This document shows positions 1 to 44,293 of a stretch of DNA of 44,293 nucleotides, one piece after another (the stretch's first letter is position 1; each line of letters starts with the position of its first letter). Source of the stretch: Agathobacter sp. (lineage in GTDB: Bacteria > Bacillota_I > Bacilli_A > RF39 > UBA660); assembly GCA_963628465.1 (NCBI GenBank), contig CAVGEW010000003.1:10634-54926 (forward strand), given 5' to 3'. The translations under genes were made by a program, and so were the position numbers. The notes under the pieces were generated by a model. It did not search any database. It worked only from the letters and a program-made list of their open reading frames with translations, and was not told the DNA's origin.

Positions 1-19
1 AATAAGTGTAAAGTAAAAT

Positions 20-62
20 AAAAGTAACTGATGAAAAGTTGTTTTTCATCAGTTACTTTTTT
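20..62. terminator. Bidirectional intrinsic terminator hairpin
   Basis: Perfect 18-bp inverted repeat AAAAGTAACTGATGAAAA (20-37) / TTTTCATCAGTTACTTTT (43-60) with a 5-nt loop. A T-run follows on the + strand and an A-run lies upstream. It sits directly 3' of the minus-strand gene ending at 67. Confidence 0.75.
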
Positions 63-66
63 ATGT

Positions 67-372
67 TTATTTTTCAATAATTTCATTGCCATTGTCATCT
101 CTTTTAGTAAAAAGTAGAGCAATATCAATTTCTAAAACTGTCGCAATTCTGTAAAGTATTGCTAAGCTAAAAGATTGATAAACTTTACTAGACTCAATAT
201 TGCTTATTAAGCTATGACTAACATCACAATATTCAGCTAATTTTTCTTGCGTAATTTTACCATAAGTACTATATTTACTGTTATTGTGCAATCTATAATA
301 CTTAATATTTTTGCTTACTAATTCATAAATATAATTGTCATCTGCTTTACTAAATTTCATATTTAACACCAC
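67..372 (-). CDS. XRE-family helix-turn-helix transcriptional regulator
   Basis: 101-aa ORF with the typical HTH_3 pattern: ITQEKLAEYCDVSHSLISNIESSK...SLAILYRIATVLEIDIALLF. It is divergent from the surface-protein operon. Confidence 0.8.
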   Translation of the reverse strand: MVLNMKFSKADDNYIYELVSKNIKYYRLHNNSKYSTYGKITQEKLAEYCDVSHSLISNIESSKVYQSFSLAILYRIATVLEIDIALLFTKRDDNGNEIIEK

Positions 373-454
373 CTATATATATTTTGTCACTAATAGCATA
401 AAATATAAATCGATGTATAATGAAACAAAATTCTATTATAAGTGTCAAAAACTA

Positions 455-484
455 TTGCATTTGTAGAAATAATTGTGTTATAAT
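455..484 (+). promoter_or_regulatory. Sigma-A-like promoter for the surface-protein genes
   Basis: TTGCAT (455-460), an 18-nt spacer, then an extended -10 TGtTATAAT (476-484). Read by eye only. Confidence 0.45.
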
Positions 485-594
485 AAATTCGAAAGAAAAA
501 TATATGTTAAATAATTTTTCTATGAAAGAGGTGATGAATATCGAATAATTATCAGTAAAATAGCAAGTAAACTATTATGAGAAGGGAGGACAAT

Positions 595-1917
595 ATGAAT
601 AAAAAGATTATAGCTCTAATAGGTGCAATTATTGTTATTTTATGCGTAGTTGTGCTATTTGTAGTTGGAAAAAACGGGAAATATGAAGTTAAATTCAATT
701 CAAATGGTGGAACTATTGTCGAAGTACAAAAAATTAAAAAAGGACAAACTGCAACAAAACCAGTTGATCCGACAAAAGATGGATATGTATTCGATAATTG
801 GTATTTAAATGATGCAGTATATGACTTTAGTTCAAAGGTTACAAAAAACATAACTCTTGAAGCTAAGTGGATTAACGAAAGTGCGGATGCATATACTGTT
901 ACATTTGATACAAATGGTGGAAGTGAAATTTCATCTGTAAAAGTAACTGAAGGGAATAAAGTTACTAAACCAACAAGTCCTACAAAAGAAGGATATAAAT
1001 TTGTTGAGTGGTTACTAAATGGTAAAGCTTATGATTTTACTAAAGAAGTAACTGAAGATATAACTCTTGTTGCTAGTTGGGAAAAAACTGATAGTTCAGA
1101 GACTGTTAGTGTTACAAGCGTTACTGTAAGTAAAACAACATTAAGTTTAAATGTTGGTAGTACAAGTACATTAACTGTTACAATTAAACCAACTGATGCA
1201 ACAAATAAAACAGCTACTTGGAAAACAAGTAATGCAAAAGTAGCAACAGTTTCAAATGGAAAGGTTACTGCGGTAGGTGCTGGTACTGCAACAATTACAG
1301 TTACAGTAGATGGAAAATCTGCAACAACTAAAGTTACAGTAACTAAAGTAGAAACAAAACCAACAGAAACAAAACCAACAGAAACAAAACCAACAGAAAC
1401 AAAACCAACAGAAACAAAACCAACAGAAACAAAACCAACAGAAACAAAACCAACAGAAACAAAACCAACTGAAGTAAAAGTTACAAGTGTAACTTTAAGT
1501 AAAACATCTCTAGACTTAAAAGTTGGTGCAACATCAAGTTTAACTGCTACAATTAATCCAAGCAACGCAACAAATAAAACAGCTACTTGGAAATCAAATA
1601 ATACTAATGTAGCAACTGTTGATTCAAACGGAAAAGTAACTGCAGTAGGTGCTGGAGAAGCAACAATTACTGTTACTGTAGATGGTAAAACAGCAACAGC
1701 AAAAGTTACAGTAACTAAAAATGTTACTTACAACGTAGAAATGGTTGATGTAGGAGATGCTGGACAAGTTATACTTTATATTAAAAGTTCGGAAGGAAAC
1801 CGTGTTTCTGGAAAAATCAAAATTGTTACAATTGCTAACAAAGAAGGGACAGTTAACACTGGCACAGTTTTAGTGAAGAAAAATATTAAGTCAGCAACTG
1901 TTCTAAGTGTAGATTAA
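595..1917 (+). CDS. Membrane-anchored surface protein with 2 Listeria-Bacteroides (Flg_new) repeats, 2 Big_2 Ig-like domains and a TKPTE linker
   Basis: The ORF track starts at 577, but the ATG at 595 lies 5 nt after GGGAGG (584-589). There is an N-terminal TM/signal anchor (IIALIGAIIVILCVVVLFVV). Two Flg_new-type repeats are present (YEVKFNSNGG...GYVFDNWYLND..YDF and YTVTFDTNGG...GYKFVEWLLNGKAYDF). Two Big_2-like units are present (VTSVT.SKT.L.L.VG.T..LT.TI.P..ATNKTATWK..N..VATV...GKVTAVGAG.ATITVTVDGK.AT.KVTV). Confidence 0.85.
   Translation: MNKKIIALIGAIIVILCVVVLFVVGKNGKYEVKFNSNGGTIVEVQKIKKGQTATKPVDPTKDGYVFDNWYLNDAVYDFSSKVTKNITLEAKWINESADAYTVTFDTNGGSEISSVKVTEGNKVTKPTSPTKEGYKFVEWLLNGKAYDFTKEVTEDITLVASWEKTDSSETVSVTSVTVSKTTLSLNVGSTSTLTVTIKPTDATNKTATWKTSNAKVATVSNGKVTAVGAGTATITVTVDGKSATTKVTVTKVETKPTETKPTETKPTETKPTETKPTETKPTETKPTETKPTEVKVTSVTLSKTSLDLKVGATSSLTATINPSNATNKTATWKSNNTNVATVDSNGKVTAVGAGEATITVTVDGKTATAKVTVTKNVTYNVEMVDVGDAGQVILYIKSSEGNRVSGKIKIVTIANKEGTVNTGTVLVKKNIKSATVLSVD
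1351..1470 (+). repeat. 8 x 15-nt in-frame tandem repeat encoding (ETKPT)8
   Basis: GAAACAAAACCAACA occurs head to tail 8 times. Seven copies are identical and the last has one synonymous change (..CCAACT). The repeat lies between the two Big_2 domains. Confidence 0.95.
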
Positions 1918-1934
1918 AGAAAGGGAAGTTAGAA

Positions 1935-4922
1935 ATGAATAGAAAAGTTAGAAAAACATTTATAGGTGCATTTCTTGCTACTAGTTTATTTATGGGAGTT
2001 AACAGTGTTAGTGCTGTAACTATTAAAGAAACTATAGATGCAGAAAATGAAACTTTAGATAAAATTGCTGATAATACAACAATTATTGGTGCTACAAAAT
2101 TTGAACCAAATGTAGTTTTAACAGCAATGCGTATAGCAAAGGCTGCAACAAATGATGTATATTTAAATCTTGATAATCCAGATTATAATGGCGTAAAAAT
2201 TTATAACTATTTATTTGGTGATTGGTACGTATTAGATGAAGATAATAATACAAGAGTACTAGGACAAGACGAAGAATATCAAAAAGAAGATGAAATAACT
2301 CTTAACAAATTGAAAGAACAAGCAATTTACTATGTAAATAATGAAGAAAAAGTTTTAGACATTGAATATAGTAAAGACTTAGATGCAGGATATACTCTAG
2401 AATTTAGAGATGGCGATAAAAAATTAGATTTAGAATATACTGAAGATGGTATAATTAAAGTTCCAGCAACAGTTCAAAATGTTGAAATATATGCTGTAAA
2501 GAAAAATGGTGAAGAAACGGTTGAAACTAAATTAGATGAGTTCTCAAAAACATCAATGGATGCATCAGAATTTAAAACAATATCTTCTTTAGGCTCAATT
2601 ACTTATGGCGATGTAACTGCTAGTAATATTACAATTGATAAAATTGAATGGACTCAAGCAAAAGGTGAAAGTGCTTCAGGATATTATGCAACAGTTACAA
2701 TAAATGTACCAGAAGTTTATAAAAATGATTATAGTGGTGCAACATATTATATTGATGATAATGAAAAAGAACCTGTTAAATTAACAGAAGAAGCTTTATC
2801 TCAAAAATTAACATTTGATAAAGATCACGATAGCCATAAAATTACTGTTATATGGGCTGAAGGTAATACACAAGTATTTACAGTGAAAGTAGAAGAATTT
2901 GGTGCTGCTTTTGGTGGTACAATTAGTTATGGCAAAGATTCTAGTACTAGTGAATTAAATATTGGTACAGTTGAATGGTCTAATTCAAGTGAAACTATAG
3001 CAAATGGTACAGCTGGTTACTATGCAACAGTTACAATTAAAACTGAAGATTATATAGGAGCAAACCTTAATCAAGATACAAATGCAACATATTATATTGA
3101 TGAACTTGCTCAAGGGGTGCGTGCTACACAAATAACTGATGTTGAAACAGTTATTAATTTAAAATTTGATGCAAAAAATCTAAGTCACACAATAACTGTT
3201 GAATGGGAAAAAGGAAATATCCAAGTATTTAAAGTAACAGCTAATGGGTTAGCTACAATTCCAGCTGGCACAATAGCTAAAGATGAAGATACGTTAACTA
3301 AAAACTTTACATTTGATAGTAAAACTAATACAGCTACAATTAGTGGAGACATTAAATGGTATCAAACAGGGGAAACAGCTGATTATGGTTCCAAAACTGC
3401 TGAAGCTGGTAACTTTAAATCAGTTATAATTACAGCACCTGATGAATTTAGTAAATATACAAATGTTAGTGTTGTAGTTGATGAAAATCCTACTCCAATT
3501 GCTTGGAATGTTTCTGAAAACGGAAAAAATATTAATTTAGAACTAAACTTTACAAATAAAACATCTCATACAATTAAAGTTACTTGGGAAGAAGGAAATA
3601 TCCAAGAATTTATTGTTAAGCTTGATGAAAATGCAGTATTAGAAAAAGCTATCGCTGGTACAATAACTTATAATGAAACAACTGATGCAAGTAAAATAAC
3701 TATTGATGAAGTTAAATGGTATAATTCAAGTGAAACTATAGCAAAGGGTACAGCTGGTAACTATGCAACTGTTACAATTAATGTACCAACAGAATATCAA
3801 GTAAGTAAAGGTTCTGCTACAATTGAAAAAACACTAACGTTTGCAAAAGCTGAAAGTAAAACTATATCTATTGAATGGGAAAAAGGAAATATACAAGTTT
3901 TTACAGTTGAAGCCAAAAGCTTAGAAGCTGCTCCAGCTGGTACAATTGCTACTGAAGATTTAACTTTAGCAAATGGAAAACTAAGTGGAACAGTTAAATA
4001 TGTCAAAGACAGAGGTAATGTAATTTCTTATGTTATTACAGCACCAGATGCATACACAGATGATGATAGTTCTGCAGAAGCAACAATAACAATTACTAGC
4101 TATGGTAAAGATGAAACAGTAACAAATCTAAAAGATAAAGAATCAGTTACATTTAATAGTAGTAACAAAACATATGGATTTACACGTATTGTAAATGACA
4201 ACTTTGCTTATGATGAAATTACAATTGTATGGGAAAATGGAAATACTCAAGTTATAAAAGTTGTTGCTGATAACTTAAAACTTGAAGCAAAACCAAACTA
4301 TATAAAAACTCTTGAAATAGATGAAACAACTAATGCAATAATTGTTGGAAATGACTTACAACTTAGTGTTACAAAAACAGCTGAAGATGATTCAAAAGAT
4401 ATTACTAAACCAGAAGTTGAATGGACTTCAAGCGATAAAAATGTTGCAACAGTTGATGCAGAAGGCAAAGTTACTGCTGTTGGATTTGGTAGTGCTACAA
4501 TAACTGTTTCAGCAAAAGATGGTTCTGGTGTTACAGATACTTTTGAAATTACTGTAAAATATGCTCCAATTGTTGATAATACTACATGTTATAAACAAGG
4601 TGTAGATAATAAAAAAATTGTAACTATTAATTTTGCTGCTGAAGGTGGCGCTGATAAGAATAATTTTGTAACAAATGAAGATAAAGCATTTACTTATACT
4701 TACACAATTGAAAAGGATGGAGTAACAGTATCAGATCCTGATTTAGCTACTTTAGCTAGTTATAAAGATAATGTATTAACATTAACTGTTACTGATGATG
4801 CTAAATATGAAGTTAAATATAGTATTTCACAAGTAGTAACTTATGCTGATTCTCAAACTACTACAGTAGAACTAAAGGGTTTATCTAAAGTTGTTTTAGA
4901 AAGAAAAGTAGGAATGGAGTAG
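1935..4922 (+). CDS. Large secreted surface protein (995 aa) with five ~100-125-aa repeat modules plus one Big_2 domain
   Basis: Signal peptide MNRKVRKTFIGAFLATSLFMGVNSVSA. Module ends recur: HKITVIWAEGNTQVFTVKV, HTITVEWEKGNIQVFKVTA, HTIKVTWEEGNIQEFIVKL, KTISIEWEKGNIQVFTVEA and DEITIVWENGNTQVIKVVA. GYYATVTI-type motifs also recur. A Big_2-like unit is present (EVEWTSSDKNVATVDAEGKVTAVGFGSATITVSA). I saw no LPXTG or other anchor. Confidence 0.8.
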   Translation: MNRKVRKTFIGAFLATSLFMGVNSVSAVTIKETIDAENETLDKIADNTTIIGATKFEPNVVLTAMRIAKAATNDVYLNLDNPDYNGVKIYNYLFGDWYVLDEDNNTRVLGQDEEYQKEDEITLNKLKEQAIYYVNNEEKVLDIEYSKDLDAGYTLEFRDGDKKLDLEYTEDGIIKVPATVQNVEIYAVKKNGEETVETKLDEFSKTSMDASEFKTISSLGSITYGDVTASNITIDKIEWTQAKGESASGYYATVTINVPEVYKNDYSGATYYIDDNEKEPVKLTEEALSQKLTFDKDHDSHKITVIWAEGNTQVFTVKVEEFGAAFGGTISYGKDSSTSELNIGTVEWSNSSETIANGTAGYYATVTIKTEDYIGANLNQDTNATYYIDELAQGVRATQITDVETVINLKFDAKNLSHTITVEWEKGNIQVFKVTANGLATIPAGTIAKDEDTLTKNFTFDSKTNTATISGDIKWYQTGETADYGSKTAEAGNFKSVIITAPDEFSKYTNVSVVVDENPTPIAWNVSENGKNINLELNFTNKTSHTIKVTWEEGNIQEFIVKLDENAVLEKAIAGTITYNETTDASKITIDEVKWYNSSETIAKGTAGNYATVTINVPTEYQVSKGSATIEKTLTFAKAESKTISIEWEKGNIQVFTVEAKSLEAAPAGTIATEDLTLANGKLSGTVKYVKDRGNVISYVITAPDAYTDDDSSAEATITITSYGKDETVTNLKDKESVTFNSSNKTYGFTRIVNDNFAYDEITIVWENGNTQVIKVVADNLKLEAKPNYIKTLEIDETTNAIIVGNDLQLSVTKTAEDDSKDITKPEVEWTSSDKNVATVDAEGKVTAVGFGSATITVSAKDGSGVTDTFEITVKYAPIVDNTTCYKQGVDNKKIVTINFAAEGGADKNNFVTNEDKAFTYTYTIEKDGVTVSDPDLATLASYKDNVLTLTVTDDAKYEVKYSISQVVTYADSQTTTVELKGLSKVVLERKVGME
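2570..4270 (+). repeat. Array of five divergent intragenic repeat modules (protein level, partly visible at DNA level)
   Basis: Anchor motif W(E/A)(E/K/N)GN(I/T)Q(V/E)F at about nt 2834-2890, 3186-3242, 3567-3623, 3858-3914 and 4211-4267. Related DNA strings recur, e.g. gaatgggaaaaaggaaatatccaagtattt and gaatgggaaaaaggaaatatacaagttttt. Confidence 0.7.
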
Positions 4923-5020
4923 TCAATTATTTTAAGTAAACTTTTATAAAGAATAGGGAAGTATGAAATAATACTTTCTTATTTTGTAAAATTAAAAAAT
5001 GAATTTTTAGCAAAAAAAAT

Positions 5021-5057
5021 AAAACTATTAGTGAAAAATTATCACTAATAGTTTTTT
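5021..5057. terminator. Bidirectional intrinsic terminator between convergent genes
   Basis: 14-bp perfect stem AAAACTATTAGTGA (5021-5034) / TCACTAATAGTTTT (5042-5055) followed by a T-run. It abuts the stop of the minus-strand gene at 5058. Confidence 0.8.
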
Positions 5058-5795
5058 CTATCTGAGTAATTTAAGTGCTAGTAACATGCCTGTTGCAACT
5101 GCGGATGTAATTATTAATATAAGACTTGTAAAGCCTGCCATTGAGAACTTATCCTTTTTATTTAGTTTATTTAAGTATTCAAGGTTTTTGTCAAATTCAC
5201 TATAACCACTAAATCCGGGCTTTGTCCTTGTTAAAGTCATTTGTTTTTCTAATGTTTGATTTTGGCTTTGGTTTTGATTCATGCTAGTCATTATGTTATC
5301 ATAAGCATTTGCAAGCATCTGATATGAATTATAAACACTTGGATTAGCCAGTTTCTTAGCTTCTTCAATAATTTTCTTTGCTCCCATAAAATCTTCTATA
5401 AAGGCTCTTACGCTATCATTTTGAAGATTTTTGTCAAAAAATTGAGCATTCCTAGCATATATATTTAATTTTTCGATATATTGTTCAACATATCTTTTAA
5501 TAAATTCTTCTTCATCTTCAGTAATAACAATCTGATTAGCATATGCTTCTATTTGGGCATTTCTATTTCCTGTTTGATAAAATCCATTTCTTAAATAGGT
5601 AAAAATATCCTCAGGATTTAAATTAAAAAATACCGGGTCTATTCTACTTAAACCATATCCATTTAGTTTAATATAATTGCCTTCATAAACTAAAGCATCA
5701 TTTAAAGCATCATATGAAAATCCTGCTAAATTGGGATATGTTTTTTGATAATTCTTTAAAATCAATTCATTATAATTAATACTACTTTCTGCCAT
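5058..5795 (-). CDS. Hypothetical protein with C-terminal transmembrane anchor
   Basis: 245-aa ORF with a C-terminal hydrophobic segment (FTSLILIITSAVATGMLLALKLL). No recognisable family motif. Confidence 0.6.
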   Translation of the reverse strand: MAESSINYNELILKNYQKTYPNLAGFSYDALNDALVYEGNYIKLNGYGLSRIDPVFFNLNPEDIFTYLRNGFYQTGNRNAQIEAYANQIVITEDEEEFIKRYVEQYIEKLNIYARNAQFFDKNLQNDSVRAFIEDFMGAKKIIEEAKKLANPSVYNSYQMLANAYDNIMTSMNQNQSQNQTLEKQMTLTRTKPGFSGYSEFDKNLEYLNKLNKKDKFSMAGFTSLILIITSAVATGMLLALKLLR

Positions 5796-5932
5796 ATTAA
5801 ATCAGCACTCCATCCTATTAATAAGTTTATCAAATATTCAAAAGAATTACAATATGTAATTCTTAATAAATTTTTAATTTGGACTTATTTTTATTAAAAA
5901 ATAATCTTTTTTTAACTAAATTTTATTATTTT

Positions 5933-5949
5933 TAACTAAAATTTAGTTA
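5933..5949. promoter_or_regulatory. Palindromic candidate operator upstream of the ssb paralogue
   Basis: TAACTAAA-A-TTTAGTTA is a perfect 8+8 palindrome. An extra half-site TAACTAAA lies at 5913-5920 within a duplicated TTTTTAACTAAA string. Confidence 0.3.
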
Positions 5950-6010
5950 TTTTATGATTTTAAAAAATCCATTTATTATAGTAAAGTGATTTTGAAAGGA
6001 GGAAAACCTT

Positions 6011-6385
6011 ATGAATCATGTTATTATTGTTGGAAGATTAGCTCAGGATCCGGTTTTTGAATGCACAGAAACTGGTAAGAAAAGAACTGTCATAAATGTA
6101 GCGGTTCCTAGAGGATATAAAAATTCTGAAGGTAGGTATGAAACTGACTTTATTAGATGCGTTCTTTGGAATGGTTTAGCTAGTGCTACGAAAGATTTTT
6201 GTCGTGTCGGCGATATCGTGGGTATAAAGGGTCGTATTCAAAATAAAAGCTATGTAAATGCAGATAATGAAACTAAGTATATTACTGAAGTTATATCTGA
6301 AAGAATATCTTTTATATCTTCACTAAATAAAAATGATGAAGTCGTAGATTTACAAAAGGAAACAAATGAAACAGCTGAAATCTAA
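6011..6385 (+). CDS. ssb: Single-stranded DNA-binding protein paralogue (OB fold, no acidic C-terminal tip)
   Basis: MNHVIIVGRLAQDPVF...DFIRCVLWNGLA...VGDIVGIKGRIQNKSY...KYITEVISERISFI aligns with the bacterial SSB OB fold. GGAGG lies upstream. The C-terminus ends ETNETAEI rather than the D-D-D-(I/L)-P-F type tip. Confidence 0.8.
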   Translation: MNHVIIVGRLAQDPVFECTETGKKRTVINVAVPRGYKNSEGRYETDFIRCVLWNGLASATKDFCRVGDIVGIKGRIQNKSYVNADNETKYITEVISERISFISSLNKNDEVVDLQKETNETAEI

Positions 6386-6420
6386 CATCATCTTACACTT
6401 ATAACATATACTTAATTAAG

Positions 6421-7203
6421 GTGATTTTTAAAGTGAAATATTTTCGTTATATAGGTATATTAGCTATTTGTGCCTTTAGTTTTATTTACACAGAGAAAAT
6501 AGCTAATCTAACTTTGGAAAATAGTGAAATTTATCAAGAAATTAAAAGGGTAGCGAATGACTATAACGAAGCATTTGTTAATGCCGAGGTAAATGATGAT
6601 TATATAATTCCTGGTTTAAACGGAAAGAAAGTTAATGTTAAAAATAGTTTTTATAATATGAAAGATATTAATACTTTTAATTCTTATTATTTGATATATG
6701 ATACATCATATCCAGAAGTAACACTAGAAAATAATAAAGATAAAATTGTAAATAGGGGTAATAGTTATAAAAAAAGTATTTCTTTTATATTAGAGTATAA
6801 CAAAGAAATAATAAATTATTTTAATGAAAATAATATAAAGGCGAGTGTTTTGGTTGATTTAAATAGCTATAATAAAAATGAAAAATTAGAACAAATTAAT
6901 AATGAAATTGATAACTATAATGATTTAGAGGTCCTTATTAATAAGTATAGTACTAATACTAATATTTGCTATGTTACAAGTAAGAATGAAAAGTTGTGCC
7001 GAAAAAAAGAAAAGTATCTAGTAAAAACTGATAAGATATTAACTAATAATACGGTTATTTCACTTAAAAATAATGTTGAATCTGGCGATATATATTATGT
7101 TAGTAAGAATGCTGATGTAAGTAATATTAAGATTTTGATTAATAGTATTATTTACAAAGATTTAGACATTATTTCGTTAAGTAAGATGTTAAGCGAAGAC
7201 TGA
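6421..7203 (+). CDS. Hypothetical membrane-anchored protein (possibly a degenerate polysaccharide-deacetylase-like fold)
   Basis: N-terminal TM (YIGILAICAFSFIY). The start may be the GTG at 6433, 8 nt after AAGGTGA. The weak resemblance ISFILEYNKEIINYFNENNIKASVLV to the deacetylase TFDDG..L..L....V.ATFF region lacks the catalytic Asp pair. Confidence 0.5.
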   Translation: MIFKVKYFRYIGILAICAFSFIYTEKIANLTLENSEIYQEIKRVANDYNEAFVNAEVNDDYIIPGLNGKKVNVKNSFYNMKDINTFNSYYLIYDTSYPEVTLENNKDKIVNRGNSYKKSISFILEYNKEIINYFNENNIKASVLVDLNSYNKNEKLEQINNEIDNYNDLEVLINKYSTNTNICYVTSKNEKLCRKKEKYLVKTDKILTNNTVISLKNNVESGDIYYVSKNADVSNIKILINSIIYKDLDIISLSKMLSED

Positions 7204-7233
7204 GCAGGTTTGATATGTCTAACTTGCTTTTTT
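7203..7233 (+). terminator. Intrinsic terminator
   Basis: Stem AGCAGGTT / AACTTGCT (one G-U pair) with a 10-nt loop, followed by TTTTTT. Confidence 0.5.
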
Positions 7234-7288
7234 ATGGCTGAGTAGTAACCACTGATATGGATAATATTAGTGTTGGCGAAGAAAATAA

Positions 7289-7317
7289 TTGATTTAAAGT
7301 AAGTTTTTTGGTATAAT
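7289..7317 (+). promoter_or_regulatory. Sigma-A-like promoter of the RNase J gene
   Basis: TTGATT (7289-7294), a 17-nt spacer, then an extended -10 TGgTATAAT (7309-7317). Confidence 0.5.
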
Positions 7318-7363
7318 TTATTTACCGAAGAACTTATTTTTTGAAAAATGAAGGTGATAATAT

Positions 7364-8998
7364 ATGAGTAAAATAAAGATTTTTGGTTTGGGAGGACTTT
7401 CCGAAAGTGGAAAAAATTCCTATGTTGTTGAAGTAGATGATGAAATATTCGTTTTTGATGCTGGTATTAAGTTTGCTAGCGGAAACCTATTAGGTATTGA
7501 TTACATTATGCCTGATTTTAGTTATCTTGTTAAGAATAAAAAAAGAATTAAGGGTTTATTTATAACTCATGGACACCCTGAAAATATGGGGGCGGTTTAT
7601 GATTTACTTAAAGATATTCATACTTTAAAGGTTTATGCAACAAAATATACTAAATTTGAGCTGATGGAAGATGGAGTTAAAGAAGCGAATATTGAACTTA
7701 TTAAGCCTCATAAGAAAATTAATTTTGGTAATGTTTCTATATTTCCAATTTCTGTATCCCATTCTGTGCCTGATGCAGTAATGTATGTTATAAATACTAA
7801 AGATGGAGCTATTTGTTATACTGGTGATTTTATTATTGACCCAAGTATGCAAGGGGTTTATGATATGGATTTAGGTAAAATAGCTTACATAGGTAAACAA
7901 GGGGTTTTATGCCTTTTGTGTGAATCATCTTTCGCAGAAAAGAGTGGACATACTTCACCAAAACATAGACTTGTTAGTTTCTTTGAAGATGTAATTAACC
8001 ATCATGACAAAAGATTAATATTTTCTGTTTTACCTACGCATTTGTATACAATCTCCGAAATATTTGAAGCTGCGGCTAATTCACATCGCAAAATAATCCT
8101 TATGGGAAAAAGATTACAAAACGTTCTTAATTTTGCTACTAGCGAAGGCTATATAAAGTACAATGAAGAATTACTTGGAGATTTATCAAATATTGAAGAT
8201 GAAGATTCAATATTGCTTGTCATGGATGATAGAACAACGCCATATGCAAACATGAATAAGATATTAAATGGCTATGATAAGTTTATTACCTTAAGACCTA
8301 CGGATACGGTAGTTTTTGCTGAACCTAGATATGATTCAACAGAAAAAGTTTTGGTAAGACTTCAAAATGAATTAGCAAAATTTGGTTGTGATATTGTAAC
8401 AATAGACAAAGACAAAGAAATATTACATCATGCATCTCGGGAAGATTTAATGCTTATGATAAAGTTAATTAACCCTAAGTTTTATATGCCTGTGAAGGGT
8501 GAATATAGATACATGGTAAATAATGCTAATCTAGCAAGTCATTTAGGTATTTTAGATAGTAATATTTTACTTAAACAAAATGGTGACGTTGTAACTTTTG
8601 AAAATGGTAAGTTATTAGATAATTTTGCTAAAGTTAAAGTAGATGATGTCTTGATAGATGGTACAAGCAATGATGATATTGGGGGTCTTGTTATCAAAGA
8701 TAGAGAAATGCTTTCTGAAAATGGTATAGTTTTAATTAGTGCAACAGTAGATAAAAAAGATAAAGTACTTTTAGTTGGACCTGAAGTTACTACTAGAGGA
8801 TTCATTTATGTTAAAGATTCTGCAGATATGATTAAAGAAATAAAAAGTATTTGTGAGGATATTATAAATAGAAATATAACCCCTAAATTTATAGATTTTA
8901 ATCAAATAAAAATCGAAATAAGAGAAGAATTAAGTCGATACTTATATGAACAAACAGAATGTAAACCAATGATTATTGCCGTTGTTCAAGAGGTATAA
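7364..8998 (+). CDS. rnj: Ribonuclease J family protein (metallo-beta-lactamase/beta-CASP) with degenerate metal-binding motifs
   Basis: 544 aa with the RNase J layout: IFGLGGLSE.GKN.YVVE, GLFITHGHPENMG (canonical HGHEDHIG), SHSVPDA, YTGDF, HHASREDL and MPVKGEYRY (canonical HGEYR). Confidence 0.8.
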   Translation: MSKIKIFGLGGLSESGKNSYVVEVDDEIFVFDAGIKFASGNLLGIDYIMPDFSYLVKNKKRIKGLFITHGHPENMGAVYDLLKDIHTLKVYATKYTKFELMEDGVKEANIELIKPHKKINFGNVSIFPISVSHSVPDAVMYVINTKDGAICYTGDFIIDPSMQGVYDMDLGKIAYIGKQGVLCLLCESSFAEKSGHTSPKHRLVSFFEDVINHHDKRLIFSVLPTHLYTISEIFEAAANSHRKIILMGKRLQNVLNFATSEGYIKYNEELLGDLSNIEDEDSILLVMDDRTTPYANMNKILNGYDKFITLRPTDTVVFAEPRYDSTEKVLVRLQNELAKFGCDIVTIDKDKEILHHASREDLMLMIKLINPKFYMPVKGEYRYMVNNANLASHLGILDSNILLKQNGDVVTFENGKLLDNFAKVKVDDVLIDGTSNDDIGGLVIKDREMLSENGIVLISATVDKKDKVLLVGPEVTTRGFIYVKDSADMIKEIKSICEDIINRNITPKFIDFNQIKIEIREELSRYLYEQTECKPMIIAVVQEV

Positions 8999-9004
8999 TT
9001 TTAA

Positions 9005-9037
9005 AAAAATCACTCATACTATAAATGGGTGATTTTT
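9005..9037 (+). terminator. Intrinsic terminator/attenuator after rnj
   Basis: 13-bp stem AAAAATCACTCAT / ATGGGTGATTTTT (one G-U pair) with a 7-nt loop. It ends 3 nt before the next start codon. Confidence 0.55.
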
Positions 9038-9039
9038 AA

Positions 9040-9456
9040 ATGGATGATGTAAAAGCATTAAATGAATTGTATAAAATTGTAGCAATGGGTATCATAGGCA
9101 TTGATGAGGTAAAGGGACATATTAGTGATAAAACTTTAGCTAAAACTATGTCGGACGCTAAGAAAAAGTACTTGGTAAATAAGATGGATATCGTAGGCAT
9201 GCTTGAAGATAAAGGTGAAGAACCTGCTTCTGTAAGTGTGGTAGCTAAGACCTTTAGTGAAATTTATACAGGAATTGAACTAATAAAATCAGATGATTCG
9301 AAGATAGCTAAGATGCTTACCGAAGGTACGAATAAAGGAATTATTAAAGTAGAACAAATTTTAAATTCTAAGCTAGATAAAAAGGTAACTCGGCTAGCGG
9401 AAGAATTGCTTGAATTGCTTGAATTTCAAATAAAGTCTTGGAAAGAATATCTATAA
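9040..9456 (+). CDS. Hypothetical helical protein
   Basis: 138-aa ORF with predicted helical, charged composition. No family recognised. Confidence 0.55.
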   Translation: MDDVKALNELYKIVAMGIIGIDEVKGHISDKTLAKTMSDAKKKYLVNKMDIVGMLEDKGEEPASVSVVAKTFSEIYTGIELIKSDDSKIAKMLTEGTNKGIIKVEQILNSKLDKKVTRLAEELLELLEFQIKSWKEYL

Positions 9457-9463
9457 AGAAAAA

Positions 9464-9493
9464 ACTTTAAAACATTGCATCATGTTTTAAAGT
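9464..9493. terminator. Bidirectional terminator between convergent genes
   Basis: 12-bp perfect stem ACTTTAAAACAT / ATGTTTTAAAGT with a 6-nt loop. An A-run upstream provides the T-run for the minus-strand transcript. Confidence 0.7.
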
Positions 9494-9494
9494 C

Positions 9495-10844
9495 TTAATT
9501 TTTATTTATTTTTTTTAATTCTCTTATAAACATCGATTTTTTAAATAAAGGAACTAATATATATACTTTATTTCGTGTTCTAGTTAAAGCTACATAAAAT
9601 AATCGTCGTTCTTCAGCGTAAAGATAACTTTTATCAGATGGATGCAAGCTTTCAAGTAAACTTGAATTAACTATTTTATTGGGAAAACCATATGTATCAT
9701 CTGTCATATTTATAAGTATTACATTATCACTTTCAAGTCCCTTCGAAGAATGAACACTCATAAATTCGGTAATATTTTTATTACTGAATTTTTTTATATC
9801 AAAGTTATTTCTACCTAAGATAAGCAAAGAACCTTTCTTAGTTAATTTTTCATAGACTTTCTTAAAAGCCCTCTTAGGGTTTAGATAATAGATATATTCG
9901 ATAGGTTTATCTATATGTTTATTACTAAGAAGTTCTTTTTTAATCTGGGTATTATTTTTCATAACAAATTTAGAGCTTATATTTATTAACTCTTGACTAT
10001 TTCGATAAGTATATTTAAGTTTAAGTACACAAGAATTTGGTATTAACTTAGTAAAGTTTAAAAATATATTTATATCACAGCCTGAGAAATGATAGATAGA
10101 CTGATAGTCATCCCCAACACAAAAAAGGGTTGAATTACTTAATACTCTTATTCTATTAATTAAGTTAAATCTAATAAGTGATGTATCTTGAAATTCATCT
10201 ACGATAATATATTTATACTTCATAGGTTTATCTAATACTGATGTAGCTTTTATAATTAGATCATCAAAATCAAACATATTACTTGATAATAAATCGTTTT
10301 CATAAATACATTTAATTATATAAGCATATTTACTTAAGAGAGAATCTACTTTAAATAAAGACTTGAAGTCTTCCTTAGTTTTATTATTAGTTTTAAATAT
10401 TTTAATTAAGCTTATAATTAGTTTTTTAAGTTCTATATAATCATAACTATTTAAAAAGTCTTGATAGTTATATTTTTTAAAGTATTTAAGCAGTTCATCT
10501 ATATTTTCTTTGTTAGATAAACTTTGAAAGAACTCATCGGTGACAAGTTCAAGATAAGTACTACTTGCTAGTTTATAATCTATTTTATAAGTATCTAAAA
10601 TAGACATAGCTAGTTTATGAAAAGTCATTATATCTACATTACAATTAACTCGTTTTTTTAAATCATTTACACTTTTATTTGTAAAAGATATGACAAGTAT
10701 TTCTTCCTCCTTTAAATGCCTTTTTTCTACTAAATACTTTATTTTTTCAGTAATAGTAAAGGTTTTCCCAGCTCCAGCTCCAGCGATTAATAAAACACTC
10801 TTGTCACATTCTATAGCTTTTAATTGATACTTATCAGGTTTCAT
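9495..10844 (-). CDS. Compact UvrD/Rep/helicase IV-family (SF1) ATP-dependent DNA helicase
   Basis: Walker A AGAGAGKTFT, motif II IIVDEFQDTS, YRNSQELI, MSVHSSKGLESDNVILI and motif VI ERRLFYVALTRTRNKVYIL. At 449 aa it is short for the family. Confidence 0.8.
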   Translation of the reverse strand: MKPDKYQLKAIECDKSVLLIAGAGAGKTFTITEKIKYLVEKRHLKEEEILVISFTNKSVNDLKKRVNCNVDIMTFHKLAMSILDTYKIDYKLASSTYLELVTDEFFQSLSNKENIDELLKYFKKYNYQDFLNSYDYIELKKLIISLIKIFKTNNKTKEDFKSLFKVDSLLSKYAYIIKCIYENDLLSSNMFDFDDLIIKATSVLDKPMKYKYIIVDEFQDTSLIRFNLINRIRVLSNSTLFCVGDDYQSIYHFSGCDINIFLNFTKLIPNSCVLKLKYTYRNSQELINISSKFVMKNNTQIKKELLSNKHIDKPIEYIYYLNPKRAFKKVYEKLTKKGSLLILGRNNFDIKKFSNKNITEFMSVHSSKGLESDNVILINMTDDTYGFPNKIVNSSLLESLHPSDKSYLYAEERRLFYVALTRTRNKVYILVPLFKKSMFIRELKKINKN

Positions 10845-10926
10845 TTTATTTATCTCTTTGTAAAAATAATTTTATCATATTGCAAAATAGATGTCTATAC
10901 TTTATAATAAATATATGAGGTAAAAA

Positions 10927-12069
10927 ATGAAGTATGAAACAATTTTAGAAATAGATTTAAAAAGATTAAAAAATAATATAAATAAACTAACTAGAAGTTT
11001 TTATGAATATAAAATAGTTATAGCAGATTTAAAAGATAATGCTCATAAAATGGGTTTTGGTATAGTAAATACTTTAGTAAGAAATGGTATTAACTATGTA
11101 CTGGTAGGTTCTTTAAAAGAAGCTCTAGAGGTTAGAAAACTAAATAAAGATGTAAATATTTTAGTAAGTTATAGTGTAACATTAGATGAAGTATATGATT
11201 GTATAAATAACAATATAACTATTACTATTCATAATAAAAAGTATATAGATTTACTAAGTAAACTAGATTTAAAAGATGATTTAAACTTAGAAATACTTAT
11301 TGATCAAGGTTCTAACTTGCAAGGTATAAGTAAAAAAAGTGATCTAGAATATATAATAAATAGGATTAAAGAACATAAACATCTTAAGCTAAAGGGGCTA
11401 TATTCACAGATTACTACTTTTGGCATTACAGATGAATACTACTATGAAGAAGTAAATAACTTTCTAAAGATAGTAAAACCTTTTATAAGTGATGATTTAA
11501 TTATTCATTTAAATGAGCCTATCATGCATCATAAAAAAATAAAGTATATTAATGGAATTAGATTTGATTTATCAATTCTTGGCATCGAAGAAAAGATAAA
11601 TGATGATATATTTACCAAAGGAAAAATAAAAAAAATAGAGAAAAAGTATGGTAATTTAAAGTGCTTAAGCACTAACTTAGAATTGATATTTAATATAACA
11701 AGTGAAGTAATGGAAATAAAAAAAGTTAACAAAGGAACTCTTGTGGGAAGGTCTTATCTTGCTAAAGAGGATATGTATGTAGCTTTACTTCCTATTGGGC
11801 ATAAAGATGGAATAACTAAGAGTATAAAGTATGTGGTAGTAAATAACAAGATTTGTGAAGTTTTATCTGATGATATAGATAAACTTTATATAAAAGTTGA
11901 TGAAAAAGTATTTATTAAAGATAAGGTATATATATTAAATGAAGAATTAGATATTTACAAGCTACTAGTTAATTTACATACAAATAGGTATTACTTGATG
12001 AGTATTTTAGATAGAAATTTAACTAAAAAGTATATAAATATACCAGATAATAATGATGATTTGTTGTAA
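10927..12069 (+). CDS. alr: Alanine racemase-like PLP enzyme (divergent)
   Basis: 380 aa. N-terminal IADLKDNAHKMGFG aligns with the PLP-lysine motif AVVKANAYGHG. LVGRSY...YVALLPIGHKDG aligns with the VGYG..Y...IA.VPIGYADG region, which contains the catalytic Tyr. Confidence 0.6.
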   Translation: MKYETILEIDLKRLKNNINKLTRSFYEYKIVIADLKDNAHKMGFGIVNTLVRNGINYVLVGSLKEALEVRKLNKDVNILVSYSVTLDEVYDCINNNITITIHNKKYIDLLSKLDLKDDLNLEILIDQGSNLQGISKKSDLEYIINRIKEHKHLKLKGLYSQITTFGITDEYYYEEVNNFLKIVKPFISDDLIIHLNEPIMHHKKIKYINGIRFDLSILGIEEKINDDIFTKGKIKKIEKKYGNLKCLSTNLELIFNITSEVMEIKKVNKGTLVGRSYLAKEDMYVALLPIGHKDGITKSIKYVVVNNKICEVLSDDIDKLYIKVDEKVFIKDKVYILNEELDIYKLLVNLHTNRYYLMSILDRNLTKKYINIPDNNDDLL

Positions 12070-12109
12070 AGAAATGTTTGATTGAAGAAAGAAAAAACTG
12101 AGTATTAAT

Positions 12110-12183
12110 CTAATATGGAAAAGATATTAAATTGATAGTGGATTAAAATTTTGAAAGGTTAGCTAAGTATTTTTTAGAAGAAT
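12110..12183 (+). pseudogene. Decayed 3'-terminal remnant of a fic-like gene
   Basis: 12152-12181 is identical to the last 30 nt of fic coding sequence before the final codons (14787-14816). Roughly 40 nt upstream still aligns with fic at reduced identity with indels (ATGgAAAAGaTATTaAATtGATAGTG vs ATGaAAAAGgtTATTtAATcGATAcGTG). No open frame remains. Confidence 0.45.
12152..12181 (+). repeat. 30-nt direct repeat, copy 1 (TGAAAGGTTAGCTAAGTATTTTTTAGAAGA)
   Basis: Exact match to 14787-14816. Confidence 0.9.
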
Positions 12184-12244
12184 TTTTTAATACTGTTCCA
12201 TTTAACTTTTCAATTAACACAAAGTCTTTTTATTGAAAAATAAC

Positions 12245-12273
12245 TTGACATTTTAAAAAATAAGGAATAAAAT
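12245..12273 (+). promoter_or_regulatory. Sigma-A-like promoter of the rSAM-peptide operon
   Basis: TTGACA (12245-12250), a 17-nt spacer, then TAAAAT (12268-12273). Confidence 0.5.
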
Positions 12274-12286
12274 ATAATCAAAATTT

Positions 12287-13855
12287 ATGAGCGAGGTTGT
12301 AATGACATTAGTATTTCCAAATTTAGAATTAAAAGAACAATATTATGATTTAGTAAAAAGTGCTTTAAAAAATGGTGATATATCTGAAATGGGTAATGCA
12401 TATCGTGAAAATGAAAAATATGAAGATATGTTAATTAGGTTAGAAAATCGCAGTAAAGGCATCAATATTTCAAGTAGGGATGTTCCTGCAACTGTACATT
12501 TTATATTAAATGAAAAAGGAAAAGTTGTAGGAACAATTGATATAAGGCATACTTTAAATGACAATTATTTCTCTAGACTAGGCCATATTGCATATTATAT
12601 AAAGTTTGAAGAAAGAAATAAAGGTTATGCAACCAAAGCTTTAAAATTAGCTCTTGAAAAGTTAAAGAATGAATATAAAGTAAATAAAGTTTTAATTACT
12701 TGTTTAAAAGATAACATTGCATCAAGAAAAGTAATTGAAGCAAATGGTGGAATTTTTGAAAAAGAATTTTATGATGAGATAACAAATAATTACATTCAGA
12801 GATTCTGGATAACCATAAACTATAATGAAATGGTTATCCCCAAAACGGTTTGGTTAACAACAAACATGAATTGTAATAATAATTGTAAATGGTGTTATGC
12901 CAAAAAATACATTAATTTTAAAAACAATATGTCATTTTCTAAAATATCAGATTACGTTTTGCAACTTAAAAAAATTGGAGTTAAAAAAATAATTTTAATT
13001 GGCGGTGAGCCAAGTATACATCCAGATATTTTGAAAATTATAAAATTTATTTCTGAAAATGAAATAGAAGTATCGATGGCAACAAACGGTAGAAAATTCA
13101 GCGATATTGAATTTGCAAAACAAGCCCAAAAAAACGGTTTAAAGAATGTTAATGTATCTATAAAAGGCACAAATGAACAAGAATATCTAAAAAATACTAA
13201 TAATAAAGGATTTGAAGAAGCATTACAAGGATATAAAAATCTTCAAAAATGTAATGTTAAAACGACACTATCTTATGTTTTATGTGATAGAAACTATGAT
13301 ACATTTGATAATTTTTGGGATTTAGTAAAAAAAGAAAATCTTAATAATATATTATTTCAACTTTATAAACCATCAGCAGATGACAAAAGTCTACCAATTT
13401 CGATTTTTGAGTTAGCTGATTTATGTAAATATGTTTACGATAAAATTTATAAAGAAGACAAAAATTTTGTTTTTGAAATGTCTATACCATTATGTGTATT
13501 GGACGAGAATATGCTAAATCATATGATGCTGAAAAATCGAATAATAACATGTTGTCATATATCTAAGGGAACAGGATTGATTTTTGATTCAAATTTTAAT
13601 AATATACCTTGCAACCATTTTATGGGACACCCATTAAATAAGTCTCAAATAAATCCGAACGATATTGTAGAATACTGGAATTCTTCAGAACCAAAAGAAT
13701 TTAGAAAAATTATTGGTAGATACCCATCAGAAATATGCTCAAGATGTAAAAAATGGTATCAATGTGGTGGCGGTTGCTCTATTAGATGGTTATCTACAGA
13801 TCCAGCCAAAATTATAAATGATAAATATGTTTATGATAAGGAGGTGACAAAATGA
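12287..13855 (+). CDS. Fusion protein: N-terminal GNAT acetyltransferase domain plus radical SAM/SPASM peptide-maturase-like domain
   Basis: GNAT part (aa 1-~180): IRHTLND and the AcCoA motif RNKGYA (R/Q-x-x-G-x-G/A); it is a paralogue of the ORF at 30342..30887. rSAM part: CNNNCKWC (C196/C200/C203), GGEP (aa 239-242), and SPASM cysteines CC(422-423)...C442 plus CSRCKKWYQCGGGC (CX2CX5CX3C, aa 484-497). The start may be the ATG at 12302, 5 nt after GAGG. Confidence 0.85.
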   Translation: MSEVVMTLVFPNLELKEQYYDLVKSALKNGDISEMGNAYRENEKYEDMLIRLENRSKGINISSRDVPATVHFILNEKGKVVGTIDIRHTLNDNYFSRLGHIAYYIKFEERNKGYATKALKLALEKLKNEYKVNKVLITCLKDNIASRKVIEANGGIFEKEFYDEITNNYIQRFWITINYNEMVIPKTVWLTTNMNCNNNCKWCYAKKYINFKNNMSFSKISDYVLQLKKIGVKKIILIGGEPSIHPDILKIIKFISENEIEVSMATNGRKFSDIEFAKQAQKNGLKNVNVSIKGTNEQEYLKNTNNKGFEEALQGYKNLQKCNVKTTLSYVLCDRNYDTFDNFWDLVKKENLNNILFQLYKPSADDKSLPISIFELADLCKYVYDKIYKEDKNFVFEMSIPLCVLDENMLNHMMLKNRIITCCHISKGTGLIFDSNFNNIPCNHFMGHPLNKSQINPNDIVEYWNSSEPKEFRKIIGRYPSEICSRCKKWYQCGGGCSIRWLSTDPAKIINDKYVYDKEVTK

Positions 13856-13998
13856 ACGCTTTAGAATTACTAAAACAAAATATTAATAATTCAGGAATAG
13901 ATGCAGTAGAAACTATTGGTATATCAACACCAAAAGCTAATAATTTAGATTGTGATTGCGTTAATGGTGATTGTTCTACTGGCGGTTATGAATATTAG
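13852..13998 (+). CDS. 48-aa Cys-rich peptide, candidate RiPP precursor (absent from the ORF track)
   Basis: The ATG overlaps the rSAM TGA stop (ATGA at 13852-13855). AAGGAGGTGA lies at 13838-13847. Translation: MNALELLKQNINNSGIDAVETIGISTPKANNLDCDCVNGDCSTGGYEY, ending at a TAG stop at 13996-13998. A hairpin and T-run lie downstream. Confidence 0.7.
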   Translation: MNALELLKQNINNSGIDAVETIGISTPKANNLDCDCVNGDCSTGGYEY

Positions 13999-14008
13999 TT
14001 TTATCAGT

Positions 14009-14032
14009 AAAAAGGATATAAAGTCCTTTTTT
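14009..14032 (+). terminator. Weak AT-rich intrinsic terminator after the peptide gene
   Basis: Stem AAAAAGGA (14009-14016) / TCCTTTTT (14024-14031) with a 7-nt loop; the T-run continues. Confidence 0.4.
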
Positions 14033-14085
14033 ATTGTCCTCTTTTATATATTTTGATAAAATAATTTTAAGAATGTGGTGGTTTT

Positions 14086-14820
14086 ATGTATGTACAAAAA
14101 ATAAAAAAATCTTTATTAATGCAAAATAAATTAAATTTAAAAGGCAACTTATATCATAAAACTCAAATTGATTTTGCTTATAACAATAACCGTTTAGAAG
14201 GGTCAACCATAACTAGTGATGAAACAGAAAGCATCTATGATACTGGAACAATTTTAACAAATAAAGATAAAGTAATAAATTTAAAAGATGCAACTGAAAC
14301 AAAAAATCATTTTACATTATTTAAATTTATGCTTGATACTTTAGATGAACCATTAACGGAAGATTTAATTAAAAAATATCATTTTATTTTAAAAAGTGGA
14401 ACCCTTAAAGATGATGAAGTTGGAATAATAAATATCGGTGAATATAAAAGCCTTAAAAATTTTGTTGGAAACATAACTACATCATTACCTAAGAATGTCC
14501 CAGCTGATATGAAAAAATTACTAGATTGGTACAATAAAATAGATAATAAAACTGTTAAAGATATTATAGAATTTCATGTAAGGTTTGAAAAAATTCATCC
14601 TTTTCAAGATGGCAATGGTAGAGTAGGCAGAATGATTATTTTTAGGGAATGTTTAGTAAATAATATAATGCCATTTTATATTGAAGAAAGAAATAAACCT
14701 TTTTATATCAGAGGAATAAAAGAGTATCAAACAAATAATGAAAAAGGTTATTTAATCGATACGTGCTTAAATAGTCAAGATAATTATGAAAGGTTAGCTA
14801 AGTATTTTTTAGAAGATTAA
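14086..14820 (+). CDS. fic: Fic family protein (AMPylation-type Fic motif)
   Basis: HPFQDGNGRVGR (aa 171-182, nt 14596-14631) matches HxFx(D/E)GNGRxxR. The N-terminal NNRLEG (aa 34-39) resembles the inhibitory (S/T)xxxE(G/N) helix and retains the Glu. Confidence 0.85.
   Translation: MYVQKIKKSLLMQNKLNLKGNLYHKTQIDFAYNNNRLEGSTITSDETESIYDTGTILTNKDKVINLKDATETKNHFTLFKFMLDTLDEPLTEDLIKKYHFILKSGTLKDDEVGIINIGEYKSLKNFVGNITTSLPKNVPADMKKLLDWYNKIDNKTVKDIIEFHVRFEKIHPFQDGNGRVGRMIIFRECLVNNIMPFYIEERNKPFYIRGIKEYQTNNEKGYLIDTCLNSQDNYERLAKYFLED
14787..14816 (+). repeat. 30-nt direct repeat, copy 2 (inside the fic 3' end)
   Basis: Exact match to 12152-12181. Confidence 0.9.
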
Positions 14821-14826
14821 TTTAAT

Positions 14827-14858
14827 GTTTAGATAATGAAAAAATCTAAACTTTTTTT
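14827..14858 (+). terminator. Intrinsic terminator after fic
   Basis: GTTTAGAT (14827-14834) / ATCTAAAC (14844-14851) followed by TTTTTTT. Confidence 0.7.
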
Positions 14859-14888
14859 CTTAAAATTAGGTTAAAATCGAGATTAAAG

Positions 14889-14918
14889 TTGATTTTTTTG
14901 TTGATTCCCTGTTATAAT
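14889..14918 (+). promoter_or_regulatory. Sigma-A-like promoter of parEC
   Basis: TTGATT (14889-14894), an 18-nt spacer, then TATAAT (14913-14918). Confidence 0.45.
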
Positions 14919-14928
14919 GGTCTAGGAA

Positions 14929-16848
14929 GTGATAAGGAATATGGCAAATTATGATGAGTCATCGATTAAAATTCTTGAAGGTCTAGAAGCAGTTCGAAAA
15001 AGACCAGGGATGTATATTGGATCAACTGATAAAAGAGGTATGCATCATTTAGTTTGGGAAATTGTGGATAATGCCATAGACGAAGTAATAAATGGATATG
15101 GCAATTATATTAAAGTAATTATAAATAAAGATAAAAGTATAACAGTAGCGGATAATGGTCGGGGAGTTCCAATTGGAATGCATGCATCTGGAAAAAGTAC
15201 ACCGGAAGTTATATACACAATACTTCATGCGGGTGGAAAGTTTAGTGAGGCAGGTTACAAAGTTTCCGGAGGTCTTCATGGTGTTGGGGCTAGCGTAGTT
15301 AATGCATTATCAAAAGAAATGCAAGTAGTTATTTATCGTGATGGTCTTATTTCATCAATTGAATTTGAAAATGGAGGGCATGTTAAAACGCCACTTCATA
15401 CCGTTGGTAAAAGTACAAAAACAGGAACAATAGTTAAGTTTTTGCCAGATGATACAATATTTAAAAATTGTAATTTTTCCTATACCACAATTTGTGAAAG
15501 AATGCAAGAATCTGCTTTTTTACTAAGTGGGCTTACTATTGAGGTCATTGATGAAGAAGATGGACATCAAGCTAAATTCCATTATGAAAATGGTTTAACA
15601 AGTTTTATAGATTACATGAACGAAGGCAAAAATACTTTACATAAAGTAATTAGTTTTGGTAATACGAAAAATAAAATTGAAGTTGATATTGCGATGCAAT
15701 ACACTGATACTTATAATGAAAATATATTATCTTTTGTAAATAATGTTAAAACTGTAGATGGTGGAACTCATGAAGTTGGTTTTAAAACGGGAATTACTAA
15801 AGCTTTTAATGATTACGCTAAAAGCAACAACATTTTTAAGGCCAAAGATGGTTCTTTAGATGGTTCTGATGTTCGGGAAGGTTTATCAGCAATTATTAGT
15901 TTAAAAATTCCGGAAGAACTCTTGCAGTTTGAAGGGCAAACTAAGGGTAAACTTGGTACGCCTGAGGCTCGTAGTGTTACTGAAAGTATAACTTATGAAT
16001 CATTAAAGTTTTTTCTTGAAGAAAATAAAGAAGTAGCATCAACTATCTTAGAAAAAGCTATGAAAAGTAAAGTTGCTAGAGAAGCTGCGAGAAAGGCACG
16101 TGAAGATGCTAGAAATGGTAAAAATAAAGGTAAGATTGAAAAGAATTTATCCATGAAATTAGCTCCAGCCCAAAGTAAGAATCCAAAGATTAATGAGTTA
16201 TTCATTGTCGAAGGAGATTCGGCCGGTGGTTCGGCGAAAGGTGGAAGAGATCGAAAATTCCAAGCAATACTTCCTCTTCGAGGTAAAGTAATAAATAGTG
16301 AAAAAGCATCCTTAGATGATTTAATTAAAAATGAAGAAATAAACACTTTAATACACACCATTGGCGCGGGTATTGGCCAAGATTTTGAGGCTTCAGAATC
16401 TAATTATGATAAAGTTATAATTATGACCGATGCCGATGTAGATGGTGCCCATATTCAAATACTACTGCTTACATTTTTCTATCGTTATATGCGGGGCTTA
16501 ATTGAAAATGGCAAGCTTTATATTGCCATGCCACCATTATATAAATTAGATTATGGTAAGAAGAAATTCTATGCATATAGTGATGATGAATTAAATGAAA
16601 TAAAGCTAAATAATACGGGAAAATATAGTATTCAAAGATATAAAGGTCTTGGGGAAATGAACCCAGACCAACTTTGGGAAACAACAATGGATCCGGAAAC
16701 AAGAAGTTTAATTAGAGTTAAAATAAATGATGCCGCACTTGCGGAAAAGCGAGTTCAAGTTTTGATGGGGGATAAGGTAGAACCCCGTAAGGAATGGATA
16801 AATGAAAATGTTGAATTCACCCTTGAAGATAATTACAGGGGAGTATAG
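14929..16848 (+). CDS. parE: DNA topoisomerase IV subunit B
   Basis: Type IIA topoisomerase ATPase and TOPRIM motifs are present: ILEGLEAVRKRPGMYIG, HHLVWEIVDNAIDE, GGLHGVGASVVNALS, EGDSAGGSAK, PLRGK(V)IN and IMTDADVDGAHI. It is called ParE rather than GyrB because the partner is ParC-like. The start may be the ATG at 14941. Confidence 0.8.
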   Translation: MIRNMANYDESSIKILEGLEAVRKRPGMYIGSTDKRGMHHLVWEIVDNAIDEVINGYGNYIKVIINKDKSITVADNGRGVPIGMHASGKSTPEVIYTILHAGGKFSEAGYKVSGGLHGVGASVVNALSKEMQVVIYRDGLISSIEFENGGHVKTPLHTVGKSTKTGTIVKFLPDDTIFKNCNFSYTTICERMQESAFLLSGLTIEVIDEEDGHQAKFHYENGLTSFIDYMNEGKNTLHKVISFGNTKNKIEVDIAMQYTDTYNENILSFVNNVKTVDGGTHEVGFKTGITKAFNDYAKSNNIFKAKDGSLDGSDVREGLSAIISLKIPEELLQFEGQTKGKLGTPEARSVTESITYESLKFFLEENKEVASTILEKAMKSKVAREAARKAREDARNGKNKGKIEKNLSMKLAPAQSKNPKINELFIVEGDSAGGSAKGGRDRKFQAILPLRGKVINSEKASLDDLIKNEEINTLIHTIGAGIGQDFEASESNYDKVIIMTDADVDGAHIQILLLTFFYRYMRGLIENGKLYIAMPPLYKLDYGKKKFYAYSDDELNEIKLNNTGKYSIQRYKGLGEMNPDQLWETTMDPETRSLIRVKINDAALAEKRVQVLMGDKVEPRKEWINENVEFTLEDNYRGV

Positions 16849-16858
16849 GGAGGTTTAA

Positions 16859-19348
16859 ATGGATAATATAGTAAAAAAAATTGAAGATTATAGTCTTGAA
16901 GAAATAATGTCAATAAGATTTGCCTCTTATGCTAAAGAAATTATACAAGATAGAGCTATCCCAGATGTTAGAGATGGACTTAAACCAGTACAAAGAAGAA
17001 TTCTTTATGCGATGTATAAAGCTGGCAATACCGCTGAAAAAGGATATATTAAGTGTGCGGCAACTGTCGGAGATGTTTTAGGTAAATTTCACCCTCATGG
17101 CGATTCATCTGTTTATGAAGCAATGGTTCGTATGTCTCAGTGGTGGAAGCAAAATCACATTTTAGTAGATATTCATGGTAATAATGGTTCCATGGATGGC
17201 GATGGACCCGCAGCTTATCGTTATACTGAAGCAAGACTATCTAAGATAAGTGGGGAACTTTTAAAAGATTTAGATAAATCAACTGTAGCGTGGTCTCCAA
17301 ACTTTGATGATAGGTTTTTAGAACCCACGGTACTTCCTGCGAAGTTTCCTAACTTACTGGTTAATGGCACAAATGGTATATCTGCGGGATATGCAACAAA
17401 TATACCACCTCATAACCTTGGGGAAGTAATTGATGCTACTATAAAGAGAATTGATTCACCTAATTGTTATCTAGATACAATCTTAGAAATAGTGAAAGGG
17501 CCAGACTTTCCAACTGGTGGTATAGCTTTTGGTAAACAAGGTATAATTGATGCTTTTAGAACTGGCCGAGGCCGAGTAATTGTTCAAGCTAAATATGAAT
17601 TTGTGAAAGAAAAAGGTAAAGAACAAATAATTATTACGGAAATACCTTTCGAAGTAAACAAACAAGCTTGTGTTGCCAAAATTGAAGGTCTTCGCATTGA
17701 TAAAAAAATCGAAGGTATATCTGAGGTTCGTGATGAGACAGATCGAACAGGTATAAGAATAGCTATTGACCTAAAACCAAATGCTAATAAAGATGTAATA
17801 ATGAAATTCTTATTTAAAAATACTGATTTGCAAATAAGTTATAACTATAATAGTGTGGCTATTGTCAACAGAACTCCAAAAACTTTAGGTATTTTGGAAA
17901 TCTTAGATGCTTACATTGCCCATAAACGTGAAGTTATTACCAAAAGAACAGAATTTGACCTAGCATATTACACTAAAAACTATAATATAGCAACAGGCTT
18001 AATTAAAGCTATATCTATCTTAGATGAAGTAATTGCTTTAATCAGAGCTAGTAAAAACAAAAGTGATGCCAAGGTTAATTTAATTAATAAATATAGCTTC
18101 ACCGAAGAACAAGCTGAAGCTATTGTAACACTTCAACTTTATAGATTGACAAATACTGATATTGTGGTTCTTGAGGAAGAATGTGAAAAACTAAAGGGTC
18201 TAATCGAAGAATGTAATAAAATTTTAAATGATGAAAATGAACTAAAAAATGTTATGAAATCAGAACTTAGGGAAATAAAGAAAAACTATGCAACTCCAAG
18301 AAAGACAGAAATTAGAGATGAAATCGTTGATATTAAGGTAGATGTAAAGGAAATGATACCTGATGAAAATGTAGTTGTCGTAGTAACAAATGATGGTTAT
18401 GTAAAAAGGGTAAGTACTAAAAGTTTTAAAACTAGTGAAGAAGAAACTACTTTAAAACCTGGAGACTTTGTAACTGCAAAATACTTAACATCTACAAGAA
18501 GTAATTTACTTTTATTTACGAATCTTGGTAATTATTTGTTTGTACCTGTTCATATCTTACCTGAAACAAAATGGAAAGACTTAGGTAAACATATAAGTAA
18601 TACTATTATGATAAAAGAAAATGAAAGAATTGTATCTTCTTTAATAATGAAAGATTTAGATAAAAATGTCTCTCTATTTACAAAAAATGGCCTTGTTAAA
18701 CAAGTACCTTTAAAAGATTTTGAAGTAACTAGATATTCTAAACCAATGATGGCTATAAAACTAAAAGATGGTGATGAGTTAATTAGTGCAGATATTTCTA
18801 AAGAAGAAGTTTTATTTGTAACTAATAATGGATTATCTTTAAGATTTGCCACTAGCGAAATTCCTGTTGTAGGACCTAAAGCAAGTGGAGTTAAGGGTAT
18901 TAACTTAAAAGATGATTATGTTGTTTTAGGGAGCCCTATAAACGAAGAAGAATATTTAAATGTCTTTACTAATTTTAAAACAATTAAAAGATTAAAATTA
19001 TCTGATATAACTAGTATATCAAGAGCTAAGAAAGGCAATATGCTATTTAAAAAAGCAAAGACTAAAGATTATAAAATAAGCTATGCTTATTTAACAAGTA
19101 CTAAAGATATAAATATATACAAAGATGGAACAGACTTCCACGAAATAAAAAATAGTGATATACCTATCATGGATACTTCGTCAACGGGAAGTGCTGTTAA
19201 ATATAATTATGATTTATTTACTTTAAAAAAAGAGTTAATAGATTTAACTAGGAAAAGTGAAGTAAACGAAGAAGAAACTTTAGAAAAACCAAATCAAAAA
19301 GAAGAACAATTGTCTTTTGCATCTTTCATAGATGATTTTAAGATATGA
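16859..19348 (+). CDS. parC: DNA topoisomerase IV subunit A
   Basis: RAIPDVRDGLKPVQRRILYAM, HPHGDSSVYEAMVRMSQ and AYRYTEARL (active-site Tyr). The CTD has PETKWKDLGKHISN (B. subtilis ParC-like RWKDLGQHI). I saw no GyrA-box QRRGGKG. Confidence 0.8.
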   Translation: MDNIVKKIEDYSLEEIMSIRFASYAKEIIQDRAIPDVRDGLKPVQRRILYAMYKAGNTAEKGYIKCAATVGDVLGKFHPHGDSSVYEAMVRMSQWWKQNHILVDIHGNNGSMDGDGPAAYRYTEARLSKISGELLKDLDKSTVAWSPNFDDRFLEPTVLPAKFPNLLVNGTNGISAGYATNIPPHNLGEVIDATIKRIDSPNCYLDTILEIVKGPDFPTGGIAFGKQGIIDAFRTGRGRVIVQAKYEFVKEKGKEQIIITEIPFEVNKQACVAKIEGLRIDKKIEGISEVRDETDRTGIRIAIDLKPNANKDVIMKFLFKNTDLQISYNYNSVAIVNRTPKTLGILEILDAYIAHKREVITKRTEFDLAYYTKNYNIATGLIKAISILDEVIALIRASKNKSDAKVNLINKYSFTEEQAEAIVTLQLYRLTNTDIVVLEEECEKLKGLIEECNKILNDENELKNVMKSELREIKKNYATPRKTEIRDEIVDIKVDVKEMIPDENVVVVVTNDGYVKRVSTKSFKTSEEETTLKPGDFVTAKYLTSTRSNLLLFTNLGNYLFVPVHILPETKWKDLGKHISNTIMIKENERIVSSLIMKDLDKNVSLFTKNGLVKQVPLKDFEVTRYSKPMMAIKLKDGDELISADISKEEVLFVTNNGLSLRFATSEIPVVGPKASGVKGINLKDDYVVLGSPINEEEYLNVFTNFKTIKRLKLSDITSISRAKKGNMLFKKAKTKDYKISYAYLTSTKDINIYKDGTDFHEIKNSDIPIMDTSSTGSAVKYNYDLFTLKKELIDLTRKSEVNEEETLEKPNQKEEQLSFASFIDDFKI

Positions 19349-19457
19349 ATTAATATTTTATGATTGAAAAGACTACATGAAATAAGAATAATATAATCCT
19401 AAGTTTTTTAGGTTGCATTTTCTTTAAAACTATGTTATTCTAGTGTCAGAATAGGAG

Positions 19458-20231
19458 ATGGAAAATATGGATAAAAACAAATCGTTTTATCTAACACTTG
19501 TGGTTATATTTTGTGTGGTACTTTCAGGGCTCGGTGGTTATTTCATAGGTATAAACTTTGGCAAAGGTGAAGTTGTTGTAAGGAAAAATGATAACAATGA
19601 TAACAAAGTAATTGAAAAAGAATCTAAAGAAGAGGATGATATTGAAGTTTTAGAATTAACTAGCTCAGTAAATGTTGCTATATATAATTATTTACAAAGT
19701 GATAGTACTGATTTAATTAGTTATCTAAATGGTTTAAGTAATAGTCAAAAACTATATGTCGCTGGTCTTCAAGGTGATGATACTTTTACTAATTTAAAAG
19801 AAGATTTAGTTGATTTATTTGGCACAGATTTAAATATTAAAGCTGAAGACTATTATGTTGGTAATACTTTGCAAGCTACTTACAATGCTGAATCTGACAA
19901 ATATACATGGGTAGGTGACTATGATTTATTGTTTGATTTTGAATCTAAGGAAGTGTTTAATTATAGGTTAGAAAACACTACTATAAAAGATGATGAATAT
20001 GTTGTTACTTTTTATGGTTTATATACTTCTAGTGATAACATAGGCCCTACGACTGCCACAAATGACAAAAACATTAATTGTTTACTTGATTATGAAGAAA
20101 ACCAAGATACATCAAATGACGAATGTTTAGACAATGCTTTTGTTAACAGTAAAGATGATTTCTTAAAGATTAGTTATATTTATAAAAAAATAAATGATAA
20201 ATATGTTTTAGTTGATGTTAAATTAGTTTAA
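19458..20231 (+). CDS. Hypothetical membrane-anchored extracellular protein
   Basis: N-terminal TM (FYLTLVVIFCVVLSGLGGYFIGI). The likely start is the ATG at 19467. No family recognised. Confidence 0.6.
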   Translation: MENMDKNKSFYLTLVVIFCVVLSGLGGYFIGINFGKGEVVVRKNDNNDNKVIEKESKEEDDIEVLELTSSVNVAIYNYLQSDSTDLISYLNGLSNSQKLYVAGLQGDDTFTNLKEDLVDLFGTDLNIKAEDYYVGNTLQATYNAESDKYTWVGDYDLLFDFESKEVFNYRLENTTIKDDEYVVTFYGLYTSSDNIGPTTATNDKNINCLLDYEENQDTSNDECLDNAFVNSKDDFLKISYIYKKINDKYVLVDVKLV

Positions 20232-20237
20232 TTCTAG

Positions 20238-20268
20238 GAAATAGTTATAAAAGACTATTTCTTTTTTT
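20238..20268 (+). terminator. Intrinsic terminator
   Basis: GAAATAGT / ACTATTTC stem with an 8-nt loop, followed by TTTTTTT. Confidence 0.65.
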
Positions 20269-20304
20269 ATATAATTTCATATACTACCTTAGGGAGGATA
20301 ACTT

Positions 20305-20691
20305 ATGAATGAATTATCAAATACTATAAATGCCGCGGGAACTTATGATGATACACCTATCTCTTTAACATCAAATACTAATGTAGTTAAGATAATTGAT
20401 GGTTTAACTTTAAAATTAGAGGCTGATAGGAAATATTGGAAGGATGGTAATTTAAAGTATTCAATTACTTTAGATAATGCAACTGATGTAAGCTATACAA
20501 CAGTAACTTTGACAGATGTTTTAGATACAACCTATATCTCTTTTGTAGATGGAACTGTGGAAATTGATGGTGCTAAGGCAACTTCGGATCAGTATAGTTA
20601 TAATGAGGCAAGCCATACTCTTACAGTGAATTTAGCTAGTGTTGATGCTCAGAGTAATACAACGATAACTTTTGAAGTAAAAAAAAAATAA
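20305..20691 (+). CDS. DUF11-like (conserved repeat domain) protein, 5' part; reading frame ends in an A10 tract
   Basis: GGGAGG RBS. The beta-rich pattern VTLTDVLDTTYISFVDGTVEIDG...TITFEVKKK is typical of DUF11/CARDB-like domains. The stop TAA at 20689-20691 directly follows the A run at 20679-20688. Confidence 0.65.
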   Translation: MNELSNTINAAGTYDDTPISLTSNTNVVKIIDGLTLKLEADRKYWKDGNLKYSITLDNATDVSYTTVTLTDVLDTTYISFVDGTVEIDGAKATSDQYSYNEASHTLTVNLASVDAQSNTTITFEVKKK

Positions 20692-20840
20692 ATGATTTCT
20701 TTATTTTACAAAACAATGTTCAAGCTATTTTAAGTGATGGAACTGTAAACAAAAGTAATATACTTAAAATATTAAGTCCTATCAATAGGTGGTGTACTGT
20801 AAATAACTATGGATGTGGAGTTCCTTATTTTAGAATTTAA
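20688..20840 (+). other. Out-of-frame 50-codon continuation of the DUF11-like gene
   Basis: With one extra A in the tract, the frame reads on as INDFFILQNNVQAILSDGTVNKSNILKILSPINRWCTVNNYGCGVPYFRI with no stop until the TAA at 20838-20840. Confidence 0.55.
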
Positions 20841-20868
20841 TTAATATGTTAATCATAAACTTATATAG

Positions 20869-21228
20869 GTGATATATTTGAAACAAGAAGAATTTAAAAA
20901 CTTTGTAAGAACTAAGCCAGAACTTATAAAGTTTGTTCAAAATGGTGAAATGACTTGGCAAAAATTTTATGAAATATATGATTTATATGGGAGTGATGAA
21001 AAGGTTTGGAACAAGTATATCTTAGATGATAGAGATTCAAGTATCTCAAAGATAACTAACATGGTTAAAAATGTTGATATGGACTCTATCAAAAGCCATA
21101 TTAATACTGCTCAAAAAGCCATTGATTTTGTATCTGATTTAACTAAAAAGAACCCTGTTTCTACGGTGGATAGCTTAACTAAAGGCCCAGTTTCCCCAAG
21201 GCCTTTAAATAAATTCTTTGAGGATTAG
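20869..21228 (+). CDS. ylbD: YlbD-like protein (putative coat-protein family)
   Basis: EEFKNFVRTKPELIKFVQNGEMTWQKFYEIYDLYGSDEKVW resembles, from memory, B. subtilis YlbD (EEFKEFVKKHP.LI..V..G..TWQELYE.W.L.GE.D..W). It is followed by a ylbE-like gene, as in Bacillus. The start codon is uncertain (GTG 20869 or TTG 20878). Confidence 0.5.
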   Translation: MIYLKQEEFKNFVRTKPELIKFVQNGEMTWQKFYEIYDLYGSDEKVWNKYILDDRDSSISKITNMVKNVDMDSIKSHINTAQKAIDFVSDLTKKNPVSTVDSLTKGPVSPRPLNKFFED

Positions 21229-21450
21229 ATGGAAAAGTACTTGCAGATAAGTTTTAGGGGGGATTCTAAATCATACAATCTTCTTAAAGAAAACTCCTAT
21301 TATTTTAAAGGGTTAAACAGAGGCACTATAGACTATAAGACTTTTGTATCCGATATGAAAGCTAAATATAAACAAAGAACAACTGATAAATTAGAAAGTT
21401 TAATGGACAACATGGAACTTGTAAGTTCTGTTTTAAATGTATTAAAATAG
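21229..21450 (+). CDS. ylbE: YlbE-like small protein
   Basis: 73 aa, starting immediately after the ylbD-like stop. Its size and position match the ylbD-ylbE pair. Sequence similarity was judged only from memory. Confidence 0.45.
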   Translation: MEKYLQISFRGDSKSYNLLKENSYYFKGLNRGTIDYKTFVSDMKAKYKQRTTDKLESLMDNMELVSSVLNVLK

Positions 21451-21490
21451 TAAAATTTACTCATACTTAATAAAAAGAGACGAAATTCTA

Positions 21491-21519
21491 TTGACTTAAT
21501 TGCAAAAATATTGTAAATT
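21491..21519 (+). promoter_or_regulatory. Candidate promoter of the pilin gene
   Basis: TTGACT (21491-21496), a 17-nt spacer, then TAAATT (21514-21519). Confidence 0.35.
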
Positions 21520-21540
21520 AATAATAGAAAGGAGTTCAAT

Positions 21541-22014
21541 ATGAAGAATATTAAAAATGAACACGGTTTTACTTTGATCGAATTGTTAGCAGTTATAGTT
21601 GTTTTAGCAATTGTATTATTAATGGGGGCAATGGCAGTTATTCCAAGAATGACTGAAGCAAGAAAGCAAACTTTTGCACTCGAAGCAAATACAGCAATCC
21701 AAGGAGCTCAACAATATTTGATGGGCAATGAATTAAAGTCAAAAAGTGATGCGAACAAAGTTTTTCCAACTTCCACTAATGGAACAGTGTGTGTAACAAT
21801 TGGAGAATTAAGAACATCTGGTACAATTGATTTTGAAGATACTTATGTGGGAAAAATTATTGTGACTAAGACTAGTGATAATACTTATACCTATAAAATA
21901 TCTATGACTAATGGTACACTTAAAGTTAAAGATGCAGGTGAATCTGGTGATGTCACATCTGACTTAGTATCAGATTATGCTTCCACAGATAACATTACAG
22001 ATACATGTTCTTAG
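21541..22014 (+). CDS. Type IV pilin / ComGC-like prepilin with N-terminal cleavage-methylation motif
   Basis: MKNIKNEHG|FTLIELLAVIVVLAIVLL is a class III signal peptide (G-FTLIE). GGAG RBS. No pilus or competence machinery genes are nearby. Confidence 0.8.
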   Translation: MKNIKNEHGFTLIELLAVIVVLAIVLLMGAMAVIPRMTEARKQTFALEANTAIQGAQQYLMGNELKSKSDANKVFPTSTNGTVCVTIGELRTSGTIDFEDTYVGKIIVTKTSDNTYTYKISMTNGTLKVKDAGESGDVTSDLVSDYASTDNITDTCS

Positions 22015-22050
22015 TAGTTAGATAATAAAAGTATTTTTTAAATTGAGCTA

Positions 22051-22076
22051 AACTTCCAATTTTGGAAGTTTTTCTT
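22051..22076 (+). terminator. Intrinsic terminator after the pilin gene
   Basis: AACTTCCAA / TTGGAAGTT inverted repeat followed by TTTTCTTTT. Confidence 0.7.
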
Positions 22077-22119
22077 TTGCAAAACTTTCTTGTGTGATAT
22101 AATAAGGGTGGTGTTGGTA

Positions 22120-22764
22120 ATGAAATTGTTTTTAAGATTTGGTAATTTTCTTGTCTTAGGTTTAATTATTATCCTTGCAATTATATCTTTTTATAAGACA
22201 GGTATATATGATAAGATATTTAAAAAAACTACTTCGGTTGAAATAATTAAAAGTGATATAGATAAAGATAATGATGGAATAGATGATTATACAGATATTT
22301 TGGAAGGAGCTAAAAAGTTTATTGAAGATAAACCTAAATATAAAAGCAAATACTATGATGGAGGGTATCCTACTGATGAATATAGGGTGTGTACGGATTT
22401 AATCTGGTATGCCCTAGATAATGCGGGTTATGATTTTAAAACATTAATTGATGAAGATATAAAGAATAATAAAGATGAATATGATAGTGATGTTGGGGAT
22501 ACAAATATTGATTTTAGAAGAGTTAGAAACATTAAAGTTTACCTAGATCGAAATGTCTTATCACTTGATTTAGATAAAGATTTTAATCCTGGTGATATTG
22601 TAGTTTATAAAAATTATATAGCTATAGTTAGTGATAAACAAAATAAAGATGGAGAAAATTATATAATTCACCAACATGCCTTTTATAATTATGAAGATGA
22701 TGGCCTTTTTAGAGAAAAAATCATAGGTCATTATAGATGGGAGTTAAAAAATGGAAACAAATAA
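22120..22764 (+). CDS. DUF1287 domain-containing protein, membrane-anchored
   Basis: YYDGGYPTDEYRVCTDLIWYALDNAGYDFKTLIDEDI...NIDFRRVRNI...PGDIVVY matches the DUF1287 pattern. The track start at 22090 lies inside a TATAAT box, so the ATG at 22120 after AAGGGTGGTG is preferred. Confidence 0.7.
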   Translation: MKLFLRFGNFLVLGLIIILAIISFYKTGIYDKIFKKTTSVEIIKSDIDKDNDGIDDYTDILEGAKKFIEDKPKYKSKYYDGGYPTDEYRVCTDLIWYALDNAGYDFKTLIDEDIKNNKDEYDSDVGDTNIDFRRVRNIKVYLDRNVLSLDLDKDFNPGDIVVYKNYIAIVSDKQNKDGENYIIHQHAFYNYEDDGLFREKIIGHYRWELKNGNK

Positions 22765-23260
22765 AAGAAAAGAAAAATTAGTAAAAGCTTTAATAAATAG
22801 AGACTTTGAAATTAAGGATGAAGATGAATTAATCGAAATGCTTTTAGATAACCCAACAGCGATAGATTCTGATAAAGAAGAAGACGAAAGAAGAACTTAT
22901 GGAGATAAACTTGCTGATAAAGTAACAGAAATTGCTGGTTCGTGGGGGTTTATCATAGGTTTTTGTCTATTTTTAATAATGTGGATGTTTATAAACACTA
23001 TCTTAATTGTTAAATTTGATGAATATCCCTTTATTTTACTTAATCTAATTTTATCTTGTATTGCTGCTTTACAAGCACCCGTGATTATGATGAGTCAAAA
23101 TAGAGCGGCTAAAAAAGATAGTCTAAGAAGTTTAAATGATTATAAAACTGATTTAAAAAGTGAACTTATACTTGAAGTATTACATGAACAAATTAAAGAT
23201 ATTCAAGCAAGTCAAAGAAAGATATTAAGATTACTTGATAAAGATGATGAAAGTAAGTAA
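22751..23260 (+). CDS. DUF1003 domain-containing membrane protein
   Basis: GSWGFIIGFCLFLIMWMFINT...DEYPFILLNLILSCIAALQAPVIMMSQNRAAKKD matches the DUF1003 pattern. It overlaps the upstream gene by 14 nt. Confidence 0.7.
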   Translation: METNKRKEKLVKALINRDFEIKDEDELIEMLLDNPTAIDSDKEEDERRTYGDKLADKVTEIAGSWGFIIGFCLFLIMWMFINTILIVKFDEYPFILLNLILSCIAALQAPVIMMSQNRAAKKDSLRSLNDYKTDLKSELILEVLHEQIKDIQASQRKILRLLDKDDESK

Positions 23261-23286
23261 ATTTTAAATAAAGGAGGGTGAGAGTA

Positions 23287-24105
23287 ATGAAGAAAAAAAC
23301 TGTTATAATTGTAAGTGTTGTCGTAGGTGTTGTCTTTCTTATTCTCGGAATGTTATCTAGTTTAGTCTATTATAATAGGGATACTATTTTTAAAAATAAC
23401 ATAGATGTTGCCAGTTCAAAGGAAGCTGCAAATGAAGAAAAGAAAGAAACAATAGTTAATGAGGATAAAATTGTTACAAATGAAGTAAAAGAAGAAAATA
23501 GTAAATCTACAAGTAATATAAAAGAAGATTCTAGTGAAGTAAAGAAAGATACTTCCAAGGAAGTAGAAAGTAAAAATGATACAATAAATGAAGTTGAATA
23601 TAGTAGTGAAGATAAAACCGTTATAAATGAAATGGAAAATACTTTAAATACTATTGATAATTTAGATAATGATAAAGATATTTCTTCAAAAGCTAAAGCT
23701 ACCTTTGTAAGTATTGTTGATTTTCTTTTCTATGATGGGGAAATAGAAGGAGTTACTTTTGATATGCTTACAACAAATGGTAAGGAAAAAGTGTTAGAGT
23801 TAGCCCAAAAAATAGATGCTAAATTTGAAGAAAAAGTCCCAGGTTATAAAGAAAGTATCTCTAGTGGTACTAAGAAAGCTTATACTAAAGCTAGTGAACT
23901 TATTAAAAAAGGTGCTAATAACTTAAATGATTTTGCTAAAGAAAAACTAGGGGAAGAAAATTATAATTCTATAATAGATGCAAAAGATGAATTAGTTAAA
24001 TATACTAAGAATGCCTTTAGTTTAATTAAGAGTTCTAGTTCTAAATTATTTACAAGTACTAAAGATAAGTTAAATGATTGGTATCAAAATTTTAAAAATA
24101 AATAA
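23287..24105 (+). CDS. Hypothetical membrane-anchored Lys/Glu-rich protein
   Basis: ATG 9 nt after AGGAGGG (the track start is GTG 23278). N-terminal TM (VIIVSVVVGVVFLILGMLSSLVYY) followed by a low-complexity K/E/S-rich region. Confidence 0.6.
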   Translation: MKKKTVIIVSVVVGVVFLILGMLSSLVYYNRDTIFKNNIDVASSKEAANEEKKETIVNEDKIVTNEVKEENSKSTSNIKEDSSEVKKDTSKEVESKNDTINEVEYSSEDKTVINEMENTLNTIDNLDNDKDISSKAKATFVSIVDFLFYDGEIEGVTFDMLTTNGKEKVLELAQKIDAKFEEKVPGYKESISSGTKKAYTKASELIKKGANNLNDFAKEKLGEENYNSIIDAKDELVKYTKNAFSLIKSSSSKLFTSTKDKLNDWYQNFKNK

Positions 24106-24124
24106 ATATGTCAACAAAAAATAG

Positions 24125-24153
24125 TTGACACATATAGTTTTATATGGTAATAT
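24125..24153 (+). promoter_or_regulatory. Strong sigma-A promoter of rpsP
   Basis: TTGACA (24125-24130), a 17-nt spacer, then an extended -10 TGgTAATAT (24145-24153). Confidence 0.6.
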
Positions 24154-24185
24154 TTATTTAGTTAATTTAGTGAGGAGGAAAAAAT

Positions 24186-24458
24186 ATGGCAGTTAAATTA
24201 AGACTTAAAAGAATGGGTGCTAAACAAAAACCATTCTATCGTATCGTAGCGGCTGATTCAAGATCTCCAAGAGATGGAAGATTTATTGAAACAGTTGGTA
24301 CATACAATCCTGTTGCAAATCCAGCTGAAGTAAAAATCAATAAGGAGCTTGCAATGAAATGGCTAAATAATGGAGCTGAACCTACTGATACAGTAAGAGC
24401 ATTATTTAGAAAAGAAGGCATCCTAGAAGAATTCGCAGCAAGTAAAAAGGGTAAATAA
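24186..24458 (+). CDS. rpsP: 30S ribosomal protein S16
   Basis: [42 protein letters not shown] is the canonical bS16 N-terminus. GAGGAGG RBS. Confidence 0.95.
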
Positions 24459-24460
24459 TT

Positions 24461-24703
24461 ATGAATATTGTAGAGTACACTGAATTTTTAGTTAAAAGTC
24501 TTGTTGAAGACCCAGAAATGGTTAAAGCTGAAGAATTAAAAGAAGATGGTTTTACTATTATTGAAGTAATGGTACCTGATGCCCAAATGAAATATGTCAT
24601 AGGTAAGGCAGGCAAGAATGCTCATGCTCTTAGAACTTTGGTTTATGCTTATGCATATATTCATAAAATGCACAAAATCAAATTAAATATTGAAGCTTTT
24701 TAA
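24461..24703 (+). CDS. ylqC: KH-domain RNA-binding protein (YlqC family)
   Basis: 80 aa immediately after rpsP, with the KH motif VIGKAGKNAHALRTL. Confidence 0.85.
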   Translation: MNIVEYTEFLVKSLVEDPEMVKAEELKEDGFTIIEVMVPDAQMKYVIGKAGKNAHALRTLVYAYAYIHKMHKIKLNIEAF

Positions 24704-24743
24704 TTAAGTAGAAATATTTAATTTTTTTAAAGAGGGAGGGTTT

Positions 24744-25058
24744 ATGTATTTAGAAAAGGTTATTTTATCAAAGAATCAAGCTCAAAATATTATGAAAAAT
24801 TATCTTGTAAAAATAGTTGATTTTGTAAATGGCGAAATAGAAAGAACAGAAAATGGAGCTTATCTAATAGATACTTTTAGTTATCGCTATGAAGAGTTAA
24901 AAAGAATGAAAACTATAACTACAAAATCATATTTTGATATTCTAAGAATGGCCTTATTAGATTCAGGTTATTCTGTTAAGTATATTAAAGAATTTTACCG
25001 AGGTAATGAAGTAAAATATGAGTGCTTTTATGAATTAGTAAGTAAAAAAGGAAGATAG
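24744..25058 (+). CDS. Hypothetical protein
   Basis: 104-aa ORF with a GAGGGAGGG RBS. No family recognised. Confidence 0.55.
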   Translation: MYLEKVILSKNQAQNIMKNYLVKIVDFVNGEIERTENGAYLIDTFSYRYEELKRMKTITTKSYFDILRMALLDSGYSVKYIKEFYRGNEVKYECFYELVSKKGR

Positions 25059-25060
25059 TT

Positions 25061-25681
25061 ATGAAATGTTTTTTAAAAAGTATTTTGGCAGGAATTATGA
25101 TTGCCATTGGTGGTACAGTTTTTTTATCAGTTGAAAATAAAATTGTTGGTGCATCATTATTCTCAATTGGTTTAATTGGAGTTCTTGTATATAATTTTAA
25201 TTTATATACAGGTAAAATTGGTTATTTAGTTAATAATTTTAATTTAAAATATATTAAAGACTTGATTATTATATTAATTGGTAACTTCGTAGGTTCTGCT
25301 TTCGTAGGTTTTATACTTAGGTTTACAAGAATTTATAACTCTATTAATGCTAAAGCTAATATTTTAGCTAGTGCTAAGTTAAATGATAATTTATTAAGTA
25401 TATTTGTTTTATCTATTTTTTGTGGAATGCTTATGTATTTTGCTGTAACTGGCTTTAAAACAATTAGTGATTTTGGTAAATATGTCGTTGTATATTTAGG
25501 TGTCGTAGTATTTATTATTTCTGGCTTTGAACACTGCATTGCTAATATTTATTATTTTTCAGTAGCAGATGTTTGGTCACTTAAAACTTTAGGCTATGTA
25601 GCTATGATGGTTTTAGGTAATTCTCTTGGGGGCTGCGTTATACCCACATTTAATCTATTTACAAAGGAGGTGCAAAAGTGA
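25061..25681 (+). CDS. Formate/nitrite transporter (FNT) family membrane protein, short form
   Basis: Polytopic, with SGFEHCIANIYYF resembling the FNT signature (G)FEHSIANM. At 206 aa it is shorter than classical FocA/NirC. Confidence 0.55.
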   Translation: MKCFLKSILAGIMIAIGGTVFLSVENKIVGASLFSIGLIGVLVYNFNLYTGKIGYLVNNFNLKYIKDLIIILIGNFVGSAFVGFILRFTRIYNSINAKANILASAKLNDNLLSIFVLSIFCGMLMYFAVTGFKTISDFGKYVVVYLGVVVFIISGFEHCIANIYYFSVADVWSLKTLGYVAMMVLGNSLGGCVIPTFNLFTKEVQK

Positions 25682-25788
25682 AAACATTTAAGAAAAATTT
25701 ACCTGAAGGCGTAAAAAAACAATTTGCTTTGTATAAAGGTGTTAAAGTAAGATTAATTAACAAAAACACCAAAAAGAAAGCTAAATAG
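25678..25788 (+). CDS. Candidate 36-aa highly basic peptide, translationally coupled to the FNT gene
   Basis: The GTG overlaps the FNT TGA stop (GTGA). AGGAGG lies 7 nt upstream. Translation: VKTFKKNLPEGVKKQFALYKGVKVRLINKNTKKKAK. Confidence 0.35.
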   Translation: MKTFKKNLPEGVKKQFALYKGVKVRLINKNTKKKAK

Positions 25789-25904
25789 TTCAAAATTCGC
25801 CAAAATATGACAAAAGGGATGAAAATCTCTTTTTTTTCGACAAAACTTCTTGTGTACTTTCTTATTTTTAAGTGTTAAAGTATATCTCGAGGAGGAAAAT
25901 TTAT

Positions 25905-26861
25905 ATGAAAAAAATTGCAGTATTTTTTGCAGCAATGCTATTTAGTGTAACAATTTGTTATGCGGGATCGGAGGTGGATTTGACTAAGAACTATGTAATA
26001 TTCGATATTGATATGTCTATTTCAAATTTAGTTATTGATGTTTACAACAGTGAAACTAATGAATATATAGAAAGAGTATTTTTAAATAAAAATAATAAAA
26101 CTTACTATTATGACAAAGGCTTAAATATCAGAATCAAAGAAATCACAAGTAATTCAGCTTACAAATGGTTTGATGACATCACTATTAATAATGAAAGTGT
26201 AACACTAAGTTTCGAGCGAATACCCCGGGATGTCACAGTTAGATTTACCACAATATATCGAGGTTATGGCTATTATATTGAATCAGTCTATACTGACACG
26301 GATATAACAATTCTTAATAGTGACTTTGAAGTGATTGGTACTTGTGTAAGTGAGGGGGATTGCGAAACTGTTTTGAAAACAGGGACATACTATATTATTG
26401 ATAATAAAACAGGAGGAACTTTTGTTGAGAATATTAGACAAGAAAGACTAGTTTATGTAGCAAGATACTTCATAATAGGTTTATATAGTGAAGATGACTT
26501 AGAACTAGATAATGTAACTAGGCATGGAAATCTGTATTATTTTGATACTCCAGCTTTTCCAACTGAATACACAATAAATGGGGAAACACTAGATTTTTCA
26601 GACAGTAGTAACTATTACTATATTCATTATGAAGGAATCTTTTATAAATATAGTAAGAAAGATGAGGTTATTGAAGATACTTCTAATGAGGATAATGCAC
26701 CAATCGAAGAAGATACTACACCTTGTGAAAATACTCATGATGAAGATGCATTTCCCGAAAAAGAAATAACCATCGCCGATGAATTATTAGTTGAAGTACC
26801 AAATACTGAAGCTTGTAATTTAGATATAACTTATTTTAAAAAGAAATATTATTTTGAATAA
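25905..26861 (+). CDS. Secreted protein, candidate dedicated sortase substrate (C-terminal VPNTEA)
   Basis: ATG at 25905, 8 nt after GAGGAGG (the track start is 25872). Signal peptide MKKIAVFFAAMLFSVTICYAG. The C-terminus is ...LLVEVPNTEACNLDITYFKKKYYFE. The stop overlaps the sortase start (TAATG). Confidence 0.65.
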   Translation: MKKIAVFFAAMLFSVTICYAGSEVDLTKNYVIFDIDMSISNLVIDVYNSETNEYIERVFLNKNNKTYYYDKGLNIRIKEITSNSAYKWFDDITINNESVTLSFERIPRDVTVRFTTIYRGYGYYIESVYTDTDITILNSDFEVIGTCVSEGDCETVLKTGTYYIIDNKTGGTFVENIRQERLVYVARYFIIGLYSEDDLELDNVTRHGNLYYFDTPAFPTEYTINGETLDFSDSSNYYYIHYEGIFYKYSKKDEVIEDTSNEDNAPIEEDTTPCENTHDEDAFPEKEITIADELLVEVPNTEACNLDITYFKKKYYFE

Positions 26862-27322
26862 TGAAAAAGCTTTTGTTACTTTTAATGTTCCTTTGTTTGC
26901 TTGGTTGTCAAAAAGATATTGAAATAGGCTCAATAGATAACTCTAATGATTATTACGGAATTTTAATTATTCCTAGCATTAATATGACTTATGGTTTTTA
27001 TGATTTAGAAAGTGATCGAAACGATGTTAGTAAAAATGTAACTTTAATAGATTCTGGCATTCCTAACACCTATATTTTGGCCGCTCACTCTGGCACAGGT
27101 TCTATTGCTTACTTTAATGATTTAAAATTTGTTGAACAAAATGATGAAATTTATTTAAAATTTAAAGATAAAACAAATGTCTATGAAGTAAAAAGTATCC
27201 GCAGTGAAAAGAAAAATGGAACAATTAATATCAAAAGGGAAGAAAACCAAGTTATCCTTACAACTTGTGATCAAGTAAGAAAAGGCAATCAATTAATAAT
27301 TGAAGCAAGTTTAAAAAGTTAA
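26861..27322 (+). CDS. Sortase family transpeptidase (small, lipoprotein-type signal)
   Basis: Lipobox LLGC in MKKLLLLLMFLCLLGCQ. Catalytic His context ILAAHSG, catalytic Cys VILTTCD (the TLxTC signature), and an Arg 4 residues after the Cys (QVRKG). Confidence 0.75.
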   Translation: MKKLLLLLMFLCLLGCQKDIEIGSIDNSNDYYGILIIPSINMTYGFYDLESDRNDVSKNVTLIDSGIPNTYILAAHSGTGSIAYFNDLKFVEQNDEIYLKFKDKTNVYEVKSIRSEKKNGTINIKREENQVILTTCDQVRKGNQLIIEASLKS

Positions 27323-27328
27323 TATTAT

Positions 27329-27357
27329 AAGAATGTAACAAAATGTTGCATTCTTTT
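27329..27357 (+). terminator. Intrinsic terminator after the sortase gene
   Basis: AAGAATGTAACA / TGTTGCATTCTT (one G-U pair) with a 3-nt loop, followed by TT. Confidence 0.55.
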
Positions 27358-27417
27358 CTAAAAATGTCTGTTATTTTAAGTCGAAATTTGGTATAATTTA
27401 TAGGCAAGGAGGATAAC

Positions 27418-27813
27418 ATGGCAAAGACAAGAAATGAATTAAGAAACATTGCAATGGTTATTTTATATCAAATAGATATTTACGAGGAACGAGGAGTAGA
27501 TTATTACATCGATAGTGTTATCAAAGATAATTTAGATGTTGATAATGAGTTTGTAAAAGATATTGTTTATGGAGTAACAACATATAAAGATTCGTTAGAT
27601 GAAATAGCTAACAAATATATTGAAGGATGGACTATCGATAGAATAGATAAAACTGGTGCATCCATTTTAAGAATGGCTCTTTATGAACTTAAATTTACGG
27701 ATACTCCCGAAATCGTAGTTATTAATGAAGCAATAGAACTTTCTAAAAAATATTCTGATGATTCAGTTAGAAAGATAATAAATGCTGTCTTAGATAAATT
27801 TATAAAAGAATAG
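27418..27813 (+). CDS. nusB: Transcription antitermination factor NusB
   Basis: 131 aa with R..AM..LYQ.D and ASILRMALYELKFTDTPEIVVINEAIELSKKY, typical of NusB. AGGAGG RBS. Confidence 0.9.
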   Translation: MAKTRNELRNIAMVILYQIDIYEERGVDYYIDSVIKDNLDVDNEFVKDIVYGVTTYKDSLDEIANKYIEGWTIDRIDKTGASILRMALYELKFTDTPEIVVINEAIELSKKYSDDSVRKIINAVLDKFIKE

Positions 27814-27820
27814 AATGTAA

Positions 27821-28470
27821 AACAAGTTAAACAATGGAAATTTATTTGAAAACAGTACTATTCGTAGTATATGGAATGAAGAAAAAAGAAGAATATTTTT
27901 TAGTGTTGTAGATGTTATTGGAACATTAACTGATAATGATTATCAAAAAGCAAGAAATTATTGGAAATGGCTAAAAAGCAAATTAAATACTATAATACTG
28001 ATACACCAGGAATATTTAGACTTATTGAATCTGTGCTTAGCCCTAAGGACGAAGTGTAACGATTGATTTTATTCCAAATAAAGTTGTTCTTGCTACAATA
28101 TCGGAATTACTAAATACGAGATAAATGGGATTTCAATTAATATCTACGATAAAGAAAGAATGTTTATTGAACTTGCAAGAAGTAAAAATCAAATGGAATA
28201 TGATATGTATAAAAAAATTATTACAAATTATAGAAAAATTGCCGATGCAGGCTCTAAATGGTAAGATAGATATTATTATTGCTAAGGAAGAAAAGCTTCA
28301 AGGTCTTTCAGAAAATATGAAAGTTGCCAAACGAGGTGGTAAAGTAGCAAAATGAGCCAGAGATTTATATGACGAAGAAACTAGAAAGTCTGCATTATCT
28401 AAATCAAATTCTTTAAGCTATAAATATATTGGTGATGTTAAAAAAAATAGAAAATTAGAAAAAAGAAAGG
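27821..28470 (+). pseudogene. Decayed Bro-N/DinD-like (phage-antirepressor-type) gene interrupted by an unrelated fragment
   Basis: Pieces lie in three frames without a start codon. NGNLFENSTIRSIWNEEKRRIFFSVVDVIGTLTDNDYQKARNYWKWLKSKLN begins at 27830. TPGIFRLIESVLSPKDEV* is frame-shifted. AKRGGKVAK*ARDLYDEETRKSALSKSN is the C-terminal piece. GISINIYDKERMFIELARSKNQMEYDMYKKIITNYRKIA (~28127-28270) is a foreign fragment, possibly AbiEi-like. Confidence 0.6.
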
Positions 28471-28480
28471 GGATTTATCC

Positions 28481-29740
28481 ATGGATAAAGAATATATTAA
28501 AATAAGTGATTTAAATAGTTATATAAAAAGTATATTAGACAATAATGCTTTTTTAAATAAAGTCTATTTAAAAGGAGAAATAAGTAATTTTAAAAACCAT
28601 ACTAGAGGCCATCTTTATTTTACTTTAAAAGATGATACATCAAGGATAAGTGCTGTTATGTTTCAAAGTAGCGCTGTAAGACTTGAATTTAATCCTGAGG
28701 ATGGAATGAATGTTTTAGTAGAGGGAAGAATTAGTGCTTATCCAGCCCAAGGTACATACCAAATTTATGTTGATAAAATGGAACCAGATGGTCAAGGTGC
28801 CTTGTACATTGAGTTTGAAAAGCTAAAGAAAAAGTTAGCTGGAGAAGGCTTATTTGATGCCATGCATAAAAAGGCAATACCTAAGTTCCCTGAGAGAATC
28901 GGGGTTATAACAGCCTCAACTGGTGCCGCAGTTCGAGATATTATGAGTACAATCAAAAGAAGGTATCCTGTTTGTGAAGCAATACTTTTCCCATGCTTAG
29001 TTCAAGGAAAAGATGCTGCCCCTGATATTGTAAGACAAATAAAAAGAGCGGATTCGTTCGGGGTTGATACAATAATCGTAGGTCGGGGTGGAGGATCTAT
29101 TGAAGACTTATGGGCCTTTAATGAAGAAATTGTAGCTCAGGCAATATATGATTGTAATACGCCAATCATAAGTGCCGTAGGTCATGAAATAGACTGGACT
29201 ATCGCGGATTTTGTCGCTGACCTTAGAGCGCCAACTCCAACTGGTGCCGCTGAAATGGCCGTGCCAACTGTCCTTGATATAAATACTTTGCTTAATAATT
29301 ATAAGATTAGGCTTAATAAAAACATTAAAAATATGGTTAATACTAAGTTTATTAAATGGCGTAGTCTTAAAAATAGTTTTATTTTAAAAAATCCCATGAC
29401 TATGTATGAAATGAAGGAACAAAAACTAGATAATTTGTTAGATAAGCTAAATAATGATATTAAGTTAATACTTCAAGAAAAAGAAATTAAATTAAATAAC
29501 TTAAAGATGAATCCCATTTTAAAAAATCCCATGTCTTTAGTGGATAAAAAGAAAAATGATTATACTTTACTTGTAAATACTTTAAAGCTAGTTAATCCGT
29601 TAGGTATTTTAGAAAAAGGTTATTCCTTAACTACGATTAATGATAAAGTAATTAAATCAAATGAAGATGTAAATATTGATGATGTAATTAATGTCAGGTT
29701 ACATGTTGGTGATATAAAAGCTAAAGTTATTGAAAAATAA
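28481..29740 (+). CDS. xseA: Exodeoxyribonuclease VII large subunit
   Basis: N-terminal OB fold ISDLNSYIKSILDNN..LNKVYLKGEISNFKNHTRGHLYFTLKD. Catalytic core GVITASTGAAVRDI, IVGRGGGSIEDLWAFNEE and VGHEIDWTIADFVADLRAPTPTGAAE. Confidence 0.92.
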   Translation: MDKEYIKISDLNSYIKSILDNNAFLNKVYLKGEISNFKNHTRGHLYFTLKDDTSRISAVMFQSSAVRLEFNPEDGMNVLVEGRISAYPAQGTYQIYVDKMEPDGQGALYIEFEKLKKKLAGEGLFDAMHKKAIPKFPERIGVITASTGAAVRDIMSTIKRRYPVCEAILFPCLVQGKDAAPDIVRQIKRADSFGVDTIIVGRGGGSIEDLWAFNEEIVAQAIYDCNTPIISAVGHEIDWTIADFVADLRAPTPTGAAEMAVPTVLDINTLLNNYKIRLNKNIKNMVNTKFIKWRSLKNSFILKNPMTMYEMKEQKLDNLLDKLNNDIKLILQEKEIKLNNLKMNPILKNPMSLVDKKKNDYTLLVNTLKLVNPLGILEKGYSLTTINDKVIKSNEDVNIDDVINVRLHVGDIKAKVIEK

Positions 29741-29759
29741 TTTAAGGAGGTAAATATAA

Positions 29760-30332
29760 ATGAACGAAGATATAACAAAGTTATTTAGTATTCTTTTATC
29801 TGAAAAACCTAGCGAACAAATAATTAAAAATGAAGAATTTGTATTTTCTTTAATACCAGAGTTAAAATTATCTAAAGGTTTTAATCAAAATAACAAATGG
29901 CATATATATGATGTTTATAACCATATTCTTCGTGTTGTTGATGGAGTACCAAGTGATTTATCTTTAAGATTATCAGCATTATTTCATGATATTGGTAAGC
30001 CTTTTGCTTATTATGAAGATGAACAAGGACAAGGACATTTTCATGGTCATTGGATTAAATCTCAAGAAATATTTTTGAATTTTGCAAAGGACAACAATTT
30101 AGATGCAGAATTATCTATGATTGTATCAAAGTTAGTTTTCTATCATGACTTAAATATAGGTAAACTAGATGGGGATTCCCTTGTTAATTTTGTTAATGAA
30201 CTAGGCGGAGAAAATATTGAAAAGTATTTTTTCTTAAAAAGAAGTGATTTACTAGCCCATTCTCCGCTTGCTCATTATAAATTAGATGAATATGATAAGC
30301 AAGAAGCTGCGATGCTTAAATTAAGAAAATAA
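29760..30332 (+). CDS. HD domain-containing phosphohydrolase
   Basis: H...HILRV...LSALFHDIGKP (HD motif). It resembles the HD region of CCA-adding/poly(A) polymerase-family accessory domains. Confidence 0.65.
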   Translation: MNEDITKLFSILLSEKPSEQIIKNEEFVFSLIPELKLSKGFNQNNKWHIYDVYNHILRVVDGVPSDLSLRLSALFHDIGKPFAYYEDEQGQGHFHGHWIKSQEIFLNFAKDNNLDAELSMIVSKLVFYHDLNIGKLDGDSLVNFVNELGGENIEKYFFLKRSDLLAHSPLAHYKLDEYDKQEAAMLKLRK

Positions 30333-30341
30333 AAAGGATAG

Positions 30342-30887
30342 GTGATTATTGTGGAAATTTTAAAATTAGTAAAACCTGAACTTTGTGATAAAGAAAGTGC
30401 TTTAAGTATGCTTGAAGAAATTAAAGAAATTGATTTAGGTTTGCCATGGCAATATTCCGGTCTTGCAGCTCTTCATGAAGCTTTATCTTATGAAGACTGG
30501 CTTAAAGATAAAGAAAATGAAAGAAAAGGAATAAATCTAAAAGATGGTTATGTTCCGGCGACAACTTTGTTTTTAAAACGAGAAAGTGATGGAAAAATAT
30601 GTGGATGTGTCGGAATTAGACATACTCTAAATGATTTTCTTTTAAATTATGGAGGGCATATTGGTTACTCAATTACGCCAAGTGAGCGAGGAAAGGGTTA
30701 TGGTAAGTTGCAACTTAAGCTTGCTTTGGAGGAAATAAAAAGGTTAGGTATTGAAGAATGTTTAATTACCGCAGATACAAACAATTTAGCAAGTAATAAA
30801 TTAATTGTATCTGCAGGAGGTATTTTAGAAAATACTGTTATGTTAGATGATAATACTTTAAATAGGTATTGGATAAATTTAAAATAA
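30342..30887 (+). CDS. GNAT family N-acetyltransferase (stand-alone paralogue of the rSAM-fused GNAT)
   Basis: GIRHTLNDFLLNYGGHIGYSITPSERGKGYGKLQLKLALEE...LITADTNNLASNKLIVSAGGILEN. AcCoA motif RGKGYG. It aligns along its whole length with aa ~1-180 of the 12287..13855 ORF. Confidence 0.8.
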   Translation: MIIVEILKLVKPELCDKESALSMLEEIKEIDLGLPWQYSGLAALHEALSYEDWLKDKENERKGINLKDGYVPATTLFLKRESDGKICGCVGIRHTLNDFLLNYGGHIGYSITPSERGKGYGKLQLKLALEEIKRLGIEECLITADTNNLASNKLIVSAGGILENTVMLDDNTLNRYWINLK

Positions 30888-30918
30888 TTGATATAATAAT
30901 TAAGAAAGGAAAATAATA

Positions 30919-31137
30919 ATGGAAGAAAATAAAAATTTTGAAAGTTCTCTTGAGGAATTAGAAAAAATAGTTAAAGAACTTGAAAGTGGTAATGTTAATT
31001 TAGATGATGCAATAAATAAGTATACGGAAGCAATGAAACTTGCTAAATATTGCGGGGAAAAATTAAATGATGCTACGCAAAAAGTTAATAAAATTTTGAC
31101 GGAAGATAATGAACTTAAAGAATTTAAAGCAGAATAG
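30919..31137 (+). CDS. xseB: Exodeoxyribonuclease VII small subunit
   Basis: 72 aa; FESSLEELEKIVKELESGNVNLDDAINKYTEAMKLAKYCGEKL is the XseB signature. Confidence 0.9.
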   Translation: MEENKNFESSLEELEKIVKELESGNVNLDDAINKYTEAMKLAKYCGEKLNDATQKVNKILTEDNELKEFKAE

Positions 31138-31142
31138 GGGAA

Positions 31143-32561
31143 GTGAATATGGAAGTTAAAGATATTACAAATAGAGATGTGGATTTTGCTAAATGGTACA
31201 CAGATGTGTGCAAAAAAGCTGATTTGGTAGATTATTCAAGTGTTAAAGGAAGTATGATTATTCGTCCGCTGGGGTATGCTATTTGGGAAGAAATTCAAAA
31301 GACCATGGATAAAATGTTTAAAGAAACTGGTCATGAAAATGTCCAAATGCCAATGTTTATACCAGAATCACTTTTGAACGTGGAAAAAGAACATGTCGAA
31401 GGTTTTGCTCCCGAAGTTGCTTGGGTTACTCATGGAGGTAATGAAAAACTTGAAGAAAGAATGTGTGTAAGACCTACGAGTGAAGTGCTTTTTTGTGACC
31501 ATTATAAAAAGATAATAAATACTTATAGAGATTTACCAATTCTTTATAATCAATGGTGTACCATAGTTAGATGGGAAAAGACAACAAGACCATTTCTAAG
31601 AAGTAGAGAAATACTTTGGCAAGAAGGACACACTATGCATGCCACTGCTGAAGAAGCTAGGGAAGAGACTTTAAGAATGTTTAATGTTTATAAAACTTTT
31701 CAAGAAGACTATCTAGCTTTACCTGTTATTACTGGTAAAAAGACTGAAAAAGAAAAGTTTGCTGGAGCGGAAGAAACCTATACTTTGGAAGCAATGATGT
31801 ATAATGGTTATGCTCTTCAAAATGGAACTAGTCATTATTTTGGTAATCATTTTGCTAAAGCTTTTGGTATTAAGTTTACGGATAAAGATAATACCCAAAA
31901 GACACCATATCAAACAAGTTGGGGCTCTACAACAAGAATGATTGGGGCTATTATAATGACTCATGGTGATGACCATGGACTTGTACTTCCACCTAAGATT
32001 GCCCCTTTTAAAGTAATAGTTATCCCTATTGGTGATGTTGCGGAAAGTAAAGATAAATTAACTAAAGAACTTAAAGAAAATAATATTACTTTTAAAGTTG
32101 ATGAAAGAGATAAAACACCTGGTTTTAAATTTGCTGATGCGGAAGTTAAGGGATACCCAATAAGAATAGAGCTTGGTAAAAGAGATTTAGAATCTAATAT
32201 GGTAACATTAGTTAGAAGAGATACTTTAGAAAAGGTGCAAGTTTCTTTTGAAGAAGTTGTTGATAAAATAAATGAACTACTTGATGTAATGCAAAAAGAT
32301 ATGTTTGCTAAAGCTAAAACTAGAAGAGATAGTATGATATATGAAGCTAAAGATTACGAAGAGCTTACTAACATTGCAACAACTAAAGATGGAGGTTTTA
32401 TCAAAATAAATTGGTGTGGCAATGTAGAGTGTGAAAACAAAATAAAAGATGACTTTGGTATTAAGTCGAGATGTTTAATTGAAAACGAAGAAGTAACGGG
32501 TCCATGCTGTGTGTGTGGTAATAAAGCTACAACAAGGCTTTATATAGGAAGACAATATTAA
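31143..32561 (+). CDS. proS: Proline--tRNA ligase (archaeal/eukaryote-like type with C-terminal zinc-binding domain)
   Basis: FAKWYTDV..KADL.DYSSVKG.MIIRP.GYAIWE, class II motifs (RPTSE, RWE..TRPFLR.REILWQEGH), and C-terminal CCVCG....YIGRQY. The likely start is the ATG at 31149. Confidence 0.9.
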   Translation: MNMEVKDITNRDVDFAKWYTDVCKKADLVDYSSVKGSMIIRPLGYAIWEEIQKTMDKMFKETGHENVQMPMFIPESLLNVEKEHVEGFAPEVAWVTHGGNEKLEERMCVRPTSEVLFCDHYKKIINTYRDLPILYNQWCTIVRWEKTTRPFLRSREILWQEGHTMHATAEEAREETLRMFNVYKTFQEDYLALPVITGKKTEKEKFAGAEETYTLEAMMYNGYALQNGTSHYFGNHFAKAFGIKFTDKDNTQKTPYQTSWGSTTRMIGAIIMTHGDDHGLVLPPKIAPFKVIVIPIGDVAESKDKLTKELKENNITFKVDERDKTPGFKFADAEVKGYPIRIELGKRDLESNMVTLVRRDTLEKVQVSFEEVVDKINELLDVMQKDMFAKAKTRRDSMIYEAKDYEELTNIATTKDGGFIKINWCGNVECENKIKDDFGIKSRCLIENEEVTGPCCVCGNKATTRLYIGRQY

Positions 32562-32592
32562 AAATGAATAAGAAATAATCTTATTCATTTTT
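32560..32592. terminator. Bidirectional terminator shared by proS and the convergent DUF1292 gene
   Basis: 13-bp perfect stem AAAAATGAATAAG (32560-32572) / CTTATTCATTTTT (32580-32592). The 3' arm overlaps the last codons and stop of the minus-strand gene. Confidence 0.75.
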
Positions 32593-32817
32593 ATATGCAC
32601 TAGCAAATTCTTTTAAAGCCATTAAAACTTCTGCTTTAGAATCAAGTCCGACAAGAAATTCATCGCCATTAATGTAATTTATCTTTCTAATACAAAAGTC
32701 AGCAATATCATTTTCATTGGTAAGATAAACATATTTTACATTATTTATAACAAGCTCTGCTGTTACCATGTAGTCTTTACCATCGTCTAATGTTACTATT
32801 TCAATATTTTCACTCAT
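32581..32817 (-). CDS. DUF1292 domain-containing protein
   Basis: 78 aa; IVTLDDGKDYMVTAELVINNVKYVYLTNENDIADFCIRK...GDEFLVGLDS..E matches the DUF1292 pattern. Confidence 0.7.
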   Translation of the reverse strand: MSENIEIVTLDDGKDYMVTAELVINNVKYVYLTNENDIADFCIRKINYINGDEFLVGLDSKAEVLMALKEFASAYKNE

Positions 32818-33518
32818 CTTGAACCTCCATTTAATTCACCAAGTAGACTAGTTCTTTGTTCATGTTCTATACCTTCTTTAGCATAAGCTCTAATAACTTT
32901 TTCCATTAAAGGTGCATAGTCTTCTAAAGCAATACCTTTACTACTTAAATACTCATTAAAAGAATTATGTAAACAAGCTTCTATTTCAGCTTCGGTATAA
33001 GCCCCTGGGTTACTACTAATTAATTGATTCATTTTTAAAAATATTTCATTCATGCAATCTAATCTATTGTACTTATCCAACTTACTATAACAACCATATA
33101 TTCTTGTATCTATGTCATATTCCTTATTTTTATTTAAAACATCATAAGCCATACCATCAGTATCATAATCCCAATAAGGACTTCTTTCTTCAATGCTGCT
33201 TCTTGATGTGAAAGTATTATCACTAACAACACTTTCAATAGAATTTTTAAGTTCTCCAGCTTTTTTAGTGGTATCTATCACTTGTATCGTTTCATAAATA
33301 CCAACTGCTAACCCAGCTCCTAAGGTAACTAGTATAATAGCTTTCTTAGCTAAATTATTTATTCCTTTGGGTTTTTGCTTTTCTCTTCTACTGTTTCTTG
33401 TACTTTTACAACGAGTACTTCTACTAACAATAGTGTCTATTCTTTCATATTCTTCACTTTGTTCAACATCATCAAAAAAGAAACCAATACCATAATCAAT
33501 ATCATCTATTTTGCTCAT
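32814..33518 (-). CDS. Hypothetical membrane-anchored protein
   Basis: 234-aa ORF with a basic N-terminus and one TM (AIILVTLGAGLAVGIYETI). It overlaps the downstream gene by 4 nt. Confidence 0.6.
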   Translation of the reverse strand: MSKIDDIDYGIGFFFDDVEQSEEYERIDTIVSRSTRCKSTRNSRREKQKPKGINNLAKKAIILVTLGAGLAVGIYETIQVIDTTKKAGELKNSIESVVSDNTFTSRSSIEERSPYWDYDTDGMAYDVLNKNKEYDIDTRIYGCYSKLDKYNRLDCMNEIFLKMNQLISSNPGAYTEAEIEACLHNSFNEYLSSKGIALEDYAPLMEKVIRAYAKEGIEHEQRTSLLGELNGGSR

Positions 33519-33625
33519 TTTTATCCCTTCTCTCTATAATAATTTTACCCTAATATTTGTCTTTTGGCAATATAATTTTAAAAATTTCTCTTTCTTTTCT
33601 TAAATATATATTGTAAAATAAATGT

Positions 33626-34297
33626 ATGGAAGATATTAAAAAAGTAAAAACTCTTATATCAAGAATAAATAGAAAATGCGATAAAGAAGGCATTTCTTTG
33701 TTTGATGCATTAAAAACTCTTGACCTAGATAATTTAAATTATCTAAAAATAATAGGGTTAAATATATCTTTAATAAATGATACTATAAAAGGTGCTATAG
33801 ATAACTTGTTTTTACTTAAAGATACAAGATTAATAATGTCTTTAGATATGGAAAGTTTAAAGCAAGATGAAATAGAAATATATTCTAAGAATAGTAACCA
33901 AGTAGTTCATTTTCTTCAAGATAAAATAACTTTAGATGAATATACTTCTTTGGAAGATGAAGAATATATATATGAAGAAACTTTTACTTGTATATCTCGT
34001 TTAAATGAAGAAATATCTTATAAATTATATACAACTACTAGTAAAGATGATTTAAAGAAAAGAATTATATCTGAGAAATATCCTCTTAAACATATGAGAA
34101 TAATTGTTTCTTATAAAAATGATACAATAGATAAAGTTTATGAATTTACTATTAATCAAGATATGCTTAAAAGTGATTTAAACTTTATAATAAGAGTTTT
34201 ACATAACTTTGGTTTTCTAGAAAGTTTTTCCATATTAAATAAATATCCATCTAGTATTAAGATAGTTGGTGAATCTATAAACAAAATTACTACTTAA
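33626..34297 (+). CDS. Hypothetical protein
   Basis: 223-aa ORF. No clear RBS and no family recognised. Confidence 0.5.
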   Translation: MEDIKKVKTLISRINRKCDKEGISLFDALKTLDLDNLNYLKIIGLNISLINDTIKGAIDNLFLLKDTRLIMSLDMESLKQDEIEIYSKNSNQVVHFLQDKITLDEYTSLEDEEYIYEETFTCISRLNEEISYKLYTTTSKDDLKKRIISEKYPLKHMRIIVSYKNDTIDKVYEFTINQDMLKSDLNFIIRVLHNFGFLESFSILNKYPSSIKIVGESINKITT

Positions 34298-34312
34298 ATA
34301 AGTAGTAATTTT
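34283..34312. terminator. Bidirectional terminator between convergent genes
   Basis: 13-bp perfect stem AAAATTACTACTT (34283-34295) / AAGTAGTAATTTT (34300-34312). The 5' arm is the coding 3' end of the + gene. Confidence 0.7.
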
Positions 34313-34313
34313 G

Positions 34314-36848
34314 TTAATCTAATTCATCTTCTTTGTTATTATCTGTATTTGGTACCACAATATCTTCAACGTTAGAATCTATACTAGTGTTTACCTTTAT
34401 TTCTAGACCATCACTCATATTTGCTGAAAATAGAGAATAAGCTGATTTTATAACATAAGCTGTTGTACTTGTAGATATATTAGTGACTGTAAAAGTTGTA
34501 TTATCAGTTCTTCCAAGATAGGTAAGTTTACCATCATTTGTTTTTTGATAAATATTATATCCTAAAGAGCCAATATAACTATTGTTATAAGCAATTCTTT
34601 GTTCGTAATATTTACTCGCAGATGTATCAAAATATTTATTGAAATATTCTTGTAAGTAACTTGTACTTATAGCGTCAGGGGTTGATATTCCTGTCCATTT
34701 TAATTTTATTTGGGTACCATTATTTGTATAACTTCCATTTGTTGGACTCTTTAATTTATCAAATCTTGATGAAATTTCCGTAGGTTCTGTTCCTTCTTTA
34801 AAGATTTCTGTCATTCTTAAATCGCTTGGAGTATATTCTGATGCAAGCATCGTAGGGATAGTTTCCTTTTCAACTTCAACTTCGACTATGCCACTTGGTT
34901 TAGTAAAGGTTTTATTTTTACTATAAACTCTAGAACCCACTGCTTTCATAACTGCATTTCTGACTCTTCCCCCGATTGTAGCATTTAAGTAGTGTTCAGA
35001 GTTATTAACATCATAACCAATCCATAGTGCTATAGCATATTCAGAAGAGTAGGTAATGTTCCAAGCATCACGAGTAGATGAGGTAGGAATACCTAGTTTT
35101 TCTGTGGTGGCTTTATCAAGGTTAGTTGTACCAGATTTAGCGGCGATTTGCGTACCGCTTACAGATACACCTCCGACACCTCTTTGCGCTGCGGTTATAA
35201 GAATATCGGTAATCATATAAGCAGTTTCTTCACTCATTACTTTTACTCTTTCACTTTTCTTAGTATATACTTTGCCAGTATCTATGATAGTAGCTTCCGT
35301 ATAAGAATATGGTTTTATGTAATATCCTCCGCGACCAAAAGCTGCGTAAGCTGCCGACATCTCTATTGGGCTAACGCCATCAAAACCACCAATAGCAGCA
35401 GATTCATATAATTCATCACCATAGTCAATACCTAAGCTTTTAACAAAGTTTTTAATGTAATCAGGATTTTCTTTGTAAACAGCTTGGAAAGCCCTAAGAG
35501 CAGGAATATTTCTTGAAGCGGCAAGAGCATCTCGCATTGTCATAAGGCCGTTATATTTGCCATCAGCATTTTTAATAGCGGTTCCATTTGAATAAGTCGT
35601 AGCTTCATCTAGGAATAGGGAAGCAGGGGAACCATTTAGGTATTCAATGTAAGGACCATAGTCAAATAATATCTTGGCTGTTGAACCCGGTTGTCTTTTG
35701 GTTGTAGCTCTGTTTGTTCCTCTAGCTCCATAATTTCGACCACCTGATATGGCTGCGATACCACCAGTTTCCATATCGGTTATTGCAATACCTTCTTGCA
35801 TGTATTCGTTCGGAAATTCATAAATTTCGCCTTTTTCTAGCTTATTTAAAACATCTTGAGCGTCTTTATCAATTGTAGTAATAACTTTCATTGGTATTTC
35901 TCTTAAGTCATAACCAGTATCTTCTTTTACTTCATCAATAACGTAGTCAATAGCGGCACGACTTTCTCCACTTGATGTACTTTCTTTTTTTATTAGTAAA
36001 CTTTCAATTGGTATGTCAAGTACAGCTTCTTTTTCTTCCTCAGTGATATAACCATGATTAACCATTAATGTTAAAACTGTTTTTTGACGTTTTTTTAAAT
36101 TATCTGGGTGAGTGTATGGGTTATAATAATTGGGATTTTGAAACATACCAGCGATGATAGAAGCTTCCGCAAGTGATATATCCGAAACGGATTTACCAAA
36201 GAAGTTTTGACAAGCTTGTTCAACTCCCGCAAAGCCTGAGTTGTTAAGGGACCCTGTTGAACCAAACCATTGGCTATTTACATAAAACTCAATTATTTCT
36301 TCTTTTGTATAACTACTTTCTATTTTAAATACGGCCATATAAATATCTTGAAACTTACGAATAATACCTTTAAGACCATGAGTAGCCTTATTAGAATATA
36401 CTTGTTTTGCCACTTGCATTGTCAAAGTTGAAGCTCCACCTGCCGCATCATTTCCCATAAGTTGACCAAGAGAAGCTTTCGCAAATCTAGCAACATCTAA
36501 ACCACTATGTTGGAAAAATCTTGAATCTTCCGTAGCCACTATCGCATCAATTAAAACTTCAGGTAGTTCATCATAATTGACTAAAACTCTATCATATTGA
36601 CCAAGTCTTGCTAGTTCTGTTTTACCATCACTATAGTAAAGAACACTTGATTCTTTTGAGTAAAGCTTTTCTTTGTCAAAAGCTGGTGATGATATAATTA
36701 TATAAAGGGCAAAAACAAGTAATATTGATATAACAGCAATACCAGCCATTAAAACAATAGATAATATAGTTTCTTTGCTTTTTACTTTCTTATTTCCTTT
36801 ACTTTTTTTAGTCTTTAAATTATTTTTCTTTACTTTAATCTTTTTCAT
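34314..36848 (-). CDS. ponA: Bifunctional class A penicillin-binding protein 1A (glycosyltransferase + transpeptidase)
   Basis: N-terminal TM. GT51 motif EDSRFFQHSGLD. Transpeptidase motifs GSTAK (SxxK), SRN and KSGTT. It lies directly downstream of recU, as in Bacillus. Confidence 0.92.
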   Translation of the reverse strand: MKKIKVKKNNLKTKKSKGNKKVKSKETILSIVLMAGIAVISILLVFALYIIISSPAFDKEKLYSKESSVLYYSDGKTELARLGQYDRVLVNYDELPEVLIDAIVATEDSRFFQHSGLDVARFAKASLGQLMGNDAAGGASTLTMQVAKQVYSNKATHGLKGIIRKFQDIYMAVFKIESSYTKEEIIEFYVNSQWFGSTGSLNNSGFAGVEQACQNFFGKSVSDISLAEASIIAGMFQNPNYYNPYTHPDNLKKRQKTVLTLMVNHGYITEEEKEAVLDIPIESLLIKKESTSSGESRAAIDYVIDEVKEDTGYDLREIPMKVITTIDKDAQDVLNKLEKGEIYEFPNEYMQEGIAITDMETGGIAAISGGRNYGARGTNRATTKRQPGSTAKILFDYGPYIEYLNGSPASLFLDEATTYSNGTAIKNADGKYNGLMTMRDALAASRNIPALRAFQAVYKENPDYIKNFVKSLGIDYGDELYESAAIGGFDGVSPIEMSAAYAAFGRGGYYIKPYSYTEATIIDTGKVYTKKSERVKVMSEETAYMITDILITAAQRGVGGVSVSGTQIAAKSGTTNLDKATTEKLGIPTSSTRDAWNITYSSEYAIALWIGYDVNNSEHYLNATIGGRVRNAVMKAVGSRVYSKNKTFTKPSGIVEVEVEKETIPTMLASEYTPSDLRMTEIFKEGTEPTEISSRFDKLKSPTNGSYTNNGTQIKLKWTGISTPDAISTSYLQEYFNKYFDTSASKYYEQRIAYNNSYIGSLGYNIYQKTNDGKLTYLGRTDNTTFTVTNISTSTTAYVIKSAYSLFSANMSDGLEIKVNTSIDSNVEDIVVPNTDNNKEDELD

Positions 36849-36850
36849 AC

Positions 36851-37390
36851 TTATTCTCCTAACTTACTTAGATAATCTAAACCTCTAAGGGTCAATTTAA
36901 TTTCTATGCCTTCTTTTTCTATATAATCATAAGGAATACTTTTTCTTTGAAAACTATCTATAAAATCTAAAAGAGTATTTCCTTTTAATATAAAATATTT
37001 ATTATTCATACTTATTATGAGAAAAACTATTCCGCCATGATTATATATATTCCTTATATGTTTTAATTGATGATTATGAATATTACTTATTGGAAAAGAA
37101 GTCTTATTATTTGTTTCTTTGGCATCAAATTCAATATATTTGCCTTTATAAATACCATTAAAATCTAATGTAGATTGAGTTTCATAAAAAGCATCTGTTA
37201 TTTTTATTCCGCCTTTATTAAAGGTAGTTTTAACTACTTTAATAGGGGTAGGCTTTTTATAAATATAGGCTATATCGTTATCTCTATAATAAATATTAGC
37301 TTGTTCAATTAAATATTCTAAATCCATACCTCTATTTTTATAAGAGACTTCTTTTTTATATGTATTTTTAATTCCTTTAGGATATAACAT
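36851..37390 (-). CDS. recU: Holliday junction resolvase RecU
   Basis: 179 aa; NRGMDLE..I...N.YY, DFNGIYKGKYIEFDAKET and conserved recU-ponA operon order. Confidence 0.88.
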   Translation of the reverse strand: MLYPKGIKNTYKKEVSYKNRGMDLEYLIEQANIYYRDNDIAYIYKKPTPIKVVKTTFNKGGIKITDAFYETQSTLDFNGIYKGKYIEFDAKETNNKTSFPISNIHNHQLKHIRNIYNHGGIVFLIISMNNKYFILKGNTLLDFIDSFQRKSIPYDYIEKEGIEIKLTLRGLDYLSKLGE

Positions 37391-37649
37391 TCAATCACCT
37401 TTACAAATTATACCACACTTTTAATCATTTTTGTAGTGCCTTATGTTATTTTGACATAAATAGACATTTTGAAAAAAATGATAAGTTTTGTCGAATATAA
37501 TGAAATTATTTTTTATTTGTTTTATTATATATTTGGTGATAGGATTATGCGTTTAGAATACTATATTAATATTATGATGGAAAGGCTAGATTTTGGTTCT
37601 TTAAATACATTGTTTTTAGATGTGGAAGAAATTAGTAGCTCTCAAGATA

Positions 37650-37678
37650 TTGACTAAAGTTAAAATTTGGGATATAAT
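37650..37678 (+). promoter_or_regulatory. Sigma-A promoter of gpsB
   Basis: TTGACT (37650-37655), a 17-nt spacer, then TATAAT (37673-37678). Confidence 0.55.
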
Positions 37679-37700
37679 TTTTTTGTTAGTGGGTGATATT

Positions 37701-38024
37701 ATGTATAGCGATCGATTATATTTGACTGCTCAAGAAATACTTGAGAAAGAATTTAAAGTTGATGCCAGGGGATATCGACCTCAAGAAGTTGATAAGTTTT
37801 TGGATATGGTTATCCGTGATTATACGGAATATGGTAATATTATCAAAAAGTTAGAAAAAGATGTAAAAGATTTAACTGATGATAATATTAAATTAAAGCA
37901 AGAAATTCGTAGACTTCAAGAAGTTGCTAGTACGAGCGAAGCGCCTTCGAGAAGTATTAATAATGTTGATTTATTAAAAAGAATAAGTCAACTTGAAAAA
38001 GTAGTTTATGGAAATAATGAATAA
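37701..38024 (+). CDS. gpsB: Cell-cycle protein GpsB (DivIVA-domain)
   Basis: LTAQEILEKEFKVDARGYRPQEVDKFLDMVIRDY plus a coiled coil. The track start at 37620 lies upstream of the promoter, so the ATG at 37701 is preferred. Confidence 0.85.
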   Translation: MYSDRLYLTAQEILEKEFKVDARGYRPQEVDKFLDMVIRDYTEYGNIIKKLEKDVKDLTDDNIKLKQEIRRLQEVASTSEAPSRSINNVDLLKRISQLEKVVYGNNE

Positions 38025-38372
38025 TCTAGTGGCAAATGCTGCATAAAATAGTTATGTAGAGGAAAGTCCATGCTCGCACAGACTGAGATGTCTGTAAGTG
38101 TTTGTGCTTAGGGAAAAAATAACCTAAGGTAGCGTAAGCTAACGGCTTCGAGGAAACCTTAAATGGTTTTATTAGATGTAAAAGTGCCAAAGAGACGAGC
38201 TGCATTGGAAACTTTGCAGGTGGAACGTGGTAAACCCCGCAAGCGAGAAACCCAAATTATGGTAGGGGAGTTTAAAATAGAGAAATGAATCTATTTTAGG
38301 TGCCTGTTGGTAAGATAAATATTTGCCTCTTTCTTAGGAAAGAACAGAACATGGCTTATTCAGGTTATTTAT
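38025..38372 (+). ncRNA. rnpB: RNase P RNA, bacterial type B
   Basis: GAGGAAAGTCCATGCTCGCAC (from 38059), GGAACGTGGTAAACCCCGCAAGCGAGAAACCCAAAT and ACAGAACATGGCTTAT (38344-38359) match the conserved Bacillus-type RNase P RNA core. It lies directly downstream of gpsB, as in B. subtilis. The ends are approximate, within about 10 nt. Confidence 0.88.
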
Positions 38373-38394
38373 TATAAAAAAGGAGTGAAAAGTT

Positions 38395-38868
38395 TTGAAC
38401 GAAATTGGTGAGGAGCTTCAGTATGCAAGGGAGTCATCAGGTGTAAGTTTAAATGAAGCAAGTAAAGACCTTGGTATAAAGGTAGAAATACTCGAAAATA
38501 TCGAAGATGGAAGGTCGGGAGCATTTAAGGATATATTTGAACTCAAAGAATATATTTCAAGTTATGCCAAATATTTAGGTTTAAATGAACAAGAGTTAAT
38601 AGATGAATTTAATGAGTATATGTTTGAATATACTTCTAAGATTCCTATTAAAGAGATTGAAAAGACTATTGAACTTAAAATAAAAGAAGAAAAGAAAGAT
38701 GATACGATATCATCACCTTATACAAGGCAACCTAAAAAATATAATAAATGGGTATATATTACCTTATATGCGTTTATATTTTTGCTTGTGTTGTGTGCTA
38801 TTATTTGGTCAGTTAAACAAGTTACAATAAATAGAAAAGTTACTGACACAATAAGTTATGGAAAGTAG
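38395..38868 (+). CDS. rodZ: RodZ-like helix-turn-helix membrane protein
   Basis: TTG start 10 nt after AAGGAG. N-terminal XRE-type HTH (LQYARESSGVSLNEASKDLGIKVEILENIEDG) and one TM (VYITLYAFIFLLVLCAIIW). It lies upstream of pgsA, as ymfM does in Bacillus. Confidence 0.7.
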   Translation: MNEIGEELQYARESSGVSLNEASKDLGIKVEILENIEDGRSGAFKDIFELKEYISSYAKYLGLNEQELIDEFNEYMFEYTSKIPIKEIEKTIELKIKEEKKDDTISSPYTRQPKKYNKWVYITLYAFIFLLVLCAIIWSVKQVTINRKVTDTISYGK

Positions 38869-38876
38869 AGTGTAGT

Positions 38877-39485
38877 ATGAATTTACCGAATAAAATAACA
38901 ATGGCTAGAATATTTTTGTCAATACTATTATTAGTTATGCTTTTGATGCCTTGGTATAGTTTAGGTGTGGAATTTCCTGTATATCAAGTTGCAACAGTTA
39001 ATGTTAATTTGAAATATATTTTAGCAGGTATTATCTTTTTGATAGCATCAACCTCTGATTTTATTGATGGTTATTTAGCTCGTAAGAATGATATGGTAAC
39101 AGATTTTGGCAAAGTTATGGACGCTATTGCGGATAAAATGCTTGTGAATGGAGTTTTAATAATTCTTGCTTATGATAGGTTAATATCTATTGTTATTCCT
39201 GTGGTTATCATAACTAGAGATATTGTTGTAGATTCTTGCAAAATGATTTCTGGACAAAATGGCAAAGTAGTTGCAGCTTCAATTTTGGGTAAGATAAAAA
39301 CAATTTGTATGATGAGTGGCTTAACTCTTACAATGTTTTACAATTTACCATTTGAGCTTATTGGATTTCCAGTATCTGACATTCTACTTATTGCAGCCGT
39401 AGTTCTTTCAGTTATCTCAGGTTCACAATATTTCTATGGTGTTAAAGATATATTATTTCCCGAAGAGAAGAAAAGTAAAAAATAA
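38877..39485 (+). CDS. pgsA: CDP-diacylglycerol--glycerol-3-phosphate 3-phosphatidyltransferase
   Basis: LPNKITMARI plus the exact CDP-alcohol phosphatidyltransferase signature DGYLARKNDMVTDFGKVMDAIAD (DGx2ARx8Gx3Dx3D). Confidence 0.9.
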   Translation: MNLPNKITMARIFLSILLLVMLLMPWYSLGVEFPVYQVATVNVNLKYILAGIIFLIASTSDFIDGYLARKNDMVTDFGKVMDAIADKMLVNGVLIILAYDRLISIVIPVVIITRDIVVDSCKMISGQNGKVVAASILGKIKTICMMSGLTLTMFYNLPFELIGFPVSDILLIAAVVLSVISGSQYFYGVKDILFPEEKKSKK

Positions 39486-39501
39486 ATATTTATAAACTAG
39501 G

Positions 39502-39534
39502 ACCCATTTGAGTTGAAACTTAAGTGGGTTTTTT
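39502..39534 (+). terminator. Intrinsic terminator after pgsA
   Basis: ACCCATTTGAG / CTTAAGTGGGT (two G-U pairs) with a 6-nt loop, followed by TTTTTT. Confidence 0.65.
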
Positions 39535-39552
39535 AGTGATTCCCTTGAAAAA

Positions 39553-39574
39553 ATCTTTTTTACGTAAAAAAGAT
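39553..39574. promoter_or_regulatory. Perfect 22-nt palindrome (candidate operator or hairpin)
   Basis: ATCTTTTTTAC|GTAAAAAAGAT, flanked by TCCC...GGGA. Confidence 0.3.
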
Positions 39575-39614
39575 GGGATATTTTAATTGAATAGAGTAAT
39601 ATTCAAAAATTTAT

Positions 39615-39642
39615 AGAACGAAAATTTTGATTTTTTCGTTCT
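39615..39642. other. 10-bp perfect stem-loop in the intergenic region
   Basis: AGAACGAAAA (39615-39624) / TTTTCGTTCT (39633-39642) with an 8-nt loop. Confidence 0.4.
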
Positions 39643-39739
39643 TCAAATATATTAAATTTTACTCTTTTTTACTGAATTTTGCGTAAATTACTAGTTTTTT
39701 TAAGATTAATACGTTATAATAAGAAAGAGGTGAAAAAAG

Positions 39740-40471
39740 TTGAAAGTTAAAAATTCTGAAGTGACATTTTGGTTCCAAAAAATAGCAAATCCTAAAGAAT
39801 ATGTAGAAGTTTTTAATGATAAATTAAATGAATTTTTTTATGAATTTACTGTTAAAGGAGTACCTGCTGATATTTCTGCTTTTATTCCTAGAATGTCATC
39901 AATTTCTAAATCTAGTCACAGTGTTATAGAAGTTTCACAGGTAAATGCTAAATTAAGAACAAATTTTGATAGTGATTATTTTAAAGATTATAAAAAATGC
40001 CTTGATTATGTTAAAGAAAGAGCATTAAAATTATATGAAGTATTAAACGAAAATAATATTAATTGCATATATACCGCATTATTTATGAACTTTGAAGAAA
40101 AAGATGAAAATGCAGTTTCAAAAATTCAGAAACAATTTCTAAAAGAAGAAATTAATGATTCAGTTGAAGAAATGGGAATAAGATATTCTCAAACCATTAA
40201 TGATAAATATTATAAAATAATAACCTATAATAATTCTTTTAATGTTCAACTTGAAAAAGTAATTGATGATAGTAATGGAGAAATTCTTCTTCCTTTAATA
40301 TCATTAAAAGAAGCATCTTCTATTGAAAACTATTTAAACTTTTCGATAGAAATTAATGATAAGTTATCTTTTAATGTCGTTTCAAATTATAAAACATCAA
40401 ATAATGAACTACAAGAAATATTTGCTTTAATGAATAATGAATTAGAAAAGGAACTTAAAAAAAATAATTAA
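39740..40471 (+). CDS. Hypothetical protein, gene 1 of an uncharacterised three-gene operon
   Basis: 243 aa with a TTG start 6 nt after AGAGGTGA. Soluble and Asn/Lys/Glu-rich. No motif recognised. Confidence 0.6.
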   Translation: MKVKNSEVTFWFQKIANPKEYVEVFNDKLNEFFYEFTVKGVPADISAFIPRMSSISKSSHSVIEVSQVNAKLRTNFDSDYFKDYKKCLDYVKERALKLYEVLNENNINCIYTALFMNFEEKDENAVSKIQKQFLKEEINDSVEEMGIRYSQTINDKYYKIITYNNSFNVQLEKVIDDSNGEILLPLISLKEASSIENYLNFSIEINDKLSFNVVSNYKTSNNELQEIFALMNNELEKELKKNN

Positions 40472-40484
40472 TCTGGGGGGAAAT

Positions 40485-40769
40485 ATGTATATAAACAATT
40501 TAGATTTACAAAATATTTATAATAATCAGCTTATTCCATATGTTGTTTCCGTTTCTGGTAACGTAAATAATAGTGGAATTTTTGGCGATTTAAATGATGT
40601 ATTTGAAAATTTATCGATTAGTGTAAAACCATTGAAAGATAGAGAGCGTATTTTTAGTATTGCAAGCGACTTTGTGCGGTTTGGAAATGAAGAAAATAAG
40701 ATATTAGATGAGTATATTAGTAGTATAAGTGTAGAAAGAAAGAATAATTTATTAGATTATTATGATTAA
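40485..40769 (+). CDS. Hypothetical protein, gene 2 of the three-gene operon
   Basis: 94 aa with a GGGGGG RBS, 13 nt after the gene 1 stop. No motif recognised. Confidence 0.55.
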   Translation: MYINNLDLQNIYNNQLIPYVVSVSGNVNNSGIFGDLNDVFENLSISVKPLKDRERIFSIASDFVRFGNEENKILDEYISSISVERKNNLLDYYD

Positions 40770-41352
40770 AGAATTAATAAAGTTTACAAGTGAATTATTT
40801 CCTTCAATTTCGCCATACACTAAAGAAAATGTAATACATGCTATAGAACAATTTGATTATGATAAACTTGAATGGTTTATGAATTATCCAATTAAAGAAT
40901 TATCTCAAGGCGATATTATTGGTGAAATTCCTTTTGTTTATTTTGATGATGATGGTAACGAAAGGGCTTTTGTACAACCAAGTATTATATTATCTAATAC
41001 TTGTGATGTTAGTAGAGATAAATATATTATAATAGCGCCATTATTTGAATATAATAACTTATATGATAAAAATGTTATAAAACTTATAAAATCTAATAAA
41101 TATTATGATAAAATGTGTTTTACTAATAGCAATATCGATGATTATTTTGTTGATTTTACAAGAGCTATTTCATTTAATAGAAAATTACTTTTAAAATTAT
41201 TAAGAAAAAAAACTAGTGTTAAATATTCTTTAAATTCATATGGGTATTATTTATTAATTATTAAATTATCCATTTACTTTATGAGACCAGAAGATATAGA
41301 CGTTAATGAATATAGAATTGATAAAACTAAGTTACCAGAACCAATTTGTTAA
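40762..41352 (+). CDS. Hypothetical protein, gene 3 of the three-gene operon
   Basis: 196 aa, overlapping gene 2 by 8 nt. It contains LSQGDIIGEIPFVYFDDDGNERAFVQPSIILSNTCDVSRDKYIIIAPLF, a beta-strand-rich pattern only vaguely reminiscent of SH3-like-barrel toxins such as MazF/PemK. Confidence 0.55.
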   Translation: MIKELIKFTSELFPSISPYTKENVIHAIEQFDYDKLEWFMNYPIKELSQGDIIGEIPFVYFDDDGNERAFVQPSIILSNTCDVSRDKYIIIAPLFEYNNLYDKNVIKLIKSNKYYDKMCFTNSNIDDYFVDFTRAISFNRKLLLKLLRKKTSVKYSLNSYGYYLLIIKLSIYFMRPEDIDVNEYRIDKTKLPEPIC

Positions 41353-41362
41353 TAATTTACAC

Positions 41363-41391
41363 AAAAACAGGTGATAAACCTGTTTTTGCTT
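41363..41391 (+). terminator. Intrinsic terminator after the three-gene operon
   Basis: AAAAACAGGT (41363-41372) / ACCTGTTTTT (41378-41387) with a 5-nt loop; the T-rich tail continues. Confidence 0.8.
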
Positions 41392-41441
41392 TTAATTTTT
41401 ACAAATATAGTCTATAATATTGTTGCGGAAGGAAGTAAAAC

Positions 41442-42311
41442 ATGAAAAAAATAAAAAACATCATTAAACTTATACGCTACAAACATTGGTTAAAAAATTT
41501 TCTTGTTTTTTTCCCAATATTTTTTAATTTGCAATTTTTTGAAATTGATAGTTTTTTAAAAGTAGTAGTAGGATTTTTTTCTTTTTGTTTTATATCATCA
41601 TCTATCTACATAATAAACGATATTAGGGATTGTGAAAAAGATAAATTACATGAAGTGAAAAAAAATCGCCCGATAGCAGCTGGATTAATTTCAAGAAAAG
41701 AAGCATTTTTTATTTCAATGGCACTCACAATTGTGAGTGTATCACTAAATACTTTAGTGATACATAATATATATTCTTTATTATTAATTTTATTATATTA
41801 TTTTTTAAATATTTTATATTCTTTTGGTTTGAAAAATGTTCCCATAATTGATGTAATAATATTGGTTTCTGGTTTTGTAATTAGAGTTATTTATGGGGCT
41901 AGTATTTTATCTATAAATATTTCTAATTGGTTATATTTGACTATTATGTCTGGTTCGTTTTTTATGGGATTCGGAAAAAGAAGAAATGAAATTATAAAAC
42001 AAGGAAGCAATTCACGAAAAGTGTTATCATATTATACTCGGGAATATTTAGACAAATTTATGTATGTATGTTTGATTTTAACACTTATGTTTTACTCATT
42101 GTGGTCGATTGATACTTTAACAACAGAAAGATTTGGTGATTATATGATATATACCATTCCTTTGGTATTAGTCATATTTATGAAATATTGTTTAGATATT
42201 GAAGGCGATTCCTATGGTGATCCGGTTGATATTATAACATCGGATAAAATATTAATGGGATTAATATTGTTGTTGGGATTAACTATGATATTCTTAATAT
42301 ATGTGTGGTAA
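41442..42311 (+). CDS. UbiA-family prenyltransferase, decaprenyl-phosphate phosphoribosyltransferase-like
   Basis: Polytopic. YIINDIRDCEKDKLHEVKKNRPIAAG matches the NDxxDxxxD..H..K..RP.A.G first Asp-rich motif of the DPPR-synthase (Rv3806c-like) subgroup. Confidence 0.75.
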   Translation: MKKIKNIIKLIRYKHWLKNFLVFFPIFFNLQFFEIDSFLKVVVGFFSFCFISSSIYIINDIRDCEKDKLHEVKKNRPIAAGLISRKEAFFISMALTIVSVSLNTLVIHNIYSLLLILLYYFLNILYSFGLKNVPIIDVIILVSGFVIRVIYGASILSINISNWLYLTIMSGSFFMGFGKRRNEIIKQGSNSRKVLSYYTREYLDKFMYVCLILTLMFYSLWSIDTLTTERFGDYMIYTIPLVLVIFMKYCLDIEGDSYGDPVDIITSDKILMGLILLLGLTMIFLIYVW

Positions 42312-42317
42312 GATAAC

Positions 42318-43322
42318 ATGAAAAAAATTGATGTATTAGATTTTGATAAGACTATTTATAAAAAGGATTCTTCGAAACAATTTTTCTTATTTTGTATAAC
42401 AAAAAAGTGGAGTTTAGTAAAATATTTGACTGGAATTATAATTAGTTTTCTGTTATATTTTCTTAGACTAATTTCAAAAGAAAGTTTAAAAGAATATTAC
42501 TTTAAATTTGTTAGAGAATTTGATGATATTGATAAAATTGTTGATTCTTTCTGGAAAATAAATAAAGATTATATTAATAATGATTTATTAAATGGCTGTA
42601 AAAACGATATTGTAGTTGTTTCTGCATCTCCTGAATTTTTGCTTAAAAATGTATGTAAAGAGCTTAAAATAAAAAAAGTTATAGCATCTAAAATTGATAA
42701 GAATACTGGTAAGTTTGAAATGAAAAATTGCTATGGAGAGGAAAAAGTCAATCGTATAAAAAAAGAATTGAATAATTTTGAGATTATTGACTTTTATTCT
42801 GATTCTTTAAGCGATGAACCATTGGCTAGAATATCAAAAAATCCTTATTTAGTCAAAAAAAATAAAATAGAAAAATGGAACTTTGATAATAAAAAAAACA
42901 ATGACTTAAGTGAAGTGATTAGATATTTAATTATTGGTGTTTTAACGATGGTAATAACATTAGGAACTTATTGCTTGTTAACGATATCAATATTAGATCC
43001 CCAAAATAAGCTTGAATTGCAAACAGCAAATTTTATTTCTTGGTTTATTGCAATGTTATTTTCCTACATTGCAAATAGAATATATGTTTTTAAAAGCCAA
43101 AGTTCAAATTTTATTAAAGAATTTTTAAATTTTATGGTATCTAGAATTTTAACTTTGTTTGTTGATATGTTTGGAATGTTTTTATTTGTGAGTGTACTTT
43201 TTGTAAATGACCGATTTTCTAAATGTTTTGTACAAGTATTAGTAGTTATTTTAAACTATATCATTAGTAAATTTATTGTATTTAGGAGGAAAAAAAATGA
43301 ATTATATAAAAAAAATATTTAA
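42318..43322 (+). CDS. Fusion protein: HAD-IB-like phosphatase domain plus GtrA-family membrane domain
   Basis: N-terminal HAD motif I DFDKT (aa 9-13) and later YSDSLSD. The C-terminal ~140 aa has 4 TM segments with the GtrA-like pattern RYLIIGVLTMVITLGTY...FISWFIAMLFSYIANRIYVF...VSRILTLFVDM...LNYIISKFIVF. Confidence 0.7.
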   Translation: MKKIDVLDFDKTIYKKDSSKQFFLFCITKKWSLVKYLTGIIISFLLYFLRLISKESLKEYYFKFVREFDDIDKIVDSFWKINKDYINNDLLNGCKNDIVVVSASPEFLLKNVCKELKIKKVIASKIDKNTGKFEMKNCYGEEKVNRIKKELNNFEIIDFYSDSLSDEPLARISKNPYLVKKNKIEKWNFDNKKNNDLSEVIRYLIIGVLTMVITLGTYCLLTISILDPQNKLELQTANFISWFIAMLFSYIANRIYVFKSQSSNFIKEFLNFMVSRILTLFVDMFGMFLFVSVLFVNDRFSKCFVQVLVVILNYIISKFIVFRRKKNELYKKNI

Positions 43323-44293
43323 GAAAAGAACGGATAAATCATGCAAGATAATGATATTTTATAATATTTTGGCTTTTGTTTTTTCTGCTTCTGCCTGTTT
43401 TCTATCTGTTTACTTAATACCCATAAACGACACAACTGATTTTAAATTTGAAATATTATCCACTTTAATTATAGTTTTTTTAATATCTTTTATATTTTGT
43501 GAGAAATTTTTAGAAAATGTTTTAGATTATATAAAAAATAATAAAATATTATCAGTATTTTTGTTTATAATTGATTTTGTATTAATAAGAAAATTTGAAT
43601 TTACAAAATTAAATGCAGTTTATAGTTTAATACCTGAAGATTTACGTTGGTTGTTTACTGATTATGCATTATTCTTATCTGGGATTGCTTGTTTTTTAAT
43701 TTTAATATATGTTGTTAATAAAAGCATACAGTTTTTCAAGGTTTTTTTAAAAACTCTCGATATGTGGGATAAAAAAACTTATACCATTGTTTCAATTGTT
43801 TTATTAATATTATTAGTAATAGTTTATGGTTTTAATCAAAATTTTTACTTACAATATGATAAGGTCTTTTCAATGGATTCTGGGTGGGTATATAATAGCA
43901 TGTTACCAAAACTTAATTATTATGACATAAGGCATCCATTTATAAGCGTATTTTATTTTCCAGTTTGGGCTGTTATTGAAACATTTTATAACAATGTTGT
44001 AGGTACTTCTTCTATAGTTTCTATAATGAAAGCAATAACTTTTCAATATATTAATGTTCAATTATTATTACTTATTGGATTGTATTTAAAAAAAATAACA
44101 AATAATAAGAATATATTTATTTTATATATGTTATCTTTTCCAACATTAACATATTTGTTCTTTTTTGAAAAGTATCAATTTTGTGTTTATATGTTAGTTA
44201 CTTATGTTTATTTGACTTGTTTAAATAAAGATGATAAATTTTTTATAACATCTGCTGCAGGTGTAATGCCTACAAGTTGTTTTATAGGTTTAA
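43298..44293 (+). CDS. Polytopic membrane protein, possible GT-C-type glycosyltransferase (partial; continues beyond the window)
   Basis: ATG at 43298, 7 nt after AGGAGG, overlapping the upstream gene by 25 nt. The open frame runs for 332 codons to the window end, which is why it is absent from the ORF track. It has many hydrophobic segments. Function is inferred from context only. Confidence 0.55.

Follow-up and report, generated by a model that had tools for sequence, protein, structure and literature searches.

A candidate RiPP-type operon pairing a GNAT-radical SAM/SPASM fusion enzyme with a small Cys/Asp-rich peptide

Gene organization of the locus

The window, by which we mean the whole 44,293-nucleotide stretch of DNA analysed here, carries a gene that joins a GNAT acetyltransferase domain to a radical SAM/SPASM enzyme and, directly behind it, a gene for a 48-residue peptide (Table 1). 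The TGA stop codon of the first overlaps the ATG of the second in the tetranucleotide ATGA (13852-13855). The original prediction, made from the letters alone, had proposed this small ORF together with its overlapping start and the sequence AAGGAGGTGA ahead of it. All are found, the ORF with exactly the sequence quoted, and the positions given for the CNNNCKWC, GGEP, CC...C and CX2CX5CX3C motifs of the enzyme are reproduced as well. The true start of the enzyme gene is likely ATG 12302 (Met6), which would make a protein of 517 aa; that codon has GAGG 5 nt upstream, and homologues begin at the equivalent of Met6.

Table 1. Features of the locus, in window coordinates
Feature	Position	Strand	Details
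Sigma-70-like promoter, TTGACA-17-TAAAAT	12245..12273	+	best site in 12000-14200; 11/12 matches
GNAT-radical SAM/SPASM fusion gene	12287..13855	+	522 aa counted from ATG 12287
GNAT domain	12287..12813	+	aa 1-176; RimL/MccE/SpeG-like; PF13302 and PF00583 above cut-offs
Strain-variable segment	12814..14820	+	2,007 bp; radical SAM/SPASM part, peptide gene and Fic gene
Radical SAM core	12869..13315	+	aa 195-343; CX3CX2C and GGEP
SPASM auxiliary-cluster region	13493..13798	+	seven conserved Cys; passes TIGR04085
Shine-Dalgarno of peptide gene, AAGGAGGTGA	13838..13847	+	within last codons of enzyme gene
Precursor peptide gene	13852..13998	+	48 aa; leader HMM, peptide alignment, dN/dS
Leader	13852-13944	+	about aa 1-31; peptide alignment
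Core, LDCDCVNGDCSTGGYEY	13945-13995	+	aa 32-48; peptide alignment
Hairpin with U-run, weak candidate intrinsic terminator	14005..14036	+	A/U-rich; -10.9 kcal/mol, z = -2.5
Fic gene	14086..14820	+	part of strain-variable segment

The promoter foreseen ahead of the gene pair is present and is the best promoter-like site there, though such sites are common in this DNA of 28% G+C (23 found against 17.6 expected). This predicted promoter marks the putative left edge of a mobile module; DNA homology begins at 12244 for locus L001 and at 12221-12227 for L083, L085 and L081. At the other end, homology to L001 stops at 14110. The hairpin with a T-run that had been described after the peptide gene does exist, but it is A/U-rich and fails the criteria for a terminator, and a terminator scan of the region returned no site.

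The strain-variable segment is missing from the near-conspecific loci L083, L084 and L085. By blastn, positions 3442-4027 of L083 correspond to window positions 12227-12813 at 95.2%, and positions 4030-7534 to 14821-18327 at 87.3%. The cassette is present in some close strains and absent from others, and it decays frequently (L010, L047, L083, L086). It is accessory, as expected for a peptide of competition or signalling and not for a housekeeping function.

Three other readings of the locus and its relatives were rejected. In L001 the fused gene is broken only by a TGA, at the codon of the invariant Trp189. Genetic code 4 does not account for this, because code 11 leaves the other genes of L001 intact; TGA terminates 5 of the 33 large ORFs in the window. 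Nor is L001 a natural split of the GNAT and radical SAM parts, since the split is a single stop codon; the independent cases of separate genes are L011 and L024. Finally, a functional link to the alanine-racemase-like gene upstream, suggested by a gene of this kind near a GNAT-pseudo-rSAM gene in L082, was set aside because the two are only 32% identical and the gene is not conserved in other loci.

The enzyme and its relatives

The radical SAM domain is recognized by PF04055 with 90.3 bits against a cut-off of 29.5 (E 2e-25; Pfam scan). Its motif CNNNCKWC (CX3CX2C) occupies aa 196-203 (nt 12872-12895) and GGEP aa 239-242; an alignment of 84 family sequences shows no variation at C200, C203 or G239-E241 and at least 90% conservation at C196. 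Models for radical SAM, SPASM and GNAT domains had been expected to match. PF04055, the GNAT models and the NCBIfam SPASM model TIGR04085 do so, the last over aa 381-522 with 36.7 bits against a cut-off of 27, but the Pfam SPASM model PF13186 reaches 15 bits and stays under its threshold of 21.5. The conserved SPASM cysteines of the family are C403, C423, C442, C484, C487, C493 and C497: seven, not eight, with no further Cys beyond C497 in the SPASM region. The CC pair of the window enzyme lies at aa 422-423, followed by the Cys at aa 442 and by CSRCKKWYQCGGGC (CX2CX5CX3C) at aa 484-497.

Searched against the PDB, the family profile finds SuiB (1e-20 over the full length), SkfB (2e-20), CteB (5wgg; 2e-14, full length) and anSME (1e-10), and it aligns through the SPASM region with SuiB, CteB and anSME. 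The AF2 model of the fusion enzyme has a pLDDT of 93.6 and a pTM of 0.81; its best folds in Foldseek are SuiB (2e-14) and anSME (TM 0.66, rmsd 4.2-4.6).

No PqqD/RRE match was found on the enzyme in Pfam. Unfused homologues start fewer than 10 residues ahead of the first radical SAM core strand, and the secondary structure of the AF2 model shows the GNAT fold (to aa 176) passing straight into the radical SAM strand at aa 187-191. Beside the enzyme in the Bacilli and Clostridia loci there is no conserved neighbour gene that could be an RRE partner, and no linked protease or exporter. The original prediction had remarked on the lack of all three, RRE, leader protease and exporter, and these searches agree with it. 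Judged by motifs, models and predicted fold, the enzyme is a radical SAM protein with a SPASM auxiliary Fe-S domain of seven conserved Cys and no RRE domain; HMM scans, family profile and AF2 folds all support its proposed placement among maturases of the radical SAM/SPASM type, with a GNAT domain at the N-terminus.

The enzyme family comprises about 200 clusters at 50% identity (E <= 1e-30), and full-length fused homologues form about 30 protein clusters of 50-68% identity. Without GNAT the enzyme has about 335 aa. Enzyme and peptide co-occur in Bacilli, Clostridia, Bacteroidales, CPR bacteria and DPANN archaea. The GNAT is missing from the larger part of the family (Clostridia, CPR, DPANN), whose cores are of the same kind. 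The CPR and DPANN loci carry an additional gene for an HExxH protein, for which Pfam, NCBIfam and PDB sequence searches returned nothing.

Several known systems resemble the locus in part. PapB/PapA (freyrasin), the ranthipeptides and QhpD/QhpC likewise pair a radical SAM/SPASM enzyme with a Cys/Asp-rich core, and the PapB model, at 330 positions, is about as long as unfused members of the window enzyme family. However, that model (NF047865), with a cut-off of 340, gives the unfused enzymes of L012, L023 and L032 only 59-72 bits, and it is missing from the top 25 NCBIfam matches for the window protein, none of which attains its cut-off. The leader family of the ranthipeptide systems (PapB, QhpD) is unrelated, and by our comparison RRE and GNAT are absent in those systems. 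SCIFF/CteB (thermocellin) of Clostridia is also a two-gene cassette of peptide and radical SAM/SPASM enzyme, widespread in anaerobes and without linked protease or exporter. Its precursor motif is different, with no SCIFF model matching a peptide of the window family, and CteB has an N-terminal RRE, which the window enzyme family does not. SuiB/StrB (streptide) and anSME, the best structural and profile matches, differ in other ways: SuiB has an RRE and makes a Lys-Trp C-C bond, whereas anSME, although RRE-less and acting on Cys in a peptide, oxidises Cys or Ser in sulfatases and lacks a small precursor dedicated to it. The NCBIfam models for these two score far under their cut-offs. The anaerobic sulfatase maturase model TIGR03942 gives 48.8 bits against 349, and a small peptide is found here instead of a sulfatase. 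The mycofactocin (MftC/MftA) model TIGR03962 gives 58.9 bits against 265; the peptide ends in YEY, not Val-Tyr, and the cassette has no MftB-like neighbour.

The precursor peptide and its predicted modification

An ORF of 48 codons is in itself unremarkable in this AT-rich DNA. The window holds 67 ATG ORFs of at least 48 codons, against about 24 in mononucleotide shuffles, and such a length was judged not above chance. Because ORFs of this size are so common, the case for the small gene rests on conservation. Of 76 related loci, 69 carry a homologous peptide gene next to that of the enzyme, as a dedicated precursor beside its maturase would lie in a RiPP system; it lies directly downstream or, in DPANN and some other loci, upstream. 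Homologous loci share a ..GG[DEN]K-M junction between the two genes. A leader HMM matches only ORFs adjacent to the enzyme gene (E 1e-11 to 1e-4), including the window ORF at 6e-9, and the peptide ORF is under purifying selection, with a dN/dS of 0.05-0.44 (0.05 against L001, from 11 synonymous and 3 non-synonymous changes). That the ORF is a product of chance, and the enzyme acts on some other substrate, has next to no probability: position, strand, leader and core are conserved across phyla, a strong Shine-Dalgarno accompanies the ATGA overlap, and the leader HMM and dN/dS appear to us to have effectively refuted it. The small ORF expected beside the enzyme in homologous loci is thus a conserved one, although it occurs in 69 of 76 loci and not in all. 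Nor is it strictly hidden, as had been supposed, for public data already contain near-identical ORFs, annotated as unnamed or hypothetical proteins; one such peptide, P0130, is 98% identical to that of the window.

The family leader follows the consensus L..LL..Y.GT...AP.A.G, of which the window has a degenerate version, LELLKQNINNSGIDAVETIG. Family cores are 27% Cys and 24% Asp. The window core contains DCDCVNGDC, and YEY forms the C-terminal end of the peptide. The unit DC[DNH]Cxx[GS]DC recurs from gut Bacilli through Pacearchaeota, and DCDCxxGDCS is identical in the window, L055 (Woesearchaeota) and L057 (Pacearchaeota). The window's clade keeps the core DC[DN]CV[DN][GS]DCST..YE., including the C-terminal Tyr-Glu (Y46-E47). 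Whether homologous loci always carry a DCxC..GDC core and a C-terminal Tyr had been posed as a check; the Cys/Asp unit is indeed family-wide, but the YE motif is specific to the clade. For this reason the analogies drawn with PqqE and MftC are weaker than the Cys-based ones.

We consider it probable that the locus encodes RRE-less radical SAM/SPASM peptide maturation in a RiPP-type operon, in which Cys residues are crosslinked, most plausibly as thioethers to Asp, and the GNAT domain tailors or protects. One candidate promoter, the enzyme gene and the translationally coupled 48-aa precursor gene would make up a self-contained operon of this type. The enzyme would bind the leader directly and cleave SAM to the 5'-deoxyadenosyl radical, which would abstract a hydrogen atom from a core residue; the resulting carbon would then be joined to a Cys sulfur held at the auxiliary cluster. 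The product would contain one to three intramolecular thioether rings, each with a mass change of -2 Da. The link would most plausibly run from Cys to the C-beta of Asp, as in ranthipeptides, with C36-X3-D40 as one candidate pair.

This type of modification is predicted solely from what the cores are composed of and from how SPASM enzymes generally behave. CxC is found in 66 of 70 cores, and support for the thioether that defines ranthipeptides and sactipeptides is compositional only, in that C-x3-[DE] occurs in 58 of the 70. PapB forms Cys-Asp beta-thioethers in CX3D motifs and tolerates 0 to 6 residues between Cys and Asp (PMC9413430). Against thioethers stand the position of the enzyme outside every characterised maturase family and its closest folds, SuiB and anSME, which carry out C-C crosslinking and Cys oxidation instead. 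Furthermore, some cores are almost free of Asp, for example FCQGQCPCKCVCQCDCVCK in L027, so Asp cannot be the universal acceptor. The missing protease and exporter in Bacilli and Clostridia also weigh against the operon as we picture it.

Might the same partners carry out other chemistry, such as oxidation of Cys to formylglycine in the manner of anSME, epimerisation, or C-C or C-O links, for instance between Tyr and Glu? The best compact structural match, anSME, is likewise RRE-less; the best match by profile and fold, SuiB, is a C-C crosslinker; and Y46-E47 is conserved in the fused clade. We nevertheless think such chemistry unlikely. anSME recognizes the motif C/S-x-P/A-x-R, which is absent from the peptide, and with 49-64 bits the anSME model stays far below its cut-off of 349. 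The feature conserved across the family is the CxC...C unit, not Tyr or Glu, and seven Cys in the SPASM domain have been reported for the thioether formers QhpD, CteB and Tte1186 (PMC10352776).

Another alternative concerns the fate of the product, which may be no exported antimicrobial or signal but an intracellular metal-binding peptide or a cofactor precursor, as in the PQQ and mycofactocin pathways. It gains from the resemblance of the cores to metal-binding Cys/Asp clusters, from the persistence of the system in very small CPR and DPANN genomes and, again, from the lack of a linked exporter or leader protease in Bacilli and Clostridia. An ArsP_2 heavy-metal exporter gene adjoins four related Clostridia loci, but this link is confined to close relatives. 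Strain-level presence and absence with frequent decay speak against a role in core metabolism, further enzymes of cofactor processing are lacking, and the MftC model reaches 59-79 bits against 265. We regard this alternative as improbable.

The role of the GNAT domain

The N-terminal domain is a GNAT, with 45.9 bits for Acetyltransf_3 (PF13302; cut-off 25.4) and 35.6 for Acetyltransf_1 (PF00583; cut-off 20.7) in the Pfam scan. Its acetyl-CoA motif RNKGYA is intact at aa 110-115; R110 never varies, and conservation of G113 and A115 is 90% or higher. The AF2 model of the GNAT alone has a pLDDT of 94.9, and YdaF (1nsl), SpeG, MccE (3r95 and 3r96) and RimL (1s7n) are among its top Foldseek matches. 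MccE of the microcin C system likewise joins a RimL-like GNAT to a biosynthetic domain from the pathway of a ribosomal peptide, although the partner is not a radical SAM domain. The MccE GNAT confers self-immunity by acetylating the processed product at a primary amine (PMC9239234). By sequence, the match of the window GNAT to MccE is marginal (E 0.08).

In the reading we prefer, the RimL/MccE-like GNAT placed on the N-terminus in the gut Bacilli lineage would most likely acetylate a primary amine, either on the peptide itself or on the product processed from it, and this acetylation could serve as tailoring or as self-protection. Instead of tailoring the peptide, the GNAT may serve as a module of immunity or detoxification. 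Stand-alone GNAT genes without any radical SAM gene are widespread, and the role of the GNAT may not concern the Cys/Asp peptide.

It is quite conceivable, if short of probable, that the GNAT is no tailoring enzyme of the pathway but either a detoxifying or immunity enzyme, kept as an orphan by strains that have lost the producer genes, or an unrelated resident gene whose 3' end receives radical SAM-peptide cassettes. The near-conspecific strain that lacks the radical SAM part, the peptide and the Fic gene retains a stand-alone GNAT; identity over this stretch is 95%, compared with 87% over the gyrB-like gene at its flank. In the tree, fused GNATs are intermingled with stand-alone ones, and at least eight sister pairs occur. 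One stand-alone homologue adjoins Peptidase_S51, Peptidase_S66 and a second GNAT, and immunity to microcin C has been shown to come from the GNAT MccE and from peptidases belonging to the S51 and S66 (MccF) families (PMC9239234). In L091, a stand-alone homologue is followed by a different radical SAM/SPASM gene with a 44-aa peptide. Structurally, MccE ranks with the best matches, but the likeness is no better than to SpeG, RimL or YdaF. Two observations tie the GNAT to the pathway: the in-frame fusion is maintained across its roughly 30 clusters, and the GNAT is a separate gene within the cassette in two other gene orders, L011 (rSAM, GNAT, peptide) and L024 (rSAM, peptide, GNAT), which shows linkage specifically with the Cys/Asp peptide system.

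A fusion of radical SAM and acetyltransferase domains also recalls Elp3, the tRNA cm5U synthase, which is the only well-known natural fusion of radical SAM with GNAT/KAT and uses acetyl-CoA (PMC13315578). By analogy, GNAT-bound acetyl-CoA would be radical-activated and an acetyl-derived carbon added to the peptide, for example as carboxymethylation; the pTM of the model suggests a fixed domain arrangement, which would suit coupled chemistry. This we judge very improbable. Elp3 has its radical SAM domain at the N-terminus and KAT at the C-terminus, the reverse of the order here, no SPASM, and a tRNA substrate; no Elp3 model is among the 25 best NCBIfam matches. Moreover, the GNAT-free majority of the family handles the same type of core, and in L011 and L024 the GNAT is a gene of its own.

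Where does this leave the classification of the system? The DCDCxxGDC unit is conserved from DPANN and CPR to human-gut Bacilli. Scans of 10 diverse precursors against Pfam and NCBIfam (E <= 10) gave no match, and no description of the peptide, the enzyme family or the fusion was found among Pfam and NCBIfam models, source names or the literature searched, in keeping with the original prediction that the architecture matches no described RiPP class. The locus could represent a separate RiPP class, with RRE-free leader recognition by an ancient radical SAM/SPASM enzyme, a multi-ring or metal-binding DCDCxxGDC unit with a crosslink of undescribed type or topology, and a built-in GNAT kept by non-producers as orphan immunity; we find this possible but doubtful.

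If the peptide is modified as proposed, the locus belongs to an uncatalogued radical SAM/SPASM peptide family spanning the clusters described above. Such a family works without the RRE on which most genome-mining tools rely, and this implies a blind spot in RiPP discovery. Heterologous reconstitution should be straightforward, because the enzyme without its GNAT is small and the two-gene context simple. The core motif is common to ultra-small symbionts (CPR, DPANN) and to abundant uncultured Bacilli of the human gut, groups that, to our knowledge, have yielded almost no natural products. The GNAT fusion, the strain-level presence and absence of the cassette and the retention of the GNAT alone together offer a testable model of producers and immunity in the gut.

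The peptide gene and its conservation

The reading frames and motifs on which the original prediction rested match the sequence exactly: the enzyme ORF, the 48-codon peptide ORF, the ATGA that joins them, the ribosome-binding site AAGGAGGTGA, and the CNNNCKWC, GGEP, CC...C and CX2CX5CX3C patterns of the enzyme. The promoter-like site claimed upstream of the pair ranks best in its region. The terminator fared less well; a hairpin is present, but it is weak and only A/U-rich. ATG 12302, which has a GAGG upstream and agrees with the start position in homologues, is the likely true start of the enzyme gene. The window has a G+C content of 27.9% and its genes use TGA as a stop codon. An ORF of 48 codons lies within chance expectation for such DNA, so the small gene must be judged by its conservation.

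Is such an ORF conserved beside homologous enzyme genes? A same-strand small ORF of the same architecture adjoins the enzyme gene in 69 of 76 loci, as the original prediction would have it. Its usual place is immediately downstream, where it often overlaps the enzyme gene or lies no more than 100 nt away; every DPANN locus and some others have it immediately upstream. When all loci and the window are scanned in six frames, a leader HMM built from the enzyme-adjacent ORFs matches only those ORFs, with E-values from 1e-11 to 1e-4 (6e-9 for the window ORF). The leader consensus is M..L..LL..Y.GT...AP[IV]A.G[VIL]; in the window clade it has diverged to LELLKQNINNSGIDAVETIG. Cores are 27% Cys and 24% Asp, leaders 2% Cys. 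Most cores contain CxC (66 of 70), CxCx2-5C (58 of 70) and C-x3-[DE] (58 of 70). The motif [DN]C[DNH]Cxx[GSDP][DN]C occurs once in Bacilli precursors, three times in a group of Clostridia precursors, and also in archaea: DCDCVNGDCS in the window compares with DCDCHGGDCS in a woesearchaeotal locus (L055) and DCDCYSGDCS in a pacearchaeotal one (L057). Inside the window clade the tail CST..YE. is additionally conserved.

Codon comparisons indicate that the peptide gene is under purifying selection. The window gene and that of its closest full relative, L001, show 11 synonymous and 3 non-synonymous differences (dN/dS 0.05), and the remaining pairs give dN/dS values of 0.07-0.44. Even at E <= 10, no Pfam or NCBIfam model matches any of ten precursors picked from across the family. 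In the protein collection, a profile search finds only 26 called members, all unnamed or 'hypothetical protein'; P0130, one of these, shares 98% identity with the window peptide.

When the ORFs of all loci are clustered, a single recurrent neighbour emerges, an HExxH protein (GHEIMHLY) of about 170-225 aa. Its gene immediately follows that of the enzyme or the peptide in 22 loci from CPR and DPANN genomes. Pfam, NCBIfam and the PDB contain no relative; our guess is that it is a leader peptidase. Among Bacilli and Clostridia loci the clustering gives no other conserved neighbour, and the cassette contexts are unrelated. No protease or exporter lies near the cassette in the window, where the neighbours are RNase J, a UvrD-like helicase, an alanine-racemase-like gene, Fic and gyrB/gyrA-like genes. 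An ArsP_2-type putative heavy-metal exporter is encoded beside the peptide gene, on the opposite strand, in L016, L017, L022 and L023, four related loci from Clostridia whose precursors have three CHC[SG]SDDC repeats.

Several other features of the window were recorded. The divergent alanine-racemase-like gene (10927..12069) scores 104.6 bits with TIGR00492 against a cut-off of 168, and its PLP-Lys motif reads LKDNAHKMG where VKANAYGHG is usual; its product may be a non-standard Alr. Two large ORFs (446 and 995 aa) in 577..4922 have Listeria-Bacteroides repeat and Big_2 domains and probably encode surface proteins. A bacterial class B (Firmicutes-type) RNase P RNA (38023..38363, 262 bits) is consistent with a Bacillota origin, and no tRNA genes were found across the 44 kb.

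Positions of the cassette, its signals and aligned or neighbouring features in homologous loci
Feature	Window position	Position in other locus	Strand	Remark
Fusion enzyme gene	12287..13855		+	ORF as originally predicted
Peptide gene, 48 codons	13852..13998		+	ATGA overlap with enzyme gene
Ribosome-binding site of peptide gene	13838-13847			AAGGAGGTGA
Radical SAM motif CNNNCKWC	12872-12895			
Promoter-like site	12245..12273			best in region
GNAT stretch	12227-12813	L083 3442-4027		95.2% DNA identity
Flanking gyrB-like region	14821-18327	L083 4030-7534		87.3% DNA identity
Region shared with L001	12244-14110	L001 3958-5809		84% DNA identity
HExxH protein, example		L032 5022-5681		21 further CPR/DPANN loci
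ArsP_2-type gene, example		L016 5465-6319		

The enzyme family

The predicted combination of GNAT and radical SAM/SPASM domains is borne out by domain scans. Radical_SAM (E 2e-25) and two GNAT models are above threshold; for SPASM the Pfam model is sub-threshold, and the NCBIfam domain model scores 36.7 bits on the C-terminal third against a cut-off of 27. A search of 5.8 billion proteins returned two groups: about 30 homologues that carry the complete fusion (500-530 aa, 50-68% identity), and many proteins of about 335 aa limited to the rSAM/SPASM part. Among 1.84 billion cluster representatives, searched exhaustively, 200 proteins reach E <= 1e-30, nearly all of 330-360 aa and matching end to end. 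The hosts include uncultured gut Bacilli, among them 'Clostridium sp.' CAG:594 and CAG:710, and also Clostridia, Bacteroidales, Patescibacteria (CPR), Woesearchaeota, Pacearchaeota and Nanoarchaeota. In four longer proteins (P0173, P0242, P0246 and P0254; 940-1318 aa) the rSAM/SPASM query matches in three separate stretches; they may be related rSAM fusions of a multi-domain or tandem kind.

Three SAM-cluster cysteines, the GGE and seven C-terminal cysteines (C403, C423, C442, C484, C487, C493 and C497) are invariant or nearly so in the family, and the enzyme has no Cys beyond C497. No NCBIfam family model comes near its cut-off: the PapB model gives 59-72 bits on unfused relatives (cut-off 340), MftC 59-79 bits (cut-off 265) and anSME 49-64 bits (cut-off 349). 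The sole NCBI name among the matches listed is the generic 'radical SAM protein'. Compared with solved structures, the family profile matches SuiB (1e-20, through the SPASM region), SkfB, CteB (2e-14) and anSME (1e-10). The AF2 model of the fusion is confident (pLDDT 93.6, pTM 0.81) and has SuiB, BlsE, anSME, MoaA, SkfB and PqqE as its best structural matches (anSME: rmsd 4.2-4.6 A, TM 0.66). The enzyme has no RRE: unfused members begin a few residues before the first core strand and, in the AF2 model, the GNAT fold (to aa 176) joins that strand through about 10 residues.

The GNAT domain and strain variation at the locus

In the GNAT domain the acetyl-CoA motif, RNKGYA, is intact and R110 is invariant. 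Its model is about equally like YdaF, SpeG, MccE and RimL (E about 1e-7, TM about 0.65), matches that place it among amine-acetylating GNATs and single out no exact type. Three gene arrangements support a link between the GNAT and the peptide system: the N-terminal fusion (window, L002-L009); separate rSAM, GNAT and peptide genes (L011); and the order rSAM, peptide, GNAT (L024, GNAT frameshifted). One might suppose that the two domains are coupled as in Elp3 (PMC13315578), but this is unlikely because most family members lack the GNAT.

Stand-alone GNATs of 170-180 aa are also common; one of them, encoded in L083-L085, is 97% identical to the window domain. Fused and stand-alone domains interleave in a neighbour-joining tree and form at least eight sister pairs. 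Two of the 'stand-alone' calls, L001 and L086 (the latter a long-read contig with many frameshifts), turn out to be broken fusions, and the peptide ORF is intact in both; L083, L087 and L089 hold genuine stand-alone genes.

Near-conspecific loci (L083-L085) show how the cassette varies. Their gene order is ABC transporter, GNAT, gyrB-like, gyrA-like, and the 177-aa GNAT ends ...RFWITF-stop at the junction. The breaks in the L083 alignment therefore define window 12814..14820 as one 2,007-bp presence/absence segment between close strains, made up of the rSAM/SPASM part and the genes for the peptide and Fic; the gap lies at L083 4027-4030. The Fic-domain gene (14086..14820, 244 aa, motif HPFQDGNGRVGR) has its own promoter-like site (14034..14062). 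Although it lies inside the segment, other loci show no conserved association of Fic with the peptide system. L001 shares only the cassette region and has a different genomic context; by these limits, a stretch of about 1.87 kb with the promoter, the two genes for fusion enzyme and peptide, and the hairpin behaves as a single module.

One in-frame TGA interrupts the L001 fusion gene (4016-5563), precisely at the codon for the invariant Trp189 (near 4559-4561). A split product as in L001 (P0008) is present on 19 contigs, and the peptide gene beside this interrupted enzyme gene is still under strong purifying selection. Read-through, a functional split or a recent pseudogene are possible explanations; genetic code 4 as the cause seems excluded.

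Other GNAT relatives have other partners. The stand-alone P0324 (L087 846-5368, L088) shares its gene cluster with Peptidase_S66, Peptidase_S51 and another GNAT, of the Acetyltransf_3 type. In the tree, the GNAT nearest to the stand-alone P0319 (L091 3001-5712, L092) belongs to the fused P0018. The gene for P0319 immediately precedes a 44-aa ORF, MKKVQLKNDIVKNLKTKLSDQKIKISFGNKIGLGYDGCGTHTHK, and an unrelated rSAM/SPASM gene of 528 aa; here a second type of peptide cassette adjoins the same GNAT family. P0047 (L081 4001-5473) matches aa 1-161 of the window GNAT at 96% identity and continues into a Wzy_C-like membrane domain in place of the rSAM, either a third structural variant at the locus or an assembly chimera. 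P0053 (L082 4001-5560) and P0075 keep an intact GNAT; their rSAM part lacks CX3CX2C and some SPASM cysteines, has gained a C-terminal extension and is a pseudo-rSAM. L082 has no peptide gene downstream, and its neighbours are an alanine racemase and an ATP-grasp gene.

Proposed chemistry and biological role

Peptides modified by rSAM/SPASM enzymes are a well-known kind of system. The enzyme family, the leader and core, and the GNAT fusion have no match in curated models, source annotations or searchable literature; the absence of an RRE and the CPR, DPANN and gut Bacilli distribution are likewise undescribed there. The originally proposed RiPP system is supported: we observe its domain content, conserved Fe-S ligands, a conserved leader and core peptide and genetic coupling.

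The enzyme would bind its substrate through the leader despite lacking an RRE, cleave SAM, abstract a hydrogen in the core and form a bond to Cys sulfur. We favour Cys-to-Asp thioethers, as in ranthipeptides, because Cys and Asp dominate the core and are its two conserved residues, because C-x3-D is frequent (C36...D40 in the window peptide), and because PapB offers a precedent that tolerates spacings other than C-x3-D (PMC9413430) and the seven-Cys SPASM is reported for thioether formers (PMC10352776). The case for this assignment is weak: Asp is almost lacking from some cores of the family, the closest folds catalyse other reactions, and the enzyme falls outside the PapB family. Cys-based crosslinking is likelier than chemistry at the C-terminal Tyr of the PqqE or MftC types.

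The most likely reaction of the GNAT is acetylation of a primary amine on the peptide or on a processed form, and its role may be tailoring or self-protection. In microcin C, the GNAT MccE and certain peptidases of the S51 and S66 (MccF) families confer immunity (PMC9239234). S51 and S66 peptidases also accompany the stand-alone P0324, a hint in this context. Strain presence and absence, together with broken and decayed loci (among the latter L010 and L047), mark the peptide system as accessory: gain or loss is frequent, and the part that tends to remain is the GNAT. Immunity is a serious option because of this strain pattern and the MccE precedent.

Follow-up and report, generated by a model that had tools for sequence, protein, structure and literature searches.

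Gene layout of the locus

The window, that is, the whole stretch of 44,293 nucleotides that was analysed, carries after pgsA a cassette of three small genes, here called A, B and C. The features of the locus are the following:

39496..39537, + strand: intrinsic terminator of pgsA (RNA fold of -19.3 kcal/mol, z -5.45, then a U6 run)
39615..39642, no strand assigned: junction hairpin between pgsA and the cassette (-12.3 kcal/mol, z -3.6; resembling a terminator if taken on the minus strand)
39673..39739, + strand: cassette-borne upstream region, with a -10 box TATAAT at 39715-39720 and a Shine-Dalgarno GAGGTG at 39727-32
39740..40471, + strand: gene A, 243 aa, TTG start; phrog_22817, an unannotated family; alpha/beta protein with a predicted pseudo-duplicated fold
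40485..40769, + strand: gene B, 94 aa; an acidic protein that evolves fast and is conserved only in a C-terminal motif
40762..41352, + strand: gene C, 196 aa; phrog_4575; predicted MazF/PemK-fold core at around residues 50-160 plus extra N- and C-terminal helices
41362..41400, + strand: closing intrinsic terminator of the operon (11-bp stem and T-rich tail; the fold at 41362-41388 has -14.5 kcal/mol, z -5.2)

The coordinates and ORF sizes (243, 94 and 196 aa) of the initial annotation hold, as do its 13-nt gap between A and B and its 8-nt overlap between B and C. It had also placed the trio between two strong terminators, and RNA folding bears this out on both the upstream and the downstream side (z -5.45 and -5.2 respectively). 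No hydrophobic 19-residue stretch at transmembrane level was found in the A, B and C proteins of the window, in agreement with the absence of transmembrane segments noted before. The identity of pgsA was upheld by Pfam (CDP-OH_P_transf, 1.2e-32), and the TTG start of A is backed by the GAGGTG Shine-Dalgarno 7 nt upstream and by the N-terminal alignment with its homologs.

Regarding transcription, the predicted terminator of pgsA isolates the cassette from upstream transcription. The region 39673..39739 is conserved with the closest copy of the cassette (L137), whose DNA is unrelated farther upstream, and the hairpin at 39615..39642 lies outside this conserved block. TATAAT and GAGGTG occur upstream of gene A in five divergent loci with a nearly constant spacing (6-9 nt), and no good -35 was found upstream of A. 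As far as can be read from the sequence, the -10 box and the Shine-Dalgarno travel with the cassette, and this conserved pair makes 39673..39739 a putative promoter. At the other end, the other loci have hairpins at the same place after C, which are not homologous to the one in the window.

Conservation of the three genes as a unit

All the 44 fetched loci having both A and C show the order A-B-C. These loci come from Bacilli, Clostridia, Halanaerobium, spirochaetes, a Holophagales (acidobacterial) genome and a Leptospira phage record. The gap between A and C is filled in every one of them by an ORF of 82-129 aa (B), and at most junctions the start and stop codons overlap by a few nt, often 4, or lie up to around 20 nt apart. 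We conclude from homology and gene order that A, B and C are real genes and not chance ORFs, because each of them has homologs and the three stand in this order in every one of the 44 loci. Conservation as a unit had been proposed as a check in the initial annotation, and its outcome was an intact trio in all the loci with A and C. The sole C gene that we found without A and B was truncated and next to an IS. A different arrangement was found in three loci (L025, L030 and L031), where a TIGR04255-family protein of the same length as A lies directly upstream of B-C and passes the NCBIfam model (1e-31 to 1e-35).

B is the fastest-evolving of the three, with a mean pairwise identity of 19.6%, against 28.5% in A and 38.4% in C. 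It consists of a variable N-terminal part and the conserved C-terminal motif; its pI is 4.4 in the window, and it is acidic in most loci.

Distribution and genomic contexts

In close relatives, homologous DNA extends no further than the end of pgsA (39474-39495), and none of the 80 relatives with gpsB-rodZ-pgsA synteny has the trio. The more distant relatives show pgsA-recA-rny, which fits the earlier claim that the cassette stands in place of recA after pgsA, and the trio is not core at the pgsA locus, as expected of the variable slot that had been suggested. The genes downstream of the trio are likewise missing from the relatives, therefore the right boundary of the insertion is undefined and there is no clean 'empty site'. 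Neither att-like flanking repeats nor a tRNA were found around the cassette. The flanking genes of the window are common to none of the 44 fetched loci, and the distribution of the trio is patchy (Bacillota, Spirochaetota, Acidobacteriota and the one Leptospira phage record). On these sequence comparisons, A-B-C is a self-contained cassette that moves horizontally.

The contexts of the other copies are varied. Some of them occupy prophage-end slots, with lysis or tail genes on one side and integrases on the other, and one context is an element with an integrase and a D5 primase. Restriction genes of types I, IIG and IV are among the neighbours: the trio lies directly beside Fic, a type I RM system and a Schlafen AlbA_2 (SLFN_AlbA_2) gene, elsewhere it adjoins GmrSD, a helicase and a type IIG RM, and elsewhere again McrBC. 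Among the 102 nearest neighbours the commonest Pfam family was Phage_integrase, followed by methyltransferase-type families, including N6_Mtase (DNA methylase). A substantial part of the loci shows the generic marks of defence systems, being sporadic, transferred and beside defence genes or in prophage slots. Many loci, the window included, have housekeeping genes as flanks and not defence genes, and most of the copies are outside recognisable prophages. We found no biosynthetic, transporter or regulatory partner genes conserved around the trio. Cultured carriers are Halalkalibacterium halodurans, Heyndrickxia acidicola, Paraclostridium tenue JCM 6486, Robertmurraya andreesenii DSM 23948 and Cytobacillus eiseniae DSM 26675.

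Sequence families

The initial annotation could assign no motif to the three proteins, and Pfam, NCBIfam and PADLOC gave no threshold-level match for any of them either. The Pfam matches of A were sub-threshold and at chance level, and those of 90 diverse members of the C family and 21 of the A family were noise only. PADLOC-DB v2.0.0, one of the checks named at the outset, gave 0 matches at E<=1 for A, B and C, and 0 matches for the TIGR04255-type and Leptospira variants. In PHROGs, A belongs to phrog_22817 (1.9e-19) and C to phrog_4575 (1.2e-24), both of them function-less. Clustered at 50% identity, the C family (E<=1e-3) forms 926 clusters, none of which is annotated. Nothing credible came from sequence searches of the PDB with profiles of A, of TIGR04255 and of C (the last built from 29 and from 90 sequences); a Vps25 match (E = 0.003) was judged spurious. 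No paper that we found mentions TIGR04255 or the PHROG identifiers, and the literature on MazF-like defence describes a different system (type II Gabija).

Regarding the possible relation between A and TIGR04255, neither the A protein of the window nor 10 divergent A homologs matched the TIGR04255 model (E<=10), and hhalign of A5 against TIGR04255 proteins gave a probability of 0.4%. A homology of the two families is hypothetical. No DNA-binding domain (HTH, RHH, AbrB, Phd) was found in A or B by Pfam and NCBIfam.

Predicted structures

The AF2 model of A (pLDDT 90, pTM 0.85) shows a pseudo-duplicated alpha/beta fold, and Foldseek found no convincing relative in the PDB. H60-S61 are near-invariant in A. 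AdoMetDC/prozyme structures gave the only PDB matches with E<1e-3 (E 1e-4), with a TM of around 0.3 and an rmsd >16 Å, which means no global superposition. MHC-I platforms were low-probability Foldseek matches in the PDB that assign no fold, and neither does the one unnamed viral protein matched in BFVD (E 3e-7, TM 0.49/0.57).

The result for C was clearer (pLDDT 86, pTM 0.80). Its best 50 Foldseek matches in the PDB were all MazF/PemK-type toxins (E 3.6e-4 to 4e-3, target-normalised TM 0.53-0.69), and the matches span whole MazF chains. This confident model predicts that C has an SH3-like beta-barrel of MazF topology. No sequence signal of MazF, PemK or CcdB was found with the Pfam models (PF02452, PF01845), 90 diverse members included; hhalign of C against the MazF of E. 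coli and B. subtilis gave a probability <1%, and no MazF was recovered by PDB-sequence profile searches with C. The C family has its own invariant residues, namely Q49, D51, C81, K168 and R175, and an invariant Cys-Asp pair (C81-D82). The catalytic residues of MazF are an Arg (R29 in EcMazF, R25 in BsMazF) and a Thr/Ser (T52 and T48 respectively). When C was placed on them by eye according to secondary structure, the Arg corresponded to Q73 or a K and the Thr to a hydrophobic residue. Furthermore, C has a median pI of 5.3, and such acidity is uncommon among toxins that bind RNA. The loose likeness of C to MazF/PemK remarked in the initial annotation was therefore borne out for the fold, but not for the sequence or the catalytic residues.

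Interpretation and alternative explanations

Taking sequences and models together, we regard the trio as a probable anti-phage or toxin-antitoxin-type system of a kind not described before. The defence or toxin module proposed in the initial annotation gains support from the sporadic occurrence of the intact unit across phyla, the prophage slots and the restriction neighbours, a function that we infer from these contexts. Neither the remote-homology nor the fold searches placed any of the trio among metabolic or structural families, the contrary outcome that had been considered there. We give about even chances to an autonomous, horizontally transferred conflict cassette, most likely a toxin-antitoxin-like or abortive-infection-type anti-phage system. 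The parts would then act as follows:

i) C would be the growth-arresting effector, acting through its own invariant Q-D-C-K-R set. The effector role is supported by the fact that the best 50 matches in the PDB are all of MazF type; its toxicity is presumed.

ii) B may neutralise or tether C through its conserved C-terminal motif. We liken B to an antitoxin because its gene precedes and overlaps that of C, its product is acidic in most loci and its evolution is the fastest of the three.

iii) A, a conserved protein of ~245 aa, may be a sensor or regulator that releases C upon infection, and the TIGR04255 protein could be its substitute in some lineages.

As to which protein neutralises C, A or B, our choice is a guess. 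Several points speak against this conflict-cassette reading, namely that PADLOC gave no match, that C has no sequence likeness to MazF and apparently does not conserve its catalytic Arg/Thr, that C is acidic, that A and B show no DNA-binding domain and that many flanks are housekeeping genes. A bolder form of it, which we put forward tentatively and hold to be less likely than not, is an undescribed three-component immune system, with a MazF/CcdB-fold effector that has another site (Q49, D51, C81-D82, K168, R175) and another activity, and a new alpha/beta sensor replaceable by TIGR04255.

The strongest competitor, although rather unlikely, is a toxin-antitoxin system that serves the addiction or stabilisation of mobile elements and not phage defence. 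In that case C would be no RNase but a CcdB-like poison of a protein target (e.g. gyrase), and B and/or A would be the antidote, so that prophages and islands are not lost. MazF and CcdB folds form one superfamily, and the Foldseek result for C supports that fold; the acidic C without evident MazF catalytic residues and the frequent location of the trio on prophages and integrative elements also suit such a module. However, addiction modules are typical of plasmids, and we found 0 copies in 72,556 plasmids. Furthermore, many chromosomal copies lie among housekeeping genes, where no mobile element in need of stabilisation can be recognised, and the trio repeatedly adjoins restriction systems.

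We see only a small chance that the trio is a prophage 'moron' serving the phage, by superinfection exclusion through another mechanism, as an anti-defence set or as a lysogeny-control module. The matches of A and C to PHROG families agree with it, and so do the slot between lysis genes and integrase, the Leptospira phage record and the two IMG/VR contigs. The numbers are nevertheless against it, with 1 of 50,697 phage records and at least 2 of 2.9 million viral contigs (a lower bound, as the IMG/VR scan used two peptide patterns), most of the copies being outside recognisable prophages. The cassette also brings its own putative promoter and its own terminator, and in the window it is maintained as an island by itself.

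An enzymatic or peptide-modification pathway is very improbable. It would make A an enzyme of AdoMetDC-like alpha/beta-sandwich fold carrying the near-invariant His-Ser, C an enzyme using the invariant Cys, Asp, Lys and Arg, and B a substrate or carrier peptide. This would account for AdoMetDC/prozyme being the only PDB matches of A below 1e-3, for H60-S61, for the Cys-Asp pair of C and for the variable N-terminal and conserved C-terminal parts of B, but the AdoMetDC matches do not superpose globally, conserved partner genes of such a pathway are absent, and the trio is distributed and placed as conflict systems are. Finally, an ordinary housekeeping or cell-envelope operon belonging with pgsA or with the downstream UbiA/GtrA is hardly credible, since its place in the window between membrane-lipid and glycopolymer genes is outweighed by its absence from this locus in 80 of 80 relatives, its unrelated contexts in other phyla and the terminators on both sides.

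If the conflict-cassette reading is true, the trio would be a new family among bacterial immune or toxin-antitoxin systems and would represent another use of the MazF/CcdB fold, with an active site that seems to differ. The function-less TIGR04255 would also be linked to conflict systems; the bolder form of the reading would give a first functional context to TIGR04255 and to PHROG 22817 and 4575. The cultured carriers make the trio directly testable. If not confirmed, it would be one more uncharacterised accessory cassette among many.

Comparison with known systems

The trio resembles a type II toxin-antitoxin operon in its small genes, their translational coupling and a putative antidote upstream of a putative toxin. 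With MazF/PemK (Kid) and CcdB (PF02452, PF01845), C shares the predicted SH3-like barrel and a G-D motif where strand 1 begins; as in MazE-MazF, a small acidic gene lies upstream with overlapping stop and start. However, C exceeds these toxins by around 80 residues, carries conserved helices at the N-terminus (FPSIxPYT motif) and helices at the C-terminus, has no sequence-profile likeness to MazF/CcdB, has other invariant residues and is acidic. B lacks a MazE/AbrB, RHH or HTH signature, and the trio always has a third conserved gene, of 243 aa in the window, unlike MazEF.

ToxIN and AbiQ are type III systems whose toxins of 170-190 aa have a Kid/MazF-like fold and act in abortive infection. 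C is similar to these toxins in size and fold class, but ToxN and AbiQ are not among its top 50 fold matches and PADLOC gave no match. A type III system was also rejected because there are no tandem direct repeats in 39480-41460 and no Rfam family there.

Tripartite toxin-antitoxin systems (TAC, MqsRAC, omega-epsilon-zeta) have three small co-transcribed genes, the third protein modulating the toxin-antidote pair. The trio is alike in having three small genes, but these stand in another order and encode other families, and Pfam, NCBIfam and PADLOC detected neither a SecB-like chaperone nor a HigBA, MqsRA or zeta/epsilon domain in A, B or C.

As for TIGR04255, described as 'sporadically distributed' and of unknown function (NCBIfam), it has the same slot and length as A in three loci and shares its sporadic distribution, although A fails its model.

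A precedent in defence is GajC of type II Gabija, a validated anti-phage system, where a presumed effector of MazF fold was recognised only by structure prediction (PMC13069673). GajC consists of a split MazF domain, into which 5 helices are inserted, and is paired with the UvrD-type helicase GajB (PMC13069673). The trio has no helicase or ATPase, but it would likewise place a presumed MazF-fold effector in a multi-gene set.

Organization and expression signals of the cassette

The three consecutive genes downstream of pgsA, called A, B and C together with their proteins, lie exactly at the positions proposed in the initial annotation. A gap of 13 nt separates A from B, and the last 8 nt of B overlap with C. 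The features of the region are the following:

38877-39485, plus strand: pgsA, CDP-alcohol phosphatidyltransferase match (1.2e-32)
39496-39537, plus strand: terminator after pgsA, strong hairpin followed by U6 (-19.3 kcal/mol, z = -5.45)
39715-39720, plus strand: perfect TATAAT box upstream of the TTG start of A
39727-39732, plus strand: GAGGTG ribosome-binding site upstream of the same start
39740-40471, plus strand: gene A, 243 aa, TTG start
40485-40769, plus strand: gene B, 94 aa
40762-41352, plus strand: gene C, 196 aa
41362-41388, plus strand: terminator closing the operon (-14.5 kcal/mol, z = -5.2)

Regarding the expression signals, five divergent cassette copies have a nearly constant spacing (6-9 nt) between TATAAT and GAGGTG 5' of gene A. 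Furthermore, in the comparison with the closest copy (locus L137, whose A is 87% identical to that of the window) the similarity begins around position 39673, the DNA upstream of this point being unrelated. Therefore, the cassette has its own expression signals. Judging from its sequence, the region 5' of A probably acts as a promoter, and no good -35 box was found upstream of A.

In the junction of 254 nt that separates the cassette from the pgsA terminator there is a 10-bp hairpin (39615-39642). On the minus strand it has the look of a terminator, yet no minus-strand gene ends there. Since it lies outside the block conserved with L137, it may be left over from a former arrangement.

Insertion after pgsA

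The window's PgsA retrieved 80 metagenome loci with pgsA genes 56-92% identical, and every one of them reaching far enough upstream showed the gpsB-rodZ-pgsA synteny. None of the 80 carried A, B or C, so the trio is not a core set at this site. In the closest relatives the DNA identity (84-87%) ends at window positions 39474-39495, that is, at the pgsA stop, and the cassette had rightly been described as inserted after pgsA. Beyond this gene the more distant relatives carry recA-rny and the close relatives each carry something different. The right-hand edge of the insertion is not definable because the entire downstream region differs in the relatives.

Just 3' of the trio (41442-43322, plus strand) there are two genes. 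One belongs to the UbiA family and resembles decaprenyl-phosphate phosphoribosyltransferase, with a score that falls just below the cut-off of NCBIfam; the other encodes a HAD-IB phosphatase joined to a GtrA transmembrane domain. Together they look like a cell-wall glycopolymer pair. Neither was found within 5 kb of pgsA in any of the 80 relatives, and thus the variable region reaches beyond the trio.

Upstream, between a gpsB-like gene (37620-38024) and a rodZ-like HTH_25 gene (38395-38868), the window encodes a bacterial RNase P RNA of class B (38023-38363, plus strand; score 262 bits, gathering score 97). This class fits a low-GC Bacillota or Mycoplasmatota-type organism.

Conservation of the trio as a unit

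Homology searches gave 49 relatives of C and a profile search 21 of A. The DNA around them, and around 33 reference-genome matches, was fetched and scanned with HMMs for A, B and C. In nearly all of these loci A was directly upstream of C, and in all 44 having both genes the gap between them held an ORF of 82-129 aa, with overlaps of a few nt (often 4) at most junctions. Among the 33 non-redundant trios the mean pairwise identity was highest for C (38.4%), intermediate for A (28.5%) and lowest for B (19.6%), and the divergences of the three proteins were correlated.

An exhaustive profile search gave 926 clusters at 50% identity for the C family, 350 of them at E<=1e-10. Among the best 150 hits listed there were no domain fusions; the full-length ones had about 180-230 aa and stood alone, and the shorter hits covered the profile only in part.

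Two loci showed altered C genes. In L021 (Robertmurraya andreesenii) C and its downstream sequence are tandemly duplicated (7909-8478 and 8880-9455), the two proteins being identical except that one is extended by 2 residues at the N-terminus; the duplication may be real or may stem from the assembly. In L039 a C gene truncated at its N-terminus (4579-5022, 147 aa) abuts an IS3-type transposase, and it is the only C found without A and B. This single case fits selection against an unguarded toxin.

The proteins

C was modelled with good confidence by AlphaFold2 from 29 homologs (pLDDT 86, pTM 0.80, core above 90). The best 50 Foldseek matches in the PDB were all MazF/PemK-type toxins, including MazF of E. 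coli, S. aureus, B. subtilis, K. pneumoniae, mycobacteria and D. radiodurans, and MoxT of B. anthracis, with E-values from 3.6e-4 and target-normalised TM-scores of 0.53-0.69 over whole MazF chains. Therefore, the resemblance to MazF/PemK suspected initially stands at the level of the fold but not at that of the sequence: Pfam gave no family for C or for 90 diverse members of its family, profile searches of PDB sequences found no MazF, and hhalign gave no match to two MazF sequences. Compared with MazF, C has about 45 additional N-terminal residues and additional C-terminal helices; this N-terminal extension contains a strongly conserved FPSIxPYT motif, modelled less confidently. Across 90 representatives Q49, D51, C81, K168 and R175 were invariant and G50, D82, N112 and G161 nearly so, whereas the positions of the MazF catalytic Arg and Thr, as placed by eye, appear not to be conserved. 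Moreover, C proteins are acidic (median pI 5.3), in contrast to a typical RNA-binding toxin. Given these residues and this charge, C may, like CcdB, have a protein as its target, or it may use a different chemistry.

B is conserved only in its C-terminal 45 residues or so (roughly F-x-E-x-R-x-F-T-x-E-E ... G-x-N-F-F-D), its N-terminal part being hypervariable among the 33 trios. No family was detected for it. Most loci encode an acidic B (median pI 4.8), that of the window having a pI of 4.4. Many of the longer B proteins (L016, L017, L021, L022, L028, L033 and L043) begin with a moderately hydrophobic stretch rich in Ser, Thr and Ala (19-residue Kyte-Doolittle maximum 1.5-1.65), which bears a slight resemblance to a signal or anchor sequence and is absent from the window's B (0.81).

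The model of A, likewise confident (AlphaFold2, pLDDT 90, pTM 0.85), has two similar halves, each a beta-alpha-beta3-alpha unit, and the conserved motifs include IPDDAPxEIPR, HS, TNYD, KYYxN and LDINDRYxFN. No Pfam or NCBIfam family fits A. As to its fold, we found unconvincing the matches to AdoMetDC/prozyme (E 1e-4 but TM about 0.3), to MHC-I platforms (low probability) and to one unnamed viral protein in BFVD (E 3e-7, TM 0.49/0.57).

In three loci the B-C pair is intact, with the C-terminal motif of B, and the position of A is filled by a genuine protein of the NCBIfam family TIGR04255 of A-like length (L025:6962-7705, L030:6923-7648 and L031:1028-1756; 1e-31 to 1e-35). Homology between A and TIGR04255 was not demonstrable; the shared position argues that both do the same job. 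We found no mention of TIGR04255 in the literature searched. Somewhat downstream, L025 and L031 have an ORF that, by eye, has the N-terminal sequence of an AAA/OLD-like ATPase. In another locus (L038) two other, unrelated proteins are upstream of C.

Distribution and neighbourhoods

The trio is patchily distributed over Bacilli, Paenibacillus, Clostridia, Halanaerobium, Treponema and other spirochaetes, and one Holophagales genome, a lower bound since a single peptide pattern was scanned. No flanking gene is common to the window and any other trio locus.

Several copies are at prophage ends: in Halalkalibacterium halodurans between holin-amidase and integrase, in Heyndrickxia acidicola between a tail tape-measure region and YolD with integrases, and in another case adjoining a serine recombinase, Bro-N and an ImmA/CI-type switch. 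A further copy is in an integrative element that also carries a tyrosine integrase and a D5 primase-helicase. Known defence genes directly adjoin the trio in three contexts: Fic, type I restriction-modification with an integrase-associated hsdS array, and Schlafen AlbA_2 (SLFN_AlbA_2); GmrSD, SLFN-g3/UvrD-like helicases and a type IIG enzyme; and McrBC, which forms with the trio a two-system islet between carB and rplJ. The window itself and some other loci have the trio alone amid housekeeping genes.

The nearest neighbours of 28 non-redundant trios, 102 genes in all, belonged most often to the Pfam family Phage_integrase (6 hits), followed by Methyltransf_31 (4) and N6_Mtase (3), these being raw counts from about 30 non-redundant loci without a matched background control. 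Several families had two hits each, including Methylase_S, Amidase_3, YolD and the SLFN-g3 helicase, and the remaining ones were housekeeping.

One Leptospira phage record (L049, KF114877, 78952-84152) carries the trio, all three genes labelled hypothetical, directly upstream of a His-Xaa-Ser radical-SAM (HxsABCD) cluster (hxsA, D, B, C) and of a 'mobilome CxxCx11CxxC' protein; this is an accessory block on a phage or plasmid. In the window, an ORF at 14086-14820 (plus strand) shares 26% identity across 202 residues with the Fic-domain neighbour of the trio in L007-L009.

Possible function and comparison with known systems

The anatomy of the trio is that of a conflict system: a self-contained small operon, translationally coupled and spread horizontally as a unit, found in prophage accessory slots and defence islets, with a toxin-fold protein behind a small, acidic, fast-evolving partner. 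In the reading proposed as most likely, C would be the effector that arrests growth, B might, by means of its conserved C-terminal motif, restrain C or link it to A, and A, or its TIGR04255 replacement, would sense infection and control the release.

A pure addiction module serving mobile elements fits in part, namely the fold of C and the prophage copies, but the stand-alone chromosomal copies and the adjacency to restriction systems fit it poorly and the trio is absent from 72,556 plasmids. A moron serving the phage would agree with the PHROG matches, although the trio turned up in just one of 50,697 phage records and in 2 IMG/VR contigs, the latter a lower bound from a scan with two peptide patterns. 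For a small enzymatic pathway, an unlikely reading, there are the weak fold hints for A and the invariant polar residues of C. A housekeeping role is excluded by the absence from the pgsA relatives and the patchy spread across phyla.

Regarding known systems, PADLOC v2.0.0 gave no match for the trio proteins or the tested variants, and no description of the cassette was found in the literature. The cassette belongs to none of the families tested: C falls outside the PemK and CcdB families of Pfam; unlike type II toxin-antitoxin systems the trio has no detected antitoxin DNA-binding domain, and unlike type III systems no RNA repeats were found. That the trio is a new defence or toxin-antitoxin family is plausible but unproven. 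A MazF-like effector in a validated defence system has a precedent in GajC of type II Gabija (PMC13069673), and in its mode of action the cassette would most resemble a tripartite type II toxin-antitoxin or abortive-infection system.
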